Source: an uncultured bacterium (GTDB taxonomy: Bacteria > Chlamydiota > Chlamydiia > Chlamydiales > JAAKFR01). From it: a DNA stretch of 64,000 nt. The position numbers and the translations under genes are program-made. The notes under the pieces are model-generated. The model ran no database searches, was not told the origin of the DNA, and was given only the letters and a program-made list of their open reading frames with translations. Positions 1-64,000 of this stretch are shown here, one piece after another (positions within the stretch are counted from its first letter, which is position 1; every line of letters starts with the position of its first letter). The stretch is taken from the NCBI GenBank assembly GCA_964588495.1, contig CAZPPS010000001.1, positions 53,367 to 117,366 on the forward strand, written 5' to 3'.

Positions 1-1082
1 ATGAGAAAATCCCTTTTACAGCAAAACTTGTCCAAGAATCGCTGGAAAACATCCCCTCTTTAGATGCTTTGATGTTTCAAGTAGACGGGTTTGTGCAAAA
101 TGTCCCTATTTCAGGCCAAACTTCTTTTAAGAATCTGGAAATTACATCCGCTCTCTCTCACGTGGAAACCGAGCCTTTTTGGGTCTATAAAAATGAGGAT
201 GGCACTTCCCATATCCCCTCTAACACGGCGAATGCCACTTTAGGGGAACCCCTTTTGGTTGCCAAAAACTTCAAAAAAAATGATGTCCGTCTCGGCGATC
301 GTGGTTACCTTGCCTATTACGCAATGACAGGAAGCTCTCTTCAGGAGCAAAGAATTCCTGTCTATGTTGCCGGTTTTTATGATCCTGGCATGATCCCTGC
401 CGGAAGCAAACTCATTTTTGTCGATTCCAAGGTCGCGGCCATTTTACGCAGCAATTCCACAGTTAACGATCCGATGCTCGGCAACGGAGTCAATATCTGG
501 TTGAATAATCTCAAAGAGGCGACCCTTGCCAAAGATGAGTTGATCAAATCTCTAAAAGCACGCGGTATCGATCAATATTGGAATGTTCAGTCCTATCATG
601 ACTATGAGTTTACAAAGCCCATCTTAGAACAGCTTCAAAGCGATAAACACCTTTTCTCGCTCATTGCCATTATCATACTCATTGTGGCCTGCTCTAACAT
701 CATTTCGATGTTAATCCTCCTTGTGAATGACAAAAAGAAAGAGATCGGGATTTTGCAGTCGATGGGAGCTTCTCCTTTACGGATTGCAACCATTTTTGGA
801 CTCTGCGGCTTTGCGACAGGCGTCCTCAGCTGTGTGATTGGAGTGACCGCTGCGATCTTTACGTTGAAAAATCTGCAATCTTTAGTCTCGTTTTTAAGTT
901 TCATGCAAGGAAGGGATGCATTTCAGACCGCTTTTTACGGAAGCAGCTTACCAAATACCCTAAGCTACTCTGTTCTTTTCATGGTCCTCATTGCAACGCT
1001 TGCGATCTCATTGCTTGCTGGCATTGTTCCAGCCATTAAAGCAGCCAGGGTCCGCCCCACAGCTATTTTGAGGTCGGAATGA
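1..1082 (+). CDS. LolC/LolE-family (FtsX-like) lipoprotein-release ABC permease, 5' end outside the window
   Basis: The frame is open from base 3 to the left edge. The C-terminus has an FtsX-type membrane domain (LFSLIAIIILIVACSNIISML, GILQSMGASP). The stop overlaps the start of a LolD-like ATPase (ATGA). Confidence 0.7.
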   Translation, partial: EKIPFTAKLVQESLENIPSLDALMFQVDGFVQNVPISGQTSFKNLEITSALSHVETEPFWVYKNEDGTSHIPSNTANATLGEPLLVAKNFKKNDVRLGDRGYLAYYAMTGSSLQEQRIPVYVAGFYDPGMIPAGSKLIFVDSKVAAILRSNSTVNDPMLGNGVNIWLNNLKEATLAKDELIKSLKARGIDQYWNVQSYHDYEFTKPILEQLQSDKHLFSLIAIIILIVACSNIISMLILLVNDKKKEIGILQSMGASPLRIATIFGLCGFATGVLSCVIGVTAAIFTLKNLQSLVSFLSFMQGRDAFQTAFYGSSLPNTLSYSVLFMVLIATLAISLLAGIVPAIKAARVRPTAILRSE

Positions 1083-1753
1083 TGAATAAGCCGATTTTAT
1101 CCGCCAAAAATATCTGCAAAAAGTTCAATGCCCCCAATGAGATTGAAATCCTCAAAGATGTCAATCTCGATCTTTACCAAGGGCAAAGCATTGCCATTAT
1201 GGGAGCTTCCGGCGAAGGGAAGAGCACCCTTTTACAGATTTTAGGAACACTGGATGAACCTACTTCTGGCTCAATTGTAATCGCCGGCAAATCTGTTGCC
1301 CAAAAGCCCTCCCCCATTTTGCGTAACGCACATATCGGTTTTGTATTTCAAGCCTATCATTTGCTCGAAGATTATTCCGTTTTACAAAACGTGCTGATGC
1401 CCGCTTTGATTGGAGGCAAAGACATCTCCAAAAATTCACCAAGCTACAATAGGGCTTTGAGTTTGCTGGATCGTGTGGGCCTCAGCTCCCGAGTTCATTT
1501 TCAAAGTAAATTCCTCTCTGGAGGAGAAAAACAGCGGGCAGCCCTTGCAAGAGCGCTGTGTAATGATCCTGAAATCATCCTCGCAGACGAACCTTCAGGA
1601 AATCTTGACCACGCCACTTCTTCCCATATCCACGAGCTCTTGATGGAAGCTGTCAAGGAATTCAACAAGGCTTTGATTGTTGTCACCCATGATACCAACC
1701 TCGCCTCTCTTTGCGATAAAAAACTCATTTTATGTAACGGAGTCATTGTCTAA
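1079..1753 (+). CDS. lolD: Lipoprotein-release ABC transporter ATP-binding protein
   Basis: Walker [13 protein letters not shown] signature LSGGEKQR and Walker B IILADEP are present. The gene is translationally coupled to the upstream FtsX-type permease. Confidence 0.75.
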
Positions 1754-2946
1754 TGGATCAAACTTTTCTAAATCACCTGCAAACACAACTCGATGAACTG
1801 AAAGCTAACGGCCTCTACAAAACGGAAAGAGTGATCGCAAGCCCGCAAAGAGCCGATATTACGCTGAATGACAACTCTCATGTCCTCAATTTCTGCGCCA
1901 ATAACTATTTGGGGCTGGGAGCCCATCCCGATATCATTCAGGCAGCGGCCAGCAGTATGGAACAGTATGGTTTTGGGATGGCCTCTGTCCGTTTTATCTG
2001 CGGCACACAAACCGTACACATCGAATTAGAGCATAAAATCACCAATTTCTTAGCAACCGAAGAGACGATTCTGTATAGCTCCTGCTTCGATGCAAACGGC
2101 GGTCTTTTTGAAACCATTTTGGGCCCAGAAGATGCTGTAATCAGTGATTCTTTGAATCACGCAAGTATTATCGACGGGATCCGCCTTTGCAAAGCCAAGC
2201 GCCTCCGTTACCAAAACAACAACATGCAAGATCTTGAAGAGAAGCTTAAAGAAGCCCAGGATTCACGCTTCCGTTTGATCTCGACAGATGGCGTCTTTTC
2301 GATGGATGGCATTATTGCCAATCTCCCCGCTGTCTGTGATCTGGCAGATAAATATAATGCCCTTGTCATGATCGATGATTGCCACGCCGTCGGCTTTTTA
2401 GGACAAAACGGACGGGGCACACACGAATATTGGAATTTGCTCGGTCGCATCGATATCATCACAGGAACTTTAGGCAAAGCTCTCGGCGGCGCCTCGGGTG
2501 GATACACTTCAGGACGAAAAGAGATTATCCAGTGGCTCCGTCAACGCTCACGCCCCTATCTTTTCTCAAACACACTCTGTCCCAATATCGCAGCCGCAAG
2601 CCTGGAAGTTTTTAGGCTTCTGGAAAGAGAAGGAGATCAGCTCCGCAAGCGCCTCAAAGAAAATGCTGACTATTTTAGAAAAAAAATGACAGCCTTGGGC
2701 TTTACTCTTGCTGGTAAAGACCACCCGATCATCCCTGTGATGCTCGGAGATGCAAAACTCACACAAACATTTGCCAATCGGATGATTCAGGAAGGTATTT
2801 ATGTGATTGGATTTTTCTATCCAGTTGTCCCTCAAGGGGCGGCGCGCATACGCACACAGATGTCTGCAGCCCATTCCCTCCATGATTTGGACCGGGCAAT
2901 TGCGGCCTTCGAAAAGGTTGGCAAAGAACTCAACGTAATTAAGTAA
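1753..2946 (+). CDS. kbl: 2-amino-3-ketobutyrate CoA ligase (glycine C-acetyltransferase)
   Basis: Full-length class-II aminotransferase pattern ([14 protein letters not shown]-lysine region [14 protein letters not shown]). It is collinear with E. coli Kbl as I recall it and is followed directly by tdh. Confidence 0.85.
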
Positions 2947-2959
2947 TAGGAAAAAAATT

Positions 2960-3982
2960 ATGAAAGCAATCATTAAAAAACAAGCGGGCGTCGGCCTTTG
3001 GATGGAAGATATCAACATCCCAGAGCCTGGCGATAATGAGCTTTTAATCAAAGTCACGAAAACGGCGATCTGCGGAACAGACATTCACCTCTACCTTTGG
3101 GATGATGTGGCTCAAAGAAATCTCCCAGTCCCTTCAGTAATCGGCCATGAATTTATCGGTACAGTGGCAGGAATGGGGCGCAATGTTCAAGGCTTTAAAG
3201 AAGGAGACCGTGTCTCTGGAGAAGGGCATATCACCTGCGGAAGATGCCGCCAATGCCAAACAGGAATGAGCGTTCTTTGCCCCAACACTTTCAATATCGC
3301 CATTCATGGAAAAGGGTGCTTTGCCGAATATTTCTGTTTGCCGGCTCAGAATGCCTTTTTAATGCCCGCCGAAATCCCAGATGAAATTGCGACGATTTTT
3401 GATCCTTTAGGAAATGCTGTCCACACAGCTCTCTCTTTTGATCTTGTGGGCAAAGATGTTTTGATTACAGGCGCTGGCCCCATTGGCTTGATGACAATTC
3501 CGATCGTGAAAAAGGCGGGAGCCCGTCACGTCATCATTTCCGATCTGAACCCTCTACGCCTCTCTTTGGCCAAAAAAATGGGAGCAGACGCTGCTGTTAA
3601 TGTGAAAGAAGAGTCGCTCAAAGATGTGATGCAGAAAAAGGGAATCGATGGATTTGATGTCTGCCTTGAAATGTCTGGAAGTGCCCATGCCCTAGCTTCC
3701 CTTCCTGAACTTGCAGGCTACGGCGGAAAGCTGGCCATCCTTGGTTTCCCCCCAGCAACTACACAACTGGATTGGCACAACGTCCTTTTCAAAATGCTGA
3801 CGATTAAAGGAATCTATGGACGGGAAATCTTCCGCACATGGTATCAGGTTCTCCACCTTTTACAAAGCGGCCTCGATGTGTCCCCTGTGATTACACATAG
3901 ACTCCACATCGACGAGTTCCAGAAAGGCTTCGATGCCATGCTCGAGGGTAGCTGCGGCAAAGTAATCCTCAACTGGACCTGA
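2960..3982 (+). CDS. tdh: L-threonine 3-dehydrogenase
   Basis: Zn-ADH fold with GHEFIGTV and GEGHITCGRCRQC. IFDPLGNAVHTALSFDLVGKDVLITGAGPIG closely matches the E. coli Tdh sequence as I recall it. A kbl-tdh pair is the classical arrangement. Confidence 0.85.
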   Translation: MKAIIKKQAGVGLWMEDINIPEPGDNELLIKVTKTAICGTDIHLYLWDDVAQRNLPVPSVIGHEFIGTVAGMGRNVQGFKEGDRVSGEGHITCGRCRQCQTGMSVLCPNTFNIAIHGKGCFAEYFCLPAQNAFLMPAEIPDEIATIFDPLGNAVHTALSFDLVGKDVLITGAGPIGLMTIPIVKKAGARHVIISDLNPLRLSLAKKMGADAAVNVKEESLKDVMQKKGIDGFDVCLEMSGSAHALASLPELAGYGGKLAILGFPPATTQLDWHNVLFKMLTIKGIYGREIFRTWYQVLHLLQSGLDVSPVITHRLHIDEFQKGFDAMLEGSCGKVILNWT

Positions 3983-3989
3983 GAGGGGT

Positions 3990-4086
3990 AATTTAAACAC
4001 GAAGGCACGAACATAGAAAGACACAAAGAGGAACTATTTCTTTCTCTTTGTGTCTTTGCATCTTCGTGTCTTTGTGTTGAATTCCT
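3990..4086. repeat. Octamer-array palindromic intergenic element, simple form (A-loop-A')
   Basis: aaacacgaaggcacgaacatagaaagacacaaagag / ctctttgtgtctttgcatcttcgtgtctttgtgtt arms with an aatt..gaatt terminus. It lies just after the tdh stop. Confidence 0.85.
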
Positions 4087-4107
4087 CCCAACGTTCAACA
4101 AAATAAC

Positions 4108-4962
4108 TTGTTAGCCACAAATAGGCCTATGGACAATATACTCACAGATTACAAAGCACAAATAGATCAAACGCTCAATAACCTCATCCCGCCAACCTCC
4201 CCTCTTTTCCATTCTCTTTATGAAGGTGCAAGGTATTCGTTGTTGGCGCCGGGGAAAAGGATTCGTCCTCTGCTCACAGTTTGCACGGCGGAAATGATCA
4301 AGCCAGGAGCTCTCCAAGCCGCGCTCATCCCTGCTTGCGCGCTCGAAATGGTACATACCTATTCCTTAATCCACGACGATCTTCCTTGCATGGATGATGA
4401 TGATTTTAGAAGAGGGCTTCCCACTCTTCACCGTGTTTATACAGAAGGACACGCTGTTTTAGCAGGTGATTACTTGCTGACACATGCCTTCGAATCTCTA
4501 TCCACTTCCCCTCTTTTAAATCCTGAGCAAAAAATAGAACTGGTGCGTGTACTCGCCCAAACTTCGGGTGGTGAGGGAATGATTGGCGGCCAAATTATGG
4601 ATATCGAGCAATCGAGCGACATCCAAGAGATGCACGCGCGTAAAACGGGGGCGCTATTCTGTGCAGCTGTTGTCTTTGGGGGAATTGTTGCAAAGGCAAG
4701 CCCCGAGACATTGCAACTTTTGCACACTTTTGGCCTTCAGTTTGGCAATCTTTTTCAAATACTTGACGATATTTCCGACGAAGATCATCCTTTGGGCAAT
4801 GAAAAAGCAAAAGAGAGTGCCTTTGAGCTCCATAAAAAAACTCTTGAAACCTTGGATCTACTCTCTTTTGATTCTTCTTCTCTTACAAAACTCATTGAGC
4901 TGGTGGTGAATGGAAACCAAAGTTTTACGTTACACACATGTTCGTCCTCAGCGGATTTATAA
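4108..4962 (+). CDS. ispA: Short-chain polyprenyl (geranyl/farnesyl) diphosphate synthase
   Basis: Two Asp-rich motifs are present: LIHDDLPCMDDDDFRRG and FQILDDISD. TTG start; the 3' end overlaps the next ORF by 53 nt, so the exact ends are uncertain. Confidence 0.75.
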   Translation: MLATNRPMDNILTDYKAQIDQTLNNLIPPTSPLFHSLYEGARYSLLAPGKRIRPLLTVCTAEMIKPGALQAALIPACALEMVHTYSLIHDDLPCMDDDDFRRGLPTLHRVYTEGHAVLAGDYLLTHAFESLSTSPLLNPEQKIELVRVLAQTSGGEGMIGGQIMDIEQSSDIQEMHARKTGALFCAAVVFGGIVAKASPETLQLLHTFGLQFGNLFQILDDISDEDHPLGNEKAKESAFELHKKTLETLDLLSFDSSSLTKLIELVVNGNQSFTLHTCSSSADL

Positions 4963-5578
4963 TATCCATCACAGCTTTTCCAAGCGCCTTTTTGACATTA
5001 TCTTTAGCTCAGCTGTCTTGATTATTTTTTCCCCTCTATACCTTGCGATTATGATCGGCATCCGCCTCTCATCGCCAGGTTCTCCTCTATTTATTCAGCC
5101 AAGGTTAGGAGCTGGAGGCAAAGTTTTCAAATGCTACAAATTCAGAACGATGTACTCTGATGCTGAAAAACGTTTGCGCACACTTTTAGCCGAAAATCCA
5201 GAGCTCAAAGCCGAATGGGAAGAAAATCAAAAACTCAAAAATGACCCCCGCATCTTTTCGTTGGGCAAAACCTTAAGACGCACTTCTCTCGACGAACTTC
5301 CCCAGTTTTGGAATGTGTTGATGGGAGATTTAAGCGTTGTGGGCCCAAGACCCTACATGATCACACAAAGAAAGGCTTTAGGCGAGCAACTCTACACGAT
5401 TCTCTCTGTCAAACCTGGGATTACGGGCCTTTGGCAAACCTCAGGAAGAAGCCACACAAATTTCCAACAAAGAATATCGTTAGATGCCTCCTATGTAGAG
5501 ATCCACTCGTTTTTCTTCGATCTCTTCCTCGTCTTTAAAACCATTGTGCAGATGCTCTTCTCCAAAAATGCGTATTAA
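4910..5578 (+). CDS. Bacterial sugar transferase (polyprenyl-phosphate sugar-phosphotransferase, WbaP/PglC-like)
   Basis: One N-terminal TM helix followed by the conserved domain KVFKCYKFRTM ... DELPQFWNVLMGDLSVVGPRP ... KPGITGLWQ. Confidence 0.7.
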   Translation: METKVLRYTHVRPQRIYNIHHSFSKRLFDIIFSSAVLIIFSPLYLAIMIGIRLSSPGSPLFIQPRLGAGGKVFKCYKFRTMYSDAEKRLRTLLAENPELKAEWEENQKLKNDPRIFSLGKTLRRTSLDELPQFWNVLMGDLSVVGPRPYMITQRKALGEQLYTILSVKPGITGLWQTSGRSHTNFQQRISLDASYVEIHSFFFDLFLVFKTIVQMLFSKNAY

Positions 5579-5677
5579 CCTAGATATGATACCCTTTAAA
5601 TAGCTTTTAACCCTGATGGAATTGAATAAATATATTAAAAACTCAAATAAGCTGATAAGCCATAGACGCAGTTAGAA

Positions 5678-5768
5678 GCATGATAAGAAGGATATGCTTG
5701 ATCTACTTGATAATAAATTTTATTTTTTTTCTTTATCATGCACATCAAGCATATCCTTCTTATCATGC
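5678..5768. repeat. Perfect 25-bp inverted repeat with a 41-nt AT-rich loop
   Basis: gcatgataagaaggatatgcttgat (5678-5702) is the exact reverse complement of 5744-5768. A related half-copy lies at 55004-55037. Confidence 0.85.
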
Positions 5769-5881
5769 TCTTGGACTGAGCCTTGAATTATGTATTAGTT
5801 TTGTAATTATCTTCTGTTTTTCTGTGTTTTTTTTAACGCTGAGGCATGGAGAACACAGAAAAGAAAGGGAATATTTATTAA

Positions 5882-6385
5882 ATGCGTATTAATAGTAAAA
5901 CAGCCTTTTTTTTATCCCTGTTCTTCCTCCTAGTGGGACCTATCTTTTTCCCAAAACTCCACACCCTCTATTTGGCTCCGTATCTTGTCATCTCGCTGTA
6001 TCAACATTCGAAGTTTGGGGTACTTTGGCGTGCCCTCTTTTGCGGAATTCTTCTGGATCTTCTCTCTTCTGGCCCTTTTTTTGGCTTCTCAGCGCTTGAG
6101 TTTTGTTTTGTCAGTTGGCTTCTTCAGTCCCAGACCCGGAACTTTTTTGTGGATAAACTTTCTACACTCCCTTTAATGAGCTACCTTTTCACGCTGCTTT
6201 CCACGGGTTTCTCTTACATATTTAATATTTTCTTCAATGATGCAGCCGCTCCCACCTTATTTTGGGTCTTTAGCGATCTCATTTGCATGCCACTCATCGA
6301 AGCTTTCTACGCCCTGCTTGTATTTTCTCTCCCTTTTGAGTTAATATACCTTTTTAAAAAATTACGTTTGGCTAGAAAACGATGA
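5882..6385 (+). CDS. Polytopic small membrane protein, MreD-like
   Basis: 167 aa with 4-5 hydrophobic helices. The LFCGILLDLLSSGPFFGFSAL pattern is reminiscent of MreD. Assignment is by weak motif only. Confidence 0.35.
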   Translation: MRINSKTAFFLSLFFLLVGPIFFPKLHTLYLAPYLVISLYQHSKFGVLWRALFCGILLDLLSSGPFFGFSALEFCFVSWLLQSQTRNFFVDKLSTLPLMSYLFTLLSTGFSYIFNIFFNDAAAPTLFWVFSDLICMPLIEAFYALLVFSLPFELIYLFKKLRLARKR

Positions 6386-7227
6386 TTCTATCTGGAAAAG
6401 CTGTTGCTGATGAAATTAAATTAGAGCTGAAAGCTCAAATCGAAACACTTCCCTCATCTCCTGGTTTAGCAGTGATTTTGGTGGGCAATAATCCCGCTTC
6501 TGAAAGTTACATCAAGATGAAACGGCAAGCCTGTCAGGCTGTAGGCATTACCTCCTTTTTTCACCCTTTTCCTGAATCGATCAGAGAAGACGAGCTTTTA
6601 GAATTTATACAAAAGCAAAATGCCGATCCTAAAGTGGATGGAATTTTAGTCCAATTTCCCCTCCCCTCTCACATTTCGACCGAAAAAGTGATCGAAGCGA
6701 TCGACCCTAACAAAGACGTCGACGGTTTCCATCCAATCAACATGGGAAAGTTGCTTTTAGGGCTAAAAGGGGGATTTATTCCGTGCACACCTCTTGGCAT
6801 TAAAGTACTTCTTGAGCGTTCACACATTTCCGTAGAAGGTAAAGACGTTGTGATCGTAGGACGGAGCCAGATTGTAGGCAAACCTTTAGCCGCCTTATTT
6901 TTACAAAATACCAGAGGCTGTAACGCCACGGTGACTGTCATCCACAGCAAAAGCTCCCATTTTGTAGAACACACAAAACGGGCCGACATTTTGATTGCAG
7001 CGATGGGATCTCCCCATTTCATTAAGGCTGATATGATTAAAGAGGGGGCAGTCGTTGTGGATGTTGGGATCAATCGTCTCGAAAACAGTCTTGTCGGCGA
7101 TGTCGATTTTAACGAAGTTGAAAAAAAATGTCAGGCAATCACCCCAGTTCCTGGAGGTGTTGGTCCCATGACTGTTGCGATGCTCCTACAAAATACATGT
7201 TCAAGCTATATAAAAAAGTTATCCTAA
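6382..7227 (+). CDS. folD: Bifunctional methylenetetrahydrofolate dehydrogenase/cyclohydrolase
   Basis: Typical FolD sequence along the full length (ASESYIKMKRQAC, GILVQFPLP, DVDGFHPINMGKL, VVIVGRSQIVGKPLA, TPVPGGVGPMTVAMLL). Confidence 0.9.
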   Translation: MILSGKAVADEIKLELKAQIETLPSSPGLAVILVGNNPASESYIKMKRQACQAVGITSFFHPFPESIREDELLEFIQKQNADPKVDGILVQFPLPSHISTEKVIEAIDPNKDVDGFHPINMGKLLLGLKGGFIPCTPLGIKVLLERSHISVEGKDVVIVGRSQIVGKPLAALFLQNTRGCNATVTVIHSKSSHFVEHTKRADILIAAMGSPHFIKADMIKEGAVVVDVGINRLENSLVGDVDFNEVEKKCQAITPVPGGVGPMTVAMLLQNTCSSYIKKLS

Positions 7228-8102
7228 TCCTCCTTGTCCTAACAAGTTGCAATCGCACTACCAAGCCCATTCGACTGGAAGGCATTGCAATGACCATCCC
7301 CTATTGCGTGCAAATCGCTCAGCCAAGCCCTCTTGCTGAAAATATCATCTCCTCCACTTTTGCTGAAATCAACGCGATCTACAACAACTGGAACCCCCAC
7401 TCTGAAATCTCCAAGCTAAATACCCTCAAAGCCTTCGAAAAACAGCAGCTATCTCCCGAGCTTTACTCTTTTCTACAATTCACAAACTCCATTGTTCGAC
7501 TCACAGAAGGGCGTTTTGATCCCACTGTCGCCTCTTTGCACCAACTCTGGAAAAAAAGCTTAAAAGAGAACCACTTACCCTCAGAAATCGAGCTGCAAAA
7601 TCTCTCCCCAGCGATCGGCTGGGACAAAATCCATCTTGAAGAGGGCCATTTCTGGAAAGAACAGGACGCCACCACACTTGATCTCTGTGGCATCGCCAAA
7701 GGTTACGCTGTCGACCTCATCACCGAACGATTGCAAGCTGCTGGTCTTAGAGACATTTACGTCGAATGGGGTGGCGAGATTCGCACCTCGGGCAACCACC
7801 CAGACAATAGACCCTGGAAAATTGGAATTATCGGCTTAATCCCCCTAGAACTCAAAAATGAAGCCATAGCCACCAGCGGCTCCTACATCCAGCAATGGAC
7901 AATCGATTCAATCACATACACACACATCATCGACCCCCGCACCCAAAAGCCTCTCAATAACGCCCCTATCACAAGCGCGACAGTCATCGCCCCCACCTGC
8001 GCCGAAGCCGACGCCCTCGCCACCGCCTTCATGCTCTTCCCCACATGCGCCGAAGCCCAATCTTGGGCTCAAAACCACGGCATTTCCCTCTACCTCTGGT
8101 AG
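7197..8102 (+). CDS. apbE: ApbE-family FAD:protein FMN transferase lipoprotein
   Basis: The internal ATG at 7197 gives a lipoprotein signal (KKVILILLVLTSC). ApbE-like blocks are FDPTVASL, GIAKGYAVD, ATSGSY and HIIDPRT. The longer 7128 start would overlap folD and encodes a non-signal sequence. Confidence 0.8.
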   Translation: MFKLYKKVILILLVLTSCNRTTKPIRLEGIAMTIPYCVQIAQPSPLAENIISSTFAEINAIYNNWNPHSEISKLNTLKAFEKQQLSPELYSFLQFTNSIVRLTEGRFDPTVASLHQLWKKSLKENHLPSEIELQNLSPAIGWDKIHLEEGHFWKEQDATTLDLCGIAKGYAVDLITERLQAAGLRDIYVEWGGEIRTSGNHPDNRPWKIGIIGLIPLELKNEAIATSGSYIQQWTIDSITYTHIIDPRTQKPLNNAPITSATVIAPTCAEADALATAFMLFPTCAEAQSWAQNHGISLYLW

Positions 8103-8203
8103 CCCGCTCGATTCCATTACGAAGGGATGGATCAAGCTTTAGTTCAAATAAAAAATATAACAAATAGGTGGTAATTAAATTTTTTTATTGTATATTTAGA
8201 AAG

Positions 8204-9187
8204 ATGTACCATTTAAAAGACGAACAATCAGAATTCAACACACCAGAAGCTTTGTCTTCTATTGTTAAGCGTTTAGGTAATCCAATATCCACTGCACTGC
8301 TTCACCTTTCGTGCCAGATTTTCAAAACTCCCCAAATCGATGGAGTGATTGGCTATCAAAGAAGTGGCAAAGTGGCAGTCGTCATTGGAGATCCTGTTTG
8401 TTTACCAAAAGACACAGCAGCGCTGATAAACGCCTTTCATCATTATTGCCGGCAAAATCATTGGAAAACAGTCTATTTATCTGCTTCTCATGACTTTGCT
8501 CACTTTGCCATCAACAATGAATGCAAGACATCCGTTCAGTTTGGCTCCGTTGTCAGCGTCGATCCCTCAACTTTTAAAAAGAAACAGAAACTCCGCTGGA
8601 AAATTAATCAGTCTATTCAACATGGTGTTCACGTTAAAGAATATAAAGGCTTTGACCCCTTATTAGAAAATAAGATTAAACATTGCATTGATACCTGGCT
8701 CGAGCAAAGACGAGGGCCGCAGATTCATCTAGGTGGCATCAATTTTTCTAATAATAATGAAGAAAGACGCATTTTTTATGCGGAGCAAAACGGTAACGTC
8801 ATCGGGTTTTTAATGCTCCATCCCCTCGACCGATTTCAGGGTTGGGTTGTCTGCTCTTACCTGGCAATTCAAGGTTCACCTGTTGGAACCACAGAAAATT
8901 TAATGTGTACATGCTTCGATGCGTTAGCTGCAGAAAATTGCCACTATCTCTGTTTAGGAATAGCGGTTGGGGGCGAACTTGGTGAAATTGTGGGCTTAAA
9001 TGCTTTTGGAAAAAAAGTTGCCAGGCTAATTTTTAATGGAGCACGCCGATTTTTTAAACTGGATGCAAAAGGGCACTATTTTCATAAGTTCCATCCCGAT
9101 TTTCACCCAACCTTTTTGGTATTCAGAGATAAAATATCAATTTCTGAGTTATTAGCGATTAAAAACGTACTAAATGTAAAGTTATAA
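8204..9187 (+). CDS. Stand-alone DUF2156-like protein (resembles the C-terminal aminoacyl-phosphatidylglycerol synthase domain of MprF/LysX)
   Basis: About 327 aa and soluble. It shows the GYQRSGKVAVVIGDPVC pattern and overall architecture I associate with DUF2156. The ATG at 8204 is preferred over the GTG at 8168. No membrane flippase domain is present. Confidence 0.5.
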   Translation: MYHLKDEQSEFNTPEALSSIVKRLGNPISTALLHLSCQIFKTPQIDGVIGYQRSGKVAVVIGDPVCLPKDTAALINAFHHYCRQNHWKTVYLSASHDFAHFAINNECKTSVQFGSVVSVDPSTFKKKQKLRWKINQSIQHGVHVKEYKGFDPLLENKIKHCIDTWLEQRRGPQIHLGGINFSNNNEERRIFYAEQNGNVIGFLMLHPLDRFQGWVVCSYLAIQGSPVGTTENLMCTCFDALAAENCHYLCLGIAVGGELGEIVGLNAFGKKVARLIFNGARRFFKLDAKGHYFHKFHPDFHPTFLVFRDKISISELLAIKNVLNVKL

Positions 9188-9194
9188 AGGTATT

Positions 9195-10340
9195 ATGATT
9201 AAAACCGCCTTTAAGATGTTGACCGGAAACAAAGCTGCTTTTCTTGGCATCATTTTTGGTATTTTTTTGGCGATTTTATTGATTTCGCAGCAATCTGCGA
9301 TCTATTTAGGTTTGATCTCAAGATCGTACCGCATTGTTACAAATATTCCCTCTCCCGATGTTTGGGTAGTAGATCATGCAACTGAGGGAGAAGATCTTAT
9401 CCGGCCCATGCCTAGAAATTATGTCCAGCTTATCAAAAGCACTCCAGGCGTTGAATGGGCAGTGCCTGTGAACTATTTACTATTGCCCCTAAAAACAGGC
9501 TCAGGGAACTTTAAAGTCGCAGAAATTTATGGCCTTGATGATGAAACTTTAACTGGGATGCCTCAATTACTAGAAGGTCAACCCGATGATTTGCGCCGCA
9601 GTGGCGGAGTAATCATTGATTCCAATGCTGCGAGTGACCTTCTCGCCAAAATTGGACCCGATGGTAAAAAAATCCCGCTGAAGATCGGCGATCAAATTGA
9701 AATCAATGATGTCAAGGCCACCATTGTTGGAATTGCCAAAACAAGCCCCGGATTTTTCCCCCAACCGATCATTTTTACCACAACAAGCCAGGCGCAGCTC
9801 TTTGGAGGATCAAATCGTATCCAATACATTGCCGCAAAGACACGTGAAGGTGCCAATATTAAAGAAGTGATACAGGAAATCAATGCTAATAAAAATGTTG
9901 TAGCCTTGACCAAAGATCAGCTCGCCCACAGAATTGCGAACCACTTTTTAAAGACAGGAATCCTCATCAATTTTGGAATTTCTGTTTTACTTGGAATGAT
10001 CATCGGCTTTTCAATCGCAGGACAGATTTTTTATATCATTACGACCCAAAATATTGCCTATTATGCCTTAATCAAGGCTCTCGGCGGCACAGGAAAAATG
10101 ATTCTCAAAATGATTTTATTCCAAGCCCTCATTGCAGTTGCAATTGGATACATTTTAGGGACAGTTGTGACACTTCTTTGGGGCCTTGCAGTAAGAAATA
10201 CGACACTGGCCTTTGAATTTAGACCAGAATTGCTTGTGTTTACAGGAGTGGCAGCGTTGTTGATTTGCGCTTTTATCTCCTTCTTAAGTATAAAGAAAGT
10301 TTTTAAAGTAGACCCCCATACCCTGATGACAAGTTTATGA
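9195..10340 (+). CDS. ABC exporter permease, FtsX/DevC/MacB-like
   Basis: N-terminal TM helix, large periplasmic domain and a C-terminal FtsX-type helix bundle. The stop overlaps the ATPase gene start. Confidence 0.7.
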   Translation: MIKTAFKMLTGNKAAFLGIIFGIFLAILLISQQSAIYLGLISRSYRIVTNIPSPDVWVVDHATEGEDLIRPMPRNYVQLIKSTPGVEWAVPVNYLLLPLKTGSGNFKVAEIYGLDDETLTGMPQLLEGQPDDLRRSGGVIIDSNAASDLLAKIGPDGKKIPLKIGDQIEINDVKATIVGIAKTSPGFFPQPIIFTTTSQAQLFGGSNRIQYIAAKTREGANIKEVIQEINANKNVVALTKDQLAHRIANHFLKTGILINFGISVLLGMIIGFSIAGQIFYIITTQNIAYYALIKALGGTGKMILKMILFQALIAVAIGYILGTVVTLLWGLAVRNTTLAFEFRPELLVFTGVAALLICAFISFLSIKKVFKVDPHTLMTSL

Positions 10341-11011
10341 TAGCAGTTGAATGCAAAAACATTAAAAAAATTTACAAAAATGGCAACAATGAAGTTGTGG
10401 CGTTAAAAGGCATTGACCTTGAAATCCCAGATAAAAAACTGACTCTTTTAGTTGGTCCATCAGGCTCTGGAAAAACGACCCTTCTTTCGATCATTGAAAC
10501 GATCCTGACTCCCGATTCCGGAGAGCTGATCATTTTAGGGCAGCATGTGCACAATATGAACGAATTAGAAAAATCCCGTTTTCGCAACGCTAATATTGGC
10601 GTCGTGTTTCAAACACTCCATCTGATCCCCACACTGACTGTATTAGAAAATGTGATTTTGCCCATGCTCATCAAGGGGGAGAGTGAGGATCTAGCTAAAA
10701 AGAAAGGGACAGCCCTTCTCGACAAATTTAATATTAAAGATAAGGTGGACTGCTCCCCTACTCAACTATCTAGAGGTGAGCAGCAAAGAGCGGCAATTGC
10801 CCGCGCTTTGATAAACGATCCCAAAATTATTCTCTGTGATGAGCCGACAGGCGCTTTGGATCAGGAAAATGGACACGCATTTATGGGTATTTTAAAAGAT
10901 TTGGCCGCATCCGAAAATCGGGCCATTTTTGTCATCACGCACGATCAGCGTATTTTCTCTTTTGGTGATCATATTATAAACATTAACGATGGTAGGATTG
11001 AAAAAAAATGA
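10337..11011 (+). CDS. ABC exporter ATP-binding protein (DevA/MacB-NBD-like)
   Basis: Walker A GPSGSGKTT, signature LSRGEQQR, Walker B ILCDEPTGALD. Overlapping stop/start codons couple it to both neighbours. Confidence 0.8.
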   Translation: MIAVECKNIKKIYKNGNNEVVALKGIDLEIPDKKLTLLVGPSGSGKTTLLSIIETILTPDSGELIILGQHVHNMNELEKSRFRNANIGVVFQTLHLIPTLTVLENVILPMLIKGESEDLAKKKGTALLDKFNIKDKVDCSPTQLSRGEQQRAAIARALINDPKIILCDEPTGALDQENGHAFMGILKDLAASENRAIFVITHDQRIFSFGDHIININDGRIEKK

Positions 11012-12015
11012 AAACAAAATATGCTTATCAAATCCTAAGTTTATTATTTTCTTGTGTCGTATTGGCTGGAAATAGAGCCGATGCAGAAGCTCCTGCTGTG
11101 AATGCTCCGGCAAAAAATCCCCCATTTGAGAATTATATTACCGGGACAGGAATTGTTGAGCCAACATCTGGCAATATAATTATCAGCTCTTCCTTGAACC
11201 GGAGGGTTGAAAAAATCGATGTGAAGGTCAACGATCAAGTCAAAAAAGGGGATATCCTGTTTGAGCTCTACAATCAGGATTTAGTTTCAGCTTTCAATGT
11301 CAGACAGAAAAAGTATGACGAGGCTATTTCGAATCTACATAGACTGGAAGCTTTGCCTAAAGAAGAAGACCTTAAGATTGCACAAGCCAATCTGAACCGT
11401 GCCCAGGCGATCGTTCATGAAGCCTCCGAGCTTTGGTGCCAATCTTGCACCTGCGACGAAAAACAAATCCGCTTTTTTAAACTTCAACAAGCTGAAGCTG
11501 AATTATGTGCAGAATGCGCCCGGTTTGAAAAAGTAAGAAAAGGAGCTGGCAAGTTTGATCTTAAAATTGCTCAAGATCAGGCAGGAGCTGCAAGAGCAGA
11601 TATGGAATCCATCCGAAGTGAAATTGAGCGGACAATCGTTAGAGCTCCCATTGACGGCACTATTTTGACCATTAAAATTCGCGAGGGTGAAAATCTCGAC
11701 CCGGGAAAATCAGCCCTTGTGATGGGAAATATTGAAGCGCTCAGAGTAAGAGTTGCTATCGACCAGTTCAATGCTGCAAAATTTAACCCTGAAGCCCAAG
11801 CTGTCGCTTATAAACAAGGCGATATGACAGCACCATTTCCTCTTCAATTTCTCTACGTTGAACCTGTCATGGTGCCTAAGAAATACTTGAGCAACGATCT
11901 TCATGAAAAAGTGGATACCCAAAACTTTGAAATCCTCTACGGCATCGATAAAACACAAGCCCACATCTTTATCGGCGAACAACTCAATGTCTACATCGAG
12001 GTTACTAAGAAATAA
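11008..12015 (+). CDS. HlyD/DevB-type periplasmic adaptor (membrane fusion protein)
   Basis: Signal/anchor sequence, lipoyl-like half motifs (VKKGDILFEL ... APIDGTILTI) and a central coiled-coil hairpin. It is the third gene of the permease-ATPase-adaptor unit. Confidence 0.65.
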   Translation: MKTKYAYQILSLLFSCVVLAGNRADAEAPAVNAPAKNPPFENYITGTGIVEPTSGNIIISSSLNRRVEKIDVKVNDQVKKGDILFELYNQDLVSAFNVRQKKYDEAISNLHRLEALPKEEDLKIAQANLNRAQAIVHEASELWCQSCTCDEKQIRFFKLQQAEAELCAECARFEKVRKGAGKFDLKIAQDQAGAARADMESIRSEIERTIVRAPIDGTILTIKIREGENLDPGKSALVMGNIEALRVRVAIDQFNAAKFNPEAQAVAYKQGDMTAPFPLQFLYVEPVMVPKKYLSNDLHEKVDTQNFEILYGIDKTQAHIFIGEQLNVYIEVTKK

Positions 12016-12029
12016 GTCGCGAGCCATTT

Positions 12030-12250
12030 TTTAAACACAAAGGCACAAAGACACAAAGAGATACATATTTTTTTTCCTCTCTGTGTCCTCTGTGTGCTCT
12101 GTGGTTTTTTAAAAATGTCCCGAAAGTTGTTATCAATAAAGGCTTTGAGCCCGTTTTAAAACCACAGAGCACACAGAGAACAGAGAGAAGGGAAAATTAA
12201 TAACTTGCCTCTCTTTGTGTCTTTGTATCTTCGTGTCTTTGTGTTGAATT
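12030..12250. repeat. Octamer-array palindromic element, composite form (A-B'-core-B-A')
   Basis: Outer caaag/ctttg arms enclose inner ctctg/cagag arms and a core of about 50 bp. Confidence 0.85.
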
Positions 12251-12305
12251 ATGCTTTGGCACATAACTTGCTCCCCTATTCAGGTAAATGGAGAGGTAGT
12301 TTGGT

Positions 12306-13088
12306 ATGCGGACAATAGCGATCGCCAATCAAAAGGGGGGCGTTGGGAAAAGTACAACGGCCATTAATTTGGCAGCTGCCCTTGCGCGCAGAAACAAGAA
12401 GGTTTTGTTGATTGACGCTGACTCTCAGGGGCATTCGACAGTCGGACTCAATATTTCGACCGAAAATTGCCTCACAATCGCAGAACTACTCACAGATCAA
12501 GGAGTCGCTGCTAAAGATGTGATCCAAAAAACCTATATCCCCAATCTGGATATTATCCCTGGCGATCTCACTCTCTCTGTTGCAGATCTTAAGCTTGCCT
12601 CCCAAGGCTGCAAAGAATTTAAACTGAGAAATAAACTCCAAGCTATTCAAAATGAATATGCCTATGCCCTCATCGATTGTCCCCCGAGTTTTGGGATCCT
12701 GATGACAAACGCCTTAACTGCGGGAGAAGAGATTCTCCTTCCCATTCAACTCGGTTACTTAAGTTTTGAAGGGGTAAACAGCTTTATTGATACCATCAAC
12801 TTGGTCAACAAAGACATTAACGCCAATATCAACCACAAAATCAAGCTCCTCGGCGTTTTGGTCACCTTTTTTGATACACGCACTAAATTTTCAAAAGAGA
12901 TTTGCAGCGCCTTAAACGACATTTTTAAAGAAAAAATGTTTAAGACAAAGATTCCCCAAAATATCAAGCTCAATGAAGCCCAATCCAAAGGGATTGCCGT
13001 CTTTGACTACGACCCTAAAAGCAAGGGAGCCCTTGCCTACGAAAATCTAGCAGAAGAAATCATAGGAACACGCGCATGTCAGCAATAA
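12306..13088 (+). CDS. parA: ParA/Soj-type partition ATPase
   Basis: Deviant Walker A KGGVGKSTTAINLA, plus LLIDADSQGHST and DCPPS motifs. Confidence 0.85.
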   Translation: MRTIAIANQKGGVGKSTTAINLAAALARRNKKVLLIDADSQGHSTVGLNISTENCLTIAELLTDQGVAAKDVIQKTYIPNLDIIPGDLTLSVADLKLASQGCKEFKLRNKLQAIQNEYAYALIDCPPSFGILMTNALTAGEEILLPIQLGYLSFEGVNSFIDTINLVNKDINANINHKIKLLGVLVTFFDTRTKFSKEICSALNDIFKEKMFKTKIPQNIKLNEAQSKGIAVFDYDPKSKGALAYENLAEEIIGTRACQQ

Positions 13089-13297
13089 CACGTTTAAGCG
13101 AAAAGATGAAAAAAAAGATCTCCATGAGCGAGTACATCGAAAAAAAGCCTTCCGCTCGCAAAATCTACTCTATCCCTAAAGAAGATATGGATGTCCTTAA
13201 CACCATCTACACAAAACGGCTCAACACCCACCGAGCTGCCTCTGTTTCCGACATCCTCTCCGAGGCCATCTACCTCCTCTACAGCCAAGAGGGCTAG
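13076..13297 (+). CDS. Small putative ribbon-helix-helix protein coupled to parA (ParG/CopG-like centromere binder candidate)
   Basis: 73 aa; overlaps the parA stop by 13 nt. The C-terminal half has a beta-alpha-alpha pattern (IYSIP / KEDMDVLNTIYTKRL / SVSDILSEAIYLLY). No family was recognised. Confidence 0.35.
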   Translation: MSAITRLSEKMKKKISMSEYIEKKPSARKIYSIPKEDMDVLNTIYTKRLNTHRAASVSDILSEAIYLLYSQEG

Positions 13298-13301
13298 CAA
13301 A

Positions 13302-13619
13302 TTATTTGAGGCTTTTCAAAGCTTTTTTCATGATCAAAGTCAGTCGGAACTTTTTTCTATTTTTTACGAATAATTTAAGCTCTAAAACCGTTTTGTCTTC
13401 TAGATAGACAAAGATGGCTTCAAAAAATCCATGCGGGAGCTCTTCTTTTTCGATTTCAATAATTTTCCTCTCGTCCCCAAACTCTCCATTTGTCACTTGC
13501 ATAGCCGTAAGATCTGGAATACAAACTTCCGCTTGTTCCACTCTTTCAACATCAGGCTCATCTCCCTCTTCAGAGAGAAGCCAAGTCGGCAAAAAATTGT
13601 CCCCAGTCTCTGAAATCAT
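13302..13619 (-). CDS. Hypothetical acidic protein
   Basis: 105-aa ORF convergent with the parA unit. A near-consensus promoter ends 6 nt before its ATG (see the promoter feature). No recognisable domain. Confidence 0.35.
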   Translation of the reverse strand: MISETGDNFLPTWLLSEEGDEPDVERVEQAEVCIPDLTAMQVTNGEFGDERKIIEIEKEELPHGFFEAIFVYLEDKTVLELKLFVKNRKKFRLTLIMKKALKSLK

Positions 13620-13625
13620 ATAAAA

Positions 13626-13654
13626 ATTATAGTATATAAATAATTATTTTTCAA
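13626..13654 (-). promoter_or_regulatory. Sigma70/66-like promoter TTGAAA-17 nt-TATAAT ending 6 nt upstream of the ATG at 13619 (predicts a leaderless mRNA)
   Basis: Minus-strand reading: agatcgTTGAAAaataattatttatatacTATAATttttatATG. No Shine-Dalgarno sequence is possible in the 6-nt gap. Confidence 0.4.
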
Positions 13655-13703
13655 CGATCTATATATTAATTTTTTGTAAATAGAGCTATGGAGGACAAAG
13701 GGA

Positions 13704-14159
13704 TTACTGGCGGTAGCTTTTGACGGCGCGGTCCATCTCTCGTTTCTTTTCGCGCTCGATGAGAGATTGCCGCTTGTCAGCTTTCTTTTTACCTCGGCCG
13801 TAGCCTAACGAGAGTTTGACTATGCCTTTTTTGAGATAGAGGGCGATCGGAAAGAGGGTGAGCCCTTTTTGTTGAACCATCTCTTTGAGTTTGGCAATTT
13901 CACGTTTGTGCATCAAGAGCTTCCGGTCTCTGCGCTCTTCATGATTGTGGATGTTGCCGTAGCGGTAAGGGGCGATGCTCGCTCCAATGAGCCAGAGCTC
14001 TCCTTCGACAACTTTGACGTAGGCTTCGGCCAAATTCCCACCGTGGGCACGTAAAGATTTGATTTCTGTGCCTAAAAGGGAGATTCCCGCCTCGAAAGTT
14101 TCAAGGACTTCATAATCATGAAAAGCGCGCCTATTGCGCACTAGCTCGTTTTCGCTCAT
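13704..14159 (-). CDS. smpB: SsrA-binding protein
   Basis: Typical SmpB sequence ([43 protein letters not shown]) and a basic C-terminal tail. Confidence 0.9.
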
Positions 14160-14300
14160 ACATTACCAAAGAATAATCCCATCATAACACACCAAGAAAA
14201 ATAGAGCTTTATATATTATTATTCCAACTTGAAAACTCCGTGGAGAAAAATCAGATTTTTCCTACAATAGACGACTCATTATAGCAAATGAAGGAACAAC

Positions 14301-14675
14301 ATGAGTGAAGTTTCAAAAAATTTAGCAGTCTGGTTTGAAATCCCGGTTACAGATTTAGCAAGAGCGCAAGAGTTCTATTCTAAAGTGTTAGACACAGAGA
14401 CCCACGAAATGGATATGGGCCCTTTCAAAATGGCATTTTTCCCTCATGACAACAATGTCGCAGGTGCTTTAGTTGAAGGGGACGGCTACATCCCCGGAGA
14501 TAAAGGTCCCCTGATTTACCTCAATGGCGGCGAAGATTTGGCTCTCCCTTTAAGCCGAGTAGCAGCAGCCGGTGGCAAAGTCCTTCAGGAGAAAATGAGC
14601 CTTGGGCCCTATGGCTTCATGGCTATCTTCCTCGACACCGAAGGCAACCGCCTTGCCCTCCATAGCATGAAATAA
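14301..14675 (+). CDS. VOC/glyoxalase-bleomycin-resistance family protein
   Basis: 124 aa. It has the paired beta-alpha-beta-beta-beta pattern, the WFEIPVTDLARAQEFYSKVL start and the FLDTEGNRLALHS end typical of this family. Confidence 0.7.
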   Translation: MSEVSKNLAVWFEIPVTDLARAQEFYSKVLDTETHEMDMGPFKMAFFPHDNNVAGALVEGDGYIPGDKGPLIYLNGGEDLALPLSRVAAAGGKVLQEKMSLGPYGFMAIFLDTEGNRLALHSMK

Positions 14676-14708
14676 TTTTTCTCTATGCGATGGCGTGACT
14701 GAACCTAT

Positions 14709-14805
14709 AGAAACGCAAAGAAGCAAAGACACAAAAGCGCAACGAGAAAGAATGCTTATTTTTTTCTTCTCTGCGTCTTAACAGCTTTGCCTTTGCGTTT
14801 CAATA
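14709..14805. repeat. Octamer-array palindromic element, simple, gcaaag variant
   Basis: gaaacgcaaagaagcaaagacacaaaagcgc ... gctttgcctttgcgtttc, between convergent genes. Confidence 0.75.
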
Positions 14806-14825
14806 GTTTTGGACACGACAGGCTC

Positions 14826-15233
14826 TTAGCGGAGGAGGTAGACGATGAGGACAACTCCTATAACAAAGACGAGGAGTGCCAACAGCAAATCAAGCACATT
14901 GGATGACTGATAAATACCCCCCTGGATTTGATTTTGCGTCTTTTTATATTTTAGAAAGGCAAAGATACAAAATAATGAACCGACGCCAATTAAAAAAAGC
15001 CCAAAAATGGATGCATATTCCGCGCGCGAAGTCGATTCTGTCACCTCTGATTTTCCAAGCATGATTCCGATTTGCTGTAAGAGGAGAGAAAATCTTTCGA
15101 AAATAAATCCAAAAGCCATAATTCCCAGATTGGTTCTAATCCAAGCTAGGAAAGTTCTTTCATTGGCCAAATGATCTTTAGGGTCGCCCATATTCTCCTC
15201 CTTTTTAACCTGCGTTTTGGGTTCTTTCCCCAT
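14826..15233 (-). CDS. DUF202/YidH-family small membrane protein
   Basis: LANERTFLAWIRTNLGIMAFG motif and three TM helices. It starts 8 nt after the stop of the upstream ABC gene, so it is probably co-transcribed. Confidence 0.6.
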   Translation of the reverse strand: MGKEPKTQVKKEENMGDPKDHLANERTFLAWIRTNLGIMAFGFIFERFSLLLQQIGIMLGKSEVTESTSRAEYASIFGLFLIGVGSLFCIFAFLKYKKTQNQIQGGIYQSSNVLDLLLALLVFVIGVVLIVYLLR

Positions 15234-15241
15234 TCTCAGGT

Positions 15242-18115
15242 TTATAGACTTTGCCTTTTTACCATGGTGGCAAAAAGACCCGGCTTTGAGGCCAGCTCAT
15301 CATAGGTTCCCACTTGTACAAACTCCCCTTTATCCATCACGTAGATACGGTCGGCATTTTTAAGAGTGCTCAGGCGGTGAGCGATGACAATCCGGGTTAC
15401 ATCTAACTGGTCAATGCAGCTTAAAACTCTTTCCTGGTTCCGGTTATCCAGAGCGCTTGTTGCTTCGTCCAGAATTAAAATTTTGGGATTGGGAAGAAGG
15501 GCTCGCGCAATTAAAATACGCTGCTTTTGTCCACCAGAAAGGGTTCCTCCCCCAATTGACAGGTAAGTATGAAGGCCCATGGGCAGATTTTCCACATCAT
15601 CTGCCAGTCCTGAATTTTTTAGGGCATTTTCTATCTGCTCGGGAGTATAAATGCCGCCGCAGGTGATATTTTCATAGATAGAACCTGCAATGATTCCCTC
15701 TTCTTGCAAAACAACACCCAGCTGCCTTCTGACATCCTGAATGGAAAGTGAGTTGATATTGTGGTTATCAAAAAAAACAGCTCCCTGGACAGGTTTTTCA
15801 AAACCCAAAAGGAGGCGGATCAATGTCGATTTGCCACTTCCCGAAGGGCCAGCAATGCCGATAAATTCTCTGGGGTTGGCCCTCAGGGAGACTTTTTTTA
15901 AAATGTAATTTTCCTGTGTCTCATATTTGAAAAAAACCTCATCGACGTGAATTTCCCCTGACAAGTTTCCAGGCTTTTGCTTCACGGTTTCCTCTAAAGG
16001 CTCTTCAATTAACATTTTTGTACTGCGCCAATGGAAGAAAATGGGAGCCATATTATAAAAAGTGGTTCCAAGATCGACAATTCCGAGATAAAAACTGGAA
16101 AATGCCACATTAAAGGCTAAAAAAGAACCGAGCGAAAAATCGGGTTGCCAGTGGATGATATATGCAAAAATCATCATGTACATCACAAGAGGCAAAATAT
16201 AGTGCAGTCCCCCAATTACATTATGGACATGGGCAGCGCTTAAGCTCACTTTTTCAAAGCTTGCAAATTGACCCGCCCAATTTGAAAATGCATTTTTTTC
16301 AGCTCCTGCGACTCTTAGCTTTCCGATAGAACTCACAATCTGGGTGACAAAAGAATTGACTTTGGTTTGAAGCTCAAGAAATTGAAGCTGTTTTTTTGTG
16401 TACAACACAAAGCAGGCGGCGCTTAGGAGGCCACCAAGGAAAAAAAAGATCAATACGAGAAGGGTGAGCTTTGGGGCGTAAATTGCCATAGCGATGATAT
16501 AAATAATGGAAAAAACTCCCGAAAATAAAACGCGGGCTCCATTTCCACTCAAAAGCGTGCGCATCCGATCAAACGAAATCGCGCGCAAAATTAAAGCACC
16601 TGAAGGGTATTTTCTGAAAAAGCTTACCGGCAATTTAAGTAGCCGATCCCAAAGGGCACTTTGGAGCTCATTCGAGGATTTTCCCTCAATCCTTGCCACG
16701 GCAAGAGAGCGGAAAAAAATAAAGACTGACGAGCTGATAGCTGCAAAAATTAAAAAAATACCCACTTCTTTAATTAACAACCGATCGGCTGAAGGAATGG
16801 CCCTACTAAACAAAATCTTGGTTGCAAAAGGGGGAAATAAAGAGATAATCGCTGCGGCTAAACTATATAAAATGACAGGAATATATTCTTTGGTGAAGCG
16901 TTTGAAGTAAAACTTGATGAGATCATTGCCTGTTTTTAAATCATCGGGAAACGTTGCAAACAAATAATAACCAATGGGATTTAAATCAGCTGCCGTTTTT
17001 TGATTCAGGGGCGTGCGCTCATTTGTTTCCGGATCCACAATATCATAGCCCCCCCCTTTTGTTTGCAAAAGAGCAACAGGTTTGGAATCGGCCCCCCAAA
17101 AGGCAATAATCGGACCACAATCTTTTTGCCAAAATCTTTCCTTCAATGAGACTCTTCGGTAGCGGATCGAAGAGGCTTCGACAATCTCTTTAATTTGCTC
17201 TACGATAGGAGCATCTGTTTTAAAAGTTTCGGGAGGTGTTAGCTGAATTTCCAACTGCTTTGCGACTAATTGGCATGCCCTAAAAAGACTTGTTTTATTG
17301 ACATGAGCCCCCTTCTGTTCTTGTGGATTTAAAACAGCGACAATGTTTGTCATTGAATGGGTGATATCCAGGGCTTCATTTTCGAGCCGTTTCTCTACGA
17401 GCTGCTTACTTTGAGCTTTGTCAATTTGGTGACGCTCATTGACATAAATGTATAAAACATTGTGAAAACGGTGAAGAGCTTCTTGCCATTCTTTGATTTT
17501 TTCATGAGCGAAAATTTTCGAAGGGACAACCGTTTTTACAAAAGCTGAGTAAGTCAGCGGAAAATACCCTTCTTTGATGGTAAGAGAAGGGTAGTTTAAA
17601 AACTGCAGCTCCCCTGATTCAATTTGCAACCACGAAATTTCACTTTTTTCATGAAGTGTCATCGCCCTCTTTGCCTTCAGAATCTCATTTTTTTCGACAA
17701 TGATTTCATGATTAGGGGCGATGTAGCTGTGTCTTTGCTGATACACCTCATTTTTATAAATATGGGCTAAATTCAGGATCCACTGGTTCACAAGGGAAAG
17801 ATCTTGATCGATCTCTTCCTTGATTTTTTCGAGCGGCAGACGCCAGATTTTAGAATTTTGTTCGGTAATGGCCACAATTTCGTAGCTTTGGCTATCTTCG
17901 ACAGAAAATCCAAAGAGAGGGGCGGGTGCTTTGATTGTCGTGATGAAAGTACGGACGCCTTCTGCAACTCCTTCAATGCGATCAATTGCAAAAAGATTGA
18001 CCGATCCTGTCTCTAAAAACCAGAGCGAGCTGAAGTCATTCAGATAAATATGGTGATTTCCCGGCACCTCCGCTGAAATTCCGAGCTCTTTAATTTTTTG
18101 GATCACCTCGCTCAT
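15242..18115 (-). CDS. ABC exporter subunit 2 of an NHLM/bacteriocin-type system: cNMP-binding-like N-domain, degenerate C39-like domain, TMD and NBD
   Basis: 957 aa. The N-terminus is beta-barrel-like (LWFLETGSVNLFAI). The middle C39-like region lacks a catalytic Cys (IIAFWGADSKPVALL). Six TM helices follow. Walker A GPSGSGKST, signature LSGGQKQR, Walker B LILDEATSALD. Confidence 0.75.
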   Translation of the reverse strand: MSEVIQKIKELGISAEVPGNHHIYLNDFSSLWFLETGSVNLFAIDRIEGVAEGVRTFITTIKAPAPLFGFSVEDSQSYEIVAITEQNSKIWRLPLEKIKEEIDQDLSLVNQWILNLAHIYKNEVYQQRHSYIAPNHEIIVEKNEILKAKRAMTLHEKSEISWLQIESGELQFLNYPSLTIKEGYFPLTYSAFVKTVVPSKIFAHEKIKEWQEALHRFHNVLYIYVNERHQIDKAQSKQLVEKRLENEALDITHSMTNIVAVLNPQEQKGAHVNKTSLFRACQLVAKQLEIQLTPPETFKTDAPIVEQIKEIVEASSIRYRRVSLKERFWQKDCGPIIAFWGADSKPVALLQTKGGGYDIVDPETNERTPLNQKTAADLNPIGYYLFATFPDDLKTGNDLIKFYFKRFTKEYIPVILYSLAAAIISLFPPFATKILFSRAIPSADRLLIKEVGIFLIFAAISSSVFIFFRSLAVARIEGKSSNELQSALWDRLLKLPVSFFRKYPSGALILRAISFDRMRTLLSGNGARVLFSGVFSIIYIIAMAIYAPKLTLLVLIFFFLGGLLSAACFVLYTKKQLQFLELQTKVNSFVTQIVSSIGKLRVAGAEKNAFSNWAGQFASFEKVSLSAAHVHNVIGGLHYILPLVMYMMIFAYIIHWQPDFSLGSFLAFNVAFSSFYLGIVDLGTTFYNMAPIFFHWRSTKMLIEEPLEETVKQKPGNLSGEIHVDEVFFKYETQENYILKKVSLRANPREFIGIAGPSGSGKSTLIRLLLGFEKPVQGAVFFDNHNINSLSIQDVRRQLGVVLQEEGIIAGSIYENITCGGIYTPEQIENALKNSGLADDVENLPMGLHTYLSIGGGTLSGGQKQRILIARALLPNPKILILDEATSALDNRNQERVLSCIDQLDVTRIVIAHRLSTLKNADRIYVMDKGEFVQVGTYDELASKPGLFATMVKRQSL

Positions 18116-20256
18116 GTTGAACTCTCCATCAAATCGAGGTAAAGGCCAGGGTGACGGATCAGTTCATCATGCGCACCTCTTTGCACCACCTCTCCTTTGT
18201 CTAACACAATGATCTCATCACAATCCCGAATTGTACTTAAACGGTGTGCCACGATAATGGCAGAACATCCCCTTCTCTGGATATTCTCAGAGATTGTCTT
18301 CTCTGTTTCCGAATCAAGCGCACTTGTGGCCTCATCCATAATCAGCACTGAGGGTGAATAAAGGAGGGCCCGTGCAATTTCAAGCCGCTGCCGCTGCCCG
18401 CCACTTAAATTCCTCCCATGTTCGAGCAAAACATTTTCATATCCTGAAGGGCGGAGCATGATCTCTTCATGAATACCAGCATCCATAGCTGCCTGAATGA
18501 CAATATCTTCCGAAACAGCCCGATTCCAAAGCGTGATATTGTTTTTCACCGTCCCGGAAAATAAAAAAATTTGCTGATCGACATACCCAAAAGATTGATA
18601 GAAAGTAGAGGCTGGGATCTCTTTGAGGGATTTACCATCAAAAAGAATTTCCCCTTCCCAAGGAAGAAATAACCCGGAAGCGAGCTTTGCAATCGTCGAT
18701 TTTCCGGAGCCGCTAGGACCTACTAATGCCAACCTTTGACCTGGCTTGATTTTAAAACTGAAGTTTTTCAGAAGGGGTTCCGCCAACCTGCTATAACCAA
18801 AAGTTACATTGCGGAATTCGACAGTCCCTTCCAGTTTATTGGCCTCTCCCTCGTTTTCTCTGGAATACGAATAAACAGGATCGATTTTGTATTTCAAAAC
18901 GTCATCTAAACGTCCCAGATCAGTCTTGATCTGTTGCAAAGTCTGACCAAAGTTAACAAAACGGGTGATGGGAGTTAAAAAAGCGAGCAGCAAAGTTTGA
19001 ATAGAAATCAGCATACCAAAGCTCAGCTTCCCATCCATCACTTTCAAGCTGCCGAAGATCAGTACGATGGCCAAAGCAAATGCCTGTGTGGCAGTTGGGA
19101 CGACACTTAAAAAAGCATCTTTTTTGCTGATCTCCTGTTCTGCGTTGATCGTTTTCGCATAAAATCCCCCAAAACGGGCAAAAAAATCAGATTCCAGACC
19201 CGTTGCTTTGATCGTCTCCATTTGTTGCAACGCCCCAAGTGCACTGCTTAGCCACTTGCCGGTTTCCTGCTGAAGACGTGCGTATGAATCTGTGCGCGAT
19301 TTTTGAATCCAATAAAAAACAACGCTATTGACCAAAGCTGCAAGGAAGGCAATGCCTCCCAAAAAAAGGTCGTAGCTCAACATCACAATGCCATAAAAGA
19401 TAATCAGCAAGAGATCGATAAAAGTTGTGGCAAGGCCGCCCGTAAGCTGGGAGGCAACCTTCTCATTCAAAGTTGTCCGAAAAGCAATTTCTCCTGCGTA
19501 GCGCTGTGTGTAAAAGCTAACGGGAAGGCGGAGAAGATGCCATAAAAAATGGCTGGAAAACTGAATATCTAATCTTGATTTTAAACGACTTAAAAAATAA
19601 CTCTGAAGCCAGATCAATAATCCCCCAAGAGCTGCCATAAGGAGGATGCCTCCCATGAGTAACGAGGCCGGGCCGCTGGAATACTGCACTAAGACATTAT
19701 CGACAAAAATGCGGATAAAAGCAGGAAGAGCCAGCCCTGGAAGAAGAAGACAGACCCCTGCTAAAAATATATAAAAAAGAGCCATTCTGACATTTTTGAC
19801 TCTTTTATAAATTCCAAGCCACAAAGGCTCTGCGAGGCCACCTTTTTTAAAGTCCTTCGTTTTTTCAAAGACAAGGGCAATATCAAAATAACTCTGCGCG
19901 AACTCCTCATGTGTGACAGTTCTTGGTCCTAAAGCTGGGTCGTTTAAAAAAACTTTGTCTTTTGAAAACCCTTCGACAACAAGAAAGTGGTTCCCTTCCC
20001 ACAGAACCACAAAAGGAACTTGTATGGACCTGAGCTCATCGGCAGTTTTTCTAAAGCCCTTTCCCGAAAGTCCATATCCGGCTGCTGCTTTAATCATATT
20101 TAAGGCATTGCTCCCATCACGGGAAACGCCGCAATCCAGACGCAATTGAGCAAGGGGCACATGGCGGCCAAAATATTCAAGAATGATGGCAAGACAGGCA
20201 GCTCCACATTCGACTGCCTCCATTTGAATGACGGTCGGCGTTTTTACCCTTTTCAA
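18112..20256 (-). CDS. ABC exporter subunit 1 with an intact N-terminal C39 double-glycine-leader peptidase domain
   Basis: The C39 catalytic pattern is present: Q..ECGAACLAIILEYFG (Gln/Cys), WEGNHFLVVEG (His) and NDPA (Asp). A six-TM domain follows. Walker A GPSGSGKST, LSGGQRQR, LIMDEATSALD. A 4-bp overlap links it to both neighbours. Confidence 0.85.
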   Translation of the reverse strand: MKRVKTPTVIQMEAVECGAACLAIILEYFGRHVPLAQLRLDCGVSRDGSNALNMIKAAAGYGLSGKGFRKTADELRSIQVPFVVLWEGNHFLVVEGFSKDKVFLNDPALGPRTVTHEEFAQSYFDIALVFEKTKDFKKGGLAEPLWLGIYKRVKNVRMALFYIFLAGVCLLLPGLALPAFIRIFVDNVLVQYSSGPASLLMGGILLMAALGGLLIWLQSYFLSRLKSRLDIQFSSHFLWHLLRLPVSFYTQRYAGEIAFRTTLNEKVASQLTGGLATTFIDLLLIIFYGIVMLSYDLFLGGIAFLAALVNSVVFYWIQKSRTDSYARLQQETGKWLSSALGALQQMETIKATGLESDFFARFGGFYAKTINAEQEISKKDAFLSVVPTATQAFALAIVLIFGSLKVMDGKLSFGMLISIQTLLLAFLTPITRFVNFGQTLQQIKTDLGRLDDVLKYKIDPVYSYSRENEGEANKLEGTVEFRNVTFGYSRLAEPLLKNFSFKIKPGQRLALVGPSGSGKSTIAKLASGLFLPWEGEILFDGKSLKEIPASTFYQSFGYVDQQIFLFSGTVKNNITLWNRAVSEDIVIQAAMDAGIHEEIMLRPSGYENVLLEHGRNLSGGQRQRLEIARALLYSPSVLIMDEATSALDSETEKTISENIQRRGCSAIIVAHRLSTIRDCDEIIVLDKGEVVQRGAHDELIRHPGLYLDLMESST

Positions 20257-21080
20257 TGCGTCCCCTTTAAGCGGGTTACTGGTATTAGGTAATCAATGGG
20301 ACGTCTTTGTTCGAGAAAGATTTCAACATGAGCCACAGCTCCAAAATTCAGAGGAAAATCGGGACCTTTGGGCGTTGTCCACAAATAACCTGAAGGTGTT
20401 TCAGCTTTTGTGGGCTCAATGACGACAACAAGCGTTGCTTGATTGCCTGTGAGATAGTTTTTTAATTTCTCTGAAGGGATACTTTTTAAAACGCTGCCGC
20501 GAATAGTGGCAGAAAAAGGGAGCACTTTCACCACTTTTCCCTGCAATTTTCCATAAATGGTGGAATCGACAGAGTTGAAACTCATCTGAGCTTTCATCCC
20601 CACTTTAATTCCGCCGCCGCTCTCTAAAGGGAAAAAGCTGTAAATATTAGGACGGCTATCTCCGGCTTCTTTATTTTGAAACCAAATCAGATTTTTGCCG
20701 GGAACAGTTGCCTCTCCTGCAAGCACTTCCACAGACAAAATGGTTCCATCAGAGGGAGCCTTAATCGTTTGAGAAGAATTCAAAACTATGAGCACATCAT
20801 CTTTTTTGACCTCATCTCCCTGCTCTACATTCACTTTGCTGATATAATCGTCTGTGCGGCTCTGTATGAGCTCAACAGCTTCCGGTTGAAAGTAAATGCC
20901 CGTTCCATTCGCTGTCATCGTAATGCTTCCGACAAAAGACCAGATTAAAACAGCTGCCACAATTGCAACCGCGCAAAGGAGAGCAATCCACCCCGGCATC
21001 CGGATGATCACGAGGAGCTTGTCGAGTTGTTCTGGAGATGTGAGCCTCTCCAAGGCTTTTTTCTGCCGCGACTTATCCAT
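20253..21080 (-). CDS. Short HlyD-like secretion adaptor of the bacteriocin-type exporter
   Basis: N-terminal TM anchor (WIALLCAVAIVAAVLIW), lipoyl-like halves (VEQGDEVKKDDVLIVL ... APSDGTILSVEV) and a beta-barrel C-terminus. The long coiled-coil hairpin is absent (275 aa). Confidence 0.6.
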   Translation of the reverse strand: MDKSRQKKALERLTSPEQLDKLLVIIRMPGWIALLCAVAIVAAVLIWSFVGSITMTANGTGIYFQPEAVELIQSRTDDYISKVNVEQGDEVKKDDVLIVLNSSQTIKAPSDGTILSVEVLAGEATVPGKNLIWFQNKEAGDSRPNIYSFFPLESGGGIKVGMKAQMSFNSVDSTIYGKLQGKVVKVLPFSATIRGSVLKSIPSEKLKNYLTGNQATLVVVIEPTKAETPSGYLWTTPKGPDFPLNFGAVAHVEIFLEQRRPIDYLIPVTRLKGTH

Positions 21081-21237
21081 AAACTCATTTCTTAAAGTTT
21101 ATAGTTGAAAAATGCAAGTTTTCTCTTTCACACACGAGAAGCGCACCCAAAGAAAAAGCCTTTTTTATCAGTACAATCTCAATTAATGAATTGATTAAAA
21201 TAATTACTTTAAGTAATTTTAAAAAAAGGTTGTTTTT

Positions 21238-22392
21238 ATGAAAGCTGTTGTCTTCCACACACCGAAACGCGTTAAAGTTGATCAAGTTCCCGATCCCGTT
21301 TTAGAAGAAAAAACAGATATAATCCTTAAAGTCACATCTACTGCCATTTGCGGCTCTGATTTGCATATTTATAATGGGCTTATTCCCCAGGTTAAAAACA
21401 TGACGCTAGGTCATGAATTTATGGGTACTGTGGAAGAGGTGGGAAATGACATTAAGCACCTTAAAAAAGGAGACCGAGTCATTGTCCCCTTCCCTATAGC
21501 ATGTGGCAATTGCTTTTTCTGTACACATTCCTATCCTGTCCATTGTGAACATTCCAATCCCAATTATGGACCCGAAGGAGGCTTGCTCAAACAAAAAGGG
21601 GGCGCCCTTTTCGGCTATACTGATTTGTATGGCGGCTATCAAGGTGGGCAAGCGGAATATGTCCGTGTCCCCTATGCCAACTTTGGCCCCCGAAAGATTG
21701 AATCCGATCTCAAAGATGAAGAGGTCCTCTTTTTAACAGACATTTTTCCAACGGGCTGGTGTGCTGTTGAATGGGCTCGGCTAAAAGGTGGCGAGACAGT
21801 TGTGGTATTTGGTTGCGGTCCTGTTGGAATTATGGCCCAAAAAGCTGCTTGGCTAAAAGGTGCAGGACGTGTCATTGGAGTGGATTTACTCGATTACCGC
21901 CTCGATTATGCAAAAAAAGCTGCCCGCTCAGAAGTTTTCAACTTAAACAATGTGAATATTGTCGAAGCCATTCGTGAAATGACTCAGGGACGTGGCGCCG
22001 ATGTTTGTATCGATGCTGTTGGAATGGAGGCACACAGAAGCTTCGGAGAGAAAATTTCAAATCTTGCCCATTTACAGGCAGGAACCATCAATGTTATTGA
22101 TCTGGCAGCAAGCGCAGTCAGAAGAGGGGGCACCATTTCCATTGTCGGAGTTTACGCCACCAAATATAGTAATTTCCCGCTAGGCCAGCTTTTTGATAAA
22201 GGAATCTCCCTTGTCATGGGCCAAGCCGTTGTCCAAGTTCATATCGATCACCTTCTGCAACTTGTGCAGGAGAAAAAAGTGATCCTCGACGACATTATCA
22301 CACACACACTCCCTCTTTCTGAGGCTCCCCATGCCTATGACATCTTCAACAAAAAGGAAGACAACTGCCTGAAGGTCATCCTTAAACCCTAA
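21238..22392 (+). CDS. Zinc-dependent alcohol/formaldehyde dehydrogenase family protein
   Basis: Catalytic Zn ligands CGSDLH and GHEFMG, structural Zn cluster CGNCFFCTHSYPVHC, and Rossmann motif VVFGCGPVG. Confidence 0.8.
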   Translation: MKAVVFHTPKRVKVDQVPDPVLEEKTDIILKVTSTAICGSDLHIYNGLIPQVKNMTLGHEFMGTVEEVGNDIKHLKKGDRVIVPFPIACGNCFFCTHSYPVHCEHSNPNYGPEGGLLKQKGGALFGYTDLYGGYQGGQAEYVRVPYANFGPRKIESDLKDEEVLFLTDIFPTGWCAVEWARLKGGETVVVFGCGPVGIMAQKAAWLKGAGRVIGVDLLDYRLDYAKKAARSEVFNLNNVNIVEAIREMTQGRGADVCIDAVGMEAHRSFGEKISNLAHLQAGTINVIDLAASAVRRGGTISIVGVYATKYSNFPLGQLFDKGISLVMGQAVVQVHIDHLLQLVQEKKVILDDIITHTLPLSEAPHAYDIFNKKEDNCLKVILKP

Positions 22393-22399
22393 AGATCCC

Positions 22400-22475
22400 T
22401 GCAAAAACATAGAGAACACAGAGAAGGAAAAAAAATCTATTTCTCTGCTTCTTTGCACTTTCGCCTCTGAGTTAA
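22400..22475. repeat. Degenerate member of the same element family
   Basis: aacatagagaacacagagaagg ... ttctctgcttctttgcactttcgcctctgag. The arm symmetry is eroded. Confidence 0.5.
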
Positions 22476-22540
22476 AAAAGAGGTTTGCCAAAAAAGGGCG
22501 ACCTCTTTAAACTGAGCGGCAACTCAGTGAGTTTGGACTT

Positions 22541-23095
22541 ATGAAAAGAATTGAACAGAAAGAACAAACCCGGTTGTTTCTCCTGGAAAAGGCCTATGGG
22601 CAATTTGCGGAAAAAGGATTTTTGGCTGCTAAAACACTCGATATTGCGCAAGCGGCAGGCGTTTCTCATGGCACCTTATTCTTGCATTTCCCCACTAAAG
22701 AGGAGCTTTTGGTTAAATCCATTGATGCATTTGGACTGAAACTTGGTAAAAGACTCGAGGAGCTATCGGCTCGTAAAAAAAATGCCAAAGAGGTTTTGCG
22801 TGCCCATTTGGAAGCTATTGGAGAGTGCGAATCTTTTTATGCCAATCTTGTGATTGAAGGACCGCTCCTTCCGCCAACTGTTCGCGAGCGCGTTTTCATG
22901 ATCCAATCAGGCATTGCCCACTATTTAGAAAAAAATCTTGATCGTTCAATCCCTCTTTATTTCGTCCTCAATTCCTGGCTGGGATTGATTCATTACTATT
23001 TAGCGAATCGGGATCTTTTTGCCCCCAAACAATCGGTGATTGCCACCTGCGGCAAAGATCTCTTAGAAAATTTTGTGAAAACTTTTAACTTATAG
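22541..23095 (+). CDS. TetR/AcrR-family transcriptional regulator
   Basis: N-terminal HTH (FAEKGFLAAKTLDIAQAAGVSHGTLFLHFPTKEEL) plus a helical ligand domain. Confidence 0.75.
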   Translation: MKRIEQKEQTRLFLLEKAYGQFAEKGFLAAKTLDIAQAAGVSHGTLFLHFPTKEELLVKSIDAFGLKLGKRLEELSARKKNAKEVLRAHLEAIGECESFYANLVIEGPLLPPTVRERVFMIQSGIAHYLEKNLDRSIPLYFVLNSWLGLIHYYLANRDLFAPKQSVIATCGKDLLENFVKTFNL

Positions 23096-23101
23096 GAAAA
23101 C

Positions 23102-23353
23102 ATGGAAAAAACGTGTCCATCTTGTTATTCGTGCGGCATGCCCCTCAGAAAGACAGAAGATTATGCTTTAGGAGATGCGAACCAAAAGTATTGTTCTCAC
23201 TGTACAGATGCTCTTGGCAATCTGAAATCCTACGACGAGATCCTAAAGAATACGGCGGAATATCTTTCCTATTCTCAAGGTCTTGAAATGAAAGCAGCTA
23301 ATGAGCTTGCCCATAATTTGCTCTCACAACAACCCAAATGGTGTAAAAAATGA
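23102..23353 (+). CDS. Zinc-ribbon domain protein
   Basis: CPSCYSCG ... CSHC four-cysteine ribbon. Only 6 nt separate it from tetR, and a 4-bp overlap links it to the next gene. Confidence 0.5.
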   Translation: MEKTCPSCYSCGMPLRKTEDYALGDANQKYCSHCTDALGNLKSYDEILKNTAEYLSYSQGLEMKAANELAHNLLSQQPKWCKK

Positions 23354-23967
23354 AGATCGATCTTTACGGAATCATACACAAAGCTCAGCGCATGCACATG
23401 TTTGCTCTCGCAACCAAAATCGGCCGCACCGATTTGTCAGATCAACAAACGCTGAGCTCAATAGAGCACGAACTGCGTGCTTTCATCCAACACCTTCGGG
23501 GGCATGGACATAATGAAGATACTTTCATTCATCCATTGTTTCGCGAAGTGGGTGATCATGCAGCTGGAATTGATGAAGAACATGACGATCTTGACAAAGA
23601 ATTGGACAAGCTCGCGGACTTTTTAGATAAAAAAAACTGGAAAGAGCTCTACTCCACGTTTAACCGGTTTATTGGAATCTATTTGCTCCATCAAGATGAA
23701 GAAGAGAGCTTGCAAAGGGAAATTCTATGGCAACATTTCGAAAATGATCGATTAGCAGCTGTTCTGGATCATTTCCAAGCGAGCAGAGCCCCCGCTCAAC
23801 GTATGGAAGATCTAAAATTTATCCTTCCAGCCCTTAGCCCGAATGAGCTGACACACATTTATCAATCGATGAAAAGTCATCTCCCCGCTTTGACCGCTGC
23901 CCTTGCTATTGCCAAACAGGAGCTTGCAGAAGATGACTATTCTCATCTTTGTCGTTCATTAGGGTGA
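23350..23967 (+). CDS. Hemerythrin-like (HHE cation-binding) domain protein
   Basis: Spaced His/Glu ligand pattern (IHKAQR, HGHNEDTFIHP, EEHDDLDKEL, LLHQDEEE) in an all-helical 205-aa protein. Confidence 0.5.
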   Translation: MKIDLYGIIHKAQRMHMFALATKIGRTDLSDQQTLSSIEHELRAFIQHLRGHGHNEDTFIHPLFREVGDHAAGIDEEHDDLDKELDKLADFLDKKNWKELYSTFNRFIGIYLLHQDEEESLQREILWQHFENDRLAAVLDHFQASRAPAQRMEDLKFILPALSPNELTHIYQSMKSHLPALTAALAIAKQELAEDDYSHLCRSLG

Positions 23968-25149
23968 TTTATTTTTTAAAAAGAAAAATCTCAGCAACAA
24001 CATAACAATGCCGATGAGGAGAAAAAGCAGTGGAAGCACTGTTATGTGATAGATGGGTAAGATCTCTATGACAAGGAGAGAAAAAAAGGCAATTGTCATG
24101 TTGATGAAATTTAATACGGCAGAAGCATTGGATTTATTCTTTGCCACTGACATGGCATAACCCGAACTATTTGAGAATACAAGCGAAAGACCCAAGTACA
24201 TAAAAGGGATAGGGACAAAAAGGGTCCATGTGTTCACTTTGCCTATCAAAAAGAGGGTAAACATGATAAAGCTCGCAGCGATTGCGATCCCGATACCAAG
24301 AGTCAAAATGGTGGGAATTTCTTTTTTGCCCGCTAGTTGGTGTGTGAACACAGCACCCACGAGCATCCCCAGGGATGGGATGAAGTTTAGGAGTCCATAT
24401 TCTTTTGCCTGCAAACCAATCTCCTCAATCCCAATGAAAGGGGCTTCAGAGGCAAATAAATAAACAAAAGAGGAGGCGCCTCCCATGATTAGCGCACAGG
24501 TTACTAAAGTTCTAGATTTTAACTGCTCCAGAAAGCCTATTCGAATTTTTGAAAGATTCAAAGCCGTCAGATCCTTAAATTCCGCAGTTTCAGGCAAGCG
24601 TGTGCTGAGAATCAGCAAAATGACACTATAGACTGTTAAAACGTAAAAACAGCTCATCCAACCAAACTGATCGGTTAATAAGCCTCCAAATGCAACAGCA
24701 AGACCTGGGACAATTGCAAAAGCCAGCGTCAAATAAGAGAGTTTTTTGGTGGCCGCTGTTTGAGAATAGACATCGCCAATCATTGTAAAAGCGATTTTGA
24801 GCCCCACACAGCTTCCTAAGGCCTCAAGAAACCGACCGCACATAATCAGCCAAAATAAATGGAGCGCACCGCCGAGCAAAATCAGTAAGCAACCCACAAT
24901 TGCTACGGAAATGCCCATATAAATGGCTGGCTTTCTTCCAAACCGATTTGAAATAGGCCCATAGGGCAAATTCCCAACCGCATAACCAATTGCAAAAATG
25001 GTCATCGTGAGCTGAACTTTCATGGCCGGCAGCCCCAATTCACGTGCCATTTCAGGCAAAGCGGGCGAATATAAGACAGCCGAAACGGATGCAAAAGATG
25101 CTAACAGCAGTAAGATGAGTAACTGAGGTTCTTTAGATTGTGTCTGCAC
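23959..25149 (-). CDS. MFS transporter, Bcr/CflA-like drug-resistance subfamily
   Basis: 12 predicted TM helices with the loop 2-3 motif GPISNRFGRKP. Confidence 0.8.
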   Translation of the reverse strand: MQTQSKEPQLLILLLLASFASVSAVLYSPALPEMARELGLPAMKVQLTMTIFAIGYAVGNLPYGPISNRFGRKPAIYMGISVAIVGCLLILLGGALHLFWLIMCGRFLEALGSCVGLKIAFTMIGDVYSQTAATKKLSYLTLAFAIVPGLAVAFGGLLTDQFGWMSCFYVLTVYSVILLILSTRLPETAEFKDLTALNLSKIRIGFLEQLKSRTLVTCALIMGGASSFVYLFASEAPFIGIEEIGLQAKEYGLLNFIPSLGMLVGAVFTHQLAGKKEIPTILTLGIGIAIAASFIMFTLFLIGKVNTWTLFVPIPFMYLGLSLVFSNSSGYAMSVAKNKSNASAVLNFINMTIAFFSLLVIEILPIYHITVLPLLFLLIGIVMLLLRFFFLKNKSP

Positions 25150-25163
25150 AAAAAAAAGATAAT

Positions 25164-25940
25164 CTAATCTTGTAATTTTTTTCGAGCTTCTTCATCCGAA
25201 AGAATATGGGTAAAGGTGGAGTTAGAGAACTGGAAATCGGCGATCTCTTTGTTAAAAGCGGCCTTGTATGTGTCTGAAAAACCGTAGCGCAAACCAATGA
25301 ATTCAATCCCCTTTTCTTGGGCAAATTTTTCAATGGCAACAAGATGTGAGAGCGTGTCGTCGATGACAAGAATACGTTTAGGCTCTAAAGAAAGTTTTTC
25401 AAAGAGCGTAAATAAAGTCAGCCCTTTATTACGACCCGAAGCGTACAAGATACCAGAACGGTACAAAACTCCATGGCCACTGATTTGGAAATAGTGATCG
25501 TCAGGATGGGGAGCTGTGAGATTCAGGTCGATCTGGTATTCCAATAGATGTTGTTTCGTTCGTGTAGCAAGCGCTAAACCTTGGCTTGTTAGCCCCATGA
25601 CGGGATGTTTGCCATCCTGAATCAAGCGCACAATTTCAGATGCATCTCCTTCTACAAGCTGCATTTTGGTCAAATGGCGCACACATTGCCACTCGGCCAG
25701 GCTCTTTTCTAGGCTCTCTGCAACATCATGTCCATTTTCTTGATGGAAGCGCCGTCTAGATTGAAACCATTCATCTCCCCCCAGCATCTGAGCTGGCACA
25801 ACAAGTGTATCATCAATATCAAAGACAACAACTGTTTCTGGCTTGAGATAAGAAAGGGTCTCTTTGAGATTTTTTATCTCAAATATTTCTCCACAAAGAG
25901 TTGAGCTACAAAAAAGGATCAAAAACAATAGTCTAGACAT
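25164..25940 (-). CDS. Secreted HAD-superfamily-like protein (DUF2608-like)
   Basis: Signal peptide MSRLLFLILFCSSTLCG, HAD motif I VVFDIDDTLV and a late DD motif (ILVIDDTLSH). Confidence 0.55.
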   Translation of the reverse strand: MSRLLFLILFCSSTLCGEIFEIKNLKETLSYLKPETVVVFDIDDTLVVPAQMLGGDEWFQSRRRFHQENGHDVAESLEKSLAEWQCVRHLTKMQLVEGDASEIVRLIQDGKHPVMGLTSQGLALATRTKQHLLEYQIDLNLTAPHPDDHYFQISGHGVLYRSGILYASGRNKGLTLFTLFEKLSLEPKRILVIDDTLSHLVAIEKFAQEKGIEFIGLRYGFSDTYKAAFNKEIADFQFSNSTFTHILSDEEARKKLQD

Positions 25941-25998
25941 AATAGGCTCGGAGTGTACAAGATACGTTTCTCATTTTGCAAGTACTCCCTAAGACAGG

Positions 25999-26892
25999 CT
26001 ATATTTCCACACAAATTCGGTGTAAGCGCGCTGCAGATTGATCAATCAGATCGTGCACATCGGAAGGAATAGACCCCACAAATAAAGCGCTTAGACAGGT
26101 GAACATCATGTGCCTAATTTTTTGACTGCCAATCTCGTTGACAAACCTTCTTAAGAGATTTTTTTTCACGCCATATTTTTCCTCTTTAGAGAGTGTGTTC
26201 AATGGGGGCGTTATTCTAACCTCCTGCGCCAGCTTTTGGAGTGCAGTGATATCGATCTTCTTTATTGCACGATAAATTGCATCATTGGGACTTGAGGGAA
26301 TTTCAGAATACTTCAACGTACTTACGGAAGGGGCCTGAGCTAACTGTTGTATAAAATTTTGAAGTTCTTGAGTCATTAGCGTATATAACAAATCACCAAA
26401 ACAACTAAATAATAGATTTCGATCTACCACAATTTGTGTTTCAACCAGGCGCACAGAAAAAGAGTTATTTTTTGATTTGGCAACAAGGGTATAATCTTTT
26501 CCATATTGAAGTCCAAGCTCGGGCTTATCCTTGATTTTTGGTTCGATAGGCTCTGGTGTGAAAGAACTGCCGATCTTTAAATTGAGAATTTGATCCACGC
26601 TCAATTTTAAAGCCTTAGAACTGACAGGATCGGCCTCTTGATCTTTTCTGCAAACAAATAATAATTCTTGAGCTCCAGAGGACTTTAATGTGTTTGGAAC
26701 ATTAATACTAATAAGAGCTTTAGCATTATTAAAGATCAGATTAACAACCTCTTCAGCCTTCTGATTTTCAGTGGAATACGTGGAACCCTGCCAACAAAAA
26801 TTGATGGAGATCTTCTCTGCGACACCCTTTGTTGACATATTCCCCACAAATTTAGATTTTGTGAAGGAGTGTATAGGATATCCCCTTATCAA
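25999..26892 (-). CDS. Hypothetical protein, no recognisable domain
   Basis: Long ORF with coherent composition; an alternative start lies at 26838 (MSTKGVAEK). Nothing was recognised. Confidence 0.4.
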   Translation of the reverse strand: MIRGYPIHSFTKSKFVGNMSTKGVAEKISINFCWQGSTYSTENQKAEEVVNLIFNNAKALISINVPNTLKSSGAQELLFVCRKDQEADPVSSKALKLSVDQILNLKIGSSFTPEPIEPKIKDKPELGLQYGKDYTLVAKSKNNSFSVRLVETQIVVDRNLLFSCFGDLLYTLMTQELQNFIQQLAQAPSVSTLKYSEIPSSPNDAIYRAIKKIDITALQKLAQEVRITPPLNTLSKEEKYGVKKNLLRRFVNEIGSQKIRHMMFTCLSALFVGSIPSDVHDLIDQSAARLHRICVEI

Positions 26893-26990
26893 GCAAGCTG
26901 TCAGTGGCTAATTAACAAGACAATATTTTACTTAAGTTATCAAATAATCTTTATTATTAAAGACTTAGGAGCTAGAATGGAAATACGGAG

Positions 26991-27212
26991 GTGCTTATGC
27001 ATGTACTTAAGACAATTTCAAAGATTGGTTTAGCTGCCTTCCTGGTTTTAGGTGGATTATATACACTTTTCGGCATGACATCTGCAGTGTTCCTTGCAAT
27101 TATCGCAATTATTGCAATTGTGACTGGTATTTTGGTCCTTTTCACGCTGCGAGACAGATGTGATGTTGACCACAAGTATGGTGTCGATCACGACCGTAAA
27201 GATGTAAAATAG
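26991..27212 (+). CDS. Small membrane protein with a bilobed hydrophobic domain (Inc-like)
   Basis: 73 aa. Two hydrophobic helices (IGLAAFLVLGGLYTLFG / AVFLAIIAIIAIVTGILVLFTL) are separated by a 3-residue turn. Confidence 0.35.
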   Translation: MLMHVLKTISKIGLAAFLVLGGLYTLFGMTSAVFLAIIAIIAIVTGILVLFTLRDRCDVDHKYGVDHDRKDVK

Positions 27213-27627
27213 TTCTGGCAGTCAGCCACTTTGGGGGTGAACTCACGTTCATCCCCATTTTTTTGCTTTAAATTTATATTAACCTGAGTTTTGGGTTCTT
27301 TCCCCTCATTCTCAGGGATTTAATTTTATCTTAACATTCTGCGTAATAGGTAGTTCAGCCGTTTTAAGATCAGGAAGACATTGCTCTGATAATATTCTGG
27401 ATCATGTATCGAAGAGTTATCTGTATGTCTATTATGCGGGTGAGTTTAAATGTCCCAACCCCATGCCAATAAAAGCCCCCCTGATCGCATTACTGCGAAA
27501 ATTTGGGGCTCAAGAGCATGACTGCGTCACACCAAAAGCTTTAAAAAGGCAAGGTTATGACACCGGAGGGAATTTTACTTTAGGGGATATTGCCCGCTTT
27601 AAGTAAAAAGCCTTTAGGGTTTACCTA

Positions 27628-27885
27628 CTATTCTATAATGTCGTATTGCCCAGCTTTTTTTACACAACCACAGCAGCTTGCGATAAAACCAAGTATCGAA
27701 AGGGATCCTATAGCAATCATCGCATATGCTCCGCCCGGCAACATAGAGACAATCCCTTGAGTCCCTAAAATTCCCAACACAAACATTGTAATGCCCGCTG
27801 CGAAAAGAACCGCTGTTGTGCAACGCCGGATGGGTTTATGGGAGGGTTTATAGGTGGTTGCATCCAGATTAACTGACATAGCCAT
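27628..27885 (-). CDS. Small membrane protein with a bilobed hydrophobic domain (Inc-like)
   Basis: 85 aa. TTAVLFAAGITMFVLGILG and AYAMIAIGSLSILGFIASCCGC are separated by a short loop. Confidence 0.4.
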   Translation of the reverse strand: MAMSVNLDATTYKPSHKPIRRCTTAVLFAAGITMFVLGILGTQGIVSMLPGGAYAMIAIGSLSILGFIASCCGCVKKAGQYDIIE

Positions 27886-35126: not shown

Positions 35127-36398
35127 TCAGATTGAGTCCTTTTGAAGCAAGGGAAGAAGTGCATTAAATGTATGATTTAAAGCGCCGCGGGAGGAAGTGA
35201 TCAGTTTTTGGCCGTTTTGCCCGAGTGTTTGCGCATTTGCTGGGTTTTTCAGGAGGTTTTCAAGAGTTGGGAGGAGCGTTTCTTCTGTGACTTGGATGCC
35301 GGCGTTGTAGTTTTTGACAAGATCGAGAAAATCGGGCTGAGAGTGCATGTGGGGACCAAAAAGGACCGGCTTTGCATAAAAAGCGGGCTCTAAAATGTTG
35401 TGACCTCCCACTTTTGGAGCGAACGTGCCCCCAACGAAAGTTAGGTCTGAAATTTGATAGCAGCTGCGCAAAACGCCCATTGTGTCGACTAAAAGGAGAT
35501 TTTTTTGATCCAGTTTGCCCTCCTCGGACCAGCGGGAAAAGGGAATTTGTTCGGAAGCTAACAATTTTGCGACGTCATTAAATCTTTCCGGATGGCGCGG
35601 CACTAGCAAAACTTTTAGTGTGGGGAACTGTTCCCAAAGGCTTTTAAGGGCTTTAATCCAGATTTTTTCTTCAGGATCGTGGGTTGAGCCCAAAGTCAAT
35701 ACGGTTTCATTTTGAAGACCCAAGCGCACTTTTAAAAGTGCCGGATTTTCTTTTACAGGGTCGCTATCTAGCTTTACGTTTCCGGTGATTGTGATTTTAG
35801 ATGGCGGGATCTTCAAGCCGGCAAAACGGTCCAGATAATGCTCCCCTTGCACGTAGAAATGATCGATCGGCCCCAAAAGGCGCTTTGCCAAAAAAGGGAC
35901 TTTCGAGAGGCGCTTAAAGGAGCGCTCTGAAATTTTTCCATTGATGACAACCAGCTGGGCCCCCTCTTTTTTGGCAGCCGTCTGGAAGTGATACCAAAAA
36001 TCGGTTTCGGTCAAAATCACAAGATCGGGAGCTACTCTTTTCATGATCGGACAGATCACATAGCTAAAATCAAAGGGTAAATACACATGAAAGTCAGCCG
36101 CAGAATTTTTGAGACCTTCTTGATGGCCTGTTTCTGTCGTCGACGAGAGCAAAATCAGCGGCGGATTGTCTTGCGCCTTAAATTTTTTGATCAGCGGTTC
36201 AACGGCTTTTGTCTCCCCAAAAGAAACAGCATGAATCCAGACCAGCTTTTTCCCTTTTTTATCAATTTTAGGGAAACCGAAACCTAAACGGGGCAAGCAA
36301 TTATTCCGGTATTTCCCAAATTGGGAAATGATTTTCGGAATCGAGGCGCACGCATACAAATGGAGGCCTAAATCATATAAAAGACCAAACGGTTTCAT
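35127..36398 (-). CDS. waaA: 3-deoxy-D-manno-octulosonic-acid (Kdo) transferase
   Basis: WaaA/KdtA pattern (VWIHAVSFGETKAVEPL, GGTFAPKVGGHNILEPA). A 4-bp overlap links it to leuS. Confidence 0.85.
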   Translation of the reverse strand: MKPFGLLYDLGLHLYACASIPKIISQFGKYRNNCLPRLGFGFPKIDKKGKKLVWIHAVSFGETKAVEPLIKKFKAQDNPPLILLSSTTETGHQEGLKNSAADFHVYLPFDFSYVICPIMKRVAPDLVILTETDFWYHFQTAAKKEGAQLVVINGKISERSFKRLSKVPFLAKRLLGPIDHFYVQGEHYLDRFAGLKIPPSKITITGNVKLDSDPVKENPALLKVRLGLQNETVLTLGSTHDPEEKIWIKALKSLWEQFPTLKVLLVPRHPERFNDVAKLLASEQIPFSRWSEEGKLDQKNLLLVDTMGVLRSCYQISDLTFVGGTFAPKVGGHNILEPAFYAKPVLFGPHMHSQPDFLDLVKNYNAGIQVTEETLLPTLENLLKNPANAQTLGQNGQKLITSSRGALNHTFNALLPLLQKDSI

Positions 36399-38857
36399 TC
36401 TAAAACAATGTTAAGGAGTTTTCCGGGGACAAAAACGACTTTTTGAACCGGATTTTGCAAAAATTTTGAAATCGTAGGATCCTTTCTCACCACTTCCATA
36501 AGCTCTTCTTGGCTGGTTTTTGTGGGAAGTTCAAAGCGGCCTCTCAATTTTCCATTAATTTGCACAATATAGGTAGCAGTCTCCTCAACCAGATAGCGTG
36601 GATCCACAACAGGCCATGGGGCATAAGCCACACTCCCTTTTTCTCCCAAATGTTCCCAAAGCTCTTCTCCCATATGGGGAGCCAGAGGAGCTAACATCTG
36701 CACAGCCATTTTGAGAGCCTTTTTAGGATAGGAGTTAAGCTTGGTAAATTCGTTGATGAACTCCATCATTTTGGCAATTGCTGTATTGAAGAGCATTTTT
36801 TCAAGATCTTCTGTTACACCATGCACAAGCTTGTGAGCCAGCTTCAAACCTTCTTCGCTGTCTGCTTCAACTATTTTTTCTGAGGTTGCCATTTCGAAAA
36901 ATCTGTTGAGAAAGCGTCTACAGCCGTTCACACCTTCAGTCATCCACACTTTTTCTTTTTCAATCGGGCCCATGAACATCGTGTAGAGCCTCAAAGCATC
37001 GGCGCCAAACTCCTCAATGACCTGATCGGGAGAAACTCCATTGAGTTTTGACTTGGACATTTTGTCGATCTGGCTACGCAATTCTTCTTGCGTCTCCCAA
37101 TGGTAATATTTCCCCTCTTTTTCAACGGTCTCTTCCGGAGCCACATAATGGCCATTGGCTTTTTGGAAAGACCTGCTCACAATCAGCCCCTGATTCACCA
37201 GGCGTTGAAAGGGCTCCAATGTCGAAACAAGGCCAGAATCGTAGAGCACCTTGTGCCAAAACCTAGCATACAAAAGATGGAGAACAGCATGTTCTGCCCC
37301 TCCTACATACAAATCTACGGGCATCCAGTACTTTTCGTTCTCTTCTCCCCAGGCCTTATTCTCATTCTGGGGATCGCAAAACCGTAAATAATACCAGCAA
37401 GAACCTGCCCACTGCGGCATCGTATTTGTCTCGCGCAGAGCTTTTTTGCCAGTCTTTGGATCTTCTACTTCGACCCATTCTCTCACTTTCGCAAGAGGAC
37501 TCTCTCCTGACGGCGTCGGCTTATATTCAGTGACAAGAGGGGGCTCTAAAGGAAGCTCATCAATCTCAAGAGCCCGTTTTGTTCCATCTTCAAAGTGCAA
37601 AATCGGAAACGGCTCTCCCCAATAGCGCTGTCTTGAAAAAAGCCAGTCGCGCAGCTTGTAATTGATAGTTCTTTTGCCCACATTTTTCGATTCTGCCCAA
37701 GTAATACTCTTTTCAAATGCCTCCTGAACGGGCAAACCATTCAGAAAATCGCTGTTCATCGAGAGTCCATTTTCATCAATCACAGGAACAATAGGCAATT
37801 TAAACTGCTCGGCAAACTCGTGATCCCGTTCATCATGAGCAGGAACTGCCATGATAGCTCCCGTGCCATAACCCATGAGGACATAATCGGCAATCCAGAT
37901 CGGCACTTTTTGGCCATTTACAGGATTGAGGGCATAACCGCCTGTAAAGACACCCGTTTTAGTCTTGGCAAGCTCTGTACGCTCCATGTCGCTTTTCTCA
38001 GCTGTCACTTTCCGGTATTGGCCAACCTCCTCTCGATGCTCTTTTGTCGTGATTTGATCCACTAGCGGATGCTCAGGAGAAATCACCATATAAGTGACAC
38101 CAAAAATGGTGTGGGGGCAGGTTGTAAAGACATCGAGACTTCGGTGCGTCCCATCAATCGGGAATTTGAGAATCGCTCCCTCGCTCCGTCCAATCCAGTT
38201 TCTTTGGAGCCGCTTTAACCCTTCAGGCCAATCAACAAGATCCAAATCATTTAAAAGGCGATCGGCGTAGGCTGTAATTTTCAAAACCCATTGTTTTAAA
38301 GGACGCCTCTCAACAGGATGTCCCCCTTCAATGGATTTGCCCCCCTCAATCTCTTCATTGGCCAAAACAGTTCCCAAGGCAGGGCACCAATTCACAAGCA
38401 TGTCGGCCTGATAAGCGAGCCCCTTTTCATAGAGCTTGGTGAATATCCACTGCGTCCACTTGTAATACTTGGGATCACTTGTCATGATTTCCCGGTCCCA
38501 ATTGTAGGCGTATCCTAAGGACTCGAGCTGGTGCTTGAAATTCTGGATATTGGCAAGTGTGGTAGTTGCGGGATGAGTTCCTGTCCGGATCGCATACTGC
38601 TCCGCAGGAAGGCCAAAACTATCCCATCCCATCGGATGGAGAACCGAAAAGCCACGGGCCAGCTTGTAGCGCCCCAAAATATCTGTTGCCGTGTAGCCAA
38701 TCAAGTGGCCCACATGCAGCCCTGCCCCAGAAGGATAGGGAAACATATCCAAAACATAATATTTTGGTTTTGAAGGATCTTCGCTAGTTTTAAACGTTTT
38801 ATTTTGTTTCCAAAAACGTTGCCACTTTTTTTCAATGAGATGGGGATCGTATTTCAT
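36395..38857 (-). CDS. leuS: Leucyl-tRNA synthetase
   Basis: Class I motifs HVGHLIGY (HIGH) and KMSKSK (KMSKS). 820 aa with a LeuRS editing-domain arrangement. Confidence 0.95.
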   Translation of the reverse strand: MKYDPHLIEKKWQRFWKQNKTFKTSEDPSKPKYYVLDMFPYPSGAGLHVGHLIGYTATDILGRYKLARGFSVLHPMGWDSFGLPAEQYAIRTGTHPATTTLANIQNFKHQLESLGYAYNWDREIMTSDPKYYKWTQWIFTKLYEKGLAYQADMLVNWCPALGTVLANEEIEGGKSIEGGHPVERRPLKQWVLKITAYADRLLNDLDLVDWPEGLKRLQRNWIGRSEGAILKFPIDGTHRSLDVFTTCPHTIFGVTYMVISPEHPLVDQITTKEHREEVGQYRKVTAEKSDMERTELAKTKTGVFTGGYALNPVNGQKVPIWIADYVLMGYGTGAIMAVPAHDERDHEFAEQFKLPIVPVIDENGLSMNSDFLNGLPVQEAFEKSITWAESKNVGKRTINYKLRDWLFSRQRYWGEPFPILHFEDGTKRALEIDELPLEPPLVTEYKPTPSGESPLAKVREWVEVEDPKTGKKALRETNTMPQWAGSCWYYLRFCDPQNENKAWGEENEKYWMPVDLYVGGAEHAVLHLLYARFWHKVLYDSGLVSTLEPFQRLVNQGLIVSRSFQKANGHYVAPEETVEKEGKYYHWETQEELRSQIDKMSKSKLNGVSPDQVIEEFGADALRLYTMFMGPIEKEKVWMTEGVNGCRRFLNRFFEMATSEKIVEADSEEGLKLAHKLVHGVTEDLEKMLFNTAIAKMMEFINEFTKLNSYPKKALKMAVQMLAPLAPHMGEELWEHLGEKGSVAYAPWPVVDPRYLVEETATYIVQINGKLRGRFELPTKTSQEELMEVVRKDPTISKFLQNPVQKVVFVPGKLLNIVLE

Positions 38858-38875
38858 AGCATTCTACGGTAGCAG

Positions 38876-39145
38876 TCAATCTTTTTTAAGGCACGCGAAA
38901 ACGCTAAGTAACCAAGCGGTGGATCCTCCCACAGTCAGGATACAACCTAAGGAAAAAGATGAAATTGTCCCCACAGAAGCCATGGTGAGATAAAGCCCTG
39001 TGGCAATAAAAGCAGCTCCAATCAAAAAAAGGACTACAGCTGTCGCTTTGTGGTTGGAGATTTGACAAACGGCCTGACGGGTGTCAGAAGAGTCTTTCTG
39101 AATCAGAGCACATAAGGGGCCATTTTTAACACATGCAAATGACAT
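38876..39145 (-). CDS. Small Inc-like membrane protein (bilobed hydrophobic domain)
   Basis: AVVLFLIGAAFIATGLYLTMA / SFSLGCILTVGGSTAWLLSVFA. The start at 39145 (MSFACVKNG) is preferred over 39196. Confidence 0.4.
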   Translation of the reverse strand: MSFACVKNGPLCALIQKDSSDTRQAVCQISNHKATAVVLFLIGAAFIATGLYLTMASVGTISSFSLGCILTVGGSTAWLLSVFACLKKD

Positions 39146-39189
39146 AAAAAAATAGATAATCTTAAGATGGTTTGTGGTAATATAGCACA

Positions 39190-41058
39190 ATGTCAAAGAA
39201 AAAACAGCCTAAAAAACAATCTACGTCCGGAACAATCCGGATTCACGCCCGCGGATTCGGGTTTTTAATACCCGATGACCGTAAACAGTTTCCTGACGAT
39301 ATTTTTGTTCCCAAAAGAGCCACAAAAGGGGCTGTTGACGGCGATCAGGTTGAAGTTGCCATCAATAGCTTTGTCTCGGAAAAAGGTCCGGAAGGTGTCG
39401 TTACAAAAATATTGAAGCGGGGCCGCTTTCGAGTGGCTGGCATCATCTCCTTTGCGGGCAAAAAAAAGCAGCTTTATGCCTACGTTCCCATTTTGGGTGA
39501 AAATAGACCCATGCTGATCAAGCCCCCTAAGGATAAAACCCTTCAATTGGGCGACCGCATTATTATCCGTGTCCTTGATTGGGGCGGCCCAAGAAGAGAA
39601 TGTATTGGAGAAATGAGCGGCTATATTGGGCACATCTCTGATCCTTCGTGTGATATTCGAGCAGCCATTGAAGAATTTGAGCTAGAAACGGCGTTTCCAG
39701 AAGCTGTCATCGAGGAAGCCAAAGCTTTTGGAACACAAGTAACTGCCGCCGATTTTAAAAACCGGGAAGATCTTACCGATCAAATTTGCTTTACCATCGA
39801 CCCTGACACAGCAAAAGATTTTGACGACGCCCTCACCCTTTCTCAAGATGCGGCAGGGAATTACCACTTAGGAGTCCACATCGCCGATGTCTCCCACTAT
39901 GTGAGATCAGGCTCTGAGCTCGACAAGGAAGCTGAAAAACGGTGCAATTCGGTCTATTTTCCAACTACTGTGATTCCCATGCTCCCGCATGAGCTTTCCA
40001 GCCACCTATGCAGCTTAAAGCCCAATGTCAACAGGCTTGCCATCTCAGTTCTTGCGACTCTGGATGCAGAAGGGACACTTCAAAATTACAAGATCTGCAA
40101 AAGTGTCATCAAAAGCAAAAAAAGATTTACCTACAATGAGGCCAAAGAGGTCTTGGATGGGAAAAAGAAAAGCAAATACCTCCCTCATTTACAATTAATG
40201 ATACAACTGTGCGCCCTTTTGAAGAAAAAGAGGGCACAGCGTGGAAGTATTGAGTTTTCTCTCCCCGACATTTTCCTGGATCTGTCTGAAGATGGTAATG
40301 TGCGCAAAATCAATCTCATTGAATATGACATCACCCACCAGCTTGTTGAAGAATACATGCTCCTTGCCAATGAAATTGTGGCAACCCACTTGAGCAAAGC
40401 TGAAAAGCCCCTGGCTTATCGCATCCACGAAGAGCCCAACCCTGAGAGTATACGGGATTTTGCCTCCACGGCTTCGGCTATTGGTTTTGATCTCCCTCCA
40501 CAGCCCACAGCAGAAGAATTGCAAAATTTATTTGATAAAGCCCGCGAAACCCCTTTTGGACAATTTCTTGCGACAGCTTTTATCCGGAGCATGAAACTGG
40601 CTAGCTACTCGACGCAAAATGTGGGGCACTATGGCCTTGGACTCGAATATTATACCCACTTTACAAGCCCCATCCGCAGATATATCGACCTGATGGTCCA
40701 CCGCGTTCTTTTTGATAAAGCTACCGAAATTAATGATCTTGAAGAAATAGCGGTCCACTGCTCCGACAAAGAGCGCCTTTCTGCAAAAGCTGAGAGCTCC
40801 GTTGTTCTCTTAAAAAAATTGAGATACCTCGAGCAGAAGCTCAAGGCGGGAGATTCTATTTTTTCTGCAGTTATTGTGGCTATCAAGCCCTTTGGATGCT
40901 TTTTTGAGCTTAAAGAAATGCTCTACGAAGGACTTTTACCTCCCCAAAGAAAACATTTTGCTTTGGGAGATAAAATCTCAGTTCTGTTAGAAGAAGTCGA
41001 TCTGGTAAGTAGACAAACGATTTGGTCAATTGCAGAGTCAAAGGCAAAGAAACAGTGA
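39190..41058 (+). CDS. rnr: Ribonuclease R (VacB)
   Basis: Cold-shock-like N-domains, an RNB catalytic domain (FTIDPDTAKDFDDAL, GHYGLGLEYYTHFTSPIRRYIDL) and a C-terminal S1 domain. Confidence 0.9.
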   Translation: MSKKKQPKKQSTSGTIRIHARGFGFLIPDDRKQFPDDIFVPKRATKGAVDGDQVEVAINSFVSEKGPEGVVTKILKRGRFRVAGIISFAGKKKQLYAYVPILGENRPMLIKPPKDKTLQLGDRIIIRVLDWGGPRRECIGEMSGYIGHISDPSCDIRAAIEEFELETAFPEAVIEEAKAFGTQVTAADFKNREDLTDQICFTIDPDTAKDFDDALTLSQDAAGNYHLGVHIADVSHYVRSGSELDKEAEKRCNSVYFPTTVIPMLPHELSSHLCSLKPNVNRLAISVLATLDAEGTLQNYKICKSVIKSKKRFTYNEAKEVLDGKKKSKYLPHLQLMIQLCALLKKKRAQRGSIEFSLPDIFLDLSEDGNVRKINLIEYDITHQLVEEYMLLANEIVATHLSKAEKPLAYRIHEEPNPESIRDFASTASAIGFDLPPQPTAEELQNLFDKARETPFGQFLATAFIRSMKLASYSTQNVGHYGLGLEYYTHFTSPIRRYIDLMVHRVLFDKATEINDLEEIAVHCSDKERLSAKAESSVVLLKKLRYLEQKLKAGDSIFSAVIVAIKPFGCFFELKEMLYEGLLPPQRKHFALGDKISVLLEEVDLVSRQTIWSIAESKAKKQ

Positions 41059-41660
41059 AAAAACATTTTATCACAGGGCTCATCATCCTCCTTCCGTTTG
41101 CAGTCACAACTGCCCTCGTCTTTTTTATCATCAATTTCTTGACCAATCCTTTTGTTGCAGTTGTAGAGCAATTTATTGGCAAACAGCAATGGTTTCTCAA
41201 TCACAAAGGGGCCTTCCATCTCACCCTTCAGCTTTTGATGTTCTTTGCCCTCATTTTTTTTACAATTTTGCTCGGATTTTTAGCCCGCATTGTCTTCTTT
41301 AAATCGATGCTTTCCCTCTACGATTATGTCCTGCATCGGATTCCAGTCATTAAAACGATTTATAAGGCCTCCCAGCAAGTCATCAAAACCATTTTTGGTT
41401 CTACATCAAATTCTTTTAAGCAAGTGGTCATGGTGAAATTTCCCTCTGAAGGAGCCTATTCCATCGGATTAATCAGCAGCCCAGCTCCCGAAATTTGCAC
41501 GAAGACGATGGGAAGATCTCTTGTGACCGTTTTTGTCCCCACAACTCCCAACCCCACCTCAGGTTTTTTGATGATGTATCGGGAAGAAGAGGTCATCTAT
41601 CTCGACATGAAAGTAGAGGATGCTTTCAAATACATCATTTCGTGTGGCGTGATCGCCTAA
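41056..41660 (+). CDS. DUF502-family membrane protein
   Basis: Two N-terminal TM helices followed by HRIPVIKTIYKASQQV and a beta-rich C-domain. The GTG start overlaps the rnr stop (GTGA). Confidence 0.6.
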
Positions 41661-41748
41661 AAACCTGAGTAAAGGACAGAAATTGAGTTGATTTTTTTTA
41701 AGATTATCAGGTAATCTTTGCACTTCTTCTTTGTAATGAGGTATTTTT

Positions 41749-41916
41749 ATGACACGCATGAGCAAACAGGGTGAAAGACGCGCCGTCTCCCCACGCAGAT
41801 GCAAGGCGCCTAGCGTTAAAACGGGCCCTAAAAAAGACAAATTGCCAAAGGGCTTCAAAGCTCATGAAAACGCAGCAGAGGGCGACCTCACTGTTTTTAT
41901 TCCAAAAATTAAGTAA
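41749..41916 (+). CDS. Small (55 aa) highly basic protein, unknown function (below the ORF-track cutoff)
   Basis: ATG preceded by taatgaGGtat. The product is Lys/Arg/Pro-rich (MTRMSKQGERRAVSPRRCKAPSVKTGPKKDKLPKGFK...). It is tandem with a second small basic ORF. Confidence 0.35.
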   Translation: MTRMSKQGERRAVSPRRCKAPSVKTGPKKDKLPKGFKAHENAAEGDLTVFIPKIK

Positions 41917-41929
41917 GGATTATTAAAAT

Positions 41930-42088
41930 ATGTCTCGCCACAATAGTTACGGCAAATCGAATAAGGGCGGCCTGAAAAGAAACGTTTTGAAGCGTTTTGA
42001 GCGGGTTGAAGTTTTGAAAAAGCTTGGCCGTTGGGATAAAGATAAAAATAAAAAGGTTACTGGTCTTCCTAAGACTCCGGTAGCTTAA
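41930..42088 (+). CDS. Small basic protein (52 aa), resembling the conserved PVC-group small basic protein family
   Basis: MSRHNSYGKSNKGGLKRNVLKRFERVEVLKKLGRWDKDKNKKVTGLPKTPVA. The VLKRxERxxxLxxxGRW ... GLPK pattern matches my recollection of that family. It is below the ORF-track cutoff. Confidence 0.45.
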   Translation: MSRHNSYGKSNKGGLKRNVLKRFERVEVLKKLGRWDKDKNKKVTGLPKTPVA

Positions 42089-42143
42089 GCCTTTTTACTC
42101 ACAGATTCCCGTGCCTGTGCCCGACTTTCGAGCTTCTCGAACG

Positions 42144-42338
42144 ATTAAACACAAAGGCACGAAGATACAAAGACACAAAGAGATAGATTTTTTCTTCTCT
42201 GTGCTCTCTGTGGTTTTATAAATTCACCAACACGTTTAATTAATTAAACTTGCGGTTTTTTAAACCACAGAGGACACAGAGTAACGAGAGAAGTTTTTTT
42301 TCTTTGTGTCTTTGCGTCTTTGTGCCTTTGTGTTTTAA
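42144..42338. repeat. Octamer-array palindromic element, composite form
   Basis: It has the same A-B'-core-B-A' order as 12030-12250. Its right terminus abuts the MITE. Confidence 0.85.
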
Positions 42339-42341
42339 TCA

Positions 42342-42500
42342 CTCACCTTACGCAAAAAATCCCCCTATGAGAGAAAAAAGAGATGGTAAGATACAAAGAT
42401 TACGACGAAGCCCAACTCTAGTTGAGTTGGGTGAGGAGTAATCTGCAGTAGATTGCCGTCTATTTTTTTTTCTCGGAGGGGATTTTTTGCGTAAGGTGAG
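42342..42500. mobile_element. 159-bp MITE-like element with perfect 23-bp terminal inverted repeats and a 7-bp direct flanking duplication
   Basis: Left TIR ctcaccttacgcaaaaaatcccc (42342-42364) is the exact reverse complement of 42478-42500. It is flanked by ttaatca at 42335-42341 and 42501-42507. Internal hairpins are present (cccaactc/gagttggg) and there is no coding capacity. Confidence 0.75.
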
Positions 42501-42560
42501 TTAATCACTTAATGTTACGCAACACGGTAGCAACGCATCTTCGGAGTCGGCAAGAAATTC

Positions 42561-43007
42561 ATGAAAGTTAACGTCTACGATCACCAACGCGACATCTCGA
42601 TCAAAAAGAGGTCCATCAAGCCTATTGTCGAAGATGTACTTCACGAAGAAGGATTTTCTACAAATGAACTCTCCGTCACTTTTGTGAACACGGCAGAAAT
42701 TTGTGAGCTGCACGCCCAGTTTTTCAACGACCCTTCCCCTACCGATTGTATCACTTTGCCACTCGACGAGCCAGCCGAACAACTTTCAGGCTATCATGTT
42801 CTTGGAGAAATTTTTATCTGCCCAACTGCGGCCTTGGATTTTCCAGAGCATTCTCTTTCTGAGGAAATCACTTTATATTTGGTCCATGGAATCTTACATC
42901 TCATTGGATATGATGATATTAAACCAAAAGATGTCCGTCAGATGCGTGCTGCTGAAAAAAAGCACATGCAGCGTTTAATAGCTAAAAAACTCCTTATCAA
43001 TCTATAA
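42561..43007 (+). CDS. ybeY: rRNA maturation endoribonuclease YbeY
   Basis: Zn-binding motif HGILHLIGYDD, with typical size and position upstream of a CorC/HlyC gene. Confidence 0.85.
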   Translation: MKVNVYDHQRDISIKKRSIKPIVEDVLHEEGFSTNELSVTFVNTAEICELHAQFFNDPSPTDCITLPLDEPAEQLSGYHVLGEIFICPTAALDFPEHSLSEEITLYLVHGILHLIGYDDIKPKDVRQMRAAEKKHMQRLIAKKLLINL

Positions 43008-43057
43008 TAATCATAAATCATTTGAATGGAAAAATGGGCTTGCGTGCAAAAATATTC

Positions 43058-43090
43058 GGGCACGGGCACGGGCACAGGCACGGGCACGGG
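43058..43090 (+). repeat. Hexanucleotide microsatellite (GGGCAC), about 5.5 units
   Basis: gggcacgggcacgggcacaggcacgggcacggg lies 30 nt upstream of the CorC/HlyC start. Shorter copies are at 46988-47006 (same strand) and 42108-42123 (opposite strand). Confidence 0.9.
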
Positions 43091-43119
43091 TGTGAGAGGG
43101 CAAAGTTAAGGGTGGCACA

Positions 43120-44427
43120 TTGTTCGCACTAACACTTTTTGTTTCCCTCTTTTTTTTAATCTGGGCCTTTATTTTGACGACGATGACCCACTCTCTGACA
43201 CGTATTGGAGAGAGTCATTCCTCTGAAATTCTTGAAAGGTACCCAACTAGGTTCTACTACGGGGCTTTGCACCGTCTGGTTTTTAAAACATCCCACTTTG
43301 AACTCTTGGTTTTTGCTTCAACTTTAGGGGAAAATTTGGCCCGCATTGGCCTTGTAGCCTTTGTCGCTGTGGGCTTTTTGTATTTTGAGGTCATCACGAT
43401 AACCAGCCTGATTATCATGGTTCTCGTCCTCCTCTTTTTTGTCCTGCTGATCGGCGATTTTTTTCCTCGCCTTCTTGCTATTTGGATGCCGGAAAAATCG
43501 TTAGCACTGATCCTCCCTTTTGCCTCATTTTTTCTCTACCTCTCCTTTCCGATCTCATTTATTTTCATCAAGCTAGCAGAAATCGCCCTGCGCTCAAGAC
43601 CTAAAGAGAGCTGGGTCGATCCTGTTGAAGAGAACAAGGAAGCTATTATTCAGATTTTGCGTGCGGCTAATCTCAAAGGTAAACTCAATAGCGCAGATAA
43701 AAAGCTCATTGAATCGGTTGTAAAGTTCAAAGACAGAATTGTGCGGGAAGTGATGGTCCCCCGTGTTGACCTCTTTCTCCTTTCGGCAGAGACAACGGTC
43801 CATGTAGCAGCCAAAGAGCTCATTGGAGAAGGTTTCAGCCGAGTCCCTGTTTACCGGGAAACTGTCGACCACATCATCGGCGTTTTAATGTTCAAAGACG
43901 TTTTGCAGCTTTATATGGATTGCCTGGAGGGAAAAAAAGAGAGTGAGCTTCTCAACTCCCCGATCGAGACAATCACAAAACCTGTTTTTTATACTCCAGA
44001 AACGAAAAAGGTTTCTCAGCTTTTGCAAGATTTCAGACTCAAACAGATGCACATGGCAATTGTTGTGGATGAATATGGAGGAACAGAAGGGATTGTCACC
44101 ATGGAAGACATCCTGGAAGAGATTGTAGGAGAAATTGCTGACGAATATGACGAGGACGAGGAAAAGCTTTTCGTAAGTCAGCCCGGTGGAGGCGGTTGGA
44201 TCGTTGATGCCCGCATGAGCATCTTGGATGCGCAAGAATCTTTTGATATTCATATCCCTCAAGAGGGGGAATATGATACAATCGGTGGCTATATTTTCCA
44301 CAAAATAGGCTCCATCCCCCATAAGGGCTTAAAGATCCACCACGAAGATTTTGATCTCGAAATTTTGAGCTCTTCTGAGCGGAGTGTGGAAAAAGTGCGG
44401 ATCACTCCTTTAAATAAAGAAGACTAA
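43120..44427 (+). CDS. HlyC/CorC-family transporter (DUF21 + CBS pair + CorC_HlyC domain)
   Basis: Four-TM DUF21 domain, tandem CBS domains (VREVMVPRVD, FSRVPVY, HMAIVVDEYGGTEGIVTMEDILEEIVGEI) and a C-terminal transporter-associated domain. TTG start. Confidence 0.85.
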   Translation: MFALTLFVSLFFLIWAFILTTMTHSLTRIGESHSSEILERYPTRFYYGALHRLVFKTSHFELLVFASTLGENLARIGLVAFVAVGFLYFEVITITSLIIMVLVLLFFVLLIGDFFPRLLAIWMPEKSLALILPFASFFLYLSFPISFIFIKLAEIALRSRPKESWVDPVEENKEAIIQILRAANLKGKLNSADKKLIESVVKFKDRIVREVMVPRVDLFLLSAETTVHVAAKELIGEGFSRVPVYRETVDHIIGVLMFKDVLQLYMDCLEGKKESELLNSPIETITKPVFYTPETKKVSQLLQDFRLKQMHMAIVVDEYGGTEGIVTMEDILEEIVGEIADEYDEDEEKLFVSQPGGGGWIVDARMSILDAQESFDIHIPQEGEYDTIGGYIFHKIGSIPHKGLKIHHEDFDLEILSSSERSVEKVRITPLNKED

Positions 44428-44439
44428 AAGGAAGACTGA

Positions 44440-64000: not shown

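Follow-up and report, generated by a model that had tools for sequence, protein, structure and literature searches.

In our opinion, the palindromes that lie scattered between the genes of this DNA probably belong, as gene-less singlets and inverted doublets, to a selfish family of palindromic elements that is widespread and so far undescribed, and whose full form would be a mini-cassette with a gene for a GxxExxY protein. This reading comes from comparing the window (by which we mean the whole 64-kb stretch analysed here) with other genomes and metagenome contigs at the level of sequence. It draws on features that can be seen directly: an architecture common to all copies, two size classes, gene-less and gene-bearing, their co-occurrence on single contigs and within one strain, and an expansion specific to the lineage of the window. 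An earlier note on this DNA had raised the possibility of a mobile family of the REP or MITE kind, and the spread over several phyla, the absence from relatives and the existence of a gene-bearing counterpart all speak for it.

That note had pointed to hairpin elements at eight loci, and our reading of each locus, together with an inverted-repeat scan, bears out all eight. The genes of the window are ordinary bacterial housekeeping genes. The refined limits of the elements and their surroundings are given here, with z values from RNA folding.

3993-4081 (89 nt): simple element, with left arm 3993-4033, loop 4034-4040 and right arm 4041-4081. The 41-nt arms are 83% complementary (z -10.0 and -8.3); the left arm consists of TTAAAC, four period-8 units and AGAGGAA, and the right arm ends in GTTGAA. 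The element begins 11 nt past the stop of an ADH gene (2960-3982), and a polyprenyl synthase gene lies downstream of it.
12031-12248 (218 nt): composite element (doublet), with outer arms 12031-12062 and 12210-12248 (z -14). Inside are a pyrimidine-type period-9 arm (12075-12107), a centre (12108-12157) and a purine-type arm (12158-12189). It sits between an HlyD-family gene (stop 12015) and a ParA-like gene (12306).
14710-14801 (92 nt): degenerate simple element, AAACGCAAAG...CTTTGCGTTTC, with z -7.1 and -5.7 and weak HMM matches, flanked by convergent genes with stops at 14675 and 14826.
22404-22476: decayed relic, with period-9 AACACAGAG units on the left and CTCTGC/CTTTGC/CTCTGAG units on the right.
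30491-30575 (85 nt): simple element, TTCAACGCAAAG...CTTTGCGTTGAA, with arms 75% complementary (z -6), flanked by minus-strand genes.
42145-42337 (193 nt): composite element, with outer arms 42145-42183 and 42299-42337 and inner period-9 arms 42197-42222 and 42256-42281 (z -14.9), upstream of ybeY. An unrelated perfect 24-nt inverted repeat (42341-42501) adjoins it.
49729-49943 (215 nt): composite element, with outer arms 49729-49767 and 49913-49943 and inner arms 49788-49820 and 49863-49895 (z -9.6 and -10.3), upstream of an MqnC-like radical SAM gene.
59455-59540 (86 nt): simple element of the CGCAGAG / GCGCAAGAG flavour (z -11.5 and -10.1), between convergent genes (LptD-like, stop 59426; P-type ATPase, stop 59545).

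The terminal 20-mer of the arms, TTMAACRCRAAGRCRCRAAG, has 8 matches in the window at up to 2 mismatches where 0.01 would be expected, and a regular expression for arms with three cores picks out 6 arms in the same DNA but none in any of 20 shuffles. TRF reports period-8 arrays of 3.1-4.6 copies at 4045, 12035, 12212, 42149, 42301, 49733 and 49915, with the unit ACACAAAG on the left and TCTTTGTG on the right. Folded as RNA on both strands, seven loci give z values of -5.7 to -14.9. For 22398-22478 the values are only -1.9 and -1.6, and it is for this reason that we regard the 22400 locus as a decayed relic. An HMM of the arms detects no other strong copy in the 64-kb window.

The arms had been described as tandem octamers. 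Tandem arrays they indeed are, with 3-4 units per arm, but the conserved unit is a heptamer, C-R-C-N-R-A-G, followed by a linker of 1-2 nt. The termini proposed earlier hold in the form TTMAAC...GTTKAA. For the family as a whole, an arm can be described as the terminus T-T-H-A-M followed by 3-4 of these heptamers at a period of 8-10 nt, mirrored in the inverted arm. Seven of the eight window loci show this structure with at least 3 cores and a mirrored arm, 22404-22476 being degenerate, and 86 paired elements of other genomes show the same consensus of terminus and core. The flavour of the unit varies among elements (GCGCAAAG, ACACGAAG, ACGCAAAG, CGCAGAG and others) and is uniform across units and arms within any one element. 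Several flavours may occur in one genome; the window, for example, has AAAG, AGAG and GCAGAG types, and Sphingomonas has GAAG and GGAG types. Beyond T-T-H-A-M, the 86 elements have no conserved flank, and direct-repeat matches of 3-8 nt at offsets 0-7 stay at chance level in them, so that no target-site duplication is seen. In some elements (L007, L050, L053, L080) the palindrome continues into the flanks, inconsistently.

The three composites at 12030, 42144 and 49727 (193-218 nt), which can be aligned end to end, hold a second arm pair of period 9, CTCTGTGNN / CACAGAGNN. This inner pair does not figure in the earlier description. Its arms face "inside out": ...CTCTGTGGTTT is followed, after a centre of 35-50 nt that is poorly conserved, by AAACCACAGAG.... 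To judge from these sequences, an inverted doublet is the best reading of the composites, as known from REPINs and BIMEs; its asymmetric unit would be made of a period-8 arm of AAAG type, a run of T and a period-9 arm of AGAG type.

The link to GxxExxY genes is visible in the scan of species genomes described further below: among the loci listed, two (L077 and L095) have a gene of ~125-134 codons between the arms. The product of the former matches the NCBIfam model TIGR04256 "GxxExxY protein" with an E-value of 2e-42, and the product of the latter matches an HMM built from these two proteins themselves. An independent sample consisted of 80 metagenome loci picked by the protein alone, in which 70 genes had enough flank. 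If bracketing is taken as an inverted repeat of score at least 12 with at least 2 cores, 46 of these 70 genes are bracketed, whereas of 89 controls placed 950 nt away none is. If any inverted repeat of score at least 12 around the gene is counted, the figures become 60/70 and 3/89. Across all the DNA examined, the spans from arm to arm are bimodal, 7-177 nt for gene-less and 361-473 nt for gene-bearing elements, and 36 of the 39 long spans have GxxExxY inside. No transposase family was seen between the arms, where GxxExxY is the sole recurrent cargo.

The fit of arms and gene is tight. In most cassettes the gap between the left arm and the conserved part of the protein is 2-30 nt, and in most the gap from there to the right arm is 3-20 nt. 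The start and stop codons are only a few nucleotides away from an arm, the left arm adjoining the start codon, and the whole cassette typically comes to ~430-500 bp for a protein of ~125 aa. Between arms so close to the gene there is no room for a promoter. In 32 of 41 cases the cassette is oriented like the ORF upstream of it.

The GxxExxY protein has invariant residues E33 ... D73 ... E83-x-K85, which is the signature of PD-(D/E)XK nucleases. A survey of that superfamily gives the function of the family as "Unknown" and records "Multiple transfers" between divisions (PMC3424549). No relatives of GxxExxY were found in the PDB by sequence. An AlphaFold model of one GxxExxY protein (P0121) had a pLDDT of 52 and was left out of the analysis. 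The family (PF13366 / TIGR04256) is large, with 20,479 clusters at 50% identity, and its genes often occur in several copies per genome.

An HMM search found no GxxExxY ORF in the 64-kb window. Elsewhere gene-less and gene-bearing forms are met together: on single metagenome contigs (L133, L167, L173 and L189, for example) gene-less copies lie beside cassettes of the same flavour, and in a Chlamydiae MAG (L094) arms of CACAAAG type and of CGCAGAG type lie upstream of a GxxExxY gene. About 8 real elements are found on IMG/VR contigs. In one of these contigs (L210) the same arms bracket other tiny ORFs, which have no Pfam match, and GxxExxY could be a passenger of the elements and not their engine; we also know of no PD-(D/E)XK proteins of such size that act as transposases. 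No vector suggests itself: GxxExxY was not found in cultured phage genomes, and of the only 8 plasmid records with it, several are replicons of several hundred kb.

Sphingomonas offers a worked example. In S. parapaucimobilis YK209 (NZ_CP155749.1) a gene annotated as "GxxExxY protein" is found between fabD and fabG, co-oriented with them, and its cassette reads TTCA(CGCGAAG-type)x3-ATG ... (CTTCGCG)n-TGAA. In S. paeninsulae fabD and fabG are contiguous, with a 32-nt spacer and no cassette. The cassette is thus present in one species and absent from the other at the same site of a conserved operon, its boundaries being approximate at the ~72% DNA identity of the two species. The replicons of YK209 contain at least 16 further arm matches, and those listed fall under no annotated feature in the PLSDB gene table, which is incomplete. 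Two that we inspected are gene-less nested palindromes, with outer arms of CGCGAAG and inner arms of CGCGGAG.

The family is by no means confined to these bacteria. When the 20-mer was sought in 185,579 species genomes, at least 117 loci matched, where ~70 chance matches are estimated from the information content of the pattern. The matches listed include Acidobacteriota, Chloroflexota, Verrucomicrobiota, Planctomycetota, Chlamydiota, Myxococcota (among them a Sorangium locus at 72% GC), Bacteroidota, Gemmatimonadota and others, as well as Gamma- and Betaproteobacteria. Altogether the arm type is present in at least 10 phyla, and the same motif is kept in loci of 41% to 72% GC. Of 129 arm matches listed, 82 are accompanied by a mirror arm (5 or fewer mismatches in 20), mostly within ~60-540 nt; given this proportion of about two thirds, most of the listed loci are true palindromic elements.

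The picture is different close to the window, which comes from a Chlamydiales MAG. Judged by its LeuRS, the next relatives (78% identity and below) are Chlamydiales MAGs. We compared four loci from such relatives (L118, L120, L201, L202), 84 kb in total, with proteins 72-78% identical to the window copies. The MacB-ABC-HlyD operon of the window is present in two of the four and the RNase R-DUF502-ybeY region in a third, L120. These 84 kb contain no arms, even with a relaxed two-core pattern, and the LPG synthase-MacB-ABC-HlyD operon ends there without an element. In L120, L201 and L202 the neighbouring genes are kept and synteny breaks exactly at the sites of the elements, so only the absence of arms is scored. 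Because the 84 kb of four relatives have no arms, we conclude that the family expanded in the window's own lineage.

It is true, as had been noted, that the two arms of a locus change together. Of the two explanations that had been offered, that the hairpin is under selection or that a unit which was palindromic from the outset has been copied, our results favour the second. Arms from different loci of the window differ at 1-3 of 38 nt and the two arms of one locus at 5-6, so that arms are closer between loci than within them; moreover, two window loci have in common the same left/right asymmetry, TTAAAC..AAAGG versus TTCAAC..AAAGA. The joint change is explained by one flavour common to the whole element together with mirror copying, and not by compensatory base-pair substitutions.

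Selection for the hairpin, on the contrary, is not supported by either of two tests, one of paired against unpaired units and one of G.U strand bias. At the three variable core positions the similarity of paired and unpaired units is 0.93/0.92, 0.66/0.59 and 0.94/0.93, and the linker base alone shows symmetry specific to the register (0.71 vs 0.47). As for strand bias, none is seen: there are 46 mismatches of G.U type on the sense strand of the gene and 40 on the antisense strand, with 92 transversions. In the protein-selected GxxExxY cassettes, from which the core itself was also derived, the arm-to-arm mismatch along the core is C 0.06, R 0.11, C 0.015, N 0.33, R 0.07, A 0.04 and G 0.007, with 0.17 for the linker. 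A count of pairs over 72 elements, which is generous to the stem because the first 20 columns of the alignment had been selected for pairing, gives 83.8% paired cells against 78.8% after shuffling. It also yields 152 double-sided changes, which fall on the positions that set the flavour. In 29 of the 72 elements the terminal C/A position does not pair. What is conserved is the repeat motif rather than the base pairs.

This bears on the possibility that the palindromes are RNA elements selected by the host, be it as terminators, as protection against 3' exonucleases or as RNase III processing sites. Their position would fit such a role. The elements had been reported to lie in intergenic DNA near stop codons, and this is so: all eight are between ORFs, several start 8-34 nt past a stop, and two are in convergent and five in co-directional gaps, with none in the six divergent gaps of the window. 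Outside the window the median distance from the stop codon is ~11 nt. The stems are long and stable on both strands, the cassettes are co-oriented with upstream genes so that the arms are probably transcribed, and stems of similar size in the intervening sequences (IVSs) of 23S rRNA are substrates of RNase III (PMC4990558). However, four of the elements elsewhere lie, by crude ORF contexts, in divergent gaps, and the proposed role as terminators is not supported. No outer hairpin is followed by a T/U tail (the stems are followed by ATTCCT, ATTATG, AAATGA and AAATTC), and none was called terminator-like, positions 1-20000 and 40001-60000 having been scanned and 22404 and 30491 judged by their flanks. 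Nor is there an excess of G.U over A.C on the sense strand, or pairing of the variable positions beyond the homogeneity of the element as a whole. The operon that ends without an element in relatives also tells against a host function, and a function in structure only would not need a single motif kept over such a range of GC contents. On balance, we think it unlikely that the host maintains these elements for their RNA.

If the motif matters more than the pairing, one may ask whether the arrays are binding sites of a host DNA-binding protein, such as a nucleoid, replication or recombination factor, next to which GxxExxY genes merely landed. BIMEs are known to bind IHF and gyrase, and the strong conservation of the heptamer and the regular spacing of the units at 8-10 nt would suit such a protein. 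But the flavour of the core varies between elements of one genome, the arrays are wholly absent from the 84 kb of related genomes, and GxxExxY is bracketed closely and specifically. We are also aware of no host factor with a C-R-C-N-R-A-G site, and we consider this explanation quite improbable. To attC-like recombination sites of integrons we give hardly any credence: ATTCAAC...GTTGAAT does resemble the core sites RYYYAAC...GTTRRRY, and TTCAAC termini preceded by a purine match RYYYAAC (30491 and 49729, for example), but the TTAAAC termini (3993, 12031, 42145) and TTCACC (common in cassettes) do not fit, the elements stand 5-10 kb apart among housekeeping genes with no co-oriented cassette array, and tandem-heptamer arms are, to our knowledge, not a feature of attC. 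A telomere-like reading (TG-rich strand polarity) and a DnaA-box-like reading (TTCACCACA) were set aside.

As for described families, the earlier statement that the repeat does not belong to any agrees with our searches. In Rfam the window elements have no match at gathering or E-value thresholds, only two tRNAs of the window passing. Far below threshold, the elements resemble models of plant and animal miRNA precursors, that is, generic long hairpins. Searches of a library of papers found none with the repeat sequence or with an association of GxxExxY and such arms.

The closest known system is that of REP/REPIN sequences and their RAYT genes (REPtrons). Like the present elements, REPs are palindromes scattered outside genes, for the most part shortly after them, and they occur singly or as inverted doublets that can form long hairpins. 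The same repeats flank a small gene of nuclease type, the target site is not duplicated, and copy numbers differ strongly between related genomes (PMC3733652). However, the REP tag GTAG or CGTC at the end of the palindrome is absent from seven of the eight loci, its occurrence at 59455 being incidental. The flanked gene encodes a PD-(D/E)XK-type GxxExxY protein of ~125 aa and not an HUH Y1 transposase of IS200/IS605 type such as RAYT. The arms are tandem-heptamer arrays of 30-40 nt, whereas a REP is a single palindrome of 20-40 bp, and closely similar arm sequences recur across phyla, unlike those of REPs. On both defining points, the tag and the gene, the elements fall outside the REP/REPIN-RAYT system.

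MITEs are comparable in being non-coding, in their size (85-220 nt here), in having terminal inverted repeats in common with a longer gene-bearing element, and in their intergenic position and lineage-specific bursts. Unlike the MITEs of DDE-type insertion sequences, the present elements have no target-site duplication at any offset, their partner encodes no known transposase, and their terminal repeats are internally repetitive. BIMEs come to mind because the composites read as two asymmetric units inverted around a short spacer; here the unit sequences are unrelated to those of BIMEs, and motifs for IHF or gyrase were not seen.

In size and layout, the GxxExxY cassette is reminiscent of the 23S rRNA IVSs of Coxiella and Leptospira, selfish units of ~430 nt in which an ORF for the S23p four-helix bundle is enclosed by terminal inverted repeats of ~28 bp. 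One such sequence has 428 nt, a stem of 28 bp and a small ORF of unknown role, and is transcribed within a host RNA (PMC4990558). Those IVSs, however, reside in helix 9, 25 or 45 and are excised by RNase III, while the window elements lie between protein genes and the window contains no rRNA according to Rfam. The ORF families are also different.

Returning to the selfish palindromic family, we would picture its spread in the following way. The units would be copied as ready-made palindromes, as in REPINs and MITEs, and would insert in short spacers just past genes, to be co-transcribed with those genes. The heptamer arrays would serve as recognition sites for a protein and not as bases kept for pairing; the GxxExxY nuclease, supplied in trans, is the most plausible candidate for that protein. 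The long stem would then be a by-product. It may well affect mRNA decay or RNase III processing, but the data do not support such an effect as the selected function.

A bolder version of this idea is possible, and we put it forward tentatively: that GxxExxY cassettes (~440 bp) might be the smallest autonomous DNA mobile elements known. A 125-aa PD-(D/E)XK nuclease would recognise the heptamer arrays of its own arms, which might form an extruded hairpin or cruciform, and would move or copy the unit without target duplication; the window palindromes would be its REPIN-like, non-autonomous progeny. If this is true, a system of the REPtron type would exist on a different enzyme fold in more than 10 bacterial phyla, and a protein family of ~20,000 sequence clusters would be assigned a function.

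Whichever role the nuclease has, the finding names a class of repeats that annotation pipelines leave blank in many phyla, and it accounts, with no recourse to terminators, for the dense palindromes between the genes of environmental Chlamydiota and of other groups. The routine bracketing of GxxExxY by arms that also proliferate alone gives this protein a testable role in a compact selfish element. It would represent a second, independent case, beside REP and RAYT, of palindromic repeats that co-evolve with a small nuclease gene, and it suggests a link to the unexplained mini-cassettes of the IVS type.

The window holds further inverted repeats besides the eight intergenic palindromes of the heptamer family (whose mirrored arms are tandem C-R-C-N-R-A-G units):

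5677-5769, intergenic gap: palindrome, 37-nt arms, 92% complementary, AT-rich loop
22478-22515: small hairpin, AAAAAGAGGTTTGCC...GGGCGACCTCTTTAAA
42341-42501: perfect 24-nt inverted repeat (ACTCACCTTACGCAAAAAATCCCC ... GGGGATTTTTTGCGTAAGGTGAGT), inter-arm distance 113 nt

The palindrome at 5677-5769 is not related to the heptamer family. Shortly after it, at about 5808-5858, stands TTTCTGTGTTTTTTTTAACGCTGAGGCATGGAGAACACAGAAAAG. In the composites, the elements that also carry outer period-8 arms, the inner module is inside-out, and TTTCTGTGTTTTTTTTAACGCTGAGGCATGGAGAACACAGAAAAG is similar to a decayed copy of that module. The 24-nt repeat, likewise with no sequence relation to the heptamer family, immediately adjoins one of these composites (42145-42337) upstream of ybeY. 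The small hairpin directly follows the decayed element at 22404-22476 and precedes a TetR-family gene.

A different kind of repeat adjoins two tRNA-Met genes:

34558-34949: 157-nt repeat array
34924-34998, minus strand: tRNA-Met
35036-35110, minus strand: tRNA-Met

The array consists of 2.5 copies of the 157-nt unit at 99% identity, and the adjacent tRNA-Met has its 3' half (GGTTCAAGTCCGACTGCCGCTACA) copied at the end of every unit. These units look like serial att-site duplications, the remnant of an integrative element.

Outside the window, the following loci concern the GxxExxY family (TIGR04256 / PF13366) and its arms:

L220 (Sphingomonas parapaucimobilis, NZ_CP155749.1), 1495-1923: GxxExxY cassette, the gene between heptamer arms
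L015 (Schlesneria MAG), 5320-5900: GxxExxY gene with arms of tandem 10-mer (CACGGATGAA)n
L210 (IMG/VR contig), 3015-3792 and 9453-9739, reverse-strand positions: tiny ORFs between CGCAAAG-type arms

The Sphingomonas cassette interrupts an essential operon, fabD-fabG-acpP-fabF, where only 2 nt separate it from the start of fabG as annotated; its GxxExxY coding sequence in the RefSeq annotation runs on through the right arm. Many top representatives of the family search (P0361-P0369 and others) have two GxxExxY domains in 260-295 aa; either the two domains are genuinely fused in tandem, or neighbouring cassettes have been called as a single gene.

Because the Schlesneria gene is flanked by a tandem 10-mer different from the heptamer arms, the GxxExxY family is associated with at least two arm families. 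In L210, the tiny ORFs enclosed by CGCAAAG-type arms are not GxxExxY: they are 62-66 aa long, run antisense to the purine-rich arm and match no Pfam family. Heptamer arms may therefore hold cargo besides GxxExxY.

Follow-up and report, generated by a model that had tools for sequence, protein, structure and literature searches.

The three composite palindromes of the window, by which we mean the whole 64-kb stretch of Chlamydiae DNA analyzed here, are best explained as gene-less, non-autonomous members, similar to MITEs or REPs, of a widespread family of repeat-built palindromes that also occurs as a nuclease-gene cassette. We put the probability of this reading at roughly 0.6. In other genomes, arms built from the same kind of repeat unit enclose a gene for a GxxExxY protein, and two of the three composites are missing from the corresponding sites of related Chlamydiae.

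Three loci share a nested palindromic layout

An earlier note on this DNA had described three loci with one common higher-order layout. Reading of the sequence bears this out: the arm order A-B'-core-B-A' is present at 12031-12248, 42144-42338 and 49727-49943, far above chance. In the first composite (coordinates here and below carry no strand assignment), outer arm A (about 12031-12062) consists of TTAAA followed by three CACAAAG units with a period of 8, and a T-rich linker leads to inner arm B' at 12079-12108, which holds three CTCTGTG units with a period of 9 and ends in GGTTT(T). The AT-rich core of 49 nt (12109-12157) contains a small internal hairpin and is homologous to the core of the 49k element. 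It is followed by inner arm B (about 12158-12189; AAAACC and (C)ACAGAG units), the complement of B', by a second linker, and by outer arm A' (about 12210-12248), the complement of A, in which four CTTTGTG-type units with a period of 8 run into TTGAA. This composite lies directly upstream of parA. Composite 2 (42144-42338), flanked by an ORF for a small basic protein and by ybeY, comprises A at 42150-42180, B' at 42197-42212, the core at 42213-42265, B at 42266-42281 and A' at 42302-42332. Composite 3 (49727-49943), between a small ORF and mqnC, comprises A at 49734-49764, B' at 49792-49816, the core at 49817-49875, B at 49876-49891 and an A' of the CTTTGCG type at 49916-49938. The core lengths of the 42k and 49k copies are about 42 nt and about 48 nt, respectively.

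All arms are tandem arrays of the heptamer CRCRRAG (complement CTYYGYG), repeated every 8 nt in A and every 9 nt in B; at their ends the arrays carry AAAC/GTTT, exemplified in the window by TTAAAC, AAAACC, GGTTT and GTTGAA. Each of the 12 composite arms contains at least two CRCRRAG or CTYYGYG units at a spacing of 8-10 nt. Within the window, the A dimer pattern CACAAAGNCACAAAG gave 13 matches with at most one mismatch, compared with 0.04 expected from shuffled sequences, and the B dimer pattern CTCTGTGNNCTCTGTG gave 10 matches with 0.00 expected; both the period-8 and the period-9 arrays were also called by Tandem Repeats Finder.

The arms form terminal inverted repeats of 29-49 nt. The A/A' and B'/B pairing, previously described as perfect, turned out to be incomplete, with a measured complementarity of 79-95% and spacer bases between the units that often do not match. 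One transition separates the A unit (CACAAAG) from the B unit (CACAGAG), and for this reason neighboring arms can pair as well, with A-C mismatches in the 5' half and G-U wobbles in the 3' half. The asymmetry claimed for this local pairing was correct, the 3' half-hairpin being the more stable one in five of the six strand/locus cases. The proposed homology of the cores, in turn, held for the 12k and 49k copies (z 5.7, 0 of 2000 shuffles), but not for the 42k core (z about 2.4 in either orientation).

The nested hairpin is the dominant fold on both strands

For the 12k element, the minimum free energy (MFE) structure is one long nested hairpin, with -104.5 kcal/mol (z -13.6) for the plus-strand RNA, -102.8 kcal/mol for the minus-strand RNA and -62.2 kcal/mol for DNA. 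Across the composites, the full nested fold reaches -78 to -105 kcal/mol on both strands, the halves and the core folded apart sum to -40 to -60 kcal/mol, and the local-hairpin alternative is 35-50 kcal/mol worse than the nested fold. The partition function gives the same picture, with 20-36 expected pairs each for the first with the fourth and the second with the third arm and about zero for the first with the second and the third with the fourth; the exception is the 49k copy, in which the longer arm has surplus units that form local pairs. RNAalifold, run on the three copies, returned an unfavorable covariation term, most pairs being invariant. The nested fold is the dominant fold of the composites.

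The earlier note had interpreted the element as a structural switch whose choice of fold depends on the strand. Such a switch would toggle between the long nested helix and two local hairpins and thereby regulate a neighboring gene. The pairing potential of neighboring arms speaks for it, as does the fact that the 3' half can close through G-U wobbles at -16 to -31 kcal/mol, while, as transcription proceeds, the first structure to form must be the local hairpin of the 5' half (-14 to -23 kcal/mol). The strand-dependent choice, however, does not exist: the composite is a palindrome, so its reverse complement keeps the arm order, both strands show the same 5'-to-3' layout and the half able to pair through G-U is the 3' one in either case. 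When MFE and alternative folds were compared on both strands, the nested hairpin won throughout, for RNA and for DNA, and the competing folds were not of comparable stability, the local pairs having essentially zero equilibrium probability. Moreover, there is no covariation among the three copies, no Rfam family matches them, the core lacks conservation resembling a ligand pocket, and two of the three elements (42k and 49k) are missing at the orthologous sites of four relatives, which is not how a conserved regulator behaves. We consider a switch highly improbable. The other part of that interpretation, one element sitting within the loop of another, is compatible with the data.

Simpler relatives of the composites lie past stop codons in the same window

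Besides the composites, the window contains simpler elements made of the same kind of unit. A simple A-type palindrome at 3993-4081 has 41-nt arms (83% complementary) around a 7-nt loop and begins 11 nt past the stop codon of an alcohol dehydrogenase gene, whereas the element at 22406-22470, 14 nt past a stop codon, is a degenerate solo right half consisting of a B-type arm, a loop and an A'-type arm. Two further simple palindromes are found at 30491-30575 (CGCAAAG-type units, 36-nt arms, 75% complementary) and, between convergent genes, at 59456-59539 (CGCAGAG/CGCAAGAG-type units, 34-nt arms, 85% complementary). All seven window elements are intergenic and lie 11 to about 75 nt past a stop codon; none is located in a divergent promoter region.

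No GxxExxY gene is present within the 64-kb window, and a Pfam scan of about 56 window ORFs detected no transposase, integrase or other nuclease. None of the terminator-like sites in the window (GC-rich stem followed by a U-tract) coincides with an element end, and promoters show no consistent association with the window elements. At the gathering threshold, Rfam matched two tRNA-Met genes only; in E-value mode it added just generic long-hairpin matches to miRNA precursors, far below threshold.

The arms are built from a unit that recurs across phyla

Defining family members by arms with at least two CRCRRAG or CTYYGYG units at 8-10-nt spacing, we searched beyond the window. In a scan of a genome collection, pattern CTCTGTGNNCTCTGTGGTTT occurred at no fewer than 117 loci, and the matches listed include Acidobacteriota, Planctomycetota, Nitrospirota, Desulfobacterota, Bacteroidota, Ignavibacteria, Omnitrophota, Verrucomicrobiota, Cyanobacteria, Bacillota, Myxococcota, Methanoperedens-type archaea and two Chlamydiae. 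Overall, arms of the composite type were found at well over 200 loci in more than 20 bacterial and archaeal phyla. Among 139 seeds, 83 were extended by a third unit and 75 had an inverted partner arm (58 upstream, 17 downstream), while about 32 resemble bare chance matches; a permuted control pattern in viral contigs showed neither third units nor inverted partner arms. The A/B' junction pattern recovered at least 120 metagenome loci, mostly hairpins of the form CCACAGAG-nn-CACAGAG... loop ...CTCTGTG-nn-CTCTGTGG.

The 597 arms in the fetched loci share the unit CTYYGYG, which varies by transitions only and is repeated two to five times per arm, most often at a spacing of 9 nt (n = 715; 8 nt, n = 105; 10 nt, n = 68). 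The period-8 CACAAAG arm is a minority type outside the window. The last unit is followed by G-T-T-W-A (G 80%, T 72% and T 61% in the profile), an ending also seen in arms found without seeding. Spacer dinucleotides between opposed units were complementary in 22 of 130 cases, with 17.1 +/- 3.6 expected by chance. As the spacers do not match beyond chance, it is the unit, in both orientations, that is conserved rather than the pairing between arms.

Denoting CRCRRAG arms as L and CTYYGYG arms as R, we counted 99 LR hairpins, 192 solo arms, 16 RL pairs, 6 LLRR and 4 LRLR arrangements in about 240 loci. In the RL pairs, the GTTT...AAAC ends point inward, as in B'-core-B; such pairs, whose cores measure 13-47 nt and in some cases contain a GC hairpin, occur in other genomes including two Chlamydiae loci. 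The six LLRR cases represent true same-orientation nesting. Three of the four LRLR cases are the window composites themselves and the fourth consists of two independent hairpins side by side, so among the roughly 240 loci no cross-complementary L-R-L-R composite was found outside the window. By the sequence of their arms, the window composites can be placed in this CRCRRAG-repeat palindrome family.

A phage origin of the arms was considered and dropped, as 12 viral matches against 6 for the permuted control amount to no real enrichment. The search of plasmids returned one trivial 36-nt match.

Some arms are embedded in longer tandem repeats of 180-205 nt (L006 144-537, L049 990-1391 and L088 2938-3338) or about 120 nt (L035 1488-1729), in Acidobacteriota, Flavobacteriales and a gammaproteobacterium, where they form chains such as RRLLRRLLRR or LLLLL. 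In Microcoleus (L008, L024 and L092), a lone arm of three CTCTGTG units lies within a different cyanobacterial inverted-repeat element with outer repeats TGATATCAAATCCGGTTG...

A putative GxxExxY nuclease gene lies between matching arms in other genomes

All-against-all BLASTP of the stop-to-stop ORFs of the fetched loci yielded one recurrent small-protein cluster, with nine ORFs in eight loci. The protein, of about 125 amino acids, is a GxxExxY protein that matches TIGR04256 (E 1e-45) and PF13366/PDDEXK_3 (E 5e-44). In the arm-seeded loci, its gene has a CRCRRAG arm on one side and a CTYYGYG arm of the matching variant on the other, for example three CACGAAG and three CTTCGTG units at locus L272, or CGCAGAG and CTCTGCG at an archaeal locus (L093). 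When consecutive L...R pairs 250-2500 nt apart were considered, 5 of 13 enclosed a GxxExxY gene, all at distances of 411-545 nt. Since matching L and R arms bracket the gene in this manner, they can be regarded as the terminal inverted repeats of the cassette.

Complementarily, we started from the protein rather than the arms. All three protein-seeded homologues (P0141, P0214 and P0133) have CACGAAG/CTTCGTG arms beside the gene, and in 18 over-extended GxxExxY gene calls, reading of the sequences revealed translated arms in at least 10 N-termini, recognizable as the peptides FVVK (from CTTCGTGGTGAAA), TEKHE and EHRETQR. In viral contigs, each of the seven GxxExxY homologues lies between inverted arrays of tandem units, and the unit differs between protein subfamilies: CACAAAG/CACGAAG, CGCAGAT, or AT-rich units of 12-13 nt, the last forming arms of 53-80 nt that are 88-98% complementary and 505-580 nt apart. 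These sequence contexts indicate that the association between gene and arms in other genomes is real. A tblastn search of the nuclease against 50,697 phage records gave no match.

No relative of the GxxExxY family is detectable in the PDB by sequence. An AlphaFold model of the protein (pLDDT 85) has weak PD-(D/E)XK relatives, lambda exonuclease and Cas4, at a TM score of about 0.5; the model thus confirms a predicted PD-(D/E)XK fold, and the fold relatives do not indicate a specific function. PDDEXK_3 has been reported as a family whose function is unknown and which has been transferred repeatedly between bacteria and archaea (PMC3424549). It is very large, with more than 8000 candidates in one search. 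Neither the repeat family nor its link to GxxExxY was found described in the searchable literature, an absence that is no proof of novelty.

At two loci, other genes lie between L and R arms. By sequence resemblance, these are Mrr-type restriction endonuclease-like (L201 12182-13217) and YjbR-like (L261 3582-4009). Being single cases, they may represent alternative cargo or coincidence.

Arms also enter gene annotation elsewhere. Database calls such as P0165, P0176 and P0189, among others, and stop-to-stop ORFs in L228 and L238 run into arms, and the resulting spurious peptides (EHRETQR, TEKHE, HREHRE, TEGTEITE, TEDTE, LCVLCG and FVVK) are a recognizable annotation artefact.

Two composites are absent from related Chlamydiae

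Judging by its genes and their best homologues, the window belongs to an environmental member of the Chlamydiae. For comparison, we used four Chlamydiae genomes (L118, L120, L122 and L295) whose DUF3604 proteins are 78-80% identical to that of the window. All four keep the gene order RNB - DUF502 - two small ORFs - YbeY - CNNM - RNase Y - STAS - DUF3604 - small ORF - MqnC, and neither the 42k nor the 49k composite is present at the orthologous sites. The small ORFs of the relatives run directly into ybeY. Likewise, the small ORF past DUF3604 (49441-49704 in the window) abuts or overlaps the start of mqnC in all four relatives, whereas in the window composite 3 puts about 270 nt between the two, breaking any translational coupling. 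Not a single arm was found in about 100 kb of the relatives, compared with 14 in the 64-kb window. With the gene order kept but composites and arms missing in the relatives, the 42k and 49k composites are indicated to be lineage-specific insertions. The filled sites of the window and the empty sites of the four relatives are too diverged for a target-site duplication or an exact insertion boundary to be defined. For the 12k locus, no syntenic relative was found; in the relatives recovered for it, HlyD is only 52-55% identical and no ParA-type gene follows.

Other palindromes and variable regions of the window

A second, unrelated palindrome abuts composite 2 at 42336-42506. It is 171 nt long, folds at -99.1 kcal/mol (z -19), has outer arms that are perfect over 24 nt (42341-42364 and 42478-42501), is unlike the CRCRRAG family in sequence and is not visible in the orthologous spacer of L120. 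Further unrelated palindromes lie at 5677-5769 and 14691-14820, with 37-nt arms (92% complementary) and 30-nt arms (80% complementary), respectively, and the genome seems to be generally rich in palindromic insertions.

On the minus strand at 34558-34949, downstream of a tRNA-Met gene (34924-34998), a 157-bp unit is repeated 2.5 times with 99% identity, each copy carrying the 3' part of tRNA-Met (GGTTGGTTCAAGTCCGACTGCCGCTACA); these repeats look like scars of serial integration at the tRNA. Between RNase Y and STAS, the window encodes a RING-finger protein of the eukaryote-like E3 ligase type (46024-46572), where L295 has a Fic-domain gene and the other relatives have nothing, so that this interval looks like a variable effector slot. 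Finally, a Gp49-like toxin and an HI1420-type antidote at 61894-62547 look like a HigB/HigA-like addiction module.

A proposed selfish cassette and its gene-less derivatives

We propose that a small selfish cassette encodes the PD-(D/E)XK-fold GxxExxY protein and has the arms as its cis-acting terminal inverted repeats. The gene-less hairpins, which far outnumber the gene-bearing copies, would then be non-autonomous derivatives, and in this Chlamydiae lineage such gene-less copies would have inserted into intergenic DNA just past stop codons. The nuclease, or a partner of it, may recognize the repeated units and mobilize the copies in trans, and effects on neighboring mRNAs, at whose 3' ends a very stable hairpin would form, would be a by-product. 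As to direction, the hairpins may be decay products of cassettes, or they may have come first and served as homing sites for the gene.

Within this model, the A-B'-core-B-A' layout could represent two B-A' units joined as an inverted dimer, an arrangement identical in geometry to an LR hairpin whose loop holds an RL palindrome. The degenerate element at 22406-22470 is a solo copy of this B-A' monomer. Palindromes in the B'-core-B orientation stand alone in other genomes, two Chlamydiae among them, and a nested-element reading of the composites is compatible with the data. At least two of the three composites probably descend from one composite ancestor.

An alternative is that the hairpins are useful to the host, REP-like structures kept at operon 3' ends for mRNA stabilization, transcription stop or insulation, and that the GxxExxY gene merely lands there. 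The position of all seven window elements in intergenic DNA past stop codons, with none in a divergent promoter region, would fit such a role, as would the extreme stability of the folds, and a stabilizing effect on transcripts has been proposed for the cyanobacterial STRR heptamer repeats (PMC2670836). Yet neither U-tract terminators nor promoters are associated with the elements, the 42k and 49k copies are missing from close relatives with the same operons, and the insertion at 49k breaks the coupling between the small ORF and mqnC that is seen in these relatives. A purely structural role would also not need one sequence motif across phyla, and the spacer bases show no co-variation that would maintain pairing. 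A host-beneficial function at 3' ends is not needed to explain the data, and we regard it as an unlikely explanation.

Conserved units with free spacers, the occurrence of both array orientations and the position of one composite directly upstream of parA could instead point to binding arrays, unrelated to mobility, whose 7-nt unit is read by a DNA-binding protein of the host, for example a nucleoid or partition factor. The arrays are absent, however, from relatives with the same parA-type and housekeeping genes; the remaining copies have unrelated neighbors, and in unrelated phyla the units flank a nuclease gene and change with the protein subfamily, all of which leaves this reading with a slim chance. 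Still less credible are integron-like attC sites, with the palindromes marking gene-cassette boundaries. Many copies do end in YYYAAC/GTTRRR (for example TTCAAC...GTTGAA) and small genes lie between hairpins at some loci, but the elements are single and sit between conserved housekeeping genes, there is no cassette array, and the Pfam scan of about 56 window ORFs contains no integrase. Nor are attC sites known to be composed of tandem heptamers. We give this option next to no weight.

Beyond the three composites, the CRCRRAG arms and the GxxExxY gene could constitute a new class of mobile element, in which the nuclease recognizes its own flanking arrays, the unit co-evolves with it, gene-less derivatives have spread through more than 20 phyla, and the composites of this Chlamydiae genome are dimeric or nested forms. 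We hold this broader proposal tentatively, at slightly less than even odds. Linking a gene to a DNA partner makes it directly testable, by asking whether the GxxExxY protein binds or cuts its own flanking arrays. The link would also account for intergenic hairpins in soil, sediment, freshwater and symbiont genomes of many phyla. On the practical side, CRCRRAG hairpins break short-read assemblies and produce false N-terminal extensions, and in the present genome the palindromes by parA, ybeY and mqnC are to be annotated as repeats rather than as regulatory RNAs.

Comparison with known systems

Among known systems, the REP, BIME and REPIN elements of enterobacteria and Pseudomonas, which are associated with RAYT transposases, resemble the composites in being short, multi-copy intergenic palindromes that occur as singletons, dimers or mosaics and usually lie past stop codons. 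Both kinds lack autonomy, and a protein encoded at another site presumably mobilizes them in trans. REPs are defined as imperfect palindromes of 20-40 nt with a GTAG or CGTC tag at one end, and REP/BIME elements come singly, as dimers (head-to-head or tail-to-tail) or as mosaics (PMC3733652). The window arms, in contrast, consist of 25-40 nt of tandemly repeated 7-nt units whose spacers are free, and the three composite sequences as read carry neither tag. Furthermore, the gene linked to CRCRRAG arms encodes a predicted PD-(D/E)XK fold and not an HUH Y1 transposase (Pfam scans of about 56 ORFs, covering the window only, found no Y1 transposase flanked by repeats), and the CRCRRAG unit recurs across more than 20 phyla, unlike the species-specific REPs.

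The likeness to MITEs lies in terminal inverted repeats around a short non-coding interior, in gene-containing counterparts with the same kind of arms in other phyla, whose mobility is putative, and in lineage-specific insertions and nesting. Unlike in MITEs, neither a DDE transposase nor a target-site duplication was seen, and the inverted repeats are internally repetitive.

The units of the cyanobacterial STRR repeats are contiguous, whereas CRCRRAG units stand 1-2 free bases apart and are capped by AAAC/GTTT; the unit sequences differ as well. STRRs nevertheless share with the composites their tandem 7-bp units, their intergenic position, the capacity to form hairpins and an unknown function (PMC2670836; bioRxiv 10.1101/2022.06.06.494920). 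An association with a gene has not been reported for STRRs.

Finally, free-standing homing-endonuclease genes and the intervening sequences of 23S rRNA, in which a small ORF lies between inverted repeats, are similar to the cassette as small selfish genes with inverted repeats, a patchy spread across phyla and a nuclease fold. The CRCRRAG system differs from both in that the GxxExxY nuclease is putative, the repeats are multi-unit arrays and the gene-less copies far outnumber those that carry the gene.
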